DNA of 64,000 bases, taken from positions 640,961 through 704,960 of the forward strand of contig CAVSPA010000004.1 in NCBI GenBank assembly GCA_963729715.1, written 5' to 3'. A program made the translations under genes and the position numbers. Shown one piece after another: positions 1 to 64,000 of this stretch. This stretch comes from an uncultured delta proteobacterium. Its GTDB lineage: Bacteria; Desulfobacterota; Syntrophia; Syntrophales; UBA2185. The notes under the pieces are model-generated. The model saw nothing but the letters and a program-made list of their open reading frames with translations. It had not been told where the DNA came from and searched no databases. Each line of letters opens with the position of its first letter. Within the stretch, counting starts at the first letter, position 1.

Positions 1-207
1 CGCATATCTTGCTCACTATTTCATTGACGCAGAAGGCTGTTCTTCATCTATTGTCACTTCAGAGAAGGAAACTTCGATCAAGTCAACCGGCATTTTCGCA
101 GTCTATCATCAGGTTTTTCGTAGACATAAATCATGATATCCCTGATTGCGTATGAGTACCCATTCTATATTATCGGGATTAGAAAACGATCAGGGAGAAG
201 ACAGCCA

Positions 208-513
208 ATGAAGGTCTCTGAATGGTTGGATAAGAAGGAAGCAGACGGCATTGACGTATCTCAAATCTCATTGCCTGATGACCTGTCTTATGACGAAGTC
301 CCCGACGAAACTATTTTTTTCAAGGAGATTAATCCTCACGGAGTACAATGTACAGGCAATCATCCGTTTTCTACTGTTGAACGCTTTGGAGACTGGTATT
401 ATAGTAGAGGTCAGGACAAAGGAGCCGGCATTCACTCATCCGAAATGAAATGGAGGCTGTTTACAAAGGATAAAAATCTCGCTGTCAGAATAGCAAAATC
501 GCACATAGAATAA
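208..513 (+). CDS. hypothetical protein (~101 aa)
   Basis: ORF 133..513; ATG at 208 follows GGGAG; no recognised family. Confidence 0.6.
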   Translation: MKVSEWLDKKEADGIDVSQISLPDDLSYDEVPDETIFFKEINPHGVQCTGNHPFSTVERFGDWYYSRGQDKGAGIHSSEMKWRLFTKDKNLAVRIAKSHIE

Positions 514-573
514 ATATTGAGCGTAACCAATTGAAGACGCAATGCGGGTATAAGCGGATATAGCAAAAGGTGC

Positions 574-1110
574 ATGGGAGGTGAACTCATGAGAAATAAG
601 GATTCGCATGAAAAGCATTGGGAATCCGGCCCGATGATGCCCGTGTCGGAGCGTAAGATGCTACACCACCTTTCCGGCATCAAGGTGGTTAAGAAGGGGA
701 CGATACCCGTGGACATTCAGGCAAAAGGCGAAATTTATGATTTATCAATTCTCCCCACATTTTCACTATGTGCATGTTATCTCGGATATGCAAATTATAA
801 AATACTGGGGGAAGAAGAGATGGAGATTTCCGTCGGCTTGATCTGGGATCTGTTTAACTTCACATCCGGTCTGACCACGGACAGGGAAGTAACGGATCGG
901 CATATGATGATCATTGAGAAGGCTTTCGAGTTGCTTGGCTTCCATGCGGATCTTTCAGTCAGGGATCAACATGTCGTTGTCATTGACCGCATATCAAAGA
1001 TTAAGGTCACGGAGAGCAGTAAGACGAAACACATTGGTTTCAACGCAAAAGGAACAAATCCGGACATTTTCTCACAGATGTTGATGCGCGCTTTACTAAG
1101 GAGCCTTTGA
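574..1110 (+). CDS. hypothetical protein
   Basis: 178-aa ORF; GGAGGT before an alternative ATG at 589. Confidence 0.55.
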   Translation: MGGELMRNKDSHEKHWESGPMMPVSERKMLHHLSGIKVVKKGTIPVDIQAKGEIYDLSILPTFSLCACYLGYANYKILGEEEMEISVGLIWDLFNFTSGLTTDREVTDRHMMIIEKAFELLGFHADLSVRDQHVVVIDRISKIKVTESSKTKHIGFNAKGTNPDIFSQMLMRALLRSL

Positions 1111-1161
1111 AGGCATCATCTATTTGACTATAGGAATTGAGTGCGGAGAAAGGGGATCACC

Positions 1162-1449
1162 ATGGATGATATGTTCATAAAGAAAGTGCGAACGGCGGCA
1201 GTGGCTGGATGGTGGACGTTGTTAATCTTCTATTGTGTCCTGCTGATTCAGTGGCTCGCTTATATGCTGATCATGACCAGGCAGCCGGCAGGAGTACTTT
1301 GCTTTTGGGGTGCAGGCGCTACATGGCCGGAAATTCGTACTATCTGGCTGTGGGCAATGGTGGCATTTAAGCTCTGCGTCGGAATGATGCTATTTGTCGT
1401 CATCTGGCTGACACTTTGGGCGCGACAGCTTTCACGCCATAAGGAATAA
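1162..1449 (+). CDS. small membrane protein (2 TM)
   Basis: two long hydrophobic segments; AAGGGG before the ATG. Confidence 0.65.
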   Translation: MDDMFIKKVRTAAVAGWWTLLIFYCVLLIQWLAYMLIMTRQPAGVLCFWGAGATWPEIRTIWLWAMVAFKLCVGMMLFVVIWLTLWARQLSRHKE

Positions 1450-1762
1450 GTGCTGCCACCTTTTAGTGTGATGATTATGCGTGGTGATAATGTCCTTCAG
1501 GTGATCACTGACACACCATCCGCATCTTACGTTACTATTTCATTGACACATTAGACCTCTTCTTCTTATACTGAAGTGAAAAGTGAAGTTCCTGTCGATA
1601 GATGCGCAGGCCCATTGGTCGAACAGCGACCCCCGGCATCTTCCGCTTTGAACCTTTTTTATTGGATAGATTATTTAGTCAGTAATGAAAGAGGTTGATA
1701 TGAAAAATCGACTTATTCTTATCTGTAATCTATTTCCAATTAGATGATTGGAGAGTGCGCTT

Positions 1763-2152
1763 ATGAAATGGCTTGAAAAGTACGCGGACCACGCTTACGC
1801 CCTGTTGCGCATCATGACGGGATTCATGTTCTCGTTCCACGGCGCCCAGAAAATTCTAGGGGTGCTTTCCGAAATGCCACCACCGATGTGGTCCCAACTC
1901 TGGTTCGGCGGAATCATCGAACTCTCCTGCGGGCTGACGGTGCTGCTCGGGTTTAAGACGCGCGCGGCGGCTTTTCTCTGCAGCGGCACGATGGCCGTGG
2001 CTTATTTTCAATTCCACTGGAAGTTCCAAATGGGAGCCAACCTCTTTCCGGCAATCAACAAAGGCGAGTTGGCTGTCCTCTACAGTTTCGTTTTCCTCTT
2101 CATTGCCTGCCGGGGCGGGGTGAAATGGTGCCTCGATAAAAAAGGCCGATAA
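1763..2152 (+). CDS. DoxX family membrane protein
   Basis: LLRI..G..F..HG.QK, IEL..G, R.AAFL.SG.MAVAYF.FH and GELAVLY motifs. Confidence 0.9.
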   Translation: MKWLEKYADHAYALLRIMTGFMFSFHGAQKILGVLSEMPPPMWSQLWFGGIIELSCGLTVLLGFKTRAAAFLCSGTMAVAYFQFHWKFQMGANLFPAINKGELAVLYSFVFLFIACRGGVKWCLDKKGR

Positions 2153-2290
2153 CTTATAAAGACAGCTCACCCCACAGGAGCTGCGGCAGGCTCCATCCAG
2201 TTCTTCCGTGGATATGTACTGATTGTTGAGATCCATGAGAGAAAGCAAGACACATGACATTATCACAAATAAACGTTAGGAGAATGTTTC

Positions 2291-2620
2291 ATGTTTCAAA
2301 ATGTTCCGATAGCAGAGAAAGAATTGATTTATATGGGGCTGAAAAAATTAATTTCTGCAAATACCGGGCAGGGTTTTCGTAATGGAGATCAGGGACATCA
2401 AGTCTATGTCTTGGGCAGCAAGGGTAATTTGCCTGAAGATGATCCTGATTTTCCCGGGAAGCATGCGCTATTCAAGATGCTGAGAGAACTGAGCGACGAT
2501 TTTAAGGCTAAGGGTCATACGGGTGAGGCATGGTGGTATGACTTTTCCTCATGGGGAAATTTCTGCAAATTTGGATTGCAAAGTTTCAAAAAATGTGAAG
2601 GCAAGAGATCGGGTGTCTGA
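2291..2620 (+). CDS. hypothetical protein
   Basis: 109-aa ORF with AGGAG RBS. Confidence 0.55.
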   Translation: MFQNVPIAEKELIYMGLKKLISANTGQGFRNGDQGHQVYVLGSKGNLPEDDPDFPGKHALFKMLRELSDDFKAKGHTGEAWWYDFSSWGNFCKFGLQSFKKCEGKRSGV

Positions 2621-3222
2621 ATGGTCGGAGTGAGGTACTGAGAGAAAAGCTGGTAGCCTTGAATACGGTTCCAGTTCCCGTGTGATGTGACAGGTAAGTC
2701 TACCTGTGCATGCCACAAAGCAGAAAAGCAGACACGGATATGAGTTGACAGCGCCTGAAATCCTTTCATGTTACGGCCGGTGACGATTTCCTAATATTTT
2801 TTTGTCAAAGAGCGCTTATGTTACAAAGTGCCTAATCTATTACGACACAGTCTCATGGTCGAGAATGAAAGGCATCCATGGGCCATACGAATCTTTGGCA
2901 GACTACGAGAGATTCTTGTCTTCTTTGACTATGGGAGGGTTTGAATTGGAATATGCTATGTACCGCGATTTTTGACGAGTAGTTTCCGGAGCTTTAACGT
3001 CAGAACTGATCATGGTTACGCTCAAGATCAACATCTTTGCATTTTTTAGGATTTGCTCGTATTTGATTTCCCCCCATTCTCACAAGATTCTCGTTGCACA
3101 TCAAAATCAGGAAGGTGTGCAAACCTCTTCCCGGACAACTGGTAATGTTTGAAATATCTCTTTGCCTATTAACCTAAAAGAATGTCTTGACAAACAACAA
3201 AGAGAGAGTACGTACTATAGTA

Positions 3223-3241
3223 ATCTGGAATGGTTCCAGAT
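3223..3241. promoter_or_regulatory. palindromic operator ATCTGGAA-TGG-TTCCAGAT, probable Fur/PerR-family box
   Basis: perfect 8-3-8 inverted repeat just upstream of the Fur-family ATG; its core recurs at 3726-3740. Confidence 0.75.
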
Positions 3242-3249
3242 AAAATATA

Positions 3250-3689
3250 ATGACAAAAGATTCAATCATTCACAAATTGAAAGAGCGAGGATTGAGAATC
3301 ACACCTCAAAGACTTGCTATCATTGACGTTTTACTCGAGAAGGGGCATCTTCATCCGGGTGCACGCTTCATATACAAGGAAGCAAGAAAGAGGAGCAGAA
3401 GCCTGAGCCTATCTAGAACCTATGCGACCATCAGTGAATTTTCATGGCATGGCATCATCAAAACTCTTCAGTTTGATGGGGTGGAGAACCGTTGCAAGGC
3501 GGATCTTAACGAGCACATCAATCTGATCTGTGAAAGATGCGGGAAGATCATCGATTACAAGATCCCCCCCTCTGTTGACCAGAATGAAATGAGAAGGAAA
3601 ATGGTTTTATAATCACTAGCAATAGATTGGAGTATTACGGATACTGCCGAGACTGCAGGCAAGATAAGAAACACCGCCGGATTTCGTGA
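3250..3689 (+). pseudogene. Fur/PerR-family regulator, frameshifted near 3590
   Basis: RITPQR and HINLICERCG in frame 1, which stops at 3612; the missing tail NGFIITSNRLEYYGYCRDC...RIS* continues in another frame. Confidence 0.85.
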
Positions 3690-3725
3690 CAAGGGTTGTG
3701 TTTTCATTTTTTTTGGAATTACAAC

Positions 3726-3740
3726 CTGGAATGGTTCCAG
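3726..3740. promoter_or_regulatory. second copy of the CTGGAATGGTTCCAG operator
   Basis: identical 15-bp palindromic core, upstream of the rubrerythrin fragment. Confidence 0.7.
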
Positions 3741-3788
3741 ATTTCTTAGAAACAAGATTAATCAAGCTCTAAAATGATTTGAAATTAG

Positions 3789-3932
3789 AATGAAGTATTC
3801 AAAAAGAATGCCCCAGTGAAATGGCACTGTATTAATTGTGGTTACATTTTCGACGGCTCCGCTGCTCCATCTGAATGCCCGGCGTGCAAACATCCTCAAT
3901 CCTATTATGAAGTGCTAGCGGAGAATTACTAG
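3789..3932 (+). pseudogene. C-terminal rubredoxin-like domain of rubrerythrin (fragment)
   Basis: translates VFKKNAPVKWHCINCGYIFDGSAAPSECPACKHPQSYYEVLAENY*; in-frame stop at 3786-3788; absent from the ORF track. Confidence 0.85.
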
Positions 3933-4191
3933 CCGGTGTCTATCAATACGTTGGAAATATTCGGAACAATAATCGGCCAACGCAACTGATGCGGGGCATT
4001 AGATACGCTGTCAACTGGCAATCATTGATGCCCGATGATGCGGACAAGGCACCCTTTGCAGGTATTTATCTTGACTTGAATTGAGAATAGGTTTAGGGGC
4101 ATGTTCGACAGTAAAAAGTTTGTACATGCCCCGTATTTTTGTGTTGCTAAGCTACAGACCACCCAATGAACAAAATACATGGACAAAACTG

Positions 4192-4869
4192 ATGAATAAA
4201 CGCCTCATCCTCAAGATTTCTTTTATCATCTTAATTCTTATCCTAGGAATTAAACTATACTTTAACTATCATTATTATGATTATTTTATATATTATAATG
4301 AAAAACTTGTCGCTTTCATCGAATCTTTTCATCCTTACGATGATCTCGTCTTCATTGTTATTCAAATCTTTCAGGTATTAGTCGCGGGAGCAATTCCTGC
4401 AGAAATTTCTGGATTCGTTGGCGGCTATCTCTATGGCCCCGTCGTAGGAACAATTTATTCGACAATTGGTCTCAGCATTGGTTCATGGTTGGCCTTTATT
4501 CTTTCAAGGGCATACGGTTTGCCACTTGTAAGAAGGCTGGTAAAGCCCTCGCTTATAAAAAAGTACGATCACTTCATAGAGGCGCGAGGCCCTCTGGTTT
4601 GCTTTATTCTTTTTCTGATTCCCGGGTTCCCCAAGGCTGCTCTTTGTTACATAATAGGTTTGAGCCAGATGAATATCTGGACGTTTATAGGCGTTTCGAC
4701 TGTTGGCCGGTTATTCGGCACTATTTTGCTTTCAGTAAGTGGAGATAGTGTGAGAACCATGAGAATTACCGTAATTCTCATAATCTTGGGACTCGTATCT
4801 GCCTTTTATTTATTGGTTTACATATATCGACACAAATTGCTGGAAATGACGAGAAAACAAGAAAAATAG
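4192..4869 (+). CDS. TVP38/TMEM64 (VTT/DedA-like) membrane protein
   Basis: IPAE..GFVGGYLYG...G and LFLIPGFPK..LCY..GLS motifs. Confidence 0.85.
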   Translation: MNKRLILKISFIILILILGIKLYFNYHYYDYFIYYNEKLVAFIESFHPYDDLVFIVIQIFQVLVAGAIPAEISGFVGGYLYGPVVGTIYSTIGLSIGSWLAFILSRAYGLPLVRRLVKPSLIKKYDHFIEARGPLVCFILFLIPGFPKAALCYIIGLSQMNIWTFIGVSTVGRLFGTILLSVSGDSVRTMRITVILIILGLVSAFYLLVYIYRHKLLEMTRKQEK

Positions 4870-5038
4870 AGAATTTGAAATTTTTCTCATACAGCCAATG
4901 AAGAAATAAGATTTTAGAACATCTTCTTTGATAGAGAGACTCTTGTTTTCTACCTTCCAATACAACGTTTCAATCGGAGATAAAAGAAGCCCCGTAAATA
5001 ATTACAAAAGAATCAAGGGGGACGACCTCAGCGGTAAC

Positions 5039-5893
5039 ATGAAACGTAACATAGCACTATTCGGAGTAACAATCGCTTTACTTTGTTTGATTTTCTTTTT
5101 TGGGGATATTGCTTCAGCGGAAGTCGGTAAGAAACCCGGAGAATTTCAGAAATTCGCATCTGACCTTAGAAGGCATTTCGAAAATCTCGGCTGGAACGAT
5201 TTGGGTACCGAGAAACTCGATTGGGAATATTATCGAAAATCTGGGGGTAACAAGCCACTCGTCTTTACTACGTTCGGAAAAAAATCGGGACAGATCGTGC
5301 TCTTCTTGGGAGGTGTACACGGAGATGAAAGTCCTCCCGTTTACATCTTGTTCAGGCTCGCGCAATTCCTTAAGGAGAACCCGGAACTATATCGAGATAA
5401 AATGATCATTGTAGCACCCCTTATCAATCCCGATGGCTTCTTTTCAAAACCTCAAAAAAGAACTAATGGCCGAGGAGTGGACGTCAATAGGAATTTCCCG
5501 ACGAAAGATTGGAAGCAGGGTAAAAAGGGTAGATACTATTCGGGGCCCGATGCAAATAGTGAGAGTGAGACAAAGTTCCAGATTGCCCTCATCAACAGGT
5601 TCAAGCCCACCCATATTATCAGTATTCATTCTCCACTCGGGTGTTACGATTATGACGGTCCATCATCTGATTTTGATTCTATAGTGATCTGGATGAAAAA
5701 GGTCAGCAGAGAAAATGGCCTGCCTTTCCGTAGGTATCAGGTTTTTCCGGGCTCGCTCGGCAATTACGCGGGGATGGAGAGGAGAATTCACACCCTTACT
5801 TTGGAGTTGCCTTCGTCCGCACCTCAGAAAGGGGCTGAATATTTCGATCAGTTCAAGAGCATGTTTCTGGACATCTTGGACTTGAATCCATGA
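5039..5893 (+). CDS. exported M14 zinc carboxypeptidase, MpaA-like murein peptide amidase
   Basis: GVHGDE, NPDG, RTNGRGVDVNRNF, SIHS, PGSLG and TLELP motifs; signal peptide. Confidence 0.85.
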   Translation: MKRNIALFGVTIALLCLIFFFGDIASAEVGKKPGEFQKFASDLRRHFENLGWNDLGTEKLDWEYYRKSGGNKPLVFTTFGKKSGQIVLFLGGVHGDESPPVYILFRLAQFLKENPELYRDKMIIVAPLINPDGFFSKPQKRTNGRGVDVNRNFPTKDWKQGKKGRYYSGPDANSESETKFQIALINRFKPTHIISIHSPLGCYDYDGPSSDFDSIVIWMKKVSRENGLPFRRYQVFPGSLGNYAGMERRIHTLTLELPSSAPQKGAEYFDQFKSMFLDILDLNP

Positions 5894-6517
5894 AATCCTG
5901 CATTCTCCCAGGCCAGACTTAATCTGGCGGCTGTTGTCAAGTTTAGTGCTGCATAGCTGTAAGCATCAATCTGCCACTTTTTGTTTCCGTAGTAGAGTTC
6001 TCCTGTACTCGTTAATTCGCATTGTTTGCAAAAAGAACACACTTTCTCCTGAAAATTAATTATCCAAATAGTACCTCCTCTTTACATGTGGAGCAGCCAG
6101 TTGAGGTTTTAAAAATTTCTCCTGCGTGCTCTATGGCAACATTGGTTTGTTCTTATAACTGGCTTAGGTCAGTTTCAAATCCGGGGTCTTAAACCACCAG
6201 TAAGGTTCGACCTTTGTTCCACGGTATTCAAACTATGCCATCTAATAAACGAACAGAGACCTCGGATGCAACCATAATTTTCATTCTTTTTTGTGCCGAC
6301 TGGTCGGCATGGGGGTTTCAATGAGTATTCCGACGCAAGCCGCCACCCGAATATGATTGAAAGCGCCACCCTAATATGATTCATTCCGCCACCCGAATAT
6401 GACGGAAAGCGCCACCCGATTCCGATCCAATCCGCCACCCCTGATGAAGGGATAAACGACGCTGGATAAATCCGATGAAAGCCGTTAGGACTCCTGACAA
6501 AAACCCAGGAGGACACC

Positions 6518-8080
6518 GTGGCGGCAGAAAGGTTATCCATGCGCACCATAAAAGAAGTTCTACGATTGAAGTGGGAGAAAAAGTTCTCCAACCAGCAGAT
6601 TTCACAAAGCTGCAATATCGCCCGGAGCACAATCAGGGGATACTTGGCACGCGCTCAAAACGCCGGTCTGAGTTGGCCTCTGAGCCCCGATCTCGATGAC
6701 GGCTCCCTTGAAGCGCTGATGTTTCCGCCAGCACCAACAAAAGCCCCTGACAAGGGAGGACTACCCGCAATGGAGTACCTCCGTAAGGAGCTGAACCGCA
6801 AGGGGGTAACCCTATATCTTCTGTGGCTGGAATATAGAGCAGCCAACCCGGATGGGTATCAATACAGTCAGTTCTGTCTCCTTTATCGCCAGTGGACGGG
6901 CAAGCTGGATGTTTGCCTGCGCCAGACCCATCGGGCCGGGGAAAAGGTCTTTGTTGACTATGCCGGTCAGACGATCCCTGTTACGGATCCGGTTTCCGGG
7001 CAAATAAAAGAGGCGCATCTTTTTATCGCCGCCTTGGGCGCCAGCAGCTACACGTTTGCGTGGGCCTCTTTCTCGCAGGATCTTCCTTCCTGGGTCGATG
7101 CCCATATCCGGGCATTTAACTTCTTCGAGGGCGTCCCGGAGATCCTTGTTCCCGACAATCTCAAATCCGGCGTGAACAAACCCTGCACCTACGAACCGGA
7201 CATCAATCCGACCTATCATGATCTGGCGGAACATTATGGAGCGGTAGTCATTCCCACCCGCATCGCCAAACCGAAGGACAAGGCCAAAGCAGAATCGGCG
7301 GTTTTTGTGGCGGAACGGTGGATCTTGGCGGCGCTTCGGAACCACACTTTCTTCGGCATCGTGGAACTGAACCGGGCTATTGCCGAAAAGCTTCAGGACA
7401 TGAACAGCCGCAAGTTCCAAAAGATGGACGGCACCCGGAGGAGTCTTTACGAAACCATTGACCGGCCAGCTTTGAAACCGCTGCCTTCTTCTCCTTATGA
7501 ATATGCCGAATGGAAGAAGGCGAGAGTCAACATCGATTACCACATCGAGATCGACGGTCACTATTACAGTGTTCCCTATCAACTTGTAAAAGAACAGGTG
7601 GAGGTCCGCTTCACGGCGACCACCATCGAGGCGTTGTTCAAAAACCGTCGCGTCGCAACCCATCCGAGAAGTTACCACAGAGGTGCGCACACAACGCTGG
7701 CAGAACATATGCCCAAGGCACACCAAAAATATTTAGAATGGACTCCTTCCCGGATCATGGACTGGGCAGGTAAAAACGGTCCCAACACCCGTAATCTGGC
7801 TTCCTGCATCATGGAGAACCGTAAACATCCGGAGCAGGGTTTCCGCTCCTGTCTGGGCATCATGAGGCTGGTAAAGCGATACTCATCCGAGCGGGTGGAG
7901 GCAGCCTGTGGACGTTCCCTGCTGCTGAGGGCCTACAGTTACAAGAGCGTCGAATCGATCCTGAAAACCAACCTTGACAAACAGGAGTTGCCGGAATCCC
8001 TCTCTTCCGAAAAACCGATCCTCCATTACAACATCCGGGGAAGGGAATATTACCAGCAAGAGGAGGCTGTCGATGCTTGA
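6518..8080 (+). CDS. istA: IS21 transposase
   Basis: VDYAG, VPDNLKSGV and KPKDKAKAE motifs. Confidence 0.95.
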   Translation: MAAERLSMRTIKEVLRLKWEKKFSNQQISQSCNIARSTIRGYLARAQNAGLSWPLSPDLDDGSLEALMFPPAPTKAPDKGGLPAMEYLRKELNRKGVTLYLLWLEYRAANPDGYQYSQFCLLYRQWTGKLDVCLRQTHRAGEKVFVDYAGQTIPVTDPVSGQIKEAHLFIAALGASSYTFAWASFSQDLPSWVDAHIRAFNFFEGVPEILVPDNLKSGVNKPCTYEPDINPTYHDLAEHYGAVVIPTRIAKPKDKAKAESAVFVAERWILAALRNHTFFGIVELNRAIAEKLQDMNSRKFQKMDGTRRSLYETIDRPALKPLPSSPYEYAEWKKARVNIDYHIEIDGHYYSVPYQLVKEQVEVRFTATTIEALFKNRRVATHPRSYHRGAHTTLAEHMPKAHQKYLEWTPSRIMDWAGKNGPNTRNLASCIMENRKHPEQGFRSCLGIMRLVKRYSSERVEAACGRSLLLRAYSYKSVESILKTNLDKQELPESLSSEKPILHYNIRGREYYQQEEAVDA

Positions 8081-8816
8081 TCAACAGACCATAAACAAAC
8101 TTTATGAACTGAAACTGACGGGCATGGCGGAGGCCTTCGCCGATCAGCAAAACCAGCCGGATATGGATAAGCTCTCCTTCGCAGAACGTTTCGGTCTTAT
8201 TGTAGATCGTCAATGGACCTGGAAAGAAAACAACCGATTGGAACGATATCTGAAAAATGCCCGGATGAAACTCAATGCCTGCATTGAGGATATCGACTAT
8301 AAAACCCCGCGGGGACTCGATCGCTCAGTTATGATGAGCCTCAGCTCCTGCGATTGGGTCAAACGACACCACAACATTATTATCACCGGCCCCACCGGTG
8401 CGGGAAAAACCTTCCTCGCCTGCGCTCTGACCAACAAGGCTTGTCGGGAAGGATACCGTGCTCTCTACGTCCGATCCCCCGCGTTCTCATACCAGATGGT
8501 CCTGGCCAGGGGAGACGGAAGCTACGGCAAGACCATCAACAAACTCGCCAAGGCCCATGTCCTGGTGATTGACGATCTCGGCCTTGCTCCCATGACCGAT
8601 GCCGAACGAAGAGACCTCCTGGAGGTCGTTGAGGAAAGACATGGCCACGCCTCTACTATCGTCGCCAGTCAACTCCCCGTGGAGCACTGGCATGAACAGA
8701 TCGGCGATCCCACCATCGCCGATGCTATCCTTGACCGGTTGATCCATAACGCCCATAAAATAAACCTGTCCATGAAAGGAGGCTCCCTGAGAAAAAAATA
8801 TGCCGGCTTGACCTGA
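8073..8816 (+). CDS. istB: IS21 helper ATPase
   Basis: GPTGAGKT, IDDLG and ADAILDRL motifs; overlaps the istA stop. Confidence 0.95.
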   Translation: MLDQQTINKLYELKLTGMAEAFADQQNQPDMDKLSFAERFGLIVDRQWTWKENNRLERYLKNARMKLNACIEDIDYKTPRGLDRSVMMSLSSCDWVKRHHNIIITGPTGAGKTFLACALTNKACREGYRALYVRSPAFSYQMVLARGDGSYGKTINKLAKAHVLVIDDLGLAPMTDAERRDLLEVVEERHGHASTIVASQLPVEHWHEQIGDPTIADAILDRLIHNAHKINLSMKGGSLRKKYAGLT

Positions 8817-9051
8817 AAAAGCTTCTATGAGAAAGAGCTAAAAACCAGCGTCGCTATGCTCCGACAAGGGGTGGCGGAATCAACCGGAACACCCTGGCGC
8901 TTTGAATCGGAACAGGGTGGCCGCTTCCTTCGGAATCGAGTGGCGGAATCATCGGAATAGGCATTTCAAATGGAAATCACCAGAGTTATGTTGAGGTTCT
9001 TTTAAGGTATCCGCTTGACAAGATAACCTGAATTTGTTTGACTGCAAGAAA

Positions 9052-9104
9052 GGTGATGGAGTTCACCCGCAAACAAACCGCCGACAAGGCTGATAACTCC
9101 TACC
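9052..9104 (+). ncRNA. fluoride riboswitch (crcB motif)
   Basis: GGTGATGGAGTTCACC...AAACCGCC...GGCTGATAACTCCTAC fits the consensus, including the GGAGT/ACTCC pseudoknot pairing. Confidence 0.92.
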
Positions 9105-9129
9105 AGCGTTATTCTGGAGGAGTTTTTTT
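9095..9129 (+). terminator. riboswitch expression platform (terminator overlapping the aptamer 3' strand and the RBS)
   Basis: AACTCCT(A)CCAG pairs with CTGGAGGAGTT, followed by a T tract ending just before the ATG at 9130. Confidence 0.75.
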
Positions 9130-10791
9130 ATGTCAGATACTGCCCGCACTCAGGATGTTTCACAGCGGTCACTGAAAGACGTTCTTGAGCTTTGCGACAG
9201 ATTTTCCATTCTTTCCCTGAACCGCCAGATAGAAGCCTGCGAGAAGTTACTTGTCCAGAACCCGTCCATTGATGTGGCGATCCTTGGTCAGTTTAAGGCA
9301 GGTAAAAGTTCTTTCATCAATAGTCTTATAGGCAAATCAATCCTTCCCGTTGGTGTCATACCGGTTACTACGGTGATTACCCGCCTTCAATATGGAGAAA
9401 AAGAACAAGTCTTTATAAGATATTTTGACGGCAGGACATCCGAGATTAGCATTAACGATATTGGAACTTTTACCTCTGAAGCCGAAAATCCATCAAATAA
9501 TAAAAACGTAGAGGTTGTAGATATTGAGCTTCCGTCTCTTAGGGCTTATGCCGGTCTCCGCTTGGTGGATACCCCCGGCTTGGGAAGTGTCTTCAAATAT
9601 CACGTCGAAACCTCTGAAAATTGGCTTCCCCATGTTGGCACTGCCATACTTGCCATAAGCTCCGATCGACCCCTTTCGGACAATGACGTGCAATTGATTC
9701 GGGAGCTGATGCAGCATACACCGAATATAGTCATACTCCTCACAAAAGCTGACCTTCTATCGCCGGAACAGCAGAACGAAGTCATAGAATTTTTTGAGCA
9801 AACGATTCAGCGAGAATTAAACCGGCGATTACCGATCTATGTATACTCGACCCGTGTGAAGACAGAGCAATGCAAGGATCGCCTAGAAGTAGGACTTCTC
9901 TACATGTTGTCCTTAAACCGTGATTTCGAGTTCAGGAAAATCCTCCAGTACAAGATGCAGTCCCTGATAAAAGACTGTCTCTGCTATCTCGATATTGCCC
10001 TGAAAACATCTTTGCAGGCTGAGTATGATCGAGATTTACTGCGTAAACAGATTTTCGATGAAAAGGTTAATTTTGATCTGATACGTGAGGAACTAACTAT
10101 TATTGCCCGCGAGAACCAGAGACAGACTCGAACCCTTATTATGAATTACCTTGATAATTTTCAGAGGCCTCTTAGGAAAACACTTTCTGAAGATTTGGAA
10201 AAAGAGCTTCCCACGTGGAAAGTTAATCTCTGGAAACTCACCCGGAGATATGAAGAGTGGCTTGCAGACCGCATGACAGAGGAGATGAAGTATATTTCCA
10301 AAACAGAGCATAGACATTTCTATGGCACTCTCAACAAGGCACACGCAAGTTTATCCAGATCAATCGAAGCCTTCCGAAATCTTCTGGGTAAAAATATCAA
10401 AAAAGTCCTTGGCGTGAGGCTCGCTGATGCGGACTGGAAAATCGAGGTATCGGAACCCGATCACCCCGACATCAAGACGATAAGATCATTTGACTTCCAT
10501 TTCGATCTTATCTGGTTTCTTATCCCCATGTTCATTTTCAGGGGTCTTTTTGAGAAGCATTTTATTAGCGAGATTCCCCGCGAAGTGGAGGCTAACCTCT
10601 CGCGCCATGCCGCCCAGTGGGAGGAACGCATCAACACGGCAATCGAAGAAATTCGAAAACAGGCGATTAATTACGTAAAAGAAGAACTCTCCACCATAGA
10701 CGCCTTGTTATGGAAGACGCATGGTCAAACGGATGAGATCAATGAGGCCATTAAGAAACTCCAAGAAGGATTGCAGGACTTAATTGCTTAA
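9130..10791 (+). CDS. bacterial dynamin-like GTPase
   Basis: G1 GQFKAGKSS, G2 PVTT, G3 DTPG, G4 TKAD; long helical stalk with a hydrophobic tip (FDLIWFLIPMFIF). Confidence 0.9.
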   Translation: MSDTARTQDVSQRSLKDVLELCDRFSILSLNRQIEACEKLLVQNPSIDVAILGQFKAGKSSFINSLIGKSILPVGVIPVTTVITRLQYGEKEQVFIRYFDGRTSEISINDIGTFTSEAENPSNNKNVEVVDIELPSLRAYAGLRLVDTPGLGSVFKYHVETSENWLPHVGTAILAISSDRPLSDNDVQLIRELMQHTPNIVILLTKADLLSPEQQNEVIEFFEQTIQRELNRRLPIYVYSTRVKTEQCKDRLEVGLLYMLSLNRDFEFRKILQYKMQSLIKDCLCYLDIALKTSLQAEYDRDLLRKQIFDEKVNFDLIREELTIIARENQRQTRTLIMNYLDNFQRPLRKTLSEDLEKELPTWKVNLWKLTRRYEEWLADRMTEEMKYISKTEHRHFYGTLNKAHASLSRSIEAFRNLLGKNIKKVLGVRLADADWKIEVSEPDHPDIKTIRSFDFHFDLIWFLIPMFIFRGLFEKHFISEIPREVEANLSRHAAQWEERINTAIEEIRKQAINYVKEELSTIDALLWKTHGQTDEINEAIKKLQEGLQDLIA

Positions 10792-10874
10792 CTTGACGCA
10801 ATAGATTGTTAGATATTCAGGTGGAGCTATGTCTTGCCGTAATTTTTGTGAATTCAATGAAAAGGGGAATATAA

Positions 10875-11312
10875 ATGGAGCAGAAGAAAGGTTGTGTATT
10901 TTGTGACATCGTGGCGGGTAAGGCAGAAGCATATAGGATTTATGAAGATGAGCTTTCCATCTGCATACTGGATATCCACCCTTACACAAAGGGTCACTGC
11001 CTGGTAGTTCCAAAGCGGCATGTCCAGTGGTGGCATGAGCTCGCTGATGAAGAAAATGCAAGTCTTTTTAAGATGGCTAAGGTTGTTGCCAACCGGATGA
11101 TGAACAAATTTAATTCCGACTTCATTTTTCTCTGGGCAAGGGGCACAAGAATTCCGCATGCACATCTTTTCGTGGTGCCAAGTTACAACGGTGATGTACT
11201 CGACCAATTTTTCAACGCCCTTGAAAATTTCCAGGAATCAGCAGAGGAACTGACAAGGCTAAGAAAAGCTGAAGCGATGAAAGAAGCAGCGAGGCTTCTC
11301 AGCACTAAATAA
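10875..11312 (+). CDS. HIT family protein
   Basis: CVFC, P..KGH.LVVPKRH and IPHAHLFVVP motifs. Confidence 0.9.
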   Translation: MEQKKGCVFCDIVAGKAEAYRIYEDELSICILDIHPYTKGHCLVVPKRHVQWWHELADEENASLFKMAKVVANRMMNKFNSDFIFLWARGTRIPHAHLFVVPSYNGDVLDQFFNALENFQESAEELTRLRKAEAMKEAARLLSTK

Positions 11313-11661
11313 TTCAAACTGAATAAGTGTAGGTATGCCATAATTAAAGGTTTCTACTCGTAATCTTCATCATTCCAACCGTATTCATCTTGAGGACTTA
11401 GTGAAGCCAACAAAAAGGGTTGCCTTGCTAAGTATAAAAGAAAAACACACACTCCTTCCTGAAATATTCACGTGGTCAAATTCAAAAAGCCTACACTCTT
11501 TCCAACGATAATTGAGGTGCATTGCCAAAAAGAATCTGGTATATAAATTTAATATCGCAGATTCGCCGGGAATAATGGCGGTAGGTGGAGAATGCAAACC
11601 TTAACCCACCGTATAGGGAGAAACCGGTCCACTCAAACCAAATCCTGTCAAATTATCCAGT

Positions 11662-12366
11662 ATGGATTTTCTTATTCAGAATTTATTATTGCTTGATCAT
11701 TCACTGGCGGCAGTGTTGGCTGGTATAGCCTTTGTGGGCATATTGGCATCTTTAAGTTCATGCACAATTGTGAGGCTTCCCGTAATATGGGGATATATTA
11801 CCGCAGCGGGGAAATCAAGAAGGAGAAGCGTTCTTCTGTCTCTTTCGTTTGCATGCGGCCTCATCGCCGTTTATACCCTTCTGGGATTTGCCCTCGGGTT
11901 TGTTTCCAATTTAACCGGTAAACTTCTCAAGATAAGTCAATATCTCTATTTTATTCTTGGCATTGTGTTGCTGATCTTGGGGATTATCTTTGCGGGTCTC
12001 ATTCCCGTGAAGCAAGGCTGGTTTCATGATCGTTGCGAGACGGCCATTAAACATACGAAGACAATCCATTCGGCGTTCATATTCGGGGTGCTTTTTGCAT
12101 TTCTGGAGACGCCTGCATGTCCGGCCTGCGGGGCCGCGCTGATGATCATTGGCAGCCTAGTGATTATGAAAGGGTCGTGGCTGTATTCCAGCTTGGTATT
12201 TATCAGTTTTGCGATAGGCCAGAGTATTCCCGTTCTGGTCTTGGGGTTTTCGACCAGCATGTTTAAAAACCTGACATCAAAAACCGCGCGCATTGAAAAT
12301 GTTATGAGCTTCGTGGCGGGAAACATTTTGATTGTTCTCGGATTCATACTGATGATGCTTGCATAA
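11662..12366 (+). CDS. CcdA/DsbD-type transmembrane thiol-redox protein
   Basis: six TM segments with SSC..LP and TPACPAC cysteine motifs. Confidence 0.8.
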   Translation: MDFLIQNLLLLDHSLAAVLAGIAFVGILASLSSCTIVRLPVIWGYITAAGKSRRRSVLLSLSFACGLIAVYTLLGFALGFVSNLTGKLLKISQYLYFILGIVLLILGIIFAGLIPVKQGWFHDRCETAIKHTKTIHSAFIFGVLFAFLETPACPACGAALMIIGSLVIMKGSWLYSSLVFISFAIGQSIPVLVLGFSTSMFKNLTSKTARIENVMSFVAGNILIVLGFILMMLA

Positions 12367-12371
12367 ATGCT

Positions 12372-12995
12372 ATGGGACAAAAAACGGACTCAAAGGAATT
12401 CGCATACGAACATGGTCATAGTCATCATCGTGCATGGTCACTTGGTATACGATGGCTGTTGACCGTATTCATTGTTGCAACGCTTCTATTCTTCTTGAAA
12501 CCTTTTTTGGTGCAGCAGATGCTCTCACGGGTTTCATCATATTCTTCGTCTTATCACTTTGACGATACCATACGCATGTCCAAGAGAATTGTCGCCATTG
12601 ATAAAAAAAATATGGAAGCTTGGAATTCGGTTGGATATGCCTATAATCAGAAAGCCATGATTGATAAATCTGCCGCGGATTATGATAAGGAGCAAGACGA
12701 CATCGACAAGTCTATCAAGGCTTATGAAACGGTATTTTCTCTCGATCCAAAAGACATAAAGGTCTGCTTTGATATCGGTCTGTTGTATTTTTCGAAAAAA
12801 GAATTCGCAAAAGCTGCAGAGTATTTCGAACATGTGCGAAACATGGCGGTTGATTCGGGTGAATCTCGAGAAGCAGGCATCTTCAGCTATCGCGGCAGAT
12901 CGCTTACCATGCTTCACAGATGTTACGAGTCTCTTGGTGATACGACCAAGGCCGAGCAAGTTCAGAAAGAGCTGAAGCAATATATTATAAAGTAG
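12372..12995 (+). CDS. membrane-anchored TPR protein
   Basis: N-terminal TM and TPR-like repeats (AWNSVGYAY, FDIGLLYF). Confidence 0.75.
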   Translation: MGQKTDSKEFAYEHGHSHHRAWSLGIRWLLTVFIVATLLFFLKPFLVQQMLSRVSSYSSSYHFDDTIRMSKRIVAIDKKNMEAWNSVGYAYNQKAMIDKSAADYDKEQDDIDKSIKAYETVFSLDPKDIKVCFDIGLLYFSKKEFAKAAEYFEHVRNMAVDSGESREAGIFSYRGRSLTMLHRCYESLGDTTKAEQVQKELKQYIIK

Positions 12996-13123
12996 AACGC
13001 AGGAGTTCAGATTTATCTAACAGAAAACTGATTGTATTACGTTCAATCTGACATCAAGACACTTGGAGATTAATTAATCTATAAGCTTGGTAGCAACTGT
13101 GTTTCACGTCAAGTAGTATTTTA

Positions 13124-15645
<2,522 letters not shown>

Positions 15646-15728
15646 GTATTTATATTATTCTTATTTAACATATGCTATTAAGTTTTTATGCATCTACTAA
15701 ACGATTTTGATTATACAAGGTGGAGACA

Positions 15729-16546
15729 TCATTTGCTTCTTCCTTGTAGTCTATCAACCAGCTCCAATTGAATGAGGATATGCCTTATATCCATGGACAA
15801 ACCTGCGGCCCCTTCCCTGATACCAATGGTATTCTTTGCGAGTCTGATAAGCATCTCCGCATGGCTTTCCCTGAATTTACCCCTGCTCCTCTTCCTTATC
15901 TCTTTGCCAAGCTCTTCCTTTTTTAAACCGCCTATGATTTCAGGTGTGAGATATTTATTGAGTATATAGAGAGCTGTCTTGACCTGTATATCCTTTATCA
16001 CCCTTCTGAATTCGGGAAACAAGAGAAAGACCAGTTGCTGCAACTGATTGAGAAGGGCCGTACGTTCCCCGACATGCCTCTCCCTCGAGTTGTTCAATCT
16101 CTTCAAGTAGGCCGCATCACCTTCCGGGATCACAATGCTCAGTGAGTGCCCCAATAGTATAATATCCGCCAGTACCCGGGGATCCTTGTCATCTGTCTTC
16201 AGCGGAGAGTTGTCGTTTATCTCTTTTACCCTCTTTGTGTGCATGGGATTAACCTGGACTACCGTCACGGGCTTCTTTGACAGGTAATGGCCGATGGGTT
16301 CACCATAGGGACCTGTTGATTCGTATCCTACGATCACCTCATTGCATCTGAACCTGTTCTTATTCACAACAATCATGCTCCAGAGCCTGTCAAGCCCCGC
16401 CCTCGTATTGTCAAATCTGAAAGGCTTTATATCCCTTCCGTCTGTGGTGGTACAGTACCCTCTGTTCATCTCCAAACCGATTCTATTGTCACGATCAGCG
16501 TATCTTCCTTTACCCTTCCTATTTTCCCTGTGCATGCTTTCTTCAT
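15729..16546 (-). pseudogene. IS110 transposase fragment (frameshift near the start, 3' truncated)
   Basis: ESTGPY, VNP and KTDDKD motifs; MKKACTG start at 16546 is out of frame; no C-terminal domain. Confidence 0.85.
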
Positions 16547-16868
16547 GAATATATTCCCCCTTATTGTCTTAACTGAATAATCAATCTTGCCTCAGGGGGA
16601 TATATATATCTTTAAACTGCTTCAATCATGAACTACAATATAGCAAGCTGTTATGTTGATTTTCTGATTCGTTGCATCAATACAACATTACAAATGGTAA
16701 CAGTGAAGAAGTGGCAGAATTCTGGTCTAAAGTATAGTATTGGGTGTAGGTAATTCGTCATTTATGGGTAATTATATTGACTGATATGACTTTATTATTT
16801 AAAATCTTCAAAGATTCTCATAACGAGATTACAAGAATTCACGATTTTTATCATTAAGGGGGTGCAGT

Positions 16869-18065
16869 ATGGAAGAAGAGAAAAAGGATAAAGGGGCAAC
16901 GGAGGTAGATAGGAGGACATTTTTAAAATATAGTGCCGCTATTGGAGCTGCTGCAGCTGTGAGTGGTGTAAATTTCCAGACAGCAACAGCCATCGATGTG
17001 GGTAGAAAAGTGGCGGGCGGGAACACCCGTGTCTTGGGATGTAACCCTATGACGTCTACAGATGGGTACTGGGATAATTCCACACCCCCTGTCCTTCGCA
17101 TGAAGTCAGGTGAGGTCGTGGAAGTCGAAACAGGAACCCACTTGATGGGGAAAATGGTTCCTGGCGCAGACATCAACGACTGGATGAGGTGGTACAAGGA
17201 GGTGATAGAGAGGACTCCGGAAACCTATATCTATCCCGATCCAACCACTGCAGCGAAAAAGCTGAAAAGGGGCGCAGGCCACCACCATCTGACCGGTCCG
17301 GTCTATGTGGAAGATGCAGAGCCCGGTGATATTCTTCAGATTGAGATCTTGGACATCGTACCCAACACTTATGGATTCAACCTCTACCCTGAGACATCAT
17401 TCATGAAGCTGGGCCTTCTCGCGGACGATTTCCCAAAAGGTGAGGTCAGGTGGTATCGAATAGACCTTAAGAAGATGAAGTTTGAATTCTTACCAGGAAT
17501 AGAAATACCAATTAGACCATTCCCTGGCACTATAGGCGTTGAGTTACCTGAGCCGGGAATGTGGAGCAATGTGCCGCCTGGGAAGCACGGTGGGAACCTG
17601 GACAACAAGGATCTTGTAGCTGGAACTGTTCTTTATCTGCCTGTGTGGGTAAAGGGTGCGGGATTAAAAACGGGAGATTCGCACCTTGCCCAAGCCCATG
17701 GTGAGGTAGATTTGAATGGCCTGGAAGGAGCTTTCAGAACCATCACCATGAGACTAACAGTACGCAGGGATCTCAAGGCTCTGGTGGAATGGCCCATGGC
17801 GTCATCCCCCACTCATTGGATCACCATGGGGATGCACACAGACCTGATGGAATCCTGCAGGATGGCCGTAAGAAAGGCCATAAAGTTCTTAAATAGCTAT
17901 TACGGTCTCTCTAAGGGTGAAGCATACGCTTTCTGCAGCATGGCAGTGGATTTACACGTGACTCAGGTTGTCGATTATACCCTCGGTATCCACGCTATGA
18001 TTCCTAAGGAATATTTTGTCGGTGAGCGCTTTGCGAGCAAAAATGGCTTGCTCCTTAAGGCATAA
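16869..18065 (+). CDS. acetamidase/formamidase family protein with Tat signal
   Basis: DRRTFLK Tat motif; H.LTGPVYV, PFPGTIG, PPG.HGGNLD and GDSH..Q.HGE motifs. Confidence 0.9.
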   Translation: MEEEKKDKGATEVDRRTFLKYSAAIGAAAAVSGVNFQTATAIDVGRKVAGGNTRVLGCNPMTSTDGYWDNSTPPVLRMKSGEVVEVETGTHLMGKMVPGADINDWMRWYKEVIERTPETYIYPDPTTAAKKLKRGAGHHHLTGPVYVEDAEPGDILQIEILDIVPNTYGFNLYPETSFMKLGLLADDFPKGEVRWYRIDLKKMKFEFLPGIEIPIRPFPGTIGVELPEPGMWSNVPPGKHGGNLDNKDLVAGTVLYLPVWVKGAGLKTGDSHLAQAHGEVDLNGLEGAFRTITMRLTVRRDLKALVEWPMASSPTHWITMGMHTDLMESCRMAVRKAIKFLNSYYGLSKGEAYAFCSMAVDLHVTQVVDYTLGIHAMIPKEYFVGERFASKNGLLLKA

Positions 18066-18081
18066 GTCTCTTGCGGTTGCA

Positions 18082-18115
18082 ACATTCCGGCATGCCATTT
18101 AGAGGCATGCCGGAT
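18082..18115 (+). terminator. stem-loop downstream of the amidase
   Basis: TCCGGCATGCC...GGCATGCCGGA inverted repeat. Confidence 0.6.
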
Positions 18116-18530
18116 GTCTGCATCAGATCGGCCTATCACTCATACTCTCTCAATTCTCCTAAACGGATAAGCAATAAAGTCTGGCTTACTGAATAGATAA
18201 GCGCCTTATGAGGTTTTACCTCCTGCTCGGCAGCCTGCTTCGAATTATCAACAACATTTCTATTCAGGCACTTCTTCAAGTGCACTACCCACTGCATTCA
18301 TTGTATTTGAATTGTCTTGACACACAAGAATACCTTTCACTATATTCTGTATCCGGAAAACGGCGAATTATACGGGGTTGATTATTTTACGTGATATACA
18401 CAAGGGATGCTGCGACGGCGACGGTTCCACCCACTTCCTCCGGGTACGCGGGGAGACCTGATTTTCTGCTTCCAGATGCATTACATTATTTTCAGCTTAT
18501 CTTTTGAATTGGAAACCCTTGTTCTGCCTT

Positions 18531-19763
18531 TCAAGAAATCCACATCGCCGAAACCGGAACGGCAAACAGCTTCTTTCCGAAAGGTATGATTTGATTCCCG
18601 GTGTACAGGGTTATGCCTGCAATGAATCTGTCCCCGATATCTTTCTGCAGGACCTTTAAGCAATTAAAGTGTTTTTCGGCAGCTGTTGATGATAGTTTTA
18701 TCTCTATTCCGCAAATCCTGCCCGCGCTGTCCTCCAATACAAGGTCTATTTCCTGACCTGTGCTTGTCCGATAATGATAGAGTCTGATCCTTGACTGACA
18801 CCACGAGGCCTGTTTGCTTAACTCAGATCCGACAAAATTCTCAAACAGATTCCCGGCAAGCGTGTGATTGCTTTCCAGATGATCTGAATTCAGTCCCGTA
18901 AGAAAACAGGCGAGCCCCGTATCCGTAAAAAAAAGACGGGGCGATCTGATTACACGTTTGCTCAGGTTAGTGGTCCATGCGGGGAGCAGCTGGATCAGGA
19001 AGATCATTTCCAGCATGGACATGTACCGAACGACAGAACTGTTGGGTATGCCCACACCTCGCGATATTTCAGACTGGTCCCTGATCGCTGATACCCTTGA
19101 CGCAAGGAGTTTGAGAAGTCGGGTGATCACGGATATGTCATGGACGTTAACCAGTTCCTTGACATCCCGCTCTATGATTGTGGTCAAATACGAATCGAAC
19201 CATGCAGTTCTTCTCTTTTCCTCTTTCCTCTGGACTGGTTCCGGATAACCTCCGGCAGTAATTCTTTTCATGAGGTTTCTGATATTTTCGTCGGTGTGCC
19301 GGAAACGGGGCTTACTGCTGAAGAGGATATCAATGAAATTTTCTTTTTCCCCCTCAATCTCCCCCTGAGATAATGGCCACAGGGTTATAACTTCCATCCT
19401 CCCGGCCAGGGAGTCCGCTACCCGAGGCATAGTCAGCACGTTTGAGGAACCTGTTAGAACATATTTCCCAGGTTTACGCTCACGATCAACGTCTTCCTTG
19501 ATTGCGAGCAACAATTGAGGAACCCTTTGTACCTCATCTATAATGACGGGCTTTTCGAGACCCCGGATAAAGCCTTCGGGATCCGAACTTGCTGCGGAAA
19601 GTGTGCCGGCGCTATCAAGAGTAATATATTCAGCAGGGTGGCTGGATTTCGCAAGCTCCTTGACAAGGGTGGTTTTCCCCGTTTGCCGCGCACCCCTCAG
19701 GAAAACGATAGGTGTGTCAGATAAAGCCTCTAAGATTGTTGAGGTAATGTTTCTCGGAATCAT
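18531..19763 (-). CDS. AAA+ ATPase with DUF4143-type C-terminal PD-(D/E)xK domain
   Basis: GARQTGKTT, IDEVQ, LTGS, SLAGR, DTGL and EIDLVLE...IEIK motifs. Confidence 0.9.
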   Translation of the reverse strand: MIPRNITSTILEALSDTPIVFLRGARQTGKTTLVKELAKSSHPAEYITLDSAGTLSAASSDPEGFIRGLEKPVIIDEVQRVPQLLLAIKEDVDRERKPGKYVLTGSSNVLTMPRVADSLAGRMEVITLWPLSQGEIEGEKENFIDILFSSKPRFRHTDENIRNLMKRITAGGYPEPVQRKEEKRRTAWFDSYLTTIIERDVKELVNVHDISVITRLLKLLASRVSAIRDQSEISRGVGIPNSSVVRYMSMLEMIFLIQLLPAWTTNLSKRVIRSPRLFFTDTGLACFLTGLNSDHLESNHTLAGNLFENFVGSELSKQASWCQSRIRLYHYRTSTGQEIDLVLEDSAGRICGIEIKLSSTAAEKHFNCLKVLQKDIGDRFIAGITLYTGNQIIPFGKKLFAVPVSAMWIS

Positions 19764-19893
19764 GGTATGCAATTTTACCACATTACGGTAAAAATACAAC
19801 CAAAATCTGAAGAACAATGTCCCCTAACTCTGAATCTCGGAAAATGATGAATTCCGACAGTTATTTTTTTAAGAGAATACTGATTATCTTAAA

Positions 19894-21396
19894 AATCCAC
19901 ATGCCCGTGAGGGCACCACGAAGGCATGAAAATAAGTTGTTTGAAGCTCTTTGACATTATATCCTTTCTTCAAAAGGAAGCGGGTCGTTTTTTATTTTGG
20001 TGGTAATACCCCGTTTAAAAATCTGACCCGGGCAGATTAAAAGAACCACAAATTGTTACCCCGTCTGGGAGTACGCGTAGTAAATTTTTAATCGATAATC
20101 TGCCCCCTTTTTTAAAGAGAAAGGAGACATGATTATGGAAGCCATTATTGAGAGATGCTGCGGCATCGATGTCCACAAGAAGAACATTGTGGTGTGCCTG
20201 GCGGTAGGCAAACCCAATGAGAAACCGAGGACAACCGTTAAGACATTTTCCACCATGACCCGTGATCTTCTTGCCTGCCGTGACTGGCTGGTATCTGAAG
20301 GCTGCACCCATGCAGTCGTGGAAAGTACCGGGGTTTACTGGAAGCCGGTATTCAACATCCTGGAGGACAGCATGGAGATCATTCTGGCCAATGCCAGAGA
20401 TGTGAAAAACGTTCCCGGACGGAAGACCGACGTGAAAGATTGCGAATGGCTTGCCCAGCTCCTTCGTCACGGCCTGGTCAAGGCGAGCTTCATCCCGCCC
20501 AAGCCGATCCGGGAGTTGAGAGACCTCACTCGCTACCGTGAGAAACTTACGCAGAAGCGCTCTTCGGAGATAAACCGCATTCAGAAGTTTCTGGAGGATG
20601 CCAATATAAAGCTCTCTTCAGTTGCATCTGATATCAACGGGGTATCTGCCCGGAACATGATCCAGCACCTGATCGAGGATGACATGAGCCCGCAGGAAAT
20701 GGCTGATCTCGCCAGAGGGCGTCTCCGGAATAAGATCGAGGAACTGGAAAAATCCCTGGAAGGTTACATTACGGATCATCACCGTCTCATCTTGAGACTG
20801 ACGCTTCAGATGGTTGCCTCGTATGACGAGGCCATCGAGAAGCTGGACACAGAGATAGAGAAGAGGATGGAACCTTTCCAAGAGGAAGCTGAAAGGCTGC
20901 AGACCATTCCAGGTGTAAAAAAAAATTTACTGAACGTATCATCGCCGAGATCGGAGTAGATATGTCGCACTTTCCCTCAGATGCACACATCTCTTCCTGG
21001 GCGGGAGCCAGTCCGGGCAACAATGAAAGTGCGGGAAAACGAAGAAGCGGCAAAGTGACACAGGGGAACAAATGGCTGAAAAGCCTCCTGGTGGAGGCTG
21101 CATGGGCAGCGTCCAAAACAAAAAATACTTACTTGAGCGCCAGGTACCGCCGCCTGGCGGCAAGAAGAGGGAAGAAACGGGCAGCCGTTGCTGTCGGACA
21201 CACCATCTTAATCATGGCTTACCATGTTATCAAAGAGCATCGCACCTACAATAAACTTGGTGCTGATTATTTCGACAAATTAAATGAACAACATCTTGTC
21301 AGACGTTTAACATCAAGGATCAGTGCTTTAGGTTATGAGGTCAAAGTGGAAAAACTACCTGTAGCTGCCTGATATACGGTTTTATTTTCGTAGTAA
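19894..21396 (+). mobile_element. IS110-family element B
   Basis: subterminal IR ATGAAAATAA / TTATTTTCGT; AA(T) at both junctions; guide-like matches in 19980-20085. Confidence 0.75.
20129..21372 (+). pseudogene. IS110 transposase frameshifted at an A9 run near 20917-20925
   Basis: GIDVHK, ESTGVYW and RKTDVKD in ORF 20129..20959; IIAEIG...NNESAGK continues in another frame to 21372. Confidence 0.9.
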
Positions 21397-21732
21397 TATT
21401 TTCTTAAAAACATGAATTTTGACAGTGTTTTGTTCAATGTTTTCTATAATCACAACTTCCTGAAGCCAGCAAAATGTCAATTTCGATGATAGCGCTTGAC
21501 TTCAATCAGCTATCAATGATGTTATTATCCGGATAATAATGATATTTGTCACAAGTTATGTGAAGGTTTTGGGGCCAACAGACACATGGTTAAAATCTAT
21601 TGCCACCGGGCTATGTGGTGAAGCAGAGAAAACAGACCTCAACATAGCATCGGAGAGACCGGCTTATTTGACTCGATAGAATGCTTATAAGTTTATTAAG
21701 AGACCTAAGATGCCTTTAAAATAAATTCTCTT

Positions 21733-23367
21733 ATGAATTACGAAATAACCGATCATATTCTCTCCCATGTCCATAGAATAAGCACGCTTTTGACTGAACC
21801 ATCTTCAGTCGAAAGGGTACTAAACGTTATCATGGAAACGGTAAAGAAGGACCTTTATTTCAACAGATGCTCCGTCTATCTTATAAACAAGGAGAACAAA
21901 AAACTCGAATGTAAATACATTACAGGATTTTCTCCTGAAAAAGAGAAATTCGTAATGCAAAGACCGTTTGATATGACTAAGCACGACTGCATCGAAACTA
22001 AGGTAATCCTTTGGGGTAAACCCATTCTCGTGAAGAACTTTTACTCCGATCCGGTTGTGACGGAACTGGACAAGAGAGTTACTAACAGAATGGGGCGTGG
22101 CTGCACGCTGTATGTACCATTGAAAATTAAGGGTGATATTATAGGTATTTTGGGTGTGGACAAGAAACGCAATGAACCTGAAATCAACGAAAAGGAACTC
22201 GAATCACTTTCAATTCTCGCCAATTACGCGAGTATCATTATTGAAAATTCGAGACTTGTAGAAGCATTGTTGAATGAGAAAAAATTTTCCGAAAATGTTT
22301 TAAAGAGTTCTGTTGATGGAATCCTGACAGTGGATGTTATCGGCCGGATAACCTCAGTAAATCCGGCAGTAGAAAAAATGTTCGATATAAACAGACCGGA
22401 TGCAATGAATAAATTTATAGGGGATATTTTCGAATCTTCTGAATGGAATGAAAGAATAAGCAAAACCCTCAAACAGCATATAAATATTAAAGGGTGGGAA
22501 TATACCCTTACGAGGAGCAATAATCAGGACATCATACTTAGCACAAGCACCTCCCAAATCATGAATGAGGAAGGTGATCTTGTCGGTTTCATGTTTCTTA
22601 TTCGGGACATAACGAATGAACGCAGAAGGGATGAGTATTTGCAGAGAATGACTCGGTTGATCTCGTTGGGAGAACTTGCGGCCGGTGTGGCACATGAAAT
22701 CAGGAATCCTCTCACCGGAATCGGTGTGGTACTGGACATGCTCCGGAGTAAGAAGCGGCTATCTAAAGTTGACTGCGACTTGATAAATCAGGCCAACGAC
22801 GAAATTGAAAGGCTGGAAAAGTTAATCGCTGATCTCCTCGTCTTTGCAAAGCCTAGGCAACTTAATTATGAGCCCGTCGAGATTAATGATATCTTGAAAA
22901 GTATTTCTTCCCTGATCAGCAAACAGTGCAATAAACAGAATATTGAACTGACCGGCAAATTTTGTGATAAGCTGCCCATCGCTTATGTGGATCGAGAAAG
23001 AATAAGGCAAGGAATTCTAAACGTCGTTATAAACGCAATTCAGGCAATGCCGGAAGGCGGGCGTCTTACTGTTGAAACGAACGTTTATCGTCAGGAGAAT
23101 GCACCTGTCAAAGGTCAATGCATCATGATTACCATCAGCGATACCGGGACTGGTATATACACTGCATATAAAGATCGGATTTTCGACCCATTCTTCACCA
23201 CTCACAGTGATGGAACCGGCCTGGGACTCTCCATTACTCACAGTATCATAAAGGAACATAATGGATTGATACGGGTTGATTCTGAGGAAGGAAAGGGTAC
23301 AAAGTTTACAATCTTGCTGCCACAGGATTGCCGAAAGATCTCTTCTGAGGATTTGTGTATTTTGTAA
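21733..23367 (+). CDS. cytoplasmic GAF-PAS sensor histidine kinase
   Basis: H-box AHEIRNPL; N/D/F/G boxes (NAIQA, DTGTG, FDPFFTT, GTGLGL); no TM. Confidence 0.93.
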   Translation: MNYEITDHILSHVHRISTLLTEPSSVERVLNVIMETVKKDLYFNRCSVYLINKENKKLECKYITGFSPEKEKFVMQRPFDMTKHDCIETKVILWGKPILVKNFYSDPVVTELDKRVTNRMGRGCTLYVPLKIKGDIIGILGVDKKRNEPEINEKELESLSILANYASIIIENSRLVEALLNEKKFSENVLKSSVDGILTVDVIGRITSVNPAVEKMFDINRPDAMNKFIGDIFESSEWNERISKTLKQHINIKGWEYTLTRSNNQDIILSTSTSQIMNEEGDLVGFMFLIRDITNERRRDEYLQRMTRLISLGELAAGVAHEIRNPLTGIGVVLDMLRSKKRLSKVDCDLINQANDEIERLEKLIADLLVFAKPRQLNYEPVEINDILKSISSLISKQCNKQNIELTGKFCDKLPIAYVDRERIRQGILNVVINAIQAMPEGGRLTVETNVYRQENAPVKGQCIMITISDTGTGIYTAYKDRIFDPFFTTHSDGTGLGLSITHSIIKEHNGLIRVDSEEGKGTKFTILLPQDCRKISSEDLCIL

Positions 23368-23376
23368 TGGGGGTGA

Positions 23377-24765
23377 ATGGTTTTGAACAGCGTTCTCATT
23401 GTTGATGACCAGAGCCTCATAAGGAGTTCATTAAGATCAGCACTTAGTAATGAAGGTTACAGAGTTCTTACTGCCGAAACCGGTAAAGAAGGTCTCTCTT
23501 TTTTTGAAAAAGAAAATATCGATCTTGTATTGCTGGATGTCAGACTTCCGGACGCCAATGGCATTGATGTCCTTGAGAAGATGAAAACGGTGAATGATGA
23601 CGTCATCGTCATCATGATGACAGGATACGGTACAATCGAAAATGCTGTCACCGCAATGAAACTTGGTGCCTTTGACTACATCAGCAAGCCCTTCAAAACT
23701 AAACACATCTCAACCATAATAAAACTTGCACTGGAAACCCATAAATTAAAAAGAGAGGTGGAGGATTTTAGGGATAGAACCAGGTCGCTGTATGAGACTG
23801 CTAGAATTATCGGCAAGAGTAAGGCTATTCTGAAGACGCTAGGCATGATCAAGAAAGTTGCCGAGATCGATTCGCCAACCGTACTTATCCAAGGCGAAAG
23901 CGGAACAGGAAAAGAACTGGCTGCAAAGGCTATTCACTATAACAGTTCAAGGTCCGAAGGGCCTTTTGTCGAGATCAATTGCTCATCGATACCTTATACG
24001 CTATTGGAGAGCGAGTTGTTCGGCTATGAGCAGGGAGCATTCACCGATGCGAAAAAAACGAAAAGAGGCCTTATTGAGCAGGCAAACGGCGGTACGTTAT
24101 TTCTCGATGAGATCGGTGACATGGATGTTGCCATGCAGTCGAAGATTTTAAATGTGCTGCAGGAAAGAAAACTGAGAAGGTTAGGCGGGCATCAGACGAT
24201 TCAAGTTAATGCCCGGATTGTCGCCGTAACGAATCACAATCTTCGCGAGGATATTCGTCAAAATAAATTTAGAGAGGATCTTTTTTATAGGTTAAACGTC
24301 ATCAATATTTACCTTCCCCCTCTGCGAGAACGCAGGGAAGACATCAGTCTTCTCGCAAAATATTTTATTGATGAGTTCAATCAAAGCTACAGAAAAATCG
24401 TGAGGGGAATAGACGAAGAGGCTGTTCGCATTATGATGAGTTATTCGTGGCCGGGAAACGTGAGGGAACTGAGAAACACAATCGAGAGAATCATGATTAT
24501 CGATAATCCTGGTTTGATCATGAGCAAGCACCTGCCCCGCGAAGTATTGGAGGAGAGGGGTGTAAACCCGCACTTTACCCCGATTGTGGATATTGAGATC
24601 CCCGAAGACGGGCTGGATATCAATAAATTCACGTTTACAGTCAAAAAGCAACTCGTAAAGAAAACCCTTCTCAAGGCAGGAGGAAACAAATCAAAGGCAG
24701 CAAGGCTCCTGAACCTAGATCGTTTTTCTTTACGGTATTTAATGAAGAAAATGGATCTTTCATAA
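23377..24765 (+). CDS. sigma54-dependent response regulator (NtrC family)
   Basis: receiver domain; GESGTGKE, GAFTDA, LFLDEIG, WPGNVREL; Fis HTH. Confidence 0.95.
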   Translation: MVLNSVLIVDDQSLIRSSLRSALSNEGYRVLTAETGKEGLSFFEKENIDLVLLDVRLPDANGIDVLEKMKTVNDDVIVIMMTGYGTIENAVTAMKLGAFDYISKPFKTKHISTIIKLALETHKLKREVEDFRDRTRSLYETARIIGKSKAILKTLGMIKKVAEIDSPTVLIQGESGTGKELAAKAIHYNSSRSEGPFVEINCSSIPYTLLESELFGYEQGAFTDAKKTKRGLIEQANGGTLFLDEIGDMDVAMQSKILNVLQERKLRRLGGHQTIQVNARIVAVTNHNLREDIRQNKFREDLFYRLNVINIYLPPLRERREDISLLAKYFIDEFNQSYRKIVRGIDEEAVRIMMSYSWPGNVRELRNTIERIMIIDNPGLIMSKHLPREVLEERGVNPHFTPIVDIEIPEDGLDINKFTFTVKKQLVKKTLLKAGGNKSKAARLLNLDRFSLRYLMKKMDLS

Positions 24766-24787
24766 ACTTTCGTCATATTACCTCAAT

Positions 24788-24929
24788 TGTGAAATATTTT
24801 CACCTTGCCTGTGATCTTTTTCCACATTTATTTATTAGCCTTTAATAATTGGGATTCTCTTTCTTAAATGCTCATTTGAGATCAGCATGATCATCTATTT
24901 GAATTCTATATTCGTGGAATATCTTCACA
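24788..24929. promoter_or_regulatory. three GTG-N9-CAC palindromes, probable upstream activator sites
   Basis: TGTGAAATATTTTCACC (24788), TGTGATCTTTTTCCACA (24810), CGTGGAATATCTTCACA (24913). Confidence 0.6.
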
Positions 24930-25024
24930 TTTTCCTCTCCATGGTCTTGGTTTATTATCTCGGATATTATTCTAACTGATTAATATTAAAAAACGTTTTT
25001 GAGTTTCACCGCAAGAGCATCTTA

Positions 25025-25041
25025 TTGGCATTCTCTGTGCA
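25025..25041 (+). promoter_or_regulatory. sigma54 (-24/-12) promoter
   Basis: TTGGCATTCTCTGTGCA with GG (25027-28) and GC (25039-40) spaced by 10 nt. Confidence 0.8.
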
Positions 25042-25086
25042 ATCTGTCGTTGGCGTAAAACCTAATATGCAAAGGAGGACAGTAAG

Positions 25087-26772
25087 GTGACTACCGCTCT
25101 ATTTAATAACGATGAAGTGGAAAAAATCGGGAAAGCTGGTGCGGCGTGGATTGACGAAGTTTATTCCTGCCATAAGGAGCTCAAGAAGAAATTTGAGACC
25201 TTATCAGGTTTTGAAGTGAAGCCCCTTTATACACCGAAAGATCTGTACAACTTGGATTACATTCGTGATCTCGGTTTTCCGGGAGGGGATCCGTATGTTC
25301 GAGGGGTCCATCCCACAATGTACAGAGGCCGTACTTGGACACACCGGCAATTGGCCGGTTTCGGGCCGCCGGAAGAAACGAATAAACGGTATAAGTTCCT
25401 CCTTCAACAGGGTGCAACAGGGATAAACGGTGTTTTCGATTACCCGACTTTGCGGGGCTACAACAGTGATGACCCCGATGTTTATGCTGATGTAGGGCGT
25501 GGAGGCGTCTCAATCGATTCCATTGAAGATATGCGCATACTTTTCGAGGGCATTCCCATTGATGAAGTCAGCGTTTCTCTCGTAACATGCCAACCCATCT
25601 GCAACATATCAATCCAATCGATGTATTTTGCAAATGCCCAGAACAGAGGGGTGCCACTGAACAAACTGGCGGGAACAAGTCAGAATGATTTTCTGATGGA
25701 AACAGCTATCACCATCGCTCCCGGCGTTACGCCCCCAAAGGTCTCCTTCAGGCTGAGTTGCGACGCCATTGAATTCTGCACGAAATACGTACCGCGATGG
25801 AATCCTATAAGCTTCTCGGGATACAACTACCGCGAGGCAGGATGCACGGCCCCTCAGGAAATCGCCTTTATGATTGCCAATGCCGTTGCTTGCTCGGAGG
25901 AGTTGATTAGACGGGGACACGATATTGACGTATTTGCGCCACGGTTGAGCTTTTTCCTCTCCGCCCACAACGACTTCTTTGAGGAAATCGCTAAGTATCG
26001 TGCTGCACGGCGTATCTACTGCAAAATCATGAAGGAACGTTTCTCTCCGAAAGATCCCCGCTCCCTGATGTTCAGGTTTCACGTCCAAACAGCTGGAGTG
26101 GCGCTGACAGCCCAGCAGCCCTTGAATAACATTGCCCGCGCCTCTTATCATGCCCTTGCGGCGGTTTTGGGCGGAGCACAGTCCGTCCATGTCGACGCCT
26201 ATGATGAAGCACTGTGCGTGCCGACAGAGCTGTCCTCTCTCACGGCTTTGAGGACCCAGCAGATCCTGCAGTCTGAGACCGGTGTGACCAATGTGGTGGA
26301 TCCCTTAGGAGGCTCCTATTTCCTGGAATCTTTGACCCGTCAAATGGAAGAAAGTATAGCCAGCATTCTGGCTGACATTGATTCGATGGGAGGTATTGTC
26401 AAATCCGTAGAGAAAGGGTGGATTCACGATGAAATATCAGCGGCCGCTTTTCAATATCAATCGAAAGTCGAGTCCGGAGAAATGCCCATCGTCGGTGTAA
26501 ATTGTTTTCAGATAGAGAATGAAAAACTTCCGATCAAGCTCTTTCGCTTGCCGAAGACGCTTAAGATACAGGAAGCTAAACTCAAAAGGATCAGAAGAAA
26601 GAGAGATTCCCTGCAGGTGCAGAAGACGTTGGATGCGGTTACCCGCGGATGTGAAGAGGGACTAAACCTTATGGAACTGCTCGTGGAGGGAGTAAAGGTT
26701 TATGTGACAGAGGGAGAAATATCACAAGCCTTGAGAAAAGTCTACGGGGTTTGGAATCCTCCCCTGTTTTAA
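25087..26772 (+). CDS. AdoCbl-dependent acyl-CoA mutase, large (substrate-binding) subunit
   Basis: RGVHPTMY..RTWTHRQLAGFG, GTSQND, FEEIAKYRAAR, RFHVQT and DPLGGSY motifs. Confidence 0.93.
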   Translation: MTTALFNNDEVEKIGKAGAAWIDEVYSCHKELKKKFETLSGFEVKPLYTPKDLYNLDYIRDLGFPGGDPYVRGVHPTMYRGRTWTHRQLAGFGPPEETNKRYKFLLQQGATGINGVFDYPTLRGYNSDDPDVYADVGRGGVSIDSIEDMRILFEGIPIDEVSVSLVTCQPICNISIQSMYFANAQNRGVPLNKLAGTSQNDFLMETAITIAPGVTPPKVSFRLSCDAIEFCTKYVPRWNPISFSGYNYREAGCTAPQEIAFMIANAVACSEELIRRGHDIDVFAPRLSFFLSAHNDFFEEIAKYRAARRIYCKIMKERFSPKDPRSLMFRFHVQTAGVALTAQQPLNNIARASYHALAAVLGGAQSVHVDAYDEALCVPTELSSLTALRTQQILQSETGVTNVVDPLGGSYFLESLTRQMEESIASILADIDSMGGIVKSVEKGWIHDEISAAAFQYQSKVESGEMPIVGVNCFQIENEKLPIKLFRLPKTLKIQEAKLKRIRRKRDSLQVQKTLDAVTRGCEEGLNLMELLVEGVKVYVTEGEISQALRKVYGVWNPPLF

Positions 26773-27030
26773 GGGAACGGCATATTACAAAAATATCTTC
26801 GGTTAATTGAAATGCCGAAAATCTACTAAAACAAACTAAAGGAATGCATTGCATGGCACGGGTTTGGTCTTTGTTTGTTGCCGGTTGGATTGGGATTTCT
26901 TTGGTTGCAGCTATAACCATAAATTCGACTTTCGGCAAACCGATCCGACCGCCAACGAGGCTATTTATATCATAATCAAAATCTAATATCTTTTTTAATT
27001 TCAGAATCAAACTTGAAAGGAGAATAAGAA

Positions 27031-27426
27031 ATGCGAAAATGTCGAATGCTGATGGCGCGTCTGGGGATGGATGCCCACTGGCGGGGAAGCATCGTCGTCG
27101 CACGCGCACTTCGCGATGCAGGAATAGAAGTGATTTATGTCGGTAACCAGATGCCGCCGAACATTGTAAAGACGGCAATACAGGAAGATGTCGATTTCAT
27201 CGGCCTGAGTTCTCTATCTGGAAACCATCTCGAGCTTGCGCCCAAGGTCATCAAACTGCTGCGAGAGGAGAATTGCGGCGACATCAAGGTAGTCTTCGGC
27301 GGGACCGTAGCTCCCGAAGACATTCCAGCGCTGAAGAAGGCAGGCATTGCCGAAGTTTTTGGCCCCGGAACACCCCTGAAGAAGATCGTCGAATACATAT
27401 CCGCTGCAGCGACAGATCTAAGTTAG
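27031..27426 (+). CDS. acyl-CoA mutase small (B12-binding) subunit
   Basis: DxHxxG (DAHWRG), GLSSLSG, VFGG and FGPGT motifs. Confidence 0.93.
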   Translation: MRKCRMLMARLGMDAHWRGSIVVARALRDAGIEVIYVGNQMPPNIVKTAIQEDVDFIGLSSLSGNHLELAPKVIKLLREENCGDIKVVFGGTVAPEDIPALKKAGIAEVFGPGTPLKKIVEYISAAATDLS

Positions 27427-27506
27427 TCCTGAAAGGGACAGGTTTAGAAACTAAGGCCTACATGTTTAAAAAGACTCAGTAAAAATGTCTTAGGAGAAGA
27501 ATAACC

Positions 27507-28562
27507 ATGAACGGACGACATATAAAAGCCAAGAAGGCCGAGATTTTATCATTGGAAGAGGCCGTCAAAAAATACATGCACGATGGTATTATGATGTGTA
27601 CAGGTGGATTCACAGCAATGAACCGGAATCCTGTTGCCTGGGTTTGGGAAACCATAAGACACGGGCTTAAAGATATCCATAATATTGATCCTCATGGTTG
27701 TCTGACATCTTGGATGCTGAATGCAGCCGACGCGATGGCTATTCATGAATCGAGTTGGACCGGCTGGGGCGAGATGGCGGGAAAACTCGACATTCAGTCA
27801 GGCAATCGATATAAGCAAGGGAAGTTGATCCTGGAAGAATACGCGCATGGAGCCATGGCTTTACGATTCCTGGCGGGTGCAGTAGGCAGCCCCTTCATGC
27901 CATATTTTGCACCCCCCGGGTCCGACCTCTACAACCCTGATTATGATGCCCTCGGAAAGGCTGGTCTTCGTAATGGTAAAAACCCGAGGATAGCTGATAA
28001 AAAGTTCGTCCCCATCGAGGACCCATTTTTCAAAGAAGGCACCGTCTATCTTCTGCCGGCCATCAGACCGGAGCTTGCCGTCATTCATGTGTCCCAAGCC
28101 GGTGAAAAAGGGACAGCAAGATGGAGAGGCATCAGTACGCTGGACAAAGAGATGGCCTTTGCAAGTGACAAAGTGGTTCTCACTTGTGAGGAAATCATTT
28201 CAGAGGCTGAGCTGCGGCGCCTGCCGGAATCCAATCAGATCCCCTATTTTGTCGTAGATTGTATTGTACAGATTCCTTACGGGGCCTACCCGAGTGGTAC
28301 GCCTTATTTTTATGACTACGACGCACAGTTCATTCGGGCCATGGATCAGGCCTCTCGAAACTCGCAGGATCTAAAACAATGGTTAAATGAATGGGTATTT
28401 GAACCGGCGTCCTGGGATGCTTTTTTAGACAAGGTGGGCACGAAAAGATTACTCGATCTTAAAGCGGACAGTGTGCTGGGTTATAGCCAAAAGCTGGTAA
28501 GGGGCAAGAAACCTTCACCGATGATGAGAATGCCCTTATCCGTGATGAAAAGTGGTTTTTAA
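27507..28562 (+). CDS. family I CoA-transferase subunit A (GctA-like)
   Basis: GGF, RFLAGA.G.PF, ..P.LA.IH and CEEI motifs. Confidence 0.85.
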   Translation: MNGRHIKAKKAEILSLEEAVKKYMHDGIMMCTGGFTAMNRNPVAWVWETIRHGLKDIHNIDPHGCLTSWMLNAADAMAIHESSWTGWGEMAGKLDIQSGNRYKQGKLILEEYAHGAMALRFLAGAVGSPFMPYFAPPGSDLYNPDYDALGKAGLRNGKNPRIADKKFVPIEDPFFKEGTVYLLPAIRPELAVIHVSQAGEKGTARWRGISTLDKEMAFASDKVVLTCEEIISEAELRRLPESNQIPYFVVDCIVQIPYGAYPSGTPYFYDYDAQFIRAMDQASRNSQDLKQWLNEWVFEPASWDAFLDKVGTKRLLDLKADSVLGYSQKLVRGKKPSPMMRMPLSVMKSGF

Positions 28563-28579
28563 CTTTTTAAGGGGGAAAA

Positions 28580-29479
28580 ATGTCAAGTAAATCTATTGAA
28601 GAACTAGTCGCCATATTGGAAATAATTCCGGATGAACCAGCAAAGATCGGCGAATTCGCTTTGCCCGAGTTAATGGCCATTGCATGCTCACATGAGGTCA
28701 AGGACAGCGATATCGTTTTTGCCGGCACGGGTCTCCCTATGGTCGGCATCATGACAGCAAACCTGCTTCATGCCCCCCATGCGGCTCTGATTTATGAAGC
28801 TGGGATATGTGACGGAAAGACCATGCATACCCCTATGAGTGTTTGCGATGGCAGAGCGAGTTATATGGCATCCACCCTGGGAGGATTAGTAGATACTTTC
28901 GCTTATTATCTTCAGCGGGGTTACGTATCGCTTGGGTTCCTCGGAGGAGCAGCCATCGATCAATTCGGGGGGGTCAACGTCACCTGTATTGGTGATAATT
29001 ATTTCAAACCAGATAATCGCCTAACGGGGAGCGGCGGCAACTCAGACATTGGGACCATGGCAAAAAGGACCGTCTTCATTATGCTTCAGGAAAAGAGAAG
29101 ATTCGTCGAAAGAAATGAATACACAACTACGCCGGGCTGGTGGTGCTGGGATTGGAAAAAAAGAGAATGGAAGCCCAAGAGAGAAGCTTTAAAAAATAGC
29201 CCCTTTGCAGATTGTGGACCTGAGGCCGTTGTTACGAACATGGGCATATTCAGGTTTGATGAAAAGGGCATTATGTACTTGGAGTCCTATCATCCCGGTG
29301 TGACTGTTGAAAAAATTGCAAATAATTGTAATTTCGGTCTCAACATTTCCAGGGTGAAAGGAGAAACGCGTTATCCGACTTACAGAGAATTATTTGTACT
29401 CAGGGAATTTGTTGATCCTGAATTAATCTTTATGTCTGAGAGGCCGGAATACCCCGAAGACATAAGAAACTTGCTCTAA
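28580..29479 (+). CDS. family I CoA-transferase subunit B (GctB-like)
   Basis: FAGTGLP, IYEAG (catalytic Glu position), GFLGGAAIDQFG.VN, RLTGSGG and HPGV motifs. Confidence 0.88.
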   Translation: MSSKSIEELVAILEIIPDEPAKIGEFALPELMAIACSHEVKDSDIVFAGTGLPMVGIMTANLLHAPHAALIYEAGICDGKTMHTPMSVCDGRASYMASTLGGLVDTFAYYLQRGYVSLGFLGGAAIDQFGGVNVTCIGDNYFKPDNRLTGSGGNSDIGTMAKRTVFIMLQEKRRFVERNEYTTTPGWWCWDWKKREWKPKREALKNSPFADCGPEAVVTNMGIFRFDEKGIMYLESYHPGVTVEKIANNCNFGLNISRVKGETRYPTYRELFVLREFVDPELIFMSERPEYPEDIRNLL

Positions 29480-30176
29480 CGTCTAACATAGCGTGAAGTT
29501 GGTGACGCCGAATCCCGGGTGCAACCGGAGATTGCCTTTTACGTCCCTCTGATAAATAGATAACTCAATTTTCTTGCACACTGAAGTGTGTTCATATAGT
29601 TGATGATTGCCAGTAAACTACCACCGACCTTGTCGGTGGCCTTCAAAATGCGGCAAGCCTACGGACAATGTCCTTCGCCTTGCCTGCTAAGGGTTGAAAC
29701 GGCTATTCTAAAATATTGTTCACCAACATTGTTGGTTCACTTAAGGTGTGGGGCCTCCGCCCCCACACCCCACCACTGACAATGTCAGTGATTTTGACAG
29801 ATAAATAAACGGTCTCAAAGGGTGTTTCATAATTCAAACCACAGTCTGCTTGCCCTTTAATCATCTTCAGAAACCGTGAACGGAAAGTATCTCTCAGCAG
29901 GGCACGTTTAACCGGCGACAACCTTAGAAAAGCGTCAATAAGCGCCGCCCTTTCTGCCCCTCTTGCCATCAGAAGCGAGTGGTAGAATTTAGGGAGTGAC
30001 TATTACATGTTTCCATCGGTAATGCGCAAAATTTAAACTTTTTGACTCTATTTGTTAGGTGTTAGCAACAAGTGTTGCAAGAATTATTTCACGAATACCG
30101 ATTATCTTTAAGATAATGGTAATACTCTTAAAAATACCGAATTTTGACCATAATTATTAAGTATACCTACAAGTAT

Positions 30177-30707
30177 TTATACAGATACATTTCTGCAAAA
30201 GGAACATAGCCTATCGTCGCAGCAAATAATAGATTCAATTGATTTGCTAAATTTAGGTTGCCAAATTGCCCTAAGCTCTCCTTGCTTTTCAAATTTGGTT
30301 TCCTTTATCATTGCTGGGTGACGTCCCCAATCTTGTCCGTTCCAATCTTCTTTCCGGTTTTGATACACTACTTCGTAAATACCTTGAAAAGAAACGGGAA
30401 CTATTGAATTGAGGGCATATGTTAAGATCTCATAAAAAGGTTCAATCTCTACAATCTCAACACATGAATCCGCATTCTCAAATTGATTCATCGTTTCCCG
30501 TGAGCATATTTTTGATGTGCACAGAATAAAGCAATCAGGTGCCTCAAAGTGTCGGCCAAAGGTAACATTTACGAACGTGGTGTTTTTCGCACCATCACCG
30601 AACTCAATTGCACGAAATGCTCCCATTGCCCTCATCGAAGAATAACGATACATTCGTCTTTCCATTTGACTATGTTTGCTGACCACTGGGAGAGACAGAT
30701 GACCCAT
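30177..30707 (-). CDS. hypothetical protein (possibly 5' truncated)
   Basis: 176-aa AT-rich ORF. Confidence 0.5.
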   Translation of the reverse strand: MGHLSLPVVSKHSQMERRMYRYSSMRAMGAFRAIEFGDGAKNTTFVNVTFGRHFEAPDCFILCTSKICSRETMNQFENADSCVEIVEIEPFYEILTYALNSIVPVSFQGIYEVVYQNRKEDWNGQDWGRHPAMIKETKFEKQGELRAIWQPKFSKSIESIICCDDRLCSFCRNVSV

Positions 30708-30751
30708 ACGTGGGCGGCAGGAAGCTTAAACGAATGTTGGTCTCATCTTCT

Positions 30752-31198
30752 TTAAATGGAAGCAGCAAAAGCACAAGCTTTGTAAAATCTCTTGTGCCTA
30801 ATATTCAGCAGTGTACCGTCCTCCATGTTTTTCAGGAGAGCGTATTTTTCAACTAGTGGTTTGAATTTCTCCCGGCCATAAATGCTGAGACAATTATAGA
30901 AAAGTAAGTTGAGTTCACTACTGGATAATTGGGCTCTAACCAGATTAGTATAAAATTTTTTATCAGGGATTTCGCTGGTTTCTATGAATTTAACGATGTT
31001 GTATAAATTACGAAAATAATGCCCGAGGTACGACTGATAATATCTGTAAAGCTTATTATACTCTTCATCTATAATTTGAATTTCCTCCTCATCGTCTCTT
31101 TTATGTAATGGGTCCGATCTCCAAAAATTGGAAAAAAATTTATAAAGCCAGATAAAAGCGGTTCTCGCCTCATAGCGCACGGCGTCATCTCTAATCAC
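30752..31198 (-). pseudogene. putative phage abortive-infection protein, C-terminal part
   Basis: GHYFRNLYNI.KFI...Y...RAQLS..EL.LLFYN...FK.LVEKY.LL pattern; the usual N-terminal TM region is missing. Confidence 0.7.
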
Positions 31199-31233
31199 AG
31201 TGTTATTAACTATGTCGTGGTGTAGTCTACACC

Positions 31234-32070
31234 AAGTTCTTCGGAAACCAGAATATCAAGGAAATCAATTATGGGAACATAGAGGACTTCTTTCTCCTAC
31301 AGACCGATATCACCGATAAAACAAAAGCGAACATTAAGTCTTCACTCCACGACTTCTTCTGCTGGATTAAGAAGCGCAACGATAAGTCCATGCCGGCCTT
31401 TGAGATCCCGGACTTTCCCGCGATCAAGCCGGAACTCGGGTACCGTAACATCTTGTCAAAAGAGGACCAGTTTGCCGTCCTGGATGAAGTGAAGCGCCTG
31501 GTATGGGAGAAAAACCCGAAAGTCTGGATAGGAATTAAGTGGCTTTCAACTTATTTTTCTATTCGCCCCGGGGAAATGCTGAAGATCAGGGAATGCGATA
31601 TCAATCTTAGCATCGGCCATTTCATTATACCGTACCCAAAGGTAAAGAGGTACAAGTCCGTTCCGATGCTGGATGAAGATATCGAGCTTGCGCGAGAGTT
31701 CATCGCGGATCCCGGGAAAAGATTACTTCCCTTCTTCCGTCATCCGGCAGGGATCAGCGGCGTTGCCCTGGATGAACCTTTCGGTAATCGGCTGCTCTGG
31801 AAATATTGGAAAGCGGCCTGTCATAACCTAAAAATTTACGACGTGGATCTCTACGGTGGAACGAAGCACTCATCGGTTACAGCTCTCTCGGAGTTCTTTT
31901 CTCCCGAGGACATTATGGGGAGCGCAAAGATCAGCACGAATAAAGCCTTCAGGCGACATCTCCAGACAGACGCTGAAAAGGTGAAGAACCTTTACCGCAA
32001 GGCGAGGGGAGCAGAAGTTATCAAATTTGAACCCGCCAAAAAAGTGCCAAAGGATTTTGGCACTTCCTGA
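31234..32070 (+). pseudogene. phage-type tyrosine integrase remnant 1
   Basis: open frame from about 31234 with no N-terminus; IRPGE and LYGGTKHS; His at the expected catalytic Tyr (AFRRH); abuts the att repeat. Confidence 0.75.
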
Positions 32071-32101
32071 ATTAGTAACTACTTGATTTTATAATAACTA
32101 A

Positions 32102-32129
32102 TTGGTGGAGGCGGCGGGAATCGAACCCG
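32102..32129 (-). repeat. att core: tmRNA-like 3' end, copy 1
   Basis: minus strand reads CGGGTTCGATTCCCGCCGCCTCCACCA; identical to 45993-46020. Confidence 0.85.
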
Positions 32130-32555
32130 ATTCTTTATACTCTAACCTATTAATAATATTACATAAAAAAATGGTTGGAGGTCATTTAGAGGTCAAAATA
32201 CTTACAAGAGTTGAGATTTGAGCTACTAAAAAATTCAAAACGAATTATCTCTTTCTTCCTTGTAGTCTTGTTTTTTGCCATCTCCCTTCATAATGCAACA
32301 TTTCTACAAACGAAATCATCAATATGGGGTAAGTTACGTAATCTATAATAAATAAGGAAAATCCTATTTCACGAAAGCGATCTTTCATCAAGTTATTTTT
32401 GCATTTGATTTTTGTACCAATAATTAGTATATCAATTAACAATTCTTCTCGCTTCCCATGCAAAAATTGCTGAAAACATAGCGGTTTATTTGAAAAGTGC
32501 AAGATTTTTATGCAAGACACGTAAAATATTTTAGTATCAAAATGGGGACATTGCG

Positions 32556-32738
32556 ATGAGACGTTTTATTGCCTACCTGCTGACCTTGCTATTTCTTGTC
32601 AGTGTCGGATTCCTAAGTGCCTGCAGCAGAAATGGTGAGCCGAAAAAAAAGGCTGACAGAAGCGAGTCAGATTGGTCTGCATCAGGGGCAGTCAAAGATT
32701 TTGAAGAAATGCAAAAGGCCGCTGAAAAGAAGAATTAG
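32556..32738 (+). CDS. small lipoprotein
   Basis: signal peptide with lipobox LSAC. Confidence 0.65.
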   Translation: MRRFIAYLLTLLFLVSVGFLSACSRNGEPKKKADRSESDWSASGAVKDFEEMQKAAEKKN

Positions 32739-32832
32739 ATATGATCGTTTTAACTTCCAATCCTCAAATTAAGTATTACGTCTTTGTTCCTGGAAGACTG
32801 AATAAAAATCATGGAAGGAGGAAAAGAAAGCA

Positions 32833-33291
32833 ATGATCCCTATTGAAGACAAAGCACGAGATTTTTTAATGGTTCTTGCGGCGTTGCTCTGGGCCTTTAT
32901 CATTTATGCGAGCTGGCAAGGCGCCCTGAGCAAGAGTAATCAGCTCATCTACTGCGGTCTTCTGGCCTGTGCCGTCCTGGTCGTCGTTTACTTTGTGATG
33001 GGTGCAGTGGTGAATCAGAAGATCAGCACGGCAGTCCTCATCTGGCCGGTACTGCTGAATGGGGTTACACAGGCTATTGCCTTTACAATAGTCTACATGA
33101 CAAAAGGAGAGAAGTTGGATTTCATCCTGGGAATGCACCCCGGTTTTTTCGGAGCCATAGTATTTTTCTGGCTGGGTAACTTCCTGACCTCAACCCTCTC
33201 TTACTGGGTCCTCTTCAAGAAGAGCGCTGTTCCCGACGAAGAATGGAGCGCGTTCATGAAAGAGGTCGCCGCTCAAGAGAAACTTCACTAA
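32833..33291 (+). CDS. 4-TM membrane protein, probable symporter partner
   Basis: strong RBS; 12 bp upstream of the SSS gene. Confidence 0.75.
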   Translation: MIPIEDKARDFLMVLAALLWAFIIYASWQGALSKSNQLIYCGLLACAVLVVVYFVMGAVVNQKISTAVLIWPVLLNGVTQAIAFTIVYMTKGEKLDFILGMHPGFFGAIVFFWLGNFLTSTLSYWVLFKKSAVPDEEWSAFMKEVAAQEKLH

Positions 33292-33303
33292 GGAGGTGAG
33301 ATA

Positions 33304-34788
33304 ATGGATGAGCAATTTATTCAACCATCCCCGTTTATTATTGGTTATGTTATAGTTTTTCTTATCATCTCGATAGGAATCGGCTGGTATGCGAACAGGT
33401 ATGCCAAGACGGCAGAAGGGTTCTTCGGCGGCACCAAGATGTTCAGTGGGCTTGTCATCGGGTTAGCCTCCATGGCGGCCGTCATGAGCGCCTTCGGCTT
33501 TATCGGAGGTCCCGGTCTGGTCTATAAGTTCGGCTTCACCTCCATCTGGATGACCATCGCCTGCGGTCCCGGTTTTGCCTACGGTTACTGGGTCATCGGC
33601 AAGCGCATGCGCGCCATGGCGGAAGTAACGGACGTGGCAACGCTTCCTGATATCGCCCGGGTCCGCTTCCAGAGCCAGGCGGTACGTGGCATCCTCGCTA
33701 TCGGTTTGTTTCTGGCGGCCACTGCCTACCTTTCTTCGCAGGTCAAGGGCGGCGCCAAGCTCATGAACCAGATGCTCGGAGTATCCGAGGAATGGGGGGT
33801 TATCATAATGTTCGGTACGACGCTCGCCTACATGCTGTTTTCCGGCATGTCCGGCAGTATCCTGACCGATGCCTTCCAGGGGCTGGTCATGCTTATCGGT
33901 GTTGCGGGTGTCGTCTTCGCCTTTTTTGCCATGACTGGCGGTGATTTCAGCGCCATTATGAACGCGCCTCACTTCGGTCCGAGTTTCGTCGACGGGGCCG
34001 GGAGCCTGCCCTTCCAACTGGTGATTACCTGGGCCGTAGTCTTCTTCATCGGCGTCATGTTGCAGCCCCAACTGCTCACCAAGATGTATGCCGTGAAGAA
34101 CCCCAAGGACCTTAAGCTCGCGGGGATTCTCGGCGGGACGACCTACGGACTCACGTCTCTGGTCTGGATCCTCGTTGGCTATGGTGCTGTATATCTGGTC
34201 GCAACCGGCGCCGCGCCACCCCTCAAGGACCTGGACAAGGCAGCATTCCTCTTTGTGAGTAAGACAGGTGGGGTCATGCAGGCGCTCATCATGGCGGCGC
34301 TGCTCGCTGCAATCGTGTCCACGGCGAGCTTTTTCATCTCGCTTGCCTCGGGTGCGATCACCCGTGACCTCGCAGGCGCCATGGGACACGAGATAGCCCA
34401 CGATAGACAGATCGTAGTCGGCCGCTACCTGCAAGTCGTCGTGATAATTCTTTGTATAGGCTTTGGCTACTGGGGAGGCCGGGCGGTAGCTATTTTGGGA
34501 ACCCTTGGATGGGGCTTCTTCGCATCTGTAACGCTTCCCACCTTCTTGATGGGCCTTCTCTGGAAGCGGTGCTCCCGTGAAGGTGTGCTGACCGGACTTA
34601 GCTTTGCAGTTGTTGCAAATATTGCCCTTCCATTGCTTGAGAACTTCAAGATTTACAAACTGCCTTACCCTTATTATCTCTTTGCCATCGCAGGAACCGT
34701 AATTTTGACAACCGTGGTTTCCCTGTTCACGACAGGAGCTGCGGGTAAGAACCTCCCCAAGCAGATGGAACCGGTCTTCAAACTATAA
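33304..34788 (+). CDS. sodium:solute symporter (SSS family)
   Basis: MSAFGFIGGPG, TDAFQG and LAAIVST motifs; about 13 TM. Confidence 0.92.
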   Translation: MDEQFIQPSPFIIGYVIVFLIISIGIGWYANRYAKTAEGFFGGTKMFSGLVIGLASMAAVMSAFGFIGGPGLVYKFGFTSIWMTIACGPGFAYGYWVIGKRMRAMAEVTDVATLPDIARVRFQSQAVRGILAIGLFLAATAYLSSQVKGGAKLMNQMLGVSEEWGVIIMFGTTLAYMLFSGMSGSILTDAFQGLVMLIGVAGVVFAFFAMTGGDFSAIMNAPHFGPSFVDGAGSLPFQLVITWAVVFFIGVMLQPQLLTKMYAVKNPKDLKLAGILGGTTYGLTSLVWILVGYGAVYLVATGAAPPLKDLDKAAFLFVSKTGGVMQALIMAALLAAIVSTASFFISLASGAITRDLAGAMGHEIAHDRQIVVGRYLQVVVIILCIGFGYWGGRAVAILGTLGWGFFASVTLPTFLMGLLWKRCSREGVLTGLSFAVVANIALPLLENFKIYKLPYPYYLFAIAGTVILTTVVSLFTTGAAGKNLPKQMEPVFKL

Positions 34789-34800
34789 TCTTTTTGCAAA

Positions 34801-34833
34801 GGGATAAGGAGTAGCCTCATATCTCCTTATCCC
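34801..34833. terminator. terminator hairpin between convergent genes
   Basis: GGGATAAGGAG...CTCCTTATCCC. Confidence 0.7.
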
Positions 34834-34846
34834 TTCCTTTATTTAT

Positions 34847-35815
34847 TCAAAGAAACGCCTTCACTATGCTCGCTTCCTCCAGTGAAACCTTCTCCCGATA
34901 ATAGAGTTCCCGGTAAAGTCGGCCTGCTTCATCAGAAGCCATTTTTAGAAAAATGGCTTCTCCCGCTCCCGTTCTGAGACAAACCTCTATCAGACTGCTC
35001 GTGGCCAGAATATTCACATGGTCGGAGTAATAGCAGAACAAACCGGTATAAATGCTGGATGTCTCTTTCCTGGCTTTACCAGGCTCGCTCTCCTCCCACT
35101 TCAAGCTTTTCCTCGTAAAAAATCTCTGGATAGTAAGTCCCCCTTGGTCTGTTTTGACAACCATCAGCCCTTTCATGACAATCAGGATGAGAAGGCTGAG
35201 AGGAATCAAGGTAATAATGAACAGGATTTTTCCTGCACGATAAAAGGTATCGGTATTTGAGACAATGACAAATTGCGAGGTGGAAAGTGATAGATATAAA
35301 AAAATTATTTGGATGATCAGGATAGCAGAGATGATGCCAAGTGCTGTGGTAAAACCTAAATTATAAAGCCGATAGACGTTCCTACCAGACCCCTCGAGCA
35401 GCCAACGCCTTTCCTTCTCATTAGGTCCGATAAGGCACTGGTCAGGATAATGGCTTTTTAAGAACAGAATGAGGTCCGTGTTTACTTGTCGGTCATGAAA
35501 GAGCAAGATATCTTTTTCCCGTTCCCCACCATTATTAATCCAGGTCACGGATAATCGGAAGCAGAGACCATTGTTCTGGATAATCCAGGGATTGTTTCGG
35601 TAATTGATCCAGAGAAGCGTATTGGATGCGATCTGGAATTCGCGTTCCCCTGGTTCCCTTATCCGAAAAGTCTCTCCATCGATTTCGAATTCTATTTTTC
35701 CGGACGGCCCTTCACACTGAAAAATGACTTTCCGCATTCCACTCCAAACACGTAAAAAATTTCCACGATGCTTAAGATAATCATTATGGAGGGATCTTAA
35801 AATTCGCCTCGACAT
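34847..35815 (-). CDS. hypothetical membrane protein
   Basis: 322-aa ORF with two central TM segments. Confidence 0.65.
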   Translation of the reverse strand: MSRRILRSLHNDYLKHRGNFLRVWSGMRKVIFQCEGPSGKIEFEIDGETFRIREPGEREFQIASNTLLWINYRNNPWIIQNNGLCFRLSVTWINNGGEREKDILLFHDRQVNTDLILFLKSHYPDQCLIGPNEKERRWLLEGSGRNVYRLYNLGFTTALGIISAILIIQIIFLYLSLSTSQFVIVSNTDTFYRAGKILFIITLIPLSLLILIVMKGLMVVKTDQGGLTIQRFFTRKSLKWEESEPGKARKETSSIYTGLFCYYSDHVNILATSSLIEVCLRTGAGEAIFLKMASDEAGRLYRELYYREKVSLEEASIVKAFL

Positions 35816-35897
35816 TATCCATGAACATAGAGATCTATGGGCAATGGGCTGTAATTATTAATGTAGCAACTACCGCAGAAATGGAAAGTATGACAAG

Positions 35898-36173
35898 CTA
35901 GAGACGAATAAAGTTCATTCTCGGAGTGTCATCGTCATCGGTGACAATGAGATTCCTCATCCATTGCAATGATTCGCGCCGTTGAGCATATTTCATCATG
36001 GACGTCACCAAGAATGGCCAGATAAAAAGAAGGACAGCACTCGCAAAGAGGAAAGCAATGCCTATGGCGCCTTCTTTGATTGCCAGGCATACGATGCACA
36101 GGCACGCAAAAGTGGCGGTTGCAGCGGCGCATGCTAGTAAAAGATATAGTGTATCTTTTAGCGGGAGCGGCAT
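35898..36173 (-). CDS. small hypothetical membrane protein
   Basis: 91-aa ORF with 2 TM. Confidence 0.45.
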   Translation of the reverse strand: MPLPLKDTLYLLLACAAATATFACLCIVCLAIKEGAIGIAFLFASAVLLFIWPFLVTSMMKYAQRRESLQWMRNLIVTDDDDTPRMNFIRL

Positions 36174-36395
36174 TTCATTATCTCATTTATTCTTCAATGT
36201 GATTCCTGTGCTTATACGAGATACCAGGTTAGATACTGGTAGCTTTGAGGACTTCTTTAATTGAATACTAACAAACTATTTGCTCCGGTAACTGGAGCTG
36301 CTAAATCCGATGTGGTCGAACACTGAGTCCGATTTGTCCGAACGGCTCTTTGATGATTCTTCTCCAGCCGACACTTAAGTATAAAAGTGTTCGAT

Positions 36396-37139
36396 CTAAG
36401 TCAAGCCTGAATGTATTTTTCTCATTGAACCTCCTGTTAATGTAAATATAATTTTATGCGCATTATGGACAACGCGATCACATATGGCATCTGCAAGAGT
36501 CGGGTCTCCTATGATATCGTGCCATGTATCGACAGGGAACTGACTGGCAATGATAGTGGACCGTACGTTATGTCTGTCTTCCATGATTTCGAGTAAGTCC
36601 CTTCTTTCTTCATCGGTAAAAGGATTTATCCCCCAGTCATCGATGACGAGGAGCTTTATTCTCTGGAGGCGCTGAAGAAGTTTCACATAGCTCCCGTCTG
36701 CTTTTGCTATTTTCAGTTCACGGCCCAACCGTGGCAGCCTCGTATACAAGGTACTTATTCCCTGCCGTATAGCGCTGTTCCCCAGGGCACATGCAAGGTA
36801 CGTTTTCCCTGCACCGGTGGGACCGACTATGATGATGTTCTGGTTATTCCGTATCCACTCATTCTGAGAAAGTCTCAGTATTGCGTCTTTCGTTATGCCC
36901 CGCCTGGTCCTGAAGTCGATATTCTCAGGACAGGCTGTGGGGTGCCGGAGATGTGCATGGGAGAGGAGGAGCTTTATACGCCGGTTCTCCCTGTGAAGTT
37001 TTTCCTTGTCGACAAGAAGGCCGAATCTTTCCTCAAAACCGAGATCACGATATTCAGCGCTGTTCATCTGTTCCCTCAAGCCCTCTGACATCCCATGGAG
37101 CTTCATGGCAATAAGCTTTTCAATAGTCGCCTCAATCAT
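36396..37139 (-). CDS. istB: IS21 helper ATPase
   Basis: GPTGAGKT, IDDWG and ADAICDR motifs. Confidence 0.95.
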   Translation of the reverse strand: MIEATIEKLIAMKLHGMSEGLREQMNSAEYRDLGFEERFGLLVDKEKLHRENRRIKLLLSHAHLRHPTACPENIDFRTRRGITKDAILRLSQNEWIRNNQNIIIVGPTGAGKTYLACALGNSAIRQGISTLYTRLPRLGRELKIAKADGSYVKLLQRLQRIKLLVIDDWGINPFTDEERRDLLEIMEDRHNVRSTIIASQFPVDTWHDIIGDPTLADAICDRVVHNAHKIIFTLTGGSMRKIHSGLT

Positions 37140-38688
37140 GGGATGCCTCATGGTAATAGTTGTTTCCTCTTATATTGGGATGTAAGGGGAAGATCTTTTT
37201 TATCTCACTCCCCTCAGGGCCCGCCTCCTCCAGTCCCATCTTCAGGATGGACTTTACGCTCCGGTAATTGTATGCCCCTATGTCCAATGCTCTTTTACAT
37301 GCTTTCTCTACCCGTGGAGAAGAGTATGTCCTGGAGAGCCTTATTATGCCGAGGCAACTCCGGAACCCATGTTCCGGGTGGGCACGGTTCTCCATTAACT
37401 TTTCCATAAAGTCCCTGGTGTAAGGCCCTACCTTCTCTCCCCATGACTTTATCCGTGCCGGTGTCCATTCGAGGTACTGCCGGTGCTCATGCGGCATGTG
37501 GAGGTCTTGCGTGACAAAAACACCGGGCTTATCTACCTGCATATGAGAGGCCACCCGTTTGCTCTTGTGATATATTTCGACAACAGTGCCGGTATACCTG
37601 ATATCCACGTATTCCCCGATCAGGGTATAGGGAACACTATAGTATGTCTTTGTCACCTCGATGTGGTAATCGATGTGCACCTTTGCTTTCTTCCAGGCGG
37701 CAATGACAAACCTCTCCGCAGGGAGGGGTTTCAGTAAGGGTTTCTCAATTTCGAGAAAGAGGTCAAGGCGGGATTTATTTATCCCCGTCATGGGTCTGGC
37801 ATTCAGATTCTTCACTTCTTCCATTACCGCCTCGTTGAGTTCCGTAATGTTAAAGAACAACCGGTTCCGCAATGCGGCGACAATCCTTCGCTGGGCTTGA
37901 AGGACTGCATTTTCCACTTTCGCCTTGTCCCTGGGTTTTGCCACTCTTGTGGGAATGACGGCAATGCGGTAATGCTCTGCCATTGCTGCAAAGGTCTTAT
38001 TGATTTCCGGATCATAGTAACAGGCATGTGTAACTCCGGCTTTCAAATTGTCGATAATAATACTCTCGGGACATCCTCCGTAGAATTCAAAGGCTTTGAT
38101 GTTGCATTTCACAAAGCTTTTCCCCGTCTGATCAGGCGCCGCACAGGAAAAAATGTATGAGCTCGCACCTAATACCGAAACGAAAAGTTCAACATCAACC
38201 CGCTCTCCTGTTGCCGGATCCTGATAGTGGGGACTGTCTCCGGAAAAGTCGACAAACATCTTCTCTCCCGCCTTGTGGGTAAACCTCATCACCGGGTCCG
38301 CCTTCCCGGCCCATTCGCCGTAAAGGTGATAAAACTGGCTCCTCTCGTATCCTCCGGGATTGTCTCTTTTGTACTCTTCATATAGAAGTTGAAGCGTTAC
38401 TCCTTTCTTTTTCATCTCCCCTGTCAGGTAGACAAAGTCAGGCAATGGCCTTGACGCCGGCTGCTCTCCCTTGGGAAACAGAAGATCGGAAAGCGAGTCA
38501 TCATCCATCTCCATAATTTCTCCATAACCGGCACCGAGCTCCCTGAGTTTCTCCATATACGTATGGGCTGTAGATGGCGAAATGTCACACGCCCTGGCAA
38601 TCGGGCGCACACCCAGCTTCAGTTCTAAAAACAGCCGCGCTATTTCTCTGAGTTTCCTCATGGGTAACTTCCTCCCTTTCTTCTTCAT
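37132..38688 (-). CDS. istA: IS21 transposase
   Basis: VDFSG, IDNLKAGV and PRDKAKVE motifs. Confidence 0.95.
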   Translation of the reverse strand: MKKKGRKLPMRKLREIARLFLELKLGVRPIARACDISPSTAHTYMEKLRELGAGYGEIMEMDDDSLSDLLFPKGEQPASRPLPDFVYLTGEMKKKGVTLQLLYEEYKRDNPGGYERSQFYHLYGEWAGKADPVMRFTHKAGEKMFVDFSGDSPHYQDPATGERVDVELFVSVLGASSYIFSCAAPDQTGKSFVKCNIKAFEFYGGCPESIIIDNLKAGVTHACYYDPEINKTFAAMAEHYRIAVIPTRVAKPRDKAKVENAVLQAQRRIVAALRNRLFFNITELNEAVMEEVKNLNARPMTGINKSRLDLFLEIEKPLLKPLPAERFVIAAWKKAKVHIDYHIEVTKTYYSVPYTLIGEYVDIRYTGTVVEIYHKSKRVASHMQVDKPGVFVTQDLHMPHEHRQYLEWTPARIKSWGEKVGPYTRDFMEKLMENRAHPEHGFRSCLGIIRLSRTYSSPRVEKACKRALDIGAYNYRSVKSILKMGLEEAGPEGSEIKKIFPLHPNIRGNNYYHEASHD

Positions 38689-39494
38689 CCATGCCCTCCA
38701 AATGTTTTTGAGGACACTTATTACATCAGATAAGGAGGAGAATCATCAGAGAGAAGATCCGTTCTTCACCGAACAGCGAATCCGGTAATGTCAAAAAAAT
38801 GTTCGAGCATAATCGGATTTACTGTTCGATTATCACCGGATTCAGTGTTCGATCTTGACCGGATTGGGCGTTCGAGGTGAACCGGATTTTACACTGGAGC
38901 AAATCTATGTGCTGTACATCCCTATCGTTCATACACTTCTTACATACCCGATTGAGTGTAACATATCTTATGTTAAAGTTCCGCTTTTTCTATACCTCGT
39001 AGTAACCAGTGATTGAAATGTTGTATGGAATGGCTGAATCAGAAAAGTAAGGGTATAAGAAGGACTAAATAAAAAATCCGATTCGAGATTTTTCACGATC
39101 GCCCAACCGGTAAAATCATAGACTGCACCTTGTGAACATGTAGACCGATGGCAGAGTCACAATAGCTCTGCCTTTTCTGTTTGTTTCAACCGGTAATCAA
39201 CAACTCCCCTGTATCTGTCCGTGCAAAGAGCAGGTAGGTGAAGTTGCTAAACCGGTCAGATTTGAGGTCTCGTGTTCGCGAGAGATATGCCTGATAGGTG
39301 TCTATTAATGACAATGACCAACGACCCTGATATGGAGACCGGCGGCGATTTTATAAATAATCTGCTAAAATCAGAACCTTTATTTCTTTTATCTGTCTCA
39401 GTTTCTTGTCATTGGTAATAAATGCATCTGCTCCGACATCAAGGGAAGCGGCAATCTATTGAGAAAATTCCGAGTTGGAAAAGCGAAAAAGTTC

Positions 39495-39917
39495 TTAGAT
39501 TCCAATAAAAGCACCGAATTCCTTCAAAAAACGCTTTATATCCCCAAGCCTGGTCTGGATGATCCGGTACAGTTCTTTATCGTCAATGTCCCAGTAGATG
39601 TGTACCAGTCTGTTTCTGAATCTTGCCATCTGGATCAGAGCAGTCGTGAATTCTTTATCAAAGGCGTCCTGTTCAGTGATTACCCTGAATGTATCGGCAT
39701 AATCCTCAGGTGTCCGGAATCTGTTTTTTGCTATAACGTGATTGCAAAGATCAACGGCCCCTTCTATGACAACTATCAGATTATACTTTGCGCTTCCTGT
39801 TTTATGGGGATCAGCGATAAATGTTCCCTCGGAAAGCTTCTGTAAATCCTCCAGCCTGCCGAGGGCAATCAGGATCTCAGATGTTATCTTCCTTACCTTG
39901 TCCTCATTAAACTCCAC
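39495..39917 (-). CDS. HEPN (DUF86) RNase toxin
   Basis: RNRLVHIY (RX4HXY) motif. Confidence 0.9.
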   Translation of the reverse strand: MEFNEDKVRKITSEILIALGRLEDLQKLSEGTFIADPHKTGSAKYNLIVVIEGAVDLCNHVIAKNRFRTPEDYADTFRVITEQDAFDKEFTTALIQMARFRNRLVHIYWDIDDKELYRIIQTRLGDIKRFLKEFGAFIGI

Positions 39918-40335
39918 GACCCAGCGCCTCCTTCAGATACAGTTTTCGATAAGGGGCGAAATCAAAATAATGGCTGAAAGTCGATTCTTCGAAATTACTT
40001 CTGGCATCATCATCAATGACGACAAGAGATTTCCCGTGCTTGATAACATTATATCGGAAAGACAGTGGGGCGTCGTTCAATATCCTGATATCTACAGGAC
40101 ATTTATTAATAACATTGGTAAGTTCTGTCTCAAGGTCAAGCTCCATTTGTAATGCGGATAAGGGGGCTGCTTTCAGATAAATGGCCACATCAATGTCCCT
40201 GAATTTCTCGTCCGTGATGAAAGAACCATGCACATACGCAAACAACAAATCGGGAAGCTTTTCCAGAAAGCTCCTGATATGGGTAATAATTTCTTCTTTA
40301 GCCTGCGTTGAAATTTGAAAATATATGTTTTTCAT
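39907..40335 (-). CDS. minimal nucleotidyltransferase (MNT) antitoxin
   Basis: GSF...DIDVA motif; overlaps the HEPN start. Confidence 0.9.
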   Translation of the reverse strand: MKNIYFQISTQAKEEIITHIRSFLEKLPDLLFAYVHGSFITDEKFRDIDVAIYLKAAPLSALQMELDLETELTNVINKCPVDIRILNDAPLSFRYNVIKHGKSLVVIDDDARSNFEESTFSHYFDFAPYRKLYLKEALGRGV

Positions 40336-40429
40336 ATTTGTCTAACCTTGAATCTCTTTCTGCCACTTTTTCTGCTTCCCATAACTGATGGCGAATATAC
40401 AATAATTACACGGACAGTCAAGGGGTAAG

Positions 40430-40605
40430 TCCTCTGTAATGGTTATCACGGAAGAAAAGGCATTGATATTTCCTTACTGAAACGCGTTGACGATCGTTTT
40501 AGCAAGAGGACCGAATTCAGGATGGGCTTCTATGTAATAAATAATTGGCGCTGTATCTATAAAGACAGTGTCGATCTGATGAGAGAGCTCATCGGACAAG
40601 CTCAT
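40430..40605 (-). pseudogene. PIN-domain toxin remnant
   Basis: MSLSDELSHQIDTVFIDTAPIIYYIE...FQ*GNINAFSSVITITE; internal stop, then truncated. Confidence 0.75.
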
Positions 40606-40826
40606 ATCCTATCCTCTCTCACCCTGTTTACATATTCCTGTGCATCTTGTTCTTTCCACAATCCCTTGCCGAGGCCGTAAAGCTTGCTCCAGTTCAATTC
40701 TTTTTTCATAGTACGGCGTTTTGTTCTCAGTTGATGCGCAAGCCGTTCTAATAATTTCAATTGGTCCTCAGTTGTGAGTCTCTCAAGATCTTTTTCATTT
40801 TTTCCTAATGTGGTATTTCTCGGCAT
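40602..40826 (-). CDS. probable antitoxin of the PIN remnant
   Basis: 74-aa ORF ending GLW...DAQEYV..VR; overlaps the PIN start. Confidence 0.65.
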   Translation of the reverse strand: MPRNTTLGKNEKDLERLTTEDQLKLLERLAHQLRTKRRTMKKELNWSKLYGLGKGLWKEQDAQEYVNRVREDRI

Positions 40827-41031
40827 TTTAACTCCCTCCCGATATCTACCGTTCCTGGGTTTCTTCGTCCCAGGCTCTTTAAAATCAATTATAAGCCACG
40901 ATCTCCCCCGGAGAACCCTATTGTTGGCTGATATTTCTTTACCACTTACACAATCATCACATACCTACGGAGGAGCTACCTGATACAATATATTAAGCTG
41001 GCCTCGATGTCAACTCACCAAACGTCCTCGA

Positions 41032-42347
41032 ATTGCCTCACATTAAATGTTACCCAAGGTTGTGAATAAAAGAGATCGTTGACTCATAATTCGATGTTAC
41101 CGAACATCGACTTCCGAAAGGAGGGTAATCGATGAGTCCACGATCGAAAAAAGAGTACACCAGGGCAATCCATTTACGCTATAAAAATGCTTCCCGCCAT
41201 GAAAAAACAATTATCCTGAACGAGTTCTGCACAACGTGCGGATACCATAGGAAACATGCCATACGCCTTCTCAGGAGATTTAAACGCTTCACAAAGCCAA
41301 GACCGAAGAAGCGAGGGAAGCCTCCCGTTTATCAAAATGAGGAGATTCTGAAGCCCTTAAAACAGATATGGCTGGCAGCGAATCTCCCCTGTTCAAAACG
41401 CCTAAAAGCTATTTTACCGCTCTGGCTGCCAAGCTATGTCCAACTCTTTGGTAAACTTCCTCCCACGGTTGTTGAAGCCCTGGTGAAAATCTCCCCGGCC
41501 ACCATAGACAGGCTCCTTCAACCTACCCGTATACAATACAAGAAACGTGGCAGATCCACTACAAAGCCAGGGACCCTCCTGAGAAAACAAATCCCTATAC
41601 AAACAAACCAGTGGGATGAATCAAAACCGGGATTCCTTGAAGCCGATACCGTAGCCCATTGTGGCGAGTCATTGCTGGGAATGTACGCATATACCATAGA
41701 CTGCGTGGACATCGCCACCGGATGGACAGAACAAAGAGCTGTGTGGGGTAAAGGAGAAACAGGTGTCCTTCAACAAATCAAAGACATAGAAAAAACGCTC
41801 CCCTTCCCACTCCTTGGCTTCGATTGCGATAACGGATCAGAGTTCTTAAATTATCACCTCGTGAGGCATTTTACCCAACGAAAACACCCCGTAAAATTCA
41901 CCCGCAGCAGACCGTACCACAAAGATGACAACGCACATGTAGAACAGAAGAACTGGACCCATGTGCGTCAATGGCTCGGCTACCAGAGATTAGATAATCC
42001 TCGGGCCGTGCCACTTCTTAATAACCTCTACCGCAATGAATGGAGGCTCTTCCATAACTTCTTCTGCCCCTCCGTGAAACTCATTGCCAAAGAACGTATA
42101 GGTTCTAAAACTGTCAAACAACATGACAAACCCAAAACACCTTATCAGAGGGTCATGGAATCTCTTCATATGCCTGAAACAGTGAAACTCTCGCTCTCTA
42201 AACAACTTGAAAATCTTAACCCCTTTCTGCTAAGAAAAACCATGGAAACAAAACTTAAAAAAATCTCCTCCCTCTGAGTAACATATATTATGAGTCAACG
42301 TTCCTCACATGAAGCTATCCTTCGGTAACATTTATTTATGAGGCAAT
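41032..42347 (+). mobile_element. IS481/ISNCY-like insertion sequence (outer ends approximate)
   Basis: two nested IR pairs: ATTGCCTCA..AAATGTTACC and CGTTGACTCATAAT..ATGTTAC at both ends. Confidence 0.75.
41132..42277 (+). CDS. DDE transposase (integrase core domain)
   Basis: EADTVAH, DCDNGSEF and DNAHVEQKN motifs. Confidence 0.9.
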   Translation: MSPRSKKEYTRAIHLRYKNASRHEKTIILNEFCTTCGYHRKHAIRLLRRFKRFTKPRPKKRGKPPVYQNEEILKPLKQIWLAANLPCSKRLKAILPLWLPSYVQLFGKLPPTVVEALVKISPATIDRLLQPTRIQYKKRGRSTTKPGTLLRKQIPIQTNQWDESKPGFLEADTVAHCGESLLGMYAYTIDCVDIATGWTEQRAVWGKGETGVLQQIKDIEKTLPFPLLGFDCDNGSEFLNYHLVRHFTQRKHPVKFTRSRPYHKDDNAHVEQKNWTHVRQWLGYQRLDNPRAVPLLNNLYRNEWRLFHNFFCPSVKLIAKERIGSKTVKQHDKPKTPYQRVMESLHMPETVKLSLSKQLENLNPFLLRKTMETKLKKISSL

Positions 42348-43305
42348 AGGTCCTGATACACTTCATTAATATTCTGTATCCTAGTTTCTCACAAATATCT
42401 CACATCCAAAATCAGATGCTCCAATTTTTCCTCAATTCTCTGATAATCTGGGATACGACCCGTTAAGGGAAAAGTGTCGTAAAGTATTAGTCCAGGGGAA
42501 AGGTCTTCCCCTGGGTAGTCCTCCAATGCAAGAAAAATAGTATGCCTTAAAAAAATTAAAACACACTTAAGGACTATTCATATTCGATAAGACGTTTCAT
42601 TATTTCATTTTTGGGTAACAAGGATTTGCGGAATATACGCTACAACGACATCATGGAATTTCATAAATGGATTCCGAGATGCGAGAAGGGTAAGGATAAC
42701 GTCGTTTCTTGTCTGCGGACTATGATGAGATGGGCCTGGAGGAATGAAGATATTCCAAGAGTACCGCCATTCCCTAAAATCAGTAAGGGTGAACTTCCCG
42801 AGATAGAATATTTGACGTTGGAACAGTAAGAAATTGTGCTTTCCAATATACCTGAAAGGCATAGACCGATATTTATGGTCGGTATGGAATATGGTTTCAG
42901 GATCGGAGAATTGAGGGCAATTGAGTGGGATTGTGTAACGGATGATGAAATTATCATAAGGCGTGCTTTCGCTGAAAATCAGTTAATGGAAAGTACAAAG
43001 ACCAACAAGAAAAGGGTGTATGGCTTGACGCCTTATGTGAAACAGATACTGAAATCGATGACGATGACCAGCTAATACCTCTGTTTTTACGAGAGAGGAT
43101 GGTAAGTGGAGAATCCGTTCAAAACCAGCAGCCAATTCCGTTGCAAACCAGCACCCTATTCCGGAACATGCCAGCAGGTGATTCCGGAACAAACCAGCAG
43201 GTTTCCGTGATTTAGCGGAAATGCCTGCTGGCATAGCGGAATAAAAATCATACTGAACAATTGACCTAATCAGCCATAATACCCTCTTAAAAAACTGGAG
43301 GGTGT

Positions 43306-44874
43306 ATGGCACAGGTAAGGATCAGTATGAGAAAGATAAAAGAAGTCTTAAGATTACATTTTGAAGCCGGGATATCCCAAGCCAAGATATCAGATATTGC
43401 CAATATCAGCAGATTTACAGTTCAGCAATATATAATGAGGTTTACCGCTGCCGGGCTGAGCTGGCCATTGGACATGAGTGATGATGAACTGGAACGGAGA
43501 TTGTTTCCCAGGAACAAGGGGAAAAATAACCGAGAGGAACCAGATTACCGCTGGTTGCTGCAGGAGATCCGCAGGCCAAACGCAACACTGTCTGTCTTAT
43601 GGGAAGAATACAAGCAACAGCACCCGGCTGGTTATCAATACAGCTATTTTTGTGATTTGTTCAATGCTTACCGGGAAAAGCTGAACTTAAGCATGCGCCA
43701 GGTTCACAAAGCCGGCGAGAAAACATTTATTGATTTCAGCGACAGTCCGATAAAGATTATCACTCGGGCAACCGGGACAGAGACCGATACAAAAATCTTC
43801 GTTTCTGTCTGGGGCGCATCAAGCTACATGTTTGCCAAGAGTTGCCTGGATGAGAAGTTGCCAACCTGGATAAGATTAAATGTCAACGCGCTGGAGTATT
43901 TTGGGTGTTGCCCAAGGGCGATGGTACCGGATAATCTCAGATCGGCGGTAAGCAGGGCATCCAGATATGAGCCTGATATAAATCCCACCTATGCGGAGTT
44001 TGCAAGACATTACGGGACAGTGATTTTTCCGGCAAGACCTTATCGGCCAAAAGACAAATCCAAAGCTGAGAATGGCATAAAGCTGGCGAAGCGGTGGATA
44101 TTGTTCCGGCTGCGCAATGAGCGCTTCTATTCGCTGAGCGAACTGAATGATGCGATCGGTGTATTGCTCAAAGAGTTTAACAAAAGAAAAATGAAAAAGT
44201 TTCAAAAAAGCCGGCAGGAGCTTTTTGAACTTTTAGACAAACCACATGCGCTTAAACTTCCGGATGCACATTACGAATTTGCTGAATGGAAAAAAGCCAA
44301 GGTACAGTTTAATTATCACGTCAGCTATGAGGGGCATGATTATTCGGTACCTTATACGCTCATTCATAAAGAGGTGGATATTAAAGCCACGCCTGTCCTG
44401 ATAGAGGTTTATTACAATGGCAAAAGAATCTGCAGTCATGCAAAAAGCAGCAAGCCTTACGGTTATACAACCGTCCCAGAGCATATGCCCCGGAATCATC
44501 AAAAATATCTGGAATGGACCCCGGACAGGATTCTGCATTATGCGGCGAAGTACGGGCAATCGGTTAAGGCGCTTGTTCAAAGGGTCATGGACTCCAGAAA
44601 GTTTCCTGAGCAGGCATATAAGTCATGCCTGGGCATCATCAGGCTTGAGAACAAATATACGGCGGCCCGCTTGGATCTTGCCTGCAATAGAGCGCTTCTA
44701 TACAGGGCTTATTCCTATAACAGCGTAGCTGCCATTCTCGAGAAAGGGCTGGATAAACAAACTCCTTTGTCACAGATAAACAACGCCGTCATTAATCACG
44801 AAAACATCAGAGGTTCGAATTATTATCTGGAAGGAGGAAACAGTGTACGCGCAGACAATAAGCAAAATGAATGA
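43306..44874 (+). CDS. istA: IS21 transposase
   Basis: IDFS, VPDNLRSAV and PKDKSKAE motifs. Confidence 0.95.
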   Translation: MAQVRISMRKIKEVLRLHFEAGISQAKISDIANISRFTVQQYIMRFTAAGLSWPLDMSDDELERRLFPRNKGKNNREEPDYRWLLQEIRRPNATLSVLWEEYKQQHPAGYQYSYFCDLFNAYREKLNLSMRQVHKAGEKTFIDFSDSPIKIITRATGTETDTKIFVSVWGASSYMFAKSCLDEKLPTWIRLNVNALEYFGCCPRAMVPDNLRSAVSRASRYEPDINPTYAEFARHYGTVIFPARPYRPKDKSKAENGIKLAKRWILFRLRNERFYSLSELNDAIGVLLKEFNKRKMKKFQKSRQELFELLDKPHALKLPDAHYEFAEWKKAKVQFNYHVSYEGHDYSVPYTLIHKEVDIKATPVLIEVYYNGKRICSHAKSSKPYGYTTVPEHMPRNHQKYLEWTPDRILHYAAKYGQSVKALVQRVMDSRKFPEQAYKSCLGIIRLENKYTAARLDLACNRALLYRAYSYNSVAAILEKGLDKQTPLSQINNAVINHENIRGSNYYLEGGNSVRADNKQNE

Positions 44875-45580
44875 AATGAAATTGCACGGTATGGCCAGAT
44901 CTTTTCAAGAACGGCGGACAAAACCGGACCATCAGGATTTAAGCCATGACGAGTTTACCGCCTTGCTGATTGATGACGAATATATACAAAGGCAGAACAA
45001 TCGTCAGCGCCGTTTGATGCAGAGGGCAAAGCTGAAGTTTCCCTCTGCTGCTCTGGAAAACATTGACTATCTCAAGAATAGAAACATTGCCAAAACGAAG
45101 ATTACTTCTTTACAGAATAACCAATGGTTGGAAAAACATCAGAACATTTTAATCTCAGGGCCAACCGGTGTTGGCAAGAGTTACCTGACATGTGCTTTCG
45201 GCCAGTGGGCCTGCCGGAATGGATTCTCTGTTTATTACAGCCGCTGGCCGAGAATGCTTGGCGATATCCTGGCTGCAAGAGGCGAAGGCAATTATCTAAA
45301 ATATCTGCAGAAGCTGACTAAAGTCGGACTGCTGATCATTGACGATTTCGGCTTAAACTCACTATCTGATGCCGATAAGAAAGATCTGATGGAGATTGTC
45401 GAGGATCGCTATATGACCGGTTCAACAATTATCGCAAGTCAGTTGCCGATCAAAGACTGGCATGCTTTTATCGGTGATCCCACAATCGCCGATGCTGTTT
45501 GTGACAGATTATTCCATGTCGCTCATAAATTTGAATTGAAAGGAGACACAATGCGAAAAAAAATAGAATCTATTGATTGA
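44843..45580 (+). CDS. istB: IS21 helper ATPase
   Basis: GPTGVGKS, IDDFG and ADAVCDRL motifs. Confidence 0.95.
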   Translation: MYAQTISKMNEMKLHGMARSFQERRTKPDHQDLSHDEFTALLIDDEYIQRQNNRQRRLMQRAKLKFPSAALENIDYLKNRNIAKTKITSLQNNQWLEKHQNILISGPTGVGKSYLTCAFGQWACRNGFSVYYSRWPRMLGDILAARGEGNYLKYLQKLTKVGLLIIDDFGLNSLSDADKKDLMEIVEDRYMTGSTIIASQLPIKDWHAFIGDPTIADAVCDRLFHVAHKFELKGDTMRKKIESID

Positions 45581-45992
45581 TGCCAGCAGGGTATGTTATT
45601 TAAACCCCGGTCAGCTTTCAGTATGCAGCAGGGTGCTGGCTTCCTCCGGAATCACCTGCAGGTTTCAGCGGTATTTCCAGTAAGCCGTATACGGACAAAA
45701 ATCTTAATGCTATATGGTCGGTGGCCTGTGAAAAAGCGGGTATGAGGAAAGTTAAACTTTACAATGCCATTAGGCATTCATTGGGTTGTCAGTTGCTGGA
45801 TAGAGGATTTGAATTTGATAAGGTCCAAAAGGTCCTGGGTCACACAAACCCAGAAATGACTAAAAGGTATGCAAAAAGATCAAACGAAAGCATCACCCAA
45901 ATGCTGATAGATAGAAGGGCCAAAATAGTGCATTTTAGAGGTCATTTAGAGGTCAAAAATAAACTTACAAGTACTTTATATTATTCAATAAT

Positions 45993-46020
45993 TTGGTGGA
46001 GGCGGCGGGAATCGAACCCG
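45993..46020 (-). repeat. att core: tmRNA-like 3' end, copy 2
   Basis: identical to 32102-32129; not preceded by a tmRNA/tRNA body. Confidence 0.85.
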
Positions 46021-46273
46021 CAATTCGTAATGCAAGTACCTAATTTTGAAAATAATTATTTCTACTTGATAATGAAGTGATAATACAACTTATTGTTCCT
46101 AAAGTCAATCATGCGGCGATTTTAGCAGACATGCATCGAATAGTAATAATCAAATGATTAATTCGTACAAACATGTTCCGAACGGTAGGCTTGAAGCGTC
46201 CGATCGTTATCGGCAGAATTATTCAGCTTGAATCTTTTGCAATTGTAGTGTATTGTAGTGACGGAGGTGTACC

Positions 46274-46492
46274 ATGAGAAGCGTTCTGTCTGTCAGTTTA
46301 CCCGGAAAAATGGCCGCCGAGCTGGATGTTCTTGCCAGGAAAACAGGAAGGAATAAAAGCGATATCGTGAAAGAGTCTTTGGGGCTATTTTTATGGGAAA
46401 ACAGATTCCGCCAGGTAAAGCAACGCCTGAGTCGTAAAGCAAAAGCAGCGGGATTTATTACGGATGACGATGTATTTAAGGCAATATCGTGA
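46274..46492 (+). CDS. ribbon-helix-helix (CopG-like) antitoxin
   Basis: LSVSLP...L..LA..TGRNKSDIVKE pattern; 4-bp overlap with the PIN gene. Confidence 0.85.
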   Translation: MRSVLSVSLPGKMAAELDVLARKTGRNKSDIVKESLGLFLWENRFRQVKQRLSRKAKAAGFITDDDVFKAIS

Positions 46493-46896
46493 AGGCGGTA
46501 TTTGATACAAATGTTCTTATAGCCGCCTTTCTGACGGAAGGGCTTTGTTCCAGCCTTCTAATTCGAGCCCGCAAGCGGGCCTTCAATCTTGTTTTGTGTG
46601 ACGATATTACCCAGGAATTTCAAGGTATCCTTTCAAAAAAGTTCAAACTGGCATCCTCTGACATTTCTGAAATCACAGCCATAGTTACGGAGGCCGCATT
46701 TGAAATACTTCATAACCTTGGTCATATTCCGAGTATTTGCAGGGATCCAAATGATGATATGATTATTGCCTGCGCTATCAACGCGGGCGCGGATTATATC
46801 GTTACCGGTGATGAAGACCTGCTGACCATGAAAAGCTACAAGAATATCGCCATAATTAATCCTCGAGATTTTGAAGCCCTTTTTGTTGAAGACTAA
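46489..46896 (+). CDS. PIN-domain toxin
   Basis: VFDTNV, CRDPND and IVTGDEDLL motifs. Confidence 0.9.
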   Translation: MKAVFDTNVLIAAFLTEGLCSSLLIRARKRAFNLVLCDDITQEFQGILSKKFKLASSDISEITAIVTEAAFEILHNLGHIPSICRDPNDDMIIACAINAGADYIVTGDEDLLTMKSYKNIAIINPRDFEALFVED

Positions 46897-47223
46897 CGAA
46901 GCTCAATTAAGTATGATTGATTGAAGAGTGGTGGACATGGACTTACTGACAGCTTCCCCTCAACAGATCGTCACCCTCAACGAAAATGCAGTATTTCAAT
47001 TTGAAACATGCATAGGTTGGACAGTTTATTTTCTATTCATATAGAATCCGACTTTCTTCCTGTTACCAATGACATGACAGATATCTTCGTTATGCAAGAC
47101 TTCATATTGTAATCCTTACTATGAGATGCATCACATGATTCGGCCCTAGATATTCTTAGCGATTGACTGCCATGAATAAAGGCTATAAAAAAAGTGAAAT
47201 CACTGTCAAGAAAGGGGGACGGC

Positions 47224-48024
47224 ATGAGATACATCACCACATTATTAATAATCGTGCTCGTTATTCTCGTTTCTTCAATGCCGATGGCCGCGGAAAAGGA
47301 ATTTATTAACTCAATCGGTATGAAATTTGTCCTTATCCCGGCCGGGACGTTTACCATGGGTTCGCCTTCCAATGAGCCGAGTCGGTGGAGTTATGAGACA
47401 CAGCACCAAGTGACAATTAGCAGGCCTTTTCACATGCAGACAACAGTGGTGACCCAGGGACAGTGGAAGGCTGTCATGGGGAGCAATCCGTCGCATTTCA
47501 CCAATTGCGGCGACGACTGCCCCGTGGAGCAGGTTTCCTGGTACGATGTCCAGGAATTTATCCGGAAACTCAACCGGCAGGAAGGGACGGACAAGTACAG
47601 GCTTCCCACGGAGGCGGAGTGGGAATATGCGGCGCGGGCGGGGACGACAACACCCTTTAATACAGGAAACTGCCTTTCAACGGAACAAGCGAACTATAAT
47701 GGGAATTATCCTTTATCAGGATGTCCCAAAGGAGAGAATAGACGAAAGACCGTTCGAGTCGGGAGCTTTTCTCCCAATGCCTGGGGTCTCTATGACATGC
47801 ACGGCAACGTCTGGCAGTGGTGTCAGGACTGGTACGGGAATTATTCATCAGACAGCGTAACGGATCCTGTAGGACCTTCATCAGGCCGGTACCGGATCTT
47901 TCGTGGCGGCGGCTGGGACCGCGGCGGCGCGCGCGGCTGCCGCTCAGCGAGTCGTGGATTCTTAGTCGTCCCCCCGGACCGCACTTGCCCCGCCGTAGGG
48001 TTCCGTCTCGCCAGCACGGCTTGA
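47224..48024 (+). CDS. exported FGE-sulfatase/SUMF1 (CLec-fold) domain protein
   Basis: signal peptide; F.MGS, RLPTEAEWEYAARAG, N.WGLYDMHGNVWQW and RGG.W...GFR motifs. Confidence 0.92.
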   Translation: MRYITTLLIIVLVILVSSMPMAAEKEFINSIGMKFVLIPAGTFTMGSPSNEPSRWSYETQHQVTISRPFHMQTTVVTQGQWKAVMGSNPSHFTNCGDDCPVEQVSWYDVQEFIRKLNRQEGTDKYRLPTEAEWEYAARAGTTTPFNTGNCLSTEQANYNGNYPLSGCPKGENRRKTVRVGSFSPNAWGLYDMHGNVWQWCQDWYGNYSSDSVTDPVGPSSGRYRIFRGGGWDRGGARGCRSASRGFLVVPPDRTCPAVGFRLASTA

Positions 48025-48180
48025 AGGCAGCTCGTGACGTGTTTACAGATACTGCAGCCGTCCTTCCATGCTGTCCAGACGCATGTCCTGCTCCGGAGCT
48101 GAGCCGGATGAATAAAGCTATAATCACATCAAAGACTTCTTTCCGTAATCATTAAAAAAGAAAGATGCCTCCGAGCAAGT

Positions 48181-48303
48181 GTAGGTGGACACGAGAGCCG
48201 GTACATTTCATATTTCCTTTCATCGATTCTTCTCAGTACCGGTTGAAACATGTAGACCAAAAATTTCCATTTCTTTACTGACGACAAAAACAAATGCCTT
48301 CCT
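48181..48303 (+). repeat. ~123-bp non-coding direct repeat, copy 1
   Basis: near-identical to 49219-49341; internal CCGGTAC...GTACCGG inverted repeat. Confidence 0.9.
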
Positions 48304-48411
48304 GTACTCACTAATTGACTGTTTTTGAAAAATACGCAATGTTACAATTGATAATAGTTAATAATTTTGGCACCATCGGGAAACTGGTCTATTCGACTTA
48401 GGAGGGTTATC

Positions 48412-49098
48412 ATGAAAATAGTCTCAAAGATTCTGCTGATGGTTTTGCTGTCGCTTGGCCTTTCCTTGCCATTAGCATCCGGCAGGGCGTATGCGATGGC
48501 GCAGATCACCATGGTCAACAGGTCTCAGTTGACGTTGTACCTCTACATCGATGGGAATTTTGGCTGCGGCCCGGTACCGGGTGTTGGCCACTTCACGAAC
48601 AGCCCCGGCCTGTTCTGCACGTCCAGCGTCACGCCGGGTCCGCATCGGTTGGAAGCGAAATATGGCCAGAAGGTTGTGAGGCATGAGGATGATGTTAACA
48701 TCGGGGACGGTACTTCCCCGACTTGGACGGTTGTCATCGAGAACCCTGATGAGGACCTCATTCAGAGTCTCAATGGTGCGCAGTATTTCAGTCGGTCAGG
48801 GAATGACAAAGTGCAGCAGGAGTTCAAACTCGAAATCAGAGGAACCACGCTCATTTTTACTCAGCGCTGCGTATGGGCCGTGCCGGAAATAGCTAAGGCC
48901 ATGGCAAACGGTACAAACGGATTCTACAAGGCCCCAGTTGGGACATGGGGTGATCCTATCGAAATGCAAATCGTCGGACGCGAAGCCCATTTCCAAAACG
49001 CAGGAAGCAACTTAGTATATACTATCAGCGAGGATGGCAACAGTATAGTTAACGAGGACAGGCTAAGAGGGGGAACGGTTACATATAACCGTCAGTGA
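48412..49098 (+). CDS. exported hypothetical protein
   Basis: GGAGGG RBS; signal peptide; beta-rich. Confidence 0.7.
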   Translation: MKIVSKILLMVLLSLGLSLPLASGRAYAMAQITMVNRSQLTLYLYIDGNFGCGPVPGVGHFTNSPGLFCTSSVTPGPHRLEAKYGQKVVRHEDDVNIGDGTSPTWTVVIENPDEDLIQSLNGAQYFSRSGNDKVQQEFKLEIRGTTLIFTQRCVWAVPEIAKAMANGTNGFYKAPVGTWGDPIEMQIVGREAHFQNAGSNLVYTISEDGNSIVNEDRLRGGTVTYNRQ

Positions 49099-49218
49099 AT
49101 CCTTTGTGCAGGGCTATGATGAACAGTTCTCAGGGCAGTACGGATTCTGGCGGCCTTATATCGCATTGTTTGAACTGGTAATCCTCACTCCAATCCCAAA
49201 CCGAAAGTTACTGATAAG

Positions 49219-49341
49219 GTAGGTGGACACGAGAGCCGGTACATTTCATACTTCCATTGATCTATCTCAGGCAGTACCGGTTGAAACATGCAGACCTAAA
49301 ATTTCCATTTCTTCACTGACGACAAAAATAAATACCTTCCT
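49219..49341 (+). repeat. ~123-bp non-coding direct repeat, copy 2
   Basis: near-identical to 48181-48303. Confidence 0.9.
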
Positions 49342-49374
49342 CTCCTGAGAAACTTCACGTCCAATAAGGGTTTC

Positions 49375-50775
49375 CTAAGAACGTACATTGCTAGCGAGAG
49401 GTTCCAAAGTAATGGCATAACCTAATTGTTTGGCTTTAGTTTTAATATTTTTAATTACTCGTTCTTTGTATTTTTGTTCATAATAGTCTACTCCGGGGTC
49501 CAGATAGGCTTCTCCGTTTTTCCAAAGACGATAGAATATGCGGGCAAGCTTATGGGCTGTCGCGGTAATCGCTTTGGGTGCCCCAAGCCTCGCACGCATA
49601 CGGCGGTAATATGCGCCTAAGGCACTTGCGCTGCTGTGCAAAGATTCAGCGGCCATACGAAAGGCTTCAGCGGCTCGATTTACCACTTTACGGGTTTTAC
49701 TGGATTTTACTTTTCCGCCGGTAATGCGATTATCCGGGCATAATCCCAGCCAGGATGCAAAATGCTTCTCCGTAGGGAAAGATCCAGGATTAAGGCCAAC
49801 CTCGCTAATGACCGTCTGGACAGTCATTACATCCAACCCGTCAATCCGGGTTAAATCGGCGCCGGTTATCCGGTATAAGTGAGTATGCAAATCGATTTTA
49901 GGCTCGTTGCGTCTTCGCTTTCTGTTTGCCTTTTTTGAAGGAGGCACCGGGTTAGTGTTTATGTCTAATTTGGAGTCGAATTGGGCCAAACAATTCTCTA
50001 TCTGCCGGTCGCAGGCTTCAATCTTCTGGTGATAAAAATCATAAAGTTCAACGGCCTGCTTTAAAGCAAACATATGTTCTTCACGATAGTCCCCTTCCAG
50101 AGATTTGACGATGTCCTGGACACTGCACATAATACGGCGATCTCTCATGTCGGCCAAAACAAGGGGGTCACGTTCACCGGCAATGATGGCACGAACAATA
50201 CGCATGCCGGTAACACCGGTAATGTCCGAGATGACTTTGTGCAACTGGATATTCATCTCCGTAAGCGCCTTCTGCATATGCAGGATATGAGAGGATGCAT
50301 AACGAAGAAGATTGTCACGATGGCGCCAATAACTCCTCATAACACAAATCTGGTCTTCCGGTCGAAACGAACCGCTTAAAAGACCGTAGGCATGGAGATT
50401 TTGCAGCCATTGGCAATCCTGAACATCCGATTTACGGCCGGGAACATTCTTCACATGCCGGGCATTAACCAGTTTGACCTCAAACCCGTAAGTCTCAAGA
50501 ATTTGAAACACCGGGATCCAATAAACACCCGTTGACTCCATGGCAACACTATCGATTCGGCACTCTTTCAGCCACTGGGCCATCGCATGAAGATCGGATG
50601 TAAAACAACGGAAGGGACGCACGGGACGCTTATCACGATCTTCGGGGACGGCGACATAATGCTCCTCTGCACCGATATCTATGCCGGCGGCATTTAAATT
50701 AAGCTTGGATAGCATACCGGAATCCTTAGATTGGACGGATAACTTCTTTTGTTGCCTTTTAAGACTGTTCCCCAT
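49375..50775 (-). CDS. IS110 transposase, apparently intact
   Basis: GIDIG, MESTGVYW, RKSDVQD and PDNRITGG motifs. Confidence 0.93.
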   Translation of the reverse strand: MGNSLKRQQKKLSVQSKDSGMLSKLNLNAAGIDIGAEEHYVAVPEDRDKRPVRPFRCFTSDLHAMAQWLKECRIDSVAMESTGVYWIPVFQILETYGFEVKLVNARHVKNVPGRKSDVQDCQWLQNLHAYGLLSGSFRPEDQICVMRSYWRHRDNLLRYASSHILHMQKALTEMNIQLHKVISDITGVTGMRIVRAIIAGERDPLVLADMRDRRIMCSVQDIVKSLEGDYREEHMFALKQAVELYDFYHQKIEACDRQIENCLAQFDSKLDINTNPVPPSKKANRKRRRNEPKIDLHTHLYRITGADLTRIDGLDVMTVQTVISEVGLNPGSFPTEKHFASWLGLCPDNRITGGKVKSSKTRKVVNRAAEAFRMAAESLHSSASALGAYYRRMRARLGAPKAITATAHKLARIFYRLWKNGEAYLDPGVDYYEQKYKERVIKNIKTKAKQLGYAITLEPLASNVRS

Positions 50776-50799
50776 AAACTTGCCCCCTGATTGGTTTTT

Positions 50800-50975
50800 G
50801 GGGCATGCCCCGGCCCGAGTCGGTAAAAAACGGTTAATCTCCTGAACGGGATCTGACATGCCGAAAAGACATGATTTGTCACCAATGTAATAACCAAAGA
50901 AAACTCGGTACCATGCTTCTAGACGGGTATGAAAACACCAGTGAGGAGTCGATATTGACTGCCGGGGCGCACCCG
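50800..50975 (-). ncRNA. bridge-RNA-like region of IS110 element C
   Basis: TGCTTCTAGA and TCTCCTGA are identical to the element junctions; RNA ends approximate. Confidence 0.7.
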
Positions 50976-51104
50976 CTGCCTACTTTATAAAATTGTATTT
51001 AATAAAGCCAGTTTCTTCCATGAATAACACCGTTGCGTAGCACCGGGGTCAATTGCTTCTAGAGAAGAGAGTCAAGTATTTTCTTGTGACACACTGTTAA
51101 AGCT

Positions 51105-51285
51105 GTAAATGGTTGTGGTGGTACTTCAACCTTTTTATTCCTTTTCACCTAACCTCTTTTATTCTACGGGCCTTCTGCCCAACTTACCTTATGCAGGACG
51201 AAAAGGGTGGTGGAAGTTGACCAAGCTGAATCGTGCAAGCCCTATGACCTACGAAGGTATTCGGTCCTTCCTTCCACCACAACCA
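51105..51285 (-). ncRNA. bridge/seek-RNA-like region of IS110 element D
   Basis: closed by the long stem TGGTTGTGGTGG / CCACCACAACCA; contains target and donor matches. Confidence 0.75.
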
Positions 51286-51295
51286 CTTTTTTGTT

Positions 51296-52585
51296 TTATG
51301 CAATTGCTACAGCAGGCGCCATATCTTCAAATCCCCGTTTGTCCCGTAACAGCGCAAAGATCACTTTGATCAGCTTGATAGCCACTGCGCAGAGAATCTC
51401 CTTCCTTCTGGGCTGCTGACCCACTCTGTTCTTTGTCTCTAATTTGCGGTGATAATACTCCTGAAAATATTTACTCAAAACTATCACTCTCATACTCATA
51501 AAGAAGAGATACTTCCGTAAGAGCCACCGCCCCTTCTTGGAAATGAACTTCCGGCCTACCCGGGATCCCGAATCACTCTCCTGGGGATCGTACCCGGCGT
51601 ACTTCACAATCTGGCGGGCATTATGAAAATGCGCAGGGTTTCCCAGTTCTCCCAGAAATACAGCTGCAGACAGGTAACCTATGCCCGGGATGCTCATAAG
51701 ATAGGGCGTTGATGGAATGTCCTTCACCATGCTTTTCAGCTGTCGATCCATATCCTTGAGCGTCAGGACCGTCCGCTTCACTTCTTCCAGGCACATCCAT
51801 ACCCGGTACCGGTCAGCAGTGCCGATCTGCTTTACTCCAATACTCTTTTGAGCTGCCTCGCAGAGCGCTTTTGCCTTCCCGGCAGATCCCGCTTTCTTTC
51901 GTGAACTCCGTGCAATCAGTTCTTGAAGAATCGACGTCTTTATCAATACAACATCCTCAGGAAAAGGACACTTCTCTAGAATCACCCACAGGCTCCGCGC
52001 CCCCATTGACCGGAATATCTCATGCAGTTCGGGAAAATAGTCGTCCAGGGCCGCATGCAGGGAGTTCTTTGCACTCACACTGTACCGGAGGAGTCTCTCC
52101 CGTGCCTTCGATAATGTCCTCAGCTGTCTCAGCACTCCATCCTCGATGACTGTGTCAATATATTTACCCTCACGGGTAATGTTCGCTATGGTTAATGCAT
52201 CTCTCCGGTCACTCTTCGCAGACGAACTCTCATCCAGCTCCCGGTGATGCTTCAGTGCCGTGGTCCGTACAAAACGTACCTCATAACCATGCTCTTTTGC
52301 AAAATAGGCGAGCTTCCTCCAGTAATGCCCCGTTGGCTCCATCCCGATAAGGACGTCTCTAAGGCGATGTTTCGCTTTAAGTCCCTCTATCATCTTTACA
52401 AACTGCTCAAACCCTTCCCGGTTGTTATACAGCTTCGCACAGCTGCCCAATACGTTGCCGTCCTTATTCATAAATCCCACTGCATTGAATGCTTTGCCGA
52501 CATCCACCCCGACTATCAGTGTTGTCTTACTGATCCTTTGACGCCTTGCTGCCTGCCTGTTATAATCTCTTTCGGACATGGTCAC
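51296..52585 (-). CDS. IS110 transposase, apparently intact
   Basis: GVDVGK, MEPTGHYW, KSDRRD, IPGIG and ESDSG motifs. Confidence 0.93.
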   Translation of the reverse strand: MTMSERDYNRQAARRQRISKTTLIVGVDVGKAFNAVGFMNKDGNVLGSCAKLYNNREGFEQFVKMIEGLKAKHRLRDVLIGMEPTGHYWRKLAYFAKEHGYEVRFVRTTALKHHRELDESSSAKSDRRDALTIANITREGKYIDTVIEDGVLRQLRTLSKARERLLRYSVSAKNSLHAALDDYFPELHEIFRSMGARSLWVILEKCPFPEDVVLIKTSILQELIARSSRKKAGSAGKAKALCEAAQKSIGVKQIGTADRYRVWMCLEEVKRTVLTLKDMDRQLKSMVKDIPSTPYLMSIPGIGYLSAAVFLGELGNPAHFHNARQIVKYAGYDPQESDSGSRVGRKFISKKGRWLLRKYLFFMSMRVIVLSKYFQEYYHRKLETKNRVGQQPRRKEILCAVAIKLIKVIFALLRDKRGFEDMAPAVAIA

Positions 52586-52912
52586 TTCTCCTTTCTGTTA
52601 TTTTTGTTTGGGATATTCAACTTTAACAGATCGAGAATACCATGTCCTCACTTCTCTTCCTTATAGTAAGCTGAAGTCCACAAACTGCCATCTTTGATTT
52701 TCATTGTAGATTCCAAATGGGAATAATGATAATCAACAAACCTATATATGACGCCAGAGATTTAGATTTATAAATCCTTTAACATTGCTTGAGGGTGCGA
52801 TGGACTAATTAGCGAAACCCCGTTTCTTGAAAGATGCGGGGTTTTATATTCAGGGTAACGCTATAAAAAACTGTCTGCACTAAATCTAATTTCTGATGAT
52901 AGGAGTACTATT

Positions 52913-54238
52913 ATGAATCCAATCAGCATAAGTCAGATGAAAAAAATTGCTGTTCTCTTCATGATGATGTCATTCTTCATAGTGCTGATTAATGGGTGCG
53001 CACGGACACTTTATAGTGCGGTAGAGGATGGTAATATTGAAGAAGTACGCGCGATGCTCAAAGCTGGTACCAATATAAATAACATGAATGGACCTTTTGA
53101 AAATAGCATAAATGCAGCTTTGTATCGGGCAGCCTGGAAGGGTCGCATCGATATTGTAGAACTTCTCTTGGACAAAGGCGCAGATGTGAATTCAATAGGG
53201 GGGGGCGACGGAAGAACACCCCTGTTGGCGGCGGCAGAAGGGTCGCACTCCGACATTATAAAGCTTTTAATAAGCAAAGGGGCTAATCTGGATATGGCCA
53301 TATCGAAGGCTGAAGAGTACGCCGCTTATAAAAACCGCAATAGCGCTTATTGGGCGGCTAAAGCAAATCTGCTAGCAAAATTCGCTCCAAAGCAAGAAGC
53401 TCGTCAAACCGCGATAACAGTTAACATTCCAAATAATGAAGTACAACCATCTCCTATCATCAAATCTGACATTGATGATCTCCCCGCTGTTATGGCAAAG
53501 CCCAAGAAAAACTCATATGCTATTGTAATAGGCATAGAGAATTATCGACAGAAGCTGCCTAAGGCCGCCTTTGCAGAAAATGACGCTAAACTTATGAGTG
53601 AATACCTTACCAAAGTAATGGGCTATCCAGAAGAGAATGTTGTCACACTCACGAATGATCGTGCTGCCTTGGGAGATTTCGCAAAATATTTTGAACAATG
53701 GCTTTCCAACAATGTTGAAAAAGGGGGGACTGTTTTTATTTATTATTCTGGCCACGGCGCACCTAATCCCAAAACGGGAGATGCTTATCTCGTACCTTAT
53801 GATGGCGACCCATCTTTCATAGACAAAACAGGTTATTCATTAAGAAGAATGTACGATGCCCTTGGTAAGCTTCCGGCAAAAGAAATCATTGTTGCCCTTG
53901 ATTCTTGCTTTTCCGGTGCAGGTGGAAGGTCGGTCATTGCCAAAGGTTTGCGGCCTTTGGTTATTAATTTATCAAGTAGCATGATCATGCCCAAAAACAT
54001 GACTGTTCTGACTGCATCATCAGGTGAACAGGTAAGCTCGACCTATGACGAAAAGGGACATGGGCTTTTTACCTACTTTTTGCTCAAAGGAATAAAAAAT
54101 GAAGACGTGGTTAAACAGGACGGGGCCATCGCTCTCGGAGACTTGTTTAGTTACATTCAACCGCAAGTGGAACGCATTGCCCGGAAGCAGTATAACAACG
54201 AGCAGAGGCCGCAGTTGATCGAGGCGAAAAAGAATTAG
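52913..54238 (+). CDS. lipoprotein with ankyrin repeats and a caspase-like (C14) domain
   Basis: lipobox INGC; ankyrin motifs; SGHG and DSCFSG dyad. Confidence 0.9.
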   Translation: MNPISISQMKKIAVLFMMMSFFIVLINGCARTLYSAVEDGNIEEVRAMLKAGTNINNMNGPFENSINAALYRAAWKGRIDIVELLLDKGADVNSIGGGDGRTPLLAAAEGSHSDIIKLLISKGANLDMAISKAEEYAAYKNRNSAYWAAKANLLAKFAPKQEARQTAITVNIPNNEVQPSPIIKSDIDDLPAVMAKPKKNSYAIVIGIENYRQKLPKAAFAENDAKLMSEYLTKVMGYPEENVVTLTNDRAALGDFAKYFEQWLSNNVEKGGTVFIYYSGHGAPNPKTGDAYLVPYDGDPSFIDKTGYSLRRMYDALGKLPAKEIIVALDSCFSGAGGRSVIAKGLRPLVINLSSSMIMPKNMTVLTASSGEQVSSTYDEKGHGLFTYFLLKGIKNEDVVKQDGAIALGDLFSYIQPQVERIARKQYNNEQRPQLIEAKKN

Positions 54239-54342
54239 GAAGCTTGTTATAGAAAACATGAGGAAGTAACATATGGCATCTTTCATAGCTCAGGCTGCTT
54301 AAATTTATATTTTAGACCACTCATATTTCAAGGAGGTTGGTT

Positions 54343-55257
54343 ATGAAAAAGATAATGGCGTCTGTTGTAAGCCTCATCTTAATGTTCTCATTCAGTGTTT
54401 CCGAAGCTCAGGTATTATTCGCTGCCCGTCCCCCCGCAAAACCTGCACCACGTGAAGTTGAAACTCAGCCTAAAGACATTAAGTCCGACGTGGATGAGCT
54501 TCCCACGATGAGTACAAAGCCAAACAAGAACGCCTATGCCATTGTCATTGGTATTGAGAACTATCGGCAGAAACTCCCCAAAGCAGATTTTGCTGTAAGC
54601 GACGCAAAGCTGATGGGCGAATACCTCTCTAAAGTGATGGGTTATCCAGAGGAAAATATCGTGACTTTAACAAATGAACGTGCATCAAAAAGTGACTTTG
54701 AGAAGTACTTCGAACGGTGGCTCCTTAATAATGTAGAAAAAGATGGTACTGTTTTTATTTACTATTCTGGCCACGGTGCACCAAATCCCAAAACTGGAGA
54801 TGCCTATCTTGTTCCTTATGACGGTGATCCATCTTTTATTGCCGAGACAGGCTATTCGTTAAAAAGAATGTACGATGCTTTAGGGAAACTGCCCGCAAAG
54901 GAGATTGTTGTCGCACTTGATTCTTGTTTTTCCGGTGCTGGCGGTAGATCAGTACTTGCCAAAGGTGCCCGACCTCTCGTCATGAATCTGCAGATTTTAA
55001 CTGTTCCGGCTGGAAATATGAAAATCATCGCTGCGGCTTCAGGGGATCAGATCAGCTCAACTTACGAGGAAAAAGGTCATGGTCTTTTCACTTATTTCAT
55101 GTTGAAGGGTATCAAAAACGAGGATGTTGTAAAGCAGGATGGTTCCATTGCGGTAAACGACTTGTTCAGTTACATCAAACCCCAGGTTGAGCGCATCGCG
55201 AGAAAACAATACAACAACGAACAAACGCCGCAGTTGTTAGAGGCGAAAAAAAATTGA
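54343..55257 (+). CDS. exported caspase-like (C14) protease
   Basis: signal peptide; Pro-rich linker; SGHG and DSCFSG. Confidence 0.9.
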   Translation: MKKIMASVVSLILMFSFSVSEAQVLFAARPPAKPAPREVETQPKDIKSDVDELPTMSTKPNKNAYAIVIGIENYRQKLPKADFAVSDAKLMGEYLSKVMGYPEENIVTLTNERASKSDFEKYFERWLLNNVEKDGTVFIYYSGHGAPNPKTGDAYLVPYDGDPSFIAETGYSLKRMYDALGKLPAKEIVVALDSCFSGAGGRSVLAKGARPLVMNLQILTVPAGNMKIIAAASGDQISSTYEEKGHGLFTYFMLKGIKNEDVVKQDGSIAVNDLFSYIKPQVERIARKQYNNEQTPQLLEAKKN

Positions 55258-55265
55258 GGAGTTTT

Positions 55266-56078
55266 ATGAAGAAAATACTCTTCCTCATAGCCTTCCTCCT
55301 GATCCCTTTTACGGCTTCTGCTAATAAGCCCCTTTGGGTTACGGCTGATGGCACATCATATCAATCGGAGATGGATACACTGAAGGAGGTAAAAGATAGA
55401 GCCAAACGTGATGCCGAGAGCAAGGCGATAGAAACTGCGGTCGGTACATTCATTAGATCCCATACCCTGGTCTCCAACAGCCAGATCGCCGAAGACCTGA
55501 TCTACGCCTCCGTCAGAGGAAAAATCACAAAGGAAGAAATCATCGCATCCGATTGGGATGCAAAAGAAAGAAACCTTTACAGAATAAGCATCAAAGCCCT
55601 GATCGAACCCGTCTATCCCGAGAAAGGAGAAGGCCTCTCCGCAAAGCTTTCACTCTCAAAAACAGACCTGAAGGAAGGCGAGGAAGTTAATATCTTCTAT
55701 CAGGTAAGCAAAGACTCTTATGTCTATATATTTTCCATTGCTGCAGATGGTTCCGTAACCCTTCTCCTTCCCAATTCAAATATGCCGGATAATTTTACCA
55801 GAGGGGGAAAGGCATACCAATTCCCTCCGGCAGACAGTCCTATTCATCTGAAAGCCATGTTCCTGCCGAACTACAAAGAAGCCTCTGCTGAAGAAAAAAT
55901 CAAGATCATCGCCACCCGGCAGAAAGAGGAGTTGCTTTCCATCGGGTTTAAAGAAGGGATTTTTGAGGTCTATGATGCAAAGTCAACGGGAATGATCGGC
56001 GACCTTGTCAGGAGGCTGAACCAGATCGAACTTACGGACTGGACAGAAAGCACGGCGGTTTACAATCTTAAGAGATAA
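55266..56078 (+). CDS. exported protein with a DUF4384-like C-terminal domain
   Basis: signal peptide; GEEV.....SKDSYVYIF....DGSVTLLLPN pattern. Confidence 0.7.
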   Translation: MKKILFLIAFLLIPFTASANKPLWVTADGTSYQSEMDTLKEVKDRAKRDAESKAIETAVGTFIRSHTLVSNSQIAEDLIYASVRGKITKEEIIASDWDAKERNLYRISIKALIEPVYPEKGEGLSAKLSLSKTDLKEGEEVNIFYQVSKDSYVYIFSIAADGSVTLLLPNSNMPDNFTRGGKAYQFPPADSPIHLKAMFLPNYKEASAEEKIKIIATRQKEELLSIGFKEGIFEVYDAKSTGMIGDLVRRLNQIELTDWTESTAVYNLKR

Positions 56079-56227
56079 GAAAATACGCATAATCTAAAGA
56101 TGCCCTTTAAAACATTTAAAGAATGGGTTATTCTTGAAATCCATTGGAATTGCATTTGCTTTAAATTACATAGTGTAATTAGAAATCTTAAACAGGAGAG
56201 AATCCTTTAAATAATAGGAGCACTATT

Positions 56228-57610
56228 ATGAATCCGATCAGCGTGAGTCAGATGAAAAAGATTGCTGTTCTCATCATAATGATGTCACTCGTTGTAGTAG
56301 TGGTTAGTGGATGCTCACCGGCGCTTCATAGTGCAGCAGGGCATGGTGATATTGAGCAAGTACGCACCCTGCTCAGAACTGGTACCAGTATTAATGAAGA
56401 AGATGCTAACGGAAGGACCGCTTTGCATTACGCGGCTAGTAATGGTCGGAGCGATATTGTTCGCATTCTGCTCGATGCAGGTGCTAATGTAAATATCAAC
56501 GCTGGTTATCCAGGTACAGCTTTACATTTCGCAGCCTTACGGGGTAATATTGAAATTGCAAAACTTCTTTTGGACAGAGGCGCTGATGTAAATGCAACAG
56601 GGTATAATTACCAAACACCCCTCGTATGCGCGGCACAAGGGTTTCACGCCGACATGATAAAACTATTAATAAGCAAAGGTGCTAATTTGGATACAGCCAT
56701 AGCGTGGACTGAATCGCACAAAGACTGGGAGGGTGAAGCAAAGCTTCTTGCAAAATTTGCTCAGAAGCAAGAAGTTGATCGGATTGCGCCGGCAGTAATC
56801 AGTTCAAATACTGAAGCACAACCATCGCCCGTCATTAAATCCGATATCGACGAGCTTCCCGCTGCTATGGCAAGGACCAAGAAAAACTCATATGCAATCG
56901 TGATAGGCATAGAGAACTATCGACAGAAGCTTCCCAAGGCTGATTTCGCAACCCACGACGCTCAAACGGTTGCCGAATATCTCACGAAAGTTCTCGGATA
57001 TCCGGAAGAAAATGTCGTCACTCTCTTGAATGATCATGCATCAAACGTCGATCTGGTAAAATATTTTGAAAAATGGCTGCCGAATAATGTCGAAACCAGC
57101 GGTACGGTCTTCATCTACTATTCCGGCCACGGGGCACCGAATCCAAAAACAGGCGATGCCTACTTGGTTCCCTATGACGGGGATCCCTCGTTTATTGATC
57201 AAACGGGCTATTCACTCAGGAGAATGTACGATGCTCTCGGCAAGCTTCCAGCAAAAGAGATCGTTGTTGCCCTTGATTCCTGCTTCTCGGGTGCTGGCGG
57301 GAGATCGGTCCTTGCAGAAGGTGCACGGCCGCTCGTCATGAATCTGCAGAAATCTGTAATCCTGTCTAAGAACATGACCATCATGGCTGCTGCTTCCGGT
57401 AACCAGATCAGCTCAACCTACAAGGAAAAAGGCCACGGACTATTCACATATTTCATGCTTAAGGGAATCAAGAATGAAGAGATAGTGGAAAAAGATGGCT
57501 CAATCGCACTTAGTGACTTATTTAGCTACCTGAAACCGCATGTTGAGCGCATTGCGAGGAAGCAATACAATAATGAACAAATGCCCCAGTTGATTGTACC
57601 AAAACCATGA
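56228..57610 (+). CDS. lipoprotein with ankyrin repeats and a caspase-like (C14) domain
   Basis: lipobox VSGC; G.TALH ankyrin repeats; SGHG and DSCFSG. Confidence 0.9.
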   Translation: MNPISVSQMKKIAVLIIMMSLVVVVVSGCSPALHSAAGHGDIEQVRTLLRTGTSINEEDANGRTALHYAASNGRSDIVRILLDAGANVNINAGYPGTALHFAALRGNIEIAKLLLDRGADVNATGYNYQTPLVCAAQGFHADMIKLLISKGANLDTAIAWTESHKDWEGEAKLLAKFAQKQEVDRIAPAVISSNTEAQPSPVIKSDIDELPAAMARTKKNSYAIVIGIENYRQKLPKADFATHDAQTVAEYLTKVLGYPEENVVTLLNDHASNVDLVKYFEKWLPNNVETSGTVFIYYSGHGAPNPKTGDAYLVPYDGDPSFIDQTGYSLRRMYDALGKLPAKEIVVALDSCFSGAGGRSVLAEGARPLVMNLQKSVILSKNMTIMAAASGNQISSTYKEKGHGLFTYFMLKGIKNEEIVEKDGSIALSDLFSYLKPHVERIARKQYNNEQMPQLIVPKP

Positions 57611-57909
57611 GAAGGCGTTTCAGTATCTTTCTATTGATTCTGCTTCTGCCATTTAATTTGTCTGCGTTTTCCGTGGAATCGTGAATAAGATTTCCTGAAG
57701 GGATCCCTCTTTTTTCCCTGTGATGCTTTCGATTGGTAATCTTCACTTCATCTGAGGATCTGACACTAAACCTTTGTAGGTGACATCTGCATCCCTTCAA
57801 TAAAGACAAAATTGCCAGCGCCATTATTCTCCATATCTTTAGCCTGTAGAAGATTCTATGCTCTCCGGAACCCCGAAGACCTCACAGACAAAGAATATGG
57901 AGGTGTGCC

Positions 57910-58749
57910 ATGACTACAAAAGAAGCGATAACCCTGTTCAAATATTATCTTCAAGCAAACCATAAAAAGAGGACCATCGAGAGCTACACCCTCCTGTTTG
58001 ACAGATTCGGAGCAGTTTATGCTCAGAGATCCCTGGATGGTATCAGTCCCGACGAGATTTTCCAGTTTCTGGAGAACCTCACACAGAAGCTGTCTAAATC
58101 CACACGCAGGCTCCGGTACGCCCAGATAAAATCCTTTTACAACTTCATCATCGACCGCTGCTCCCTGAACATGAGGAATCCCTGCAACACAACGCTGCTC
58201 AGCAAGGCCTTCAGGGCACCGAAACAGTTACCACGTAAGATCCTTGACCGGGAAACGGTGGAAGAAATGATCTACAACGCTAAAAGGCAGCGTGACCGGC
58301 TAATACTGGAACTTCAGGCTCGATGTGGATTGAGAATCGGTGAATTGCTGAAGATCAAGGTCTCGGACGTCTCTGACAGAACCATCACCCTTCGGGAACC
58401 CAAATCAGGCAAGGAGACGGAAATTGCCTATATGCCTGAGAACGTCTCGAGAAAACTGGCAGAGTATATCAAAGAGAAAGCCCTTGAGCCAGAAGACAGG
58501 CTCTTCCCCATCTGCTATTCGACGGCAAGATCCCTTGTCAGAGGGCTGGGAGACAAATTGAATGCCCATGTGTCACCCCATGACCTCCGGAGATACTCAG
58601 CCACGTATGCCAGCAGAAACGGTGTCCCCCTGGAAGTAGTATCGAAAGTAATCTTGAGGCACCAGGATTTAAAGACCACGCAGGTCTACCTCGGGAAGAT
58701 CACGGATTCCGAAGCGATCCGATGGATGGACGTCCTTCACGAGAAATAG
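57910..58749 (+). CDS. XerC-like tyrosine recombinase, intact
   Basis: LRIGE, PKSG, HDLRR, RH and QVY give a complete catalytic set; GGAGGT RBS. Confidence 0.92.
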   Translation: MTTKEAITLFKYYLQANHKKRTIESYTLLFDRFGAVYAQRSLDGISPDEIFQFLENLTQKLSKSTRRLRYAQIKSFYNFIIDRCSLNMRNPCNTTLLSKAFRAPKQLPRKILDRETVEEMIYNAKRQRDRLILELQARCGLRIGELLKIKVSDVSDRTITLREPKSGKETEIAYMPENVSRKLAEYIKEKALEPEDRLFPICYSTARSLVRGLGDKLNAHVSPHDLRRYSATYASRNGVPLEVVSKVILRHQDLKTTQVYLGKITDSEAIRWMDVLHEK

Positions 58750-59015
58750 GATAACTCAACATAACCAATTGCAACGTGGAGGTCTTTGGGGTTCATAAAT
58801 CACGTCCAGATCACCGATAATGCATTATCTTATCATCAGAAACTGCATGTTTCATCTTGATAACATTAACCGTTTATTCAGAAAAATCTGAGGAGTTCAA
58901 ACGGATAGCAACAGCACACAATTTATGATTGATGTGGGAAAGATGAGGTCAGGAAATCAAATTTTCAATATCAAATTTGTATTGACAAATAATAATTTAT
59001 AATTAAAATATAATT

Positions 59016-59303
59016 ATGATTAGCTTTTCGTGGAATTCAAGGAAAAACGAGGCGAACAAGAAAAAACACGGTGTTTCATTCGACGAAGCCAAAACAGTGT
59101 TTTATGATGAGACAGCTATCAGATATTTTGATCCCGAGCATTCTGGTGATGAAGACAGATTTATAATGGTAGGGTTAAGTCAAAAGCTCAGAATTCTTAT
59201 CGTGTGCCATTGCTTCAGGGAGGAAGATTCAGTCATAAGGATTATCTCAGCAAGAAAAGCCACTAAGGGCGAAGAAGATACTTATTGGAGAGAAAGGATA
59301 TGA
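59016..59303 (+). CDS. BrnT-family toxin
   Basis: W...KN..N.KKHGVSF and RIISARKA motifs. Confidence 0.9.
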   Translation: MISFSWNSRKNEANKKKHGVSFDEAKTVFYDETAIRYFDPEHSGDEDRFIMVGLSQKLRILIVCHCFREEDSVIRIISARKATKGEEDTYWRERI

Positions 59304-59524
59304 GAAAAGAATACGAATTCAGCAAAATGAACGGTCAAAGGAATCCTTACATAAAGGAATTAAAAAAGCAGGTCACCATTCGTCTCGATAAGGAGACTGT
59401 TGAGTATTTCAAAAGTTTAGCTAAAAAGACTGGTATGTCATATCAGAATCTGATTAACTTATACCTGCGGGACTGTGTCGAAACAAAAAAAGAGCCAATC
59501 TTACAATGGTCTCATCCGACATAA
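59300..59524 (+). CDS. BrnA-family antitoxin
   Basis: VTIRLD..TVEYFK and YQ.LIN..L motifs; ATGA overlap with the toxin stop. Confidence 0.88.
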   Translation: MRKEYEFSKMNGQRNPYIKELKKQVTIRLDKETVEYFKSLAKKTGMSYQNLINLYLRDCVETKKEPILQWSHPT

Positions 59525-59834
59525 GGTATGTTCCGACAAAGGGCCATATCAATAGATCCCTGAAGGTTAAAGGGTGGGCCTGCTTTTTTCAAAATAGTTC
59601 ACTGAATAACGAATGAAACATGCGGTGTCTGTGTAGATAATTTCTATGACTAAGCCGGCATCTTTGTCTTCCTGTTATCAATGAAAATGATATATCCTCC
59701 TATATACAAGCTTTCGATTGTTAATCAGCAAGAATAACTAGTAACATTATCACCCTTATCGTCTATCCTTCCTGACAAATAATACCGGTTTCTATCTGTT
59801 TTTCCTCTTGACAATAATTAAATTGCATTGTATG

Positions 59835-59848
59835 CGTGTATATACACG
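59835..59848. promoter_or_regulatory. palindromic operator CGTGTATATACACG, probable MarR site
   Basis: perfect 14-bp palindrome between TTGACA (59808) and the marR start. Confidence 0.7.
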
Positions 59849-59866
59849 TTTATCTGAGGACAAAAA

Positions 59867-60337
59867 ATGTCAACATGGCAGACTTTACAAAAGCCCAGTA
59901 CATGCAATTGCACAAACTTGCGCAGGGCGGCACGTGTAATTACCAAGATTTATGACAAGGCATTGGCGCCTAGCAACCTGAAGGCGACTCAGTTTGCAGC
60001 CTTAATGTACATCAAGGATCATGGCCCTCTCAATATCAGCACACTTTCGACAATCATGGTGCTGGATAGAACCACTCTCGTTAGAAATCTTAAACATCTT
60101 GAAAATGCAGGCTTGATCGAAAACGCCCCCACCTCGGACTCACGAGAGCGGCAAATAAATATTACAGAGGATGGGTTGCGTGCGGTCGAGCTGGCCCTCC
60201 CCCATTGGAAGCAGGTTCAGAGGGAGATGGTGAACCAGATTGGCAGGGAAAACCTTAAAGCCCTGGATTTTATCGTTACCATTCTGGAAAGCGTTCATCG
60301 TGATCATGGAGAGTTAACAGCAGGCAAAACGGAGTGA
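59867..60337 (+). CDS. MarR-family regulator
   Basis: CNC..LRRAAR, DRTTL.RNL and DSR motifs. Confidence 0.92.
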   Translation: MSTWQTLQKPSTCNCTNLRRAARVITKIYDKALAPSNLKATQFAALMYIKDHGPLNISTLSTIMVLDRTTLVRNLKHLENAGLIENAPTSDSRERQINITEDGLRAVELALPHWKQVQREMVNQIGRENLKALDFIVTILESVHRDHGELTAGKTE

Positions 60338-60380
60338 TCTTTTCAATTTCCTGATTATTCAAAATAAAAAGGAGGTAATT

Positions 60381-61271
60381 ATGTCTCAACTGACAGGAAT
60401 GTTCGGATGCCGTTACCCCATCATACAGGGGCCGATCGGTGAGTTAAACAACCCGAAGCTTGTGGCGGCCATATCCGAGGCGGGTGCCTACGGAATGCTG
60501 GCCTTGGGTTTCAGCAATGCCAGTACAGCAAAAAAACTGGTGCAGGAGGTGAAATCTCTGACAGATAAACCGTTTGGGGCCAACCTGATGCTTATGAACC
60601 AGGAAAATCCGCAGATTCTGGATGTTCTCGCCGAAGCGGGCATAAAAACCATCACAACGTCTGCAGGGTCTCCCGCAAAGATGTACGGCAAGATCCATGA
60701 ATTGGGAATGAAGGGTTTCCATGTGGCACTTGCTCTTACCCACGCTAAGAGAGCCGAAGAGGCCGGTGTGGATGGACTCGTGATATCGGGCATGGAATCC
60801 GGGGGCCTCCGCTCCCGGGATCCGGAGTCTTCAAACATGGTCTTGATACCGCTGGTCGCAGACAACGTCAGGATTCCCATCGTGGCTGCGGGGGGGATTG
60901 CGGACTCGCGTGCTTATCGAGCCGCACTGGCCTTGGGCGCCCAGGGCGTGCAGATAGGAACCCGTTTTCTCGCCTGCGCTGAGAGTCCGGCGCATGACAA
61001 ATGGAAGCAGGCCATTGTTGAATGCAAGGATGGTGATACGACCCTGCTGCCGCTGGACAGGATGAGCATGAGGGTGATCATCACTCCCAAGCTGAAGAAG
61101 GAAATCCTCGATCCGGAAATCGACCTGCCCAAACTATATGACATGAGAAACCTTTCCAAGGCCTGGGGATCCGGGGATTTCGATCTCTTTCCCGCCAGCG
61201 CCGGCCAGGTGGCCGCGCTAATTAAAGAAATAAAACCCGTTAAGGAAATAATCGAGGAGATGGTGTCGTGA
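60381..61271 (+). CDS. nitronate monooxygenase / FabK-like flavoprotein
   Basis: YPIIQG, AAGGIAD and GVQIGTRF motifs. Confidence 0.88.
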   Translation: MSQLTGMFGCRYPIIQGPIGELNNPKLVAAISEAGAYGMLALGFSNASTAKKLVQEVKSLTDKPFGANLMLMNQENPQILDVLAEAGIKTITTSAGSPAKMYGKIHELGMKGFHVALALTHAKRAEEAGVDGLVISGMESGGLRSRDPESSNMVLIPLVADNVRIPIVAAGGIADSRAYRAALALGAQGVQIGTRFLACAESPAHDKWKQAIVECKDGDTTLLPLDRMSMRVIITPKLKKEILDPEIDLPKLYDMRNLSKAWGSGDFDLFPASAGQVAALIKEIKPVKEIIEEMVS

Positions 61272-61472
61272 AAGAGGTTCCCATGAAAGAGTTAAGCCGA
61301 ACCATAATGAATTATGTGATGTCACTCGGGGCTTGTGCTGCGCTGATGGCATAGTTCCTATCGTGAGCGGTTCTATCAGATGGTATCTGGCATACGTTCC
61401 ATTTGGATTGTCAACGTGTAAAGAGGAAAAGGATAAATAGGATTAATTTACTGTCGCCAAGGAGGGATCAAA

Positions 61473-61814
61473 ATGGCCCATGATTCATTAGTCGTTCTAT
61501 GGACAAGCGGGGATAAGGAAGTAGCTACAAAGATGGTGTTCATGTATACATTAAATGCCAAAAAGAAAAATTGGTGGAATGCTGTCACCCTGATCGTTTG
61601 GGGACCCTCTTCAAAACTACTGAGTGAAGATCCTGAGCTGCAAAAGAAGATAACAGACATGAAGAACGAAGGAATTAGATTGGAAGCTTGTAAAGCTTGT
61701 TCAGATCAATATGGCGTTTCAAGCGCCCTTGAAAACCTCGGGATTGAAGTAAAATATATGGGGGGTCCTTTAACAGATTACATCAAAGGAGAGCATCATA
61801 TATTGACCTTTTAA
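61473..61814 (+). CDS. DsrE-family protein
   Basis: LIVWGPS and ACKAC motifs. Confidence 0.85.
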   Translation: MAHDSLVVLWTSGDKEVATKMVFMYTLNAKKKNWWNAVTLIVWGPSSKLLSEDPELQKKITDMKNEGIRLEACKACSDQYGVSSALENLGIEVKYMGGPLTDYIKGEHHILTF

Positions 61815-61884
61815 GCGCTGCCCGGATTCGGAAAGCAGCGGTTTTAGTGATTGTCAGAATCGTTATCGAAAGGAGGCATTCAGG

Positions 61885-62862
61885 ATGAGATACGATGAAT
61901 TGCTGGTAGCTGCTGATAAGTTCATAAAGGAAAAAAATTTATACGAGGCATTCACATATTACGGATCGGAGACGGGATACACACGAAAAGTAAACTCTGA
62001 GTTTTTTAAAACAATCGCGTTGAAGTTAAGGACCATCGACACGAAGGTGGCAGATACACGAACAACTCTATTTGGTGCTGAATTAGCTACCCCTATAATA
62101 GCCGGCGCCATGTCCCATCCGCGCGTTTCCGGCCTTGAAAACCCCCTTCGGCCCTGGGCCCTCGGGATGAAAGAAGCCGGCTCCATGATGGGCGTTGGAA
62201 TTGTGAGCTCTCAGGAGTTTTCTGAAATCATGAATACCGGCACCCCCACCTACCGTATCTGCAAACCATTCAGGGACAGGAAGAAAATAGCTGTTGAAAT
62301 AGAGGAGGCTGAGACTTTGGGGGCTGTAGCTGTGGGTATCGATATAGATTTTGTTCAGGGCGGCAAGATGGCTGAAAGGACCTTTGCCGATACCCCGATG
62401 TCGCCCCTCGCTTCAGAGGAATTGGCCGATTTGAGAAAAGAGACGAAACTACCTTTCATTATCAAAGGCGTTCTCCACGAACATGATGCCGAGAAGTGTA
62501 TGCGGATTGGGGTCGATGCCATTGTGGTTTCCAATCACCGGGCCATGGTCCTCGATCACTGTGTACATTGCCTGGAAGTGCTGCCCATGATCCGCAGGAT
62601 CACCGGGACAGAAACGACTATTCTGGCCGATGGGGGATTTATGAGAGGCATAGATGTTCTAAAAGCATTAGCCTTAGGTGCGGATGGAGTTCTGGTCGGT
62701 CAGGCCATACTTTTGGGGGTTTTTGCAGACGGCCAGACAGGTGTTAGAGACATGGTCCAGGAAATGACAGCTCAGCTGCAAAGAGCCATGACTTTAACCG
62801 GATGTCCTGTAATTAAGAAAATTGATGAAACCATTTTACTGAAAAGAGATTTTATAATTTGA
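61885..62862 (+). CDS. FMN-dependent alpha-hydroxy acid dehydrogenase family protein
   Basis: IIKG, VSNH, DGG..RG.D and KALALGA motifs. Confidence 0.88.
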   Translation: MRYDELLVAADKFIKEKNLYEAFTYYGSETGYTRKVNSEFFKTIALKLRTIDTKVADTRTTLFGAELATPIIAGAMSHPRVSGLENPLRPWALGMKEAGSMMGVGIVSSQEFSEIMNTGTPTYRICKPFRDRKKIAVEIEEAETLGAVAVGIDIDFVQGGKMAERTFADTPMSPLASEELADLRKETKLPFIIKGVLHEHDAEKCMRIGVDAIVVSNHRAMVLDHCVHCLEVLPMIRRITGTETTILADGGFMRGIDVLKALALGADGVLVGQAILLGVFADGQTGVRDMVQEMTAQLQRAMTLTGCPVIKKIDETILLKRDFII

Positions 62863-63259
62863 AAAGGCTCCTTAGGTGGGCATGTTAACTGTAGGTTCTC
62901 AACGCAGTATTTCGCGGTGTTTTTGCCATGAAAAATGGAAAAATCGATTATCTCACCACTTGCCTAACCGAAGTGAAATAGAGAGTGCTATAGACAGATG
63001 CCTACGGAGTCGGCTGCAGTTTAACATGGAGTCCAATTATTAATTCAAGCCGAAGCCGCTTAGCGGCGATCGCGTTATAGAGTCCCTGCGCAAAGCGGGA
63101 TTGAAGTGAGGATGATGGACTTGCAACAAAGTCTCTCCTCAGTTAATTATGTACATTTCTCCCGGTAATACTTACCTTTGAGATCTATCCCGGAGCAAAC
63201 AGTAGTAGGTGGCACCAATAACCGGCGTATTTCATTTTTTTATTGCACGATCTTGAGTA

Positions 63260-64000
63260 GTCGAGTGGCGCGACGGAGTTTCACCATCGCGCTCTCCGAG
63301 AACTGGACGTGACAGTCTCCCGTCATCCAGCTCCTATTGTCCAGCCTTACCCTGAGAGAGTTGCCAATGAGCAAAGAGCCTTGGCTGCCTGCGCACCACG
63401 CCTTGCATCCAAAGAAAAGCCCGTCTCTTATGCCCCCTCAATCTTTTGTATTTCCGGGATGCCCACCGAGCAAGAATATTGTTCAGGTGTTGAAAGGTTC
63501 GGTAAAGAGCTGATTTGCGGAAGTGTCCGTAGTAGTTGATCCACCCTCTTAATACTGGGTTGATCATCTGAGCCAGTTCGTCTAGTGATTTGTCCGTGCG
63601 ACGGTGCAATTTCCATTGCCTCATGGCATCGCATATCGATTTTGTGGCTTTGTTGCTGATTGCAGGATTAAATCCGACGAAAAATATACCCCGGCGGTTT
63701 TTCGCTCTCCGGGGCCGAAATGTATAGCCCAAGAAATCAAACTTCTGCTCAGGATAATCTCTTCGCCGATCATCATCTTTACAGTAGACAATCCTCGTCT
63801 TCTGCAAGTTAAGCTCCAGCCCACATTCAGCAAAACGCTTTCCAATCGCTACACGAAGCCTCTCAGCTTCGGCCTTGCTCCGACAGTGACAAATCACATC
63901 ATCGGCATAACGCTCGAAAGGAATCCGAGGATACCGCCTCTTCATCCACACATCGAACGCGTAATGCAAAAAGAGATTAGCAAGTAATGGACTAACCACT
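63260..64000 (-). mobile_element. group II intron, 3' part (continues beyond the window)
   Basis: domain V GAGCTGGATGACGGGAGACTGTCACGTCCAGTTC and domain VI hairpin ending ...ACTCGAC at 63260, directly after the RT stop. Confidence 0.92.
63334..63999 (-). CDS. ltrA: group II intron reverse transcriptase/maturase, partial, no endonuclease domain
   Basis: SPLLAN, RYADD, FDFLG and RGWINYY motifs; ends LFAHW. Confidence 0.93.
   Translation of the reverse strand: MVSPLLANLFLHYAFDVWMKRRYPRIPFERYADDVICHCRSKAEAERLRVAIGKRFAECGLELNLQKTRIVYCKDDDRRRDYPEQKFDFLGYTFRPRRAKNRRGIFFVGFNPAISNKATKSICDAMRQWKLHRRTDKSLDELAQMINPVLRGWINYYGHFRKSALYRTFQHLNNILARWASRKYKRLRGHKRRAFLWMQGVVRRQPRLFAHWQLSQGKAGQ

Follow-up and report, generated by a model that had tools for sequence, protein, structure and literature searches.

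A fluoride riboswitch precedes the gene of a bacterial dynamin-like protein in Syntrophales

The window analyzed in this study is the whole stretch of 64,000 nucleotides taken from contig CAVSPA010000004.1 of an uncultured delta proteobacterium (Syntrophales, UBA2185). It contains a leader with a fluoride riboswitch aptamer and an expression platform, followed on the same strand by the genes of a bacterial dynamin-like protein (BDLP) and a HIT-family protein (Table 1).

Table 1. Features of the riboswitch-dynamin locus (positions in the window)
Feature	Position	Strand	Basis
TTGACA, -35-like hexamer of the likely promoter	9016..9021	+	inferred from the conserved block CTTGACAA
Fluoride riboswitch aptamer (crcB motif, RF01734)	9043..9109	+	Rfam cmscan, model 1-64, full length
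Expression platform: terminator and SD-sequestering hairpin, then T run	9095..9129	+	MFE and centroid folds
Shine-Dalgarno sequence GGAGGAG	9116..9122	+	7 nt before the ATG; paired within the hairpin 3' arm
Bacterial dynamin-like protein (BDLP), 553 aa	9130..10791	+	Pfam Dynamin_N, PDB matches, AF2, Foldseek
P-loop (G1) GQFKAGKS, residues 53-60	9286..9309	+	75-sequence alignment
Most hydrophobic segment LIWFLIPMFIFRGLF, residues 460-474, candidate membrane paddle	10507..10551	+	Kyte-Doolittle
HIT-family protein, 145 aa, probably co-transcribed	10875..11312	+	Pfam HIT

The consensus fluoride aptamer of the original prediction, for which a search with the Rfam fluoride model had been proposed, is a genuine fluoride riboswitch aptamer. 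The RF01734 covariance model matches it over its full length with 55.0 bits (gathering score 34, E 1.6e-12), and a purpose-built covariance model, R1, gives 69.5 bits. The match starts 9 nt before position 9052, which is the first base of the aptamer helix P1, and it is the sole fluoride-riboswitch match in the whole 3.76-Mb genome. Across 30 Rfam-verified Syntrophales aptamers, the window's included, standard pairs fill 93.1% of the cells, helix 1 and the GGAGU/ACUCC pseudoknot are paired in 100%, and both sides have changed at 4 base pairs.

Upstream of the aptamer, the block containing the TTGACA hexamer is invariant across 9 aligned genus-level leaders, and homology to the relatives starts just 5' of this hexamer. 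The -10 element, TTGACT at 9039-9044, is weak. Since the output of a consensus promoter scan did not include a promoter for the riboswitch unit, we only infer this promoter, and TTGACA is likely to be part of it. Downstream, the fold of 9040-9140 (MFE -28.1 kcal/mol, z -2.47) has a hairpin with arms at 9095-9106 and 9114-9124 and a loop at 9107-9113. Its 5' arm (AACUCCU) is also the 3' pseudoknot strand of the aptamer, and the hairpin is followed by a T run (9123-9129), the first two bases of which are paired in the stem, directly before the ATG. This fold agrees with the earlier proposal that the 3' strand of the aptamer competes with a terminator/RBS hairpin ending at the ATG. The ACUCCU...AGGAGU-U(n)-AUG design recurs, with varying inner stem bases, in the 33 relatives listed. 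The modeled folds identify the platform as one of ON-switch design.

The gene that starts at this ATG had been read as encoding a 553-aa dynamin-like GTPase, and the protein indeed matches Pfam Dynamin_N at residues 49-205 with 87.1 bits (cut-off 27, E 1.8e-24). The PDB sequence matches are a Campylobacter jejuni DLP (5owv_C, 5.7e-16), IniA (6j72, 4.7e-15), and BDLP (2j68, 4.8e-12). The AF2 model (pLDDT 92.8, pTM 0.85) has helices across residues 245-552, which form a helical stalk of about 300 residues. The top Foldseek matches of this model include IniA (the best, E 3.1e-20), BDLP (2.5e-19), Cj-DLP, SynDLP, and mitofusin, with a probability of 1.00 to the first four and alignments of 579-709 columns. 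TM-scores to full-length BDLPs are low (0.33-0.38), as expected for multi-domain hinge proteins, and the geometry of the stalk is therefore predicted only. In an alignment of 75 relatives with identities down to 27%, G53, G58, and K59 of the P-loop are invariant and S60 is nearly so; T80, D147-T148-P149-G150, K206, and D208 are likewise invariant. We take these residues to be the G1-G4 nucleotide-binding motifs. Residues 460-474 have the highest 15-residue Kyte-Doolittle mean in the protein (2.04) and follow the conserved pattern DLLWFLxPMxLFR in the same alignment, where F454 and P466 are nearly invariant. In the model the segment is flanked by the long helices 394-427 and 467-527, a putative hydrophobic tip which presumably corresponds topologically to the place of the BDLP paddle; it is a candidate paddle and may have a membrane role. 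Judged by sequence and model, the protein is a bacterial dynamin-like protein with an intact GTPase domain, a long stalk of predicted helices, and a conserved hydrophobic segment at its putative tip. The whole genome has no other gene of the dynamin family.

The next gene, assigned to the HIT family in the original prediction, matches Pfam HIT with 58.9 bits (cut-off 21.5). Its HxHxHxx motif reads PHAHLFVVP, so that Phe replaces the third histidine, and each of the 17 HIT proteins in the dynamin-linked cluster has Phe or Leu at this position. In 17 loci, the window among them, a HIT gene comes directly or shortly after the dynamin gene. A search between the two genes for terminator-like sites found none, and they are probably co-transcribed.

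A count of riboswitch-dynamin pairs across genomes had been suggested as a check. Among 74 genome loci encoding relatives of the dynamin-like protein, 61 have a same-strand aptamer at a distance of 12-203 nt upstream; the other 13 are not assessable, as 10 are cut off at their start by the end of the contig, 1 is interrupted by a stretch of N, and 2 hold C-terminal remnants. The dynamin gene is thus immediately behind the aptamer in 61/61 assessable loci. A fluoride riboswitch is present in 26 of the 27 Syntrophales genomes that have the dynamin-like protein, and the lone exception (G030) has only a fragment. In metagenome loci with at least 55% identity, the aptamer is directly upstream in 48/51. 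Among distant relatives (36-46% identity), 14/29 have no aptamer within the 2.5-kb flank. The counts rest on the covariance model, because a pattern scan missed aptamers (e.g., at L012, L018, L032, L036, L053, and L062); the aptamer of locus L021 is weak, with 34 bits in the purpose-built model, and falls below Rfam's cut-off. Seen from the side of the RNA, the dynamin-like gene is the commonest gene behind the fluoride riboswitches of the Syntrophales genomes searched, and the dynamin-like protein is absent from 8 of the 34 riboswitch-bearing genomes. The pairing is conserved order-wide, in essentially all close relatives of the dynamin gene.

The neighboring genes in relatives are those of classical fluoride regulons, encoding enolase, a Na+/H+ exchanger, Usp, a MutS-like protein, and MFS. 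Enolase (cluster c1, 21 loci) is behind the dynamin gene in many relatives, and the Na+/H+ exchanger usually has a second aptamer of its own. Among the loci listed from the genus of the window, the dynamin gene is followed by the HIT gene alone in L004-L007, L009, and the window, and no HIT gene is shown in L003 and L008. The source genome does not yield a riboswitch-type Na+/H+ exchanger in a search with the L022 protein (E ≤ 1e-10). A second, riboswitch-controlled enolase was considered and rejected, as the genome has a single enolase, on contig C11, and its only riboswitch is the one described here.

It had been stated that the window holds no crcB/fluc or CLC-F gene. A whole-genome search of the source genome did not find CrcB, and the only CLC match of the genome is on contig C5, outside the window and without a riboswitch; hence neither CrcB nor CLC lies in the window, in agreement with that statement. 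The nearest solved sequence of the C5 protein is the fluoride/proton antiporter CLC-F (6d0j, 142.7 bits, versus 74.6 for ClcA), and the glutamate of Eca GGEVTP, a residue which we take to be important in CLC-F, is aligned to Ile (GGIVTP). By its nearest solved relative, the C5 protein is a candidate fluoride exporter of the genome. CrcB was found in 2 of the 61 Syntrophales genomes searched and not in the other 59, and 34 of the 61 keep fluoride riboswitches. We also considered whether an exporter is a constant part of the orthologous loci and has merely been lost from this genome. This was rejected, as tblastn of 154 dynamin loci (955 kb) gave no match to the CLC of the genome and, with two Syntrophales CrcB queries, one weak CrcB-like match (L171).

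We suggest that the locus is a fluoride-inducible operon of a BDLP gene followed by the gene of a HIT-family hydrolase. Without fluoride, the leader hairpin and its U-run would terminate transcription and bury the ribosome-binding site. Fluoride, as a Mg2+ complex, would bind the aptamer, and the pseudoknot would then hold the ACUCC strand, so that the hairpin would not form and both genes would be transcribed and translated. Fluoride would enter as HF, acidify the cytoplasm, and drain the proton gradient, and the BDLP might bind the cytoplasmic membrane and keep it sealed or remodeled under fluoride. Fluoride induction in vivo, as predicted from the architecture of the RNA, is very likely. 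The membrane-maintenance role, for which the analogy is with other stress-induced BDLPs such as IniA, is more tentative, and we put it slightly below an even chance; for a fluoride-inducible operon with a membrane-maintaining BDLP as the whole explanation, we consider the chances to be about even. In favor of such a role, a P. putida Tn-seq study concluded that cells under fluoride stress depend on a stable membrane (PMC9796867); against it, the papers cited here, in the portions available, describe fluoride as a de-energizing weak acid, not a membrane-breaking agent.

The original prediction had this riboswitch control a dynamin-like GTPase, not an exporter, as part of a membrane-repair or replacement-GTPase response. 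The control of the GTPase gene is supported by the aptamer, the ON platform, the 61/61 loci, and the tblastn result on exporters, whereas the replacement of a GTPase is disfavored because the gene is the only one of its family in the genome, which thus lacks a housekeeping copy that it could replace. A related possibility is that fluoride inhibits the GTPase, as it does enolase, and that the cell makes more of it to compensate. Enolase, the textbook case, is behind the dynamin gene in the 21 loci of cluster c1, and overexpression to counter inhibition by fluoride is described in the accessible text of a 2024 review (PMC11139923). However, the genome has a single dynamin-family gene, which its terminator is predicted to keep off by default, and hence no constitutive copy that would need topping up; the near confinement of the gene to riboswitch-bearing genomes (26/27) is unlike a housekeeping enzyme. 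We therefore regard such compensation as unlikely.

Metal fluorides with GDP stabilize G-domain dimers of dynamin-family proteins in vitro. Fluoride could thus be a direct effector: together with Mg2+ and GDP it would form a transition-state mimic in the GTPase site that locks the G-domain dimers, and the dynamin would serve as a fluoride-triggered membrane tether or scaffold and not as a normally cycling GTPase. The full conservation of the GTPase site in the 75-sequence alignment is consistent with this, as is the prediction, from aptamer and platform, that the protein is made only with fluoride present. However, the same metal-fluoride chemistry equally predicts plain inhibition, and we consider a direct effect quite doubtful. 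An extension that we hold to be similarly doubtful is an exporter-independent tolerance module, in which fluoride, as a Mg-fluoride-GDP transition-state mimic, would lock the assembly of the dynamin on the membrane and the variant HIT hydrolase would clear nucleotide-fluoride adducts. It would be set in a lineage almost wholly without the Fluc/CrcB channel and with its sole fluoride switch on the dynamin; if true, it would provide the first defined chemical trigger and the first defined physiological job for bacterial dynamins.

It might also be argued that the riboswitch serves the downstream enolase, antiporter, or HIT gene and that the dynamin gene is merely the first in the operon, as well-known fluoride genes follow it in the operons of relatives. 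However, the unit consists mostly of dynamin and HIT genes alone in the genus of the window, the Na+/H+ exchanger is usually under its own aptamer, and the dynamin gene is never separated from the aptamer in the assessable loci; a passenger role is very improbable. A misassigned family is scarcely credible: many homologs are named 'GTP-binding protein EngB' by JGI and PADLOC weakly matches the protein to LeoA (28 bits, residues 32-70), but we rejected both a ribosome-biogenesis GTPase and an anti-phage Leo-type dynamin, considering that NCBIfam YsxC, Der, and Era matches reach only 20-40 bits against cut-offs of 116-630, that the helical stalk and the best folds (IniA, BDLP) point to a BDLP, and that the LeoA match covers the P-loop alone, with no LeoB/C partner nearby.

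Compared with the classical RF01734 units, the leaders of crcB and eriC-F, the window shares the aptamer class and the logic of an ON switch in which a terminator overlaps the 3' strand of the aptamer; such overlapping terminators were described in the accessible part of Weinberg 2010 (PMC2864571). The difference lies in the controlled gene, which in the window encodes a dynamin-like GTPase and does not belong to the listed classes of exporters, Na+/H+ antiporters, pyrophosphatase, HAD phosphatases, enolase, and formate hydrogen lyase (PMC11139923, in the portion available). Another operon of fluoride-response genes is the fluoride-resistance operon of Enterobacter cloacae FRM; the paper on it (PMC5533749) apparently deals with a fluoride riboswitch, enolase, and a universal stress protein, the kinds of genes found beside the dynamin gene in Syntrophales relatives.

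Among known BDLPs, the best fold match and second-best PDB sequence match is IniA of Mycobacterium, with 606 aa similar in size to the protein studied here. Both are BDLPs tied to chemical stress, IniA being isoniazid-inducible. However, their identity is only 15-16%, and the inducer differs, as IniA belongs to a cell-wall drug response while in the window an RNA would sense fluoride. IniA is also paired with IniC, whereas the genome studied has no second dynamin gene. The Nostoc punctiforme BDLP (2j68/2j69) and C. jejuni DLP1/DLP2 (5owv) likewise combine a GTPase domain with a helical neck or trunk, but they are longer (695 aa for the former, 614/732 aa for the latter), and the C. jejuni proteins form a pair. 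We know of no ligand-specific regulation of these proteins.

A full-text search, with Baker 2012 and its supplement outside its scope, found no literature link between fluoride riboswitches and dynamins, and the words 'dynamin' and 'GTPase' do not occur in the 2024 review, in Sherlock & Breaker 2020, or in Weinberg 2010. The pairing suggests a role of bacterial dynamins in fluoride stress, and we found no such role in the searchable literature. What BDLPs do for the cell is largely unsettled, and an inducing signal is known for few of them. In the present case, an RNA sensor with a known ligand ties a whole BDLP family to a single chemical inducer, which is both specific and cheap, and the function of the family is therefore directly testable. 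The picture of fluoride defense is also widened, in that Syntrophales, with no CrcB found in most of their genomes, keep fluoride riboswitches, most often before this dynamin gene. Fluoride tolerance is relevant to organofluorine degradation as well, in which the fluoride that is freed poisons the degrader, as stated in the accessible part of the review (PMC11139923).

Some further observations concern the surroundings of the unit. The genes flanking it in genus relatives (clusters c10, c12-c15, and c18) have no ortholog in the window, which contains only paralogs of them with 27-36% identity, at 27.5-29.4 kb. At several of the 14 distant loci in which no aptamer was seen, genes on the same strand continue to the edge of the locus. 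The relatives include a cultured bacterium, Syntrophus buswellii DM-2 (locus L048), the dynamin-like protein of which has 62% identity and is encoded about 104 nt downstream of an aptamer.

The Rfam covariance model of the fluoride riboswitch (RF01734) matched positions 9043-9109 (+) of the window, from end to end of the model, with 55.0 bits (E 1.6e-12; gathering score, 34), and this was the only match in the 3.76-Mb, 19-contig source genome, which by marker genes is 100% complete and 6.5% contaminated. Folding of positions 9040-9140 gave both aptamer helices and one hairpin, whose 5′ arm starts with AACUCCU, the pseudoknot partner strand of GGAGU, and whose 3′ arm holds the Shine-Dalgarno sequence GGAGGAG; next come a T run, of which the first two bases pair within the stem, and the start codon (ATG, 9130). 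This platform is the standard ON-switch layout, in this case governing termination as well as access of the ribosome. When 30 Rfam-verified aptamers of Syntrophales genomes, including that of the source genome, were aligned, 93.1% of the cells held standard pairs, the pseudoknot was paired in 100%, four pairs had changed on both sides, and the structure outscored all slid controls. The original prediction had therefore described the riboswitch and its hairpin correctly. Among loci of other genomes or metagenomes encoding dynamin relatives (L-numbers), the leaders of L018, L019, L030, L039, L072, and L076 have, between aptamer and start codon, two ACUCCU...AGGAGU hairpins in a row, so that their expression platform may be duplicated or work in two steps. 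At L017:7018-7124, L031:5818-5921, and L066:2974-3072, the fluoride aptamer is present in tandem (two copies in about 100 nt); the unannotated genes behind these tandems encode a P-loop protein of about 230 aa with weak KAP/AAA matches and the ORF clusters c8, c19, and c25, for which no Pfam match was found.

Coordinates of features in the window
Feature	Position	Strand	Remark
IS21 element	6320-8965		complete-looking
IS21 inverted ends	about 6325-6440 and 8869-8949		multiply repeated
istA	6518-8080		IS21 element
istB	7974-8816		IS21 element
-35-like box	9016-9021	+	TTGACA
Fluoride aptamer	9043-9109	+	RF01734
Pseudoknot strand	9058-9062		GGAGU
Hairpin, 5′ arm	9095-9106		
Hairpin, 3′ arm	9114-9124		
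Shine-Dalgarno sequence	9116-9122		GGAGGAG
T run	9123-9129		
Dynamin-like gene	9130-10791	+	
HIT gene	10875-11312	+	next after dynamin gene
IS256-family transposase	13541-14791	-	downstream of unit
IS110-family fragments, two	14890-15489, 15729-16535	-	downstream of unit
Group II catalytic intron match	63260-63335	-	RF00029

The gene behind the riboswitch encodes a protein of 553 residues that matches Dynamin_N of Pfam (87.1 bits; cut-off, 27); its NCBIfam matches, to DynA and ribosome-biogenesis GTPases, were all sub-threshold. The nearest PDB sequences are those of the Campylobacter jejuni DLP (5owv_C, 5.7e-16), IniA (6j72, 4.7e-15), and the Nostoc BDLP (2j68, 4.8e-12), and the nearest homologues bear the NCBI name 'dynamin family protein [Syntrophales bacterium]'. 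The AlphaFold2 model, for which 75 sequences were aligned, has a mean pLDDT of 92.8 and a pTM of 0.85 and consists of a GTPase domain and then long helices spanning residues 245 to 552. Foldseek ranked IniA (E 3.1e-20), BDLP (2.5e-19), Cj-DLP, SynDLP, and mitofusins at the top, with a probability of 1.00 and TM values of only 0.33-0.38, which are as low as expected of hinge-jointed proteins. Residues G53, G58, and K59 of the P-loop, T80, D147-T148-P149-G150, K206, and D208 do not vary among the relatives, even at 27% identity. Of all stretches, LIWFLIPMFIFRGLF (460-474) is the most hydrophobic; it is kept as DLLWFLxPMxLFR in relatives and sits between two long helices of the model, which we take to be the place where bacterial dynamin-like proteins (BDLPs) carry their membrane paddle. 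The protein is a BDLP, intact by its motifs, and its gene is the only real dynamin-family gene of the source genome. Decayed copies exist elsewhere: at L058:4001-6743, an insert of about 1.1 kb interrupts the gene behind residue 309 and the upstream aptamer is retained, and at L071:2235-2681 and L074:4001-4425 a C-terminal remnant of some 150 residues is left, with no aptamer close to it.

The linkage of riboswitch and dynamin gene is near-obligate. With a covariance model built from the 30 verified aptamers, a same-strand aptamer was found 12-203 nt ahead of the estimated dynamin start in 61 of 74 genome loci, whose dynamin relatives have 36-89% identity. The other 13 were not assessable: ten start at a contig end, L050 has a run of N for its 5′ half, and L071 and L074 are the remnants. 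Every one of the 74 in which the 5′ end is intact and preceded by DNA has an aptamer; the weakest aptamer, at L021, reaches 34 bits with our model and falls under the Rfam gathering score, which L053 and L063 reach. An independent set of 80 metagenome loci comprised 51 close ones (at least 55% identity) and 29 distant ones (36-46%). The aptamer is directly upstream in 48 of the 51 close loci; at L130 a prenyltransferase-like gene separates the two and the aptamer is 881 nt upstream, L123 has no upstream DNA, and at L114 the upstream DNA (902 nt) yielded no aptamer, an upstream gene extending over the bases right ahead of the dynamin start. Among the distant loci, eight have a direct aptamer (seven at the Rfam cut-off and L187 by our model alone, 25.7 bits), five have an Rfam-confirmed one 0.8-1.7 kb upstream with same-strand ORFs between, 14 show none inside the locus, and two lack upstream DNA. 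In several of the 14, same-strand genes of the fluoride-regulon type (Na+/H+ exchanger, Usp, MFS) reach the locus edge, so that a switch may lie further upstream. Among 61 Syntrophales genomes, the riboswitch is present in 34 and the protein (E <= 1e-30) in 27; both occur in 26, the riboswitch only in 8, the protein only in 1 (G030, where a fragment matches residues 213-352), and neither in 26, counts which describe a pattern rather than a statistical test because the genomes are mutually related.

It had also been predicted that the riboswitch controls a dynamin-like GTPase and not an exporter, a reading that an exporter merely lost from this copy would have undermined. In tblastn searches for canonical exporters, the only match in the 154 dynamin loci was a weak CrcB-like one, and no CLC was found, which argues against such a loss. 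CrcB was found in only 2 of the 61 Syntrophales genomes; the 22 genomes of the source genome's family, the source genome included, yielded none. The source genome yielded no homologue of the riboswitch-linked Na+/H+ exchanger, and its single enolase is located elsewhere, outside the riboswitch unit. Its only CLC (contig C5:217493-218485; L002:1291-2733, - strand) is without a riboswitch. Among solved structures, CLC-F, the fluoride/proton antiporter, is its nearest relative (142.7 bits versus 74.6 for ClcA), and an Ile is aligned with the glutamate of GGEVTP in Enterococcus CLC-F (Eca), so that this candidate exporter may not be specific for fluoride.

By its architecture, the platform is OFF by default. 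We propose that fluoride would switch on the dynamin gene, whose product would act on the cytoplasmic membrane. Membrane activities are known for the BDLP family, and the proposal draws on these, on the conserved hydrophobic tip, and on findings about fluoride stress. Calero et al. 2022 (PMC9796867) describe fluoride as a weak acid that de-energises the cell, and among the P. putida genes that their Tn-seq screen picked out under fluoride stress are those of membrane integrity. Alternatively, the protein might be a fluoride-locked scaffold, its gene might be a passenger, or the family might be misassigned. Dose compensation fits poorly, since the dynamin gene is single-copy and off by default. 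In full-text searches not covering Baker et al. 2012 and its gene table, which might list the association, no literature linking a fluoride riboswitch with dynamin was found, and 'dynamin' and 'GTPase' have 0 occurrences in a 2024 review (PMC11139923), Sherlock & Breaker 2020, and Weinberg et al. 2010. Taken singly, neither the riboswitch nor the BDLP is of a new kind; what is new is their conserved coupling within the fluoride regulon, which supplies bacterial dynamins with a specific, testable inducer.

When ORFs from the 74 genome loci were clustered and representatives scanned against Pfam, the neighbors found were enolase (21 loci), HIT (17, the window counted), a CPA2-type Na+/H+ exchanger, usually with its own second aptamer (14), a prenyltransferase-like protein (12), the P-loop protein of about 230 aa (11), GGGtGRT (PF14057; 10), a 230-aa protein of no known function, usually ahead of GGGtGRT (9), a MutS-domain-V protein (8), a phosphoglycerate-mutase-type phosphatase (5), MFS transporters (4), and Usp (4); several of these are riboswitch-associated classes in the 2024 review (PMC11139923). 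In one Syntrophales subgroup, the 230-aa protein (no Pfam match) and GGGtGRT (E 5e-187) form a conserved gene pair directly 3′ of the dynamin gene (L046:2369-4118, L049, L051, L052, L057, L065, L069, L071, and L075), which is probably fluoride-regulated. In the source genome's genus, all that is left of the unit is the dynamin gene, with HIT behind it in most of the loci inspected.

HIT enzymes can hydrolyze nucleoside phosphofluoridates. The window's HIT protein (Pfam, 58.9 bits) is encoded with no terminator-like site found between its gene and the dynamin gene, and its triad reads HAHLF, with Phe where the third histidine is expected. The dynamin-linked HIT cluster follows PH[TAN]H[LVI][FL], with Phe or Leu for the third histidine in 17/17 (the window and 16 loci, e.g., L004:5763-6200); this variant triad may be the hallmark of a separate, fluoride-linked HIT subfamily.

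Heavy rearrangement of the region around it has left the riboswitch-dynamin-HIT block intact. An IS21 element lies just upstream, with its end about 50-65 nt ahead of the -35-like box. The window is homologous to genus relatives from CTTGACAA (9015-9022) onward, and everything upstream differs, indicating that the insertion spared the conserved -35-like box. Neither the DsbD/ArsG-like membrane protein nor the TPR protein encoded 3′ of HIT was found in the relatives' loci, and the genes flanking the relatives' unit were not found in the window. Transposase genes pile up downstream of the unit (13541-16535), and the group II intron match near the far end of the window scores 51.1 bits against a cut-off of 40.

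Follow-up and report, generated by a model that had tools for sequence, protein, structure and literature searches.

Which acyl-CoA is rearranged by a B12-dependent mutase that departs from methylmalonyl-CoA mutase (MCM) in its substrate pocket and shares an operon with a CoA-transferase? We address this question for one locus in a 64-kb stretch of DNA from an uncultured member of the Syntrophales (the whole stretch is hereafter the window), whose relevant features are the following:

21733-23367, + strand: soluble sensor histidine kinase (Pfam domains GAF-PAS-HisKA-HATPase)
23377-24765, + strand: sigma-54-dependent response regulator (Sigma54_activat 230 bits, Response_reg 109 bits, HTH_8)
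25026-25041, + strand: sigma-54 type -24/-12 promoter element TGGCAT-N5-GTGCA, 46 nt 5' of the mutase start codon
25087-26772, + strand: large (substrate-binding) subunit of a predicted acyl-CoA mutase, 'type C' (PF01642, 607 bits; 561 aa)
26823-26975, + strand: remnant of a GPR1/FUN34/YaaH (AceTr) carboxylate transporter gene (last ~43-50 codons)
27031-27426, + strand: B12-binding small subunit of the mutase (PF02310, 75.8 bits; 131 aa)
27507-28562, + strand: family I CoA-transferase subunit A, GctA-like (PF01144; 1poi_A, 1.8e-49)
28580-29479, + strand: family I CoA-transferase subunit B, GctB-like (PF01144; 1poi_B, 4.7e-40)

The mutase operon and its control

The large-subunit gene starts with GTG, preceded by AGGAGG, and its product matches 512 of the 512 positions of the PF01642 profile. 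The small subunit scores 134.6 bits against TIGR00640 (cut-off 57) and can be read to contain the motifs DxHxxG (D14/H16/G19; base-off/His-on), SxL and GG; the pair also matches the models acid_CoA_mut_N (614 bits) and acid_CoA_mut_C (135 bits). Among PDB chains searched with phmmer, the best solved relative of the large subunit is HCM 4r3u_A (E = 1.8e-141, 476 bits), human MCM scores 407 bits, and the CoA-binding stretch TMYRGRTWTHRQ aligns to both enzymes. The two genes in all likelihood encode a two-subunit adenosylcobalamin-dependent acyl-CoA mutase of an uncharacterised clade, which we call type C. The open reading frames and the Pfam and PDB matches agree with the preliminary description, which had split mutase subunits followed by GctA/B-like genes, except that the large- and small-subunit genes stand apart, with 258 nt (26773-27030) between them that hold the transporter remnant. 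An intact AceTr gene occupies this place in the related locus L003 (Pfam and NCBIfam assignments), to which the remnant is 64% identical over aa 157-199 (L003:11780-12379, tblastn); relative to that gene it has lost ~480 bp, and the deletion junction is visible by blastn. Similar remnants occur in L001 and L002, and in L011 AceTr-homologous sequence lies 3' of GctB, as a tblastn match only, in two pieces.

Like GctAB of Acidaminococcus fermentans (1poi), the transferase consists of two family I subunits, although at 351 and 299 aa these exceed the 317 and 260 aa of GctAB, and homologues of subunit A carry the source name glutaconate CoA-transferase subunit A. Glu73 of the GctB-like subunit aligns to the Glu in the 1poi_B segment IVESG, presumably the catalytic Glu54, and its retention counts as a sign of transferase competence. 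The remoter PDB relatives 5mzw and 6co6 are annotated just as CoA-transferase-family proteins, but we take them to be the decarboxylase AibAB and the ring hydrolase IpdAB, so that the window pair is no more than likely to act as a transferase. The proposed coupling of mutase and CoA-transferase holds in the window, but a GctAB-type transferase is present in just 6 of 67 loci related to type C (the set behind all neighbourhood counts here), which makes it a trait of a sub-lineage and not of the whole family.

Kinase and sigma-54 activator genes lie directly 5' of the mutase operon. The first 300 residues of the kinase, its sensor region, are 64-99% identical in L001, L002, L003, L005, L011, L013, L015 and L016. 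The response regulator combines a receiver, a sigma-54 AAA+ domain and a Fis-type HTH; its best model is AtoC, but the 470 bits fall short of that model's cut-off (714), and we rejected it as an AtoC equivalog. The -24/-12 element is the single match in the window (0.12 expected from shuffles) and recurs in 9 of the 11 upstream spacers examined, with variable spacer bases. Together with the adjoining kinase and activator, this conserved element makes the inducible route envisaged at the outset plausible.

The substrate pocket and the type C clade

Three residues of the large subunit, all encoded on the + strand, stand at positions central to MCM:

25351-25353: Leu89, at the MCM Tyr89 position
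25711-25713: Thr209, at the MCM Arg207 position
25825-25827: Asn247, at the MCM His244 position

The register was set by phmmer alignment to PDB chains of MCM (1req, 2xij) and HCM (4r3u). RQLAGF (residues 87-92, nt 25345-25362) falls gap-free on MCM RQYAGF and HCM RQIAGF, and QNDFLMETAIT (residues 199-209, nt 25681-25713) on MCM QNDILKEFMVR places Thr209 opposite Arg207. The window protein has one additional residue ahead of the conserved PP, and in the HCM alignment the gap placement sets Ile210 opposite the HCM Gln; whichever placement is used, the Arg207 position is non-basic. The preliminary reading of Tyr89 as Leu and Arg207 as Thr is thereby upheld. It had missed two further replacements: SGYNY stands where MCM and HCM have SGYH(M/I), turning His244 into Asn247, and Asp117 of HCM (GISTDFD) becomes Val116 (GINGVFD).

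These motifs are neither chance nor sequencing error, given their conservation: RQLAGF is present in 118 of the 120 best database matches (regex) and GINGVFDYPT in 111; L89, V116, F202, T206 and N247 are kept in 16/16 members of our alignment A1; and Leu89, Thr209 (or Ile210) and Asn247 are invariant both there and in the type C copies of the fetched loci. Mean column identity is 82% across family members that are down to 72% identical. The signature of type C comprises Leu89, Val116, Phe202, Met204, Thr206, Thr209 and Asn247.

Loss of the carboxylate-binding pair of MCM implies an uncharged short acyl-CoA as substrate, and not methylmalonyl- or ethylmalonyl-CoA. The suggestion of a 'bulky' acid has no basis, with several side chains in fact growing (Ala to Val116, Ile to Phe202). 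The polar, uncharged residues Asn114, Thr206, Thr209 and Asn247 offer, conjecturally, a binding site for a hydroxyl group. An Asn at the His244 position is, to our knowledge, unlike any characterised mutase, and could mean different chemistry.

In a tree of 154 leaves, the 16 family members are monophyletic (support 1.0), with P0124 (51% identity, motifs alike) and P0151 as next relatives. The clade lies outside MCM, ICM and HCM and apart from the clade of Xaut_5043 of Xanthobacter autotrophicus Py2; the common ancestor with the latter spans 67 of the 154 leaves, and a common ancestor with HCM is reached only at the very root. Source-named matches all come from uncultured Syntrophales, Desulfobacterales or Syntrophobacteraceae, with no isolate among the source-named rows of two homologue listings (240 rows, most without a source name).

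Gene neighbourhoods and candidate substrates

The surrounding genes suggest that the substrate is a branched, uncharged acyl-CoA of short chain. We tentatively favour linearisation of a 2-methyl-branched C4 acyl-CoA, either 3-hydroxyisobutyryl- to 4-hydroxybutyryl-CoA or isobutyryl- to butyryl-CoA. In L015, orthologous kinase, regulator, promoter, large and small subunits are followed after 36 nt by a homologue of AbfD (1u8v, 283 bits), which occupies the transferase's place; the sensor domain is 65% identical, a level like that of the GctAB-type locus L011 (68%). AbfD is 4-hydroxybutyryl-CoA dehydratase, and its homologue in an orthologous operon suggests 3-hydroxyisobutyryl-CoA as a substrate to be considered beside isobutyryl- and pivalyl-CoA. 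Type C has an AbfD homologue beside it in L009 and L038 too, and the L038 locus further contains a TetR gene and one for a short-chain acyl-CoA dehydrogenase. A HIBADH-family gene begins 2 nt after the small-subunit gene in L068, a butyryl-CoA:acetate/AbfT-family transferase and a crotonase both lie upstream in L004, and thiolase, 3-hydroxybutyryl-CoA dehydrogenase and crotonase genes lie downstream in L026. IcmAB/IcmF (4xc6) shares the superfamily and an uncharged short-chain substrate. Matthies and Schink are said to have reported in 1992 that strain WoG13 isomerises isobutyrate to butyrate with only a mutase and a CoA-transferase, which is the exact enzyme content of the window operon.

Counting against the C4 reading, the AbfD link is found in 3/67 loci and HIBADH in 1/67, and most genes next to type C encode generic enzymes (crotonase, thiolase, acyl-CoA dehydrogenase). 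Mutases apart, the gene found most often beside type C is that of an M24 metallohydrolase (15/67 loci), which has no role in a C4 scheme. What we take to be the ICM signature, Phe and Gln, is missing from type C, which also lacks the fused G-protein and scores 248 against an IcmF cut-off of 1500; a canonical F/Q group accounts for 7 of 135 representatives, so that an enzyme type devoted to isobutyryl-CoA already exists. The literature searched contained no description of a 4-hydroxybutyryl-CoA mutase, which lowers the prior for that activity.

A substrate outside the usual list is somewhat unlikely: an acyl-CoA of five carbons that is hydroxylated or 2-methyl-branched (such as 3-hydroxy-2-methylbutyryl- to 4-hydroxyvaleryl-CoA, or 2-methylbutyryl- to valeryl-CoA), an amino-acyl-CoA, or lactoyl-/3-hydroxypropionyl-CoA. 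Here the M24 hydrolase, whose gene keeps all five metal ligands and lies at most 5 genes from type C in its 15 loci across three orders, may free the acid from an amide or zwitterionic precursor. In Desulfobacterales, type C stands in tandem with two further non-canonical mutases and MeaB, which suggests a family of related substrates, and the Y/R/H triad occurs in only 50 of the 135 nearest representatives. No specific pointer singles out any one compound, however, and there is no M24 gene within the window.

The lead of the preliminary description was a pivalate-like acid. On this reading pivalate, or a similar acid with a quaternary carbon, would be activated by CoA transfer, rearranged to isovaleryl-CoA and passed into the leucine pathway via 3-methylcrotonyl-CoA carboxylase, hydratase and HMG-CoA lyase. 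This lead has weakened, and we consider it unlikely. Pivalate is rare in nature, and carboxylase genes adjoin type C in just two loci: L010, where genes for a carboxyltransferase, a hydratase of the crotonase family and an HMG-CoA-lyase-like protein (142 bits, below the cut-off of 246) immediately precede the mutase genes, and L026, with biotin carboxylase, biotin carrier and carboxyltransferase downstream. Both fit a C5 (isovaleryl) route better than a C4 one, but the L010 kinase sensor region is 39% identical and belongs to a different regulon. L065, where a TetR gene, acyl-CoA synthetase, Liv-type ABC transporter and thioesterase surround the mutase, resembles Xaut_5039-5045 in layout. We take Xaut_5043 to be the native pivalyl-CoA mutase (PCM) of Kitanishi, Cracan and Banerjee (2015). 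With type C it shares Leu at the Tyr89 position (RQLIGL), split subunits (Xaut_5043/5044) and a non-basic Arg207 position, yet it keeps His244, its cluster encodes ligases, MeaB and an ABC transporter, and its other pocket motifs differ from those of type C (QSDYISHFIANH against QNDFLMETAITI, VGQHMQQAG against SGYNYREAG, AISLLPC against GINGVFD). At 38% identity, and in a separate clade, it also falls below the HCM sequences P0122 and P0123 (44-45%) and the MCM-type representative (~41%). Taken with the transporter for small carboxylates and the C4 beta-oxidation genes, the AbfD homologue speaks for C4 at least as much as for pivalate.

It is more doubtful still that type C interconverts 2-hydroxyisobutyryl- and 3-hydroxybutyryl-CoA by another pocket solution, as an HCM/RCM-like enzyme or as in the acetone pathway of Desulfococcus/Desulfosarcina. 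HcmAB (Aquincola/Methylibium/Xanthobacter; 4r3u) is the closest solved relative (476 bits) and has split subunits equal in length to those of the window; its uncharged substrate and inducible catabolic operon are both predicted for type C, and L026 holds fitting dehydrogenase and thiolase genes. Ile90 and Asp117, which we take to be HCM markers, are present in 4r3u, P0122 and P0123 but are Leu and Val in type C, while Gln208 becomes Thr or Ile and the His becomes Asn. According to PMC7888143, sulfate reducers of the same phylum use a mutase of this kind. Against this, type C lies outside the HCM clade, and a type B paralogue in the triple cluster (...KEYQAQK..., His kept) looks more HCM-like. 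No gene for a thiamine-dependent lyase/formylase or 2-HIBA-CoA ligase was seen adjoining type C, the route needs no AbfD partner, and activation is by HCL ligase in the HcmAB system against a CoA-transferase in the window, where no MeaB chaperone gene occurs.

A catalytically impaired or non-enzymatic paralogue is highly improbable: every characterised mutase in the alignments (MCM, HCM, IcmF-type, Xaut_5043) retains His244, but type C is under very strong purifying conservation with intact B12-binding motifs, some of its loci co-locate MeaB and adenosyltransferase, and Asn in 16 of 135 representative clusters suggests a working alternative. Least credible is an ordinary MCM holding the carboxylate by other residues, rightly discounted from the start, as type C shares with MCM the source annotation, fold, CoA-binding stretch and B12-binding motifs, but all of Tyr89, Arg207 and His244 are replaced, the NCBIfam equivalog score is 535 (cut-off 876), the clade lies outside every Y/R/H clade, and the window has no epimerase or propionyl-CoA carboxylase context.

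A proposed catabolic module

We expect the window mutase to be the core of a catabolic module under sigma-54 and two-component control, and infer its activity, substrate and order of steps as follows. (i) A small organic acid would be taken up, the operon's own AceTr transporter having decayed in the window. (ii) The GctAB-type transferase would pass CoA from an acyl-CoA donor to the acid. (iii) The mutase would shift the thioester carbon onto the neighbouring carbon. (iv) The linear product would proceed to crotonyl-CoA and the beta-oxidation enzymes, encoded elsewhere.

Type C is a real, well-conserved and uncharacterised branch of the B12-dependent acyl-CoA mutases, distinct from the usual methylmalonyl-CoA enzyme. 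That so few of the nearest representatives carry the Y/R/H triad means that much of the chemistry of the mutase family is unexplored.

The mutase operon and its control

The window holds a B12-dependent acyl-CoA mutase with an uncharged substrate pocket, together with an intact CoA-transferase, the decayed gene of a carboxylate transporter and a sigma-54 promoter conserved among related loci, arranged as follows:

21733-23367, + strand: soluble GAF-PAS histidine kinase
23377-24765, + strand: sigma-54-dependent response regulator
between 24765 and 25087: regulator-mutase spacer, 321 nt
25026-25041: TGGCAT-N5-GTGCA, sigma-54 -24/-12 element, 46 nt before the GTG start of the mutase
25087-26772, + strand: acyl-CoA mutase large subunit (L), 561 aa; PF01642, 607.5 bits, profile positions 2-512 of 512
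26773-27030: L-S spacer, 258 nt
27031-27426, + strand: B12-binding mutase small subunit (S), 131 aa; PF02310, TIGR00640
27507-28562, + strand: family I CoA-transferase subunit, GctA-like; 1poi, E = 1.8e-49
28580-29479, + strand: family I CoA-transferase subunit, GctB-like; 1poi, E = 4.7e-40

Profile searches find both domains of the AdoCbl-dependent acyl-CoA mutase superfamily in the two mutase subunits. L scores 614 bits against TIGR00641 (cut-off 304), with the TIM-barrel substrate-binding domain at full length, and the translation of S contains the DxHxxG (D14, H16, G19), SxL (SSL) and GG (FGG) motifs; judged from sequence, the enzyme would work like the known split acyl-CoA mutases. The transferase genes are nearest to GctA and GctB of Acidaminococcus fermentans (1poi), and the two PF01144 subunits, together with the beta-subunit Glu, identify a family I CoA-transferase of the GctAB type. 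Glu73 of the GctB-like subunit aligns with the Glu of the IVESG segment in 1poi_B, which we take to be the catalytic Glu54. An NCBIfam profile search gave no indication of glutaconate or 2-hydroxyglutarate specificity, with both genes below the equivalog cut-off of every model.

The activator (receiver, sigma-54 AAA+ and HTH domains) and the -24/-12 promoter make this a sigma-54 two-component regulon. The pattern TGGCAY-N5-KTGCA has a single match in the 64-kb window, where 0.12 is expected, and the element recurs with variable spacer bases in nine of 11 examined upstream spacers; it is absent from L006, a fetched locus without upstream kinase or regulator, and from L010, which has a divergent kinase. 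Across loci L001, L002, L003, L005, L011, L013, L015 and L016 the sensor region of the kinase shows 64-99% identity, against only 39% in L010. Scans for sigma-70 promoters (18 found vs 15.0 expected) and terminators (12 found vs 8.2 expected) stayed at chance level.

The L-S spacer is a decayed gene for an AceTr (GPR1/FUN34/YaaH) carboxylate transporter, with a remnant ORF at 26823-26975. Of an intact gene of ~190-200 aa, only the final ~43-50 codons survive in the window and in L002, where ~480 bp are deleted. The gene is whole in L003, between L and S (L003:11780-12379), and broken in L001 by an inserted, unrelated 429-aa ORF that has no Pfam match, while L011 has AceTr-homologous sequence 3' of GctB (a tblastn match in two pieces, with no called ORF). 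Because the gene or its remnants accompany the operon in the window and in these four loci, a small monocarboxylate is argued for as the operon substrate. Located 3.3 kb beyond the end of the operon, a sodium:solute symporter family gene (32833-34788, including the preceding gene, which encodes a 152-aa membrane protein without family match) could substitute for the lost AceTr transporter.

The region around the operon is crowded with mobile elements (6518-8816, 13541-16535, 36396-38688, 43306-45580, 49375-52585, 57910-58749 and 63334-63999), comprising three IS21 pairs (istA/istB), several IS110 elements, one Mutator-family transposase, a phage-type integrase and a group II intron reverse transcriptase. 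At 20129-21372, an IS110-family transposase is broken up between two ORFs, of 276 and 136 aa, that lie in different frames. Upstream of 20960 its conserved ...IAEIGVDMSHF... stretch runs on in the second frame, and the gene is either a frameshifted copy or a sequencing error. An AbiC-like gene is found at 30752-31198, and 52913-57610 contains three caspase-like (Peptidase_C14) genes in a row, two of them with ankyrin repeats, as well as a DUF4384 protein.

A pocket without the carboxylate clamp

In methylmalonyl-CoA mutase (MCM), Tyr89 and Arg207 bind the substrate carboxylate, as seen in the P. shermanii structures. The preliminary description had read RQLAGF and QNDFLMETAIT in the window mutase and placed Leu and Thr at these two positions. 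The two strings do occur there, spanning residues 87-92 and 199-209, and the register holds in phmmer alignments to solved chains: RQLAGF lies gapless on RQYAGF of MCM (1req, 2xij) and on RQIAGF of 2-hydroxyisobutyryl-CoA mutase (HCM, 4r3u), and QNDFLMETAIT on QNDILKEFMVR of MCM puts Thr209 opposite Arg207. The window mutase has one additional residue ahead of a conserved PP, and in the HCM alignment the gap moves and Ile210 stands opposite an HCM Gln; the residue is non-basic under either register, and against 1req, 5req and 2xij the two MCM positions are occupied by Leu89 and by Thr209 or Ile210. Two further replacements were absent from that description, namely Asn247 at the position of His244, the neighbour of Tyr243 (SGYN, in SGYNY, vs SGYH of MCM and HCM), and Val116 at the position of HCM Asp117.

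These replacements are traits of a family, here called type C (signature Leu89, Val116, Phe202, Met204, Thr206, Thr209, Asn247), and not errors, because they are kept across the best matches, an alignment of 16 family members and the copies in fetched loci. RQLAGF is matched in 118 and GINGVFDYPT in 111 of the 120 best matches; Leu89, Val116, Phe202, Thr206 and Asn247 are kept in 16/16 aligned sequences, down to 72% identity; and the same motifs occur in the type C copies of the 67 fetched loci with a callable ORF.

Measured against MCM, the window mutase differs at Tyr89, Arg207 and His244 alike and reaches 535 bits with the MCM equivalog NF006944, for which the cut-off is 876. Isobutyryl-CoA mutase (ICM) presumably has as its signature Phe in place of Tyr89 and Gln in place of Arg207; the window mutase has Leu and Thr/Ile there, and scores 248 bits with the IcmF equivalog (cut-off 1500). 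A full-text search for Tyr89/Arg207 as specificity residues gave nothing usable, and PMC2847961 and PMC7176365 contain no residue data.

Gene neighbourhoods and candidate substrates

For a survey of neighbours, ORFs were called and clustered by BLASTP, and cluster representatives were run against Pfam and NCBIfam. A type C ORF was not called in 13 of the 80 loci, which likely reflects contig ends or a longer antisense ORF favoured by the overlap filter, and the counts rest on the other 67. The only constant partner, by clustering, is the small subunit (55/67 loci).

Partners within five genes of type C, in loci out of 67
M24 metallohydrolase: 15
another, different mutase: 11
MeaB: 8
kinase and regulator: 7
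GctA and GctB: 6
TetR: 5
4-hydroxybutyryl-CoA dehydratase (AbfD) homologue: 3

The coupling to a CoA-transferase that had been proposed from the window is thus borne out there and does not extend to the family: it is seen in six of the 67 loci (L001, L002, L003, L005, L006, L011) and so characterises the sub-lineage to which the window belongs. In the window, we expect that an acid would be taken up by the cell, receive CoA from a downstream acyl-CoA and be rearranged via a 1,2-shift, and that the linear product would then be oxidised. Acid-to-acid isomerisation needs just a mutase and a CoA-transferase, and a study of strain WoG13 is said to have described butyrate/isobutyrate isomerisation by these two enzymes.

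The most telling relative for C4 substrates is L015 (L015:6756-13594), in which the orthologous kinase, regulator, promoter, L and S are followed by an AbfD homologue that replaces the CoA-transferase. This protein starts 36 nt after S, scores 283 bits against 1u8v and keeps the Cys103 and Cys299 positions; it has an additional Cys one residue before the Cys99 position, and its His is displaced by two residues. AbfD homologues flank type C also in L009 and in L038, the latter with a TetR gene and a short-chain acyl-CoA dehydrogenase. A HIBADH-family gene begins 2 nt past S in L068; a butyryl-CoA:acetate/AbfT-family transferase, a crotonase and an M24 gene lie directly upstream in L004; and L026 carries an adenosyltransferase, a thiolase, a 3-hydroxybutyryl-CoA dehydrogenase and a crotonase. 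All of these neighbours are context clues toward C4 substrates.

The AbfD partner in the orthologous operon is the sole non-generic clue to the substrate, and it fits a conversion of 3-hydroxyisobutyryl-CoA to 4-hydroxybutyryl-CoA. By analogy, this would be the exact counterpart of the methylmalonyl-/succinyl-CoA reaction of MCM with CH2OH for the carboxylate. A pocket in which Thr and Asn replace Arg, Tyr and His would suit a substrate of this kind. From an ecological viewpoint, the most ordinary candidate is the conversion of isobutyryl-CoA to butyryl-CoA, which matches the C4 beta-oxidation neighbours. Taken jointly, the two C4 readings are a tentative proposal that falls somewhat short of an even chance; the specific one, in which type C is a natural 3-hydroxyisobutyryl-CoA/4-hydroxybutyryl-CoA mutase with Leu89 and Thr209 for the carboxylate clamp and feeds 4-hydroxybutyryl-CoA dehydratase, we regard as unlikely. 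Vinylacetyl-CoA made from methacrylyl-CoA, as an alternative partner for AbfD, was rejected on chemical grounds, since its product radical would be vinylic. In the literature searched, no mutase acting on 4-hydroxybutyryl-CoA or 3-hydroxyisobutyryl-CoA is described, and none of the papers listed by a search on syntrophic isobutyrate deals with the type C family; the related reaction of a lactyl-CoA mutase was termed new-to-nature in 2024 (PMC11599936).

Some other substrate, possibly tied to the M24 metallohydrolase, is a somewhat unlikely reading. The M24 gene (Creatinase_N and Peptidase_M24, e.g. L026:5649-6839) is spread over three orders, its proteins conserve all five metal ligands, and it is found in L004, L006, L019, L020, L026, L028, L037, L043, L045, L049, L065, L071, L072, L073 and L078. 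It is present, with MeaB, in triple-mutase clusters of the Desulfobacterales-type loci L025, L028, L037, L043 and L054 (e.g. L028:3623-13520), where three different non-canonical mutase pairs stand in tandem behind a TetR gene, type C being the third; partial clusters occur in L026, L031, L039, L045, L061 and L078. The motifs are REVVGI / QNDPIHFRYCGF / NMYDLREQG in type A and RQLGSL / KEYQAQK / SGYHLASAG in type B, and types A, B and C match no characterised signature.

Carboxylase-type neighbours in two loci hint at a C5 route. In L026 they are a biotin carboxylase, a biotin carrier and a carboxyltransferase, found in addition to the genes named above. Upstream in L010 lie genes for a MaoC dehydratase, a carboxyltransferase and a crotonase and an HMG-CoA-lyase-like gene, with two phosphotransacylases and a butyrate-kinase-like gene in divergent orientation.

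Type C among acyl-CoA mutases and its carriers

Relatives were sought among 1.84 billion representatives, and 135 matches of at least 480 aa were taken from the 150 listed. A FastTree tree (midpoint root, local supports) combined these with the 16 family members and three references from plasmid records: the HCMs Xaut_5021 and that of Methylibium, and Xaut_5043, the pivalyl-CoA mutase (PCM) candidate of Xanthobacter autotrophicus Py2. Among its 154 leaves the family is monophyletic (support 1.0), and its closest neighbours are the representatives P0124 (51% identity, same motifs) and P0151. Identity to the window protein is 44-45% for HCM, 41% for an MCM-type representative, 40% for an F/Q-type representative and 38% for Xaut_5043; an ESM Atlas search brought back only generic 'methylmalonyl-CoA mutase' clusters.

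A pivalyl/isovaleryl substrate pair is quite improbable. Leu at the Tyr89 position is common to the window mutase (RQLAGF) and Xaut_5043 (RQLIGL), which with Xaut_5044 we take to be the characterised pivalyl-CoA mutase. The four-leaf Xaut_5043 clade (support 1.0) leaves the family out, and the motifs at positions 116, 202-209 and 245-247 are unlike, with Xaut_5043 reading QSDYISHFIANH and VGQHMQQAG, His retained. A full-text literature search found nothing on Xaut_5043 or pivalyl-CoA mutase. An HCM-like activity is very improbable: of the presumed HCM markers Ile90 and Asp117, both visible in 4r3u and in the representatives P0122 and P0123, the window mutase has neither (Leu89, Val116), and in the tree the family shares no ancestor with the two HCM references other than the root.

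By its residues type C falls outside MCM, ICM and HCM, and by its clade outside the Xaut_5043 type; we file it as a new specificity variant inside a known enzyme kind. The surprise of its pocket is limited, since unstudied pocket variants are common in the superfamily, the canonical Tyr/Arg/His triad occurring in only 50 of the 135 nearest listed representatives. Among the same 135, Phe/Gln is found in seven, Leu at position 89 in 18 and Asn at the His244 position in 16.

The named carriers belong to Syntrophales/Syntrophaceae, Desulfobacterales/Desulfobacteraceae, Syntrophobacteraceae, Desulfobaccales and unclassified Deltaproteobacteria. All matches with a source name (a minority of the 240 rows) and all 80 locus titles are MAGs, with no isolate among them, and several MAGs have two type C copies (e.g. 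L001 and L017, L003 and L004). A homologue of the GctA-like subunit, P0281 (68% identity), comes from the isolate Desulforhabdus amnigena, an organism that isomerises butyrate and isobutyrate.

To our knowledge, the characterised kinds of acyl-CoA mutase are few (MCM, ECM, ICM/IcmF, HCM/RCM and PCM), and every specificity added to them has given access to a pathway or to a route for biotechnology. Type C is a large and tightly conserved clade with a pocket unlike that of any characterised member, in which the His244 position is lost, and among the named matches it is carried exclusively by uncultured syntrophs and sulfate reducers. The identity of its substrate would fill a step in how branched short-chain acids are broken down by anaerobes. 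Should the 4-hydroxybutyryl-CoA reading prove true, type C would supply an enzyme that C4 and methacrylate chemistry has been seeking, and valine-derived branched C4 acids would have a new anaerobic path to crotonyl-CoA.
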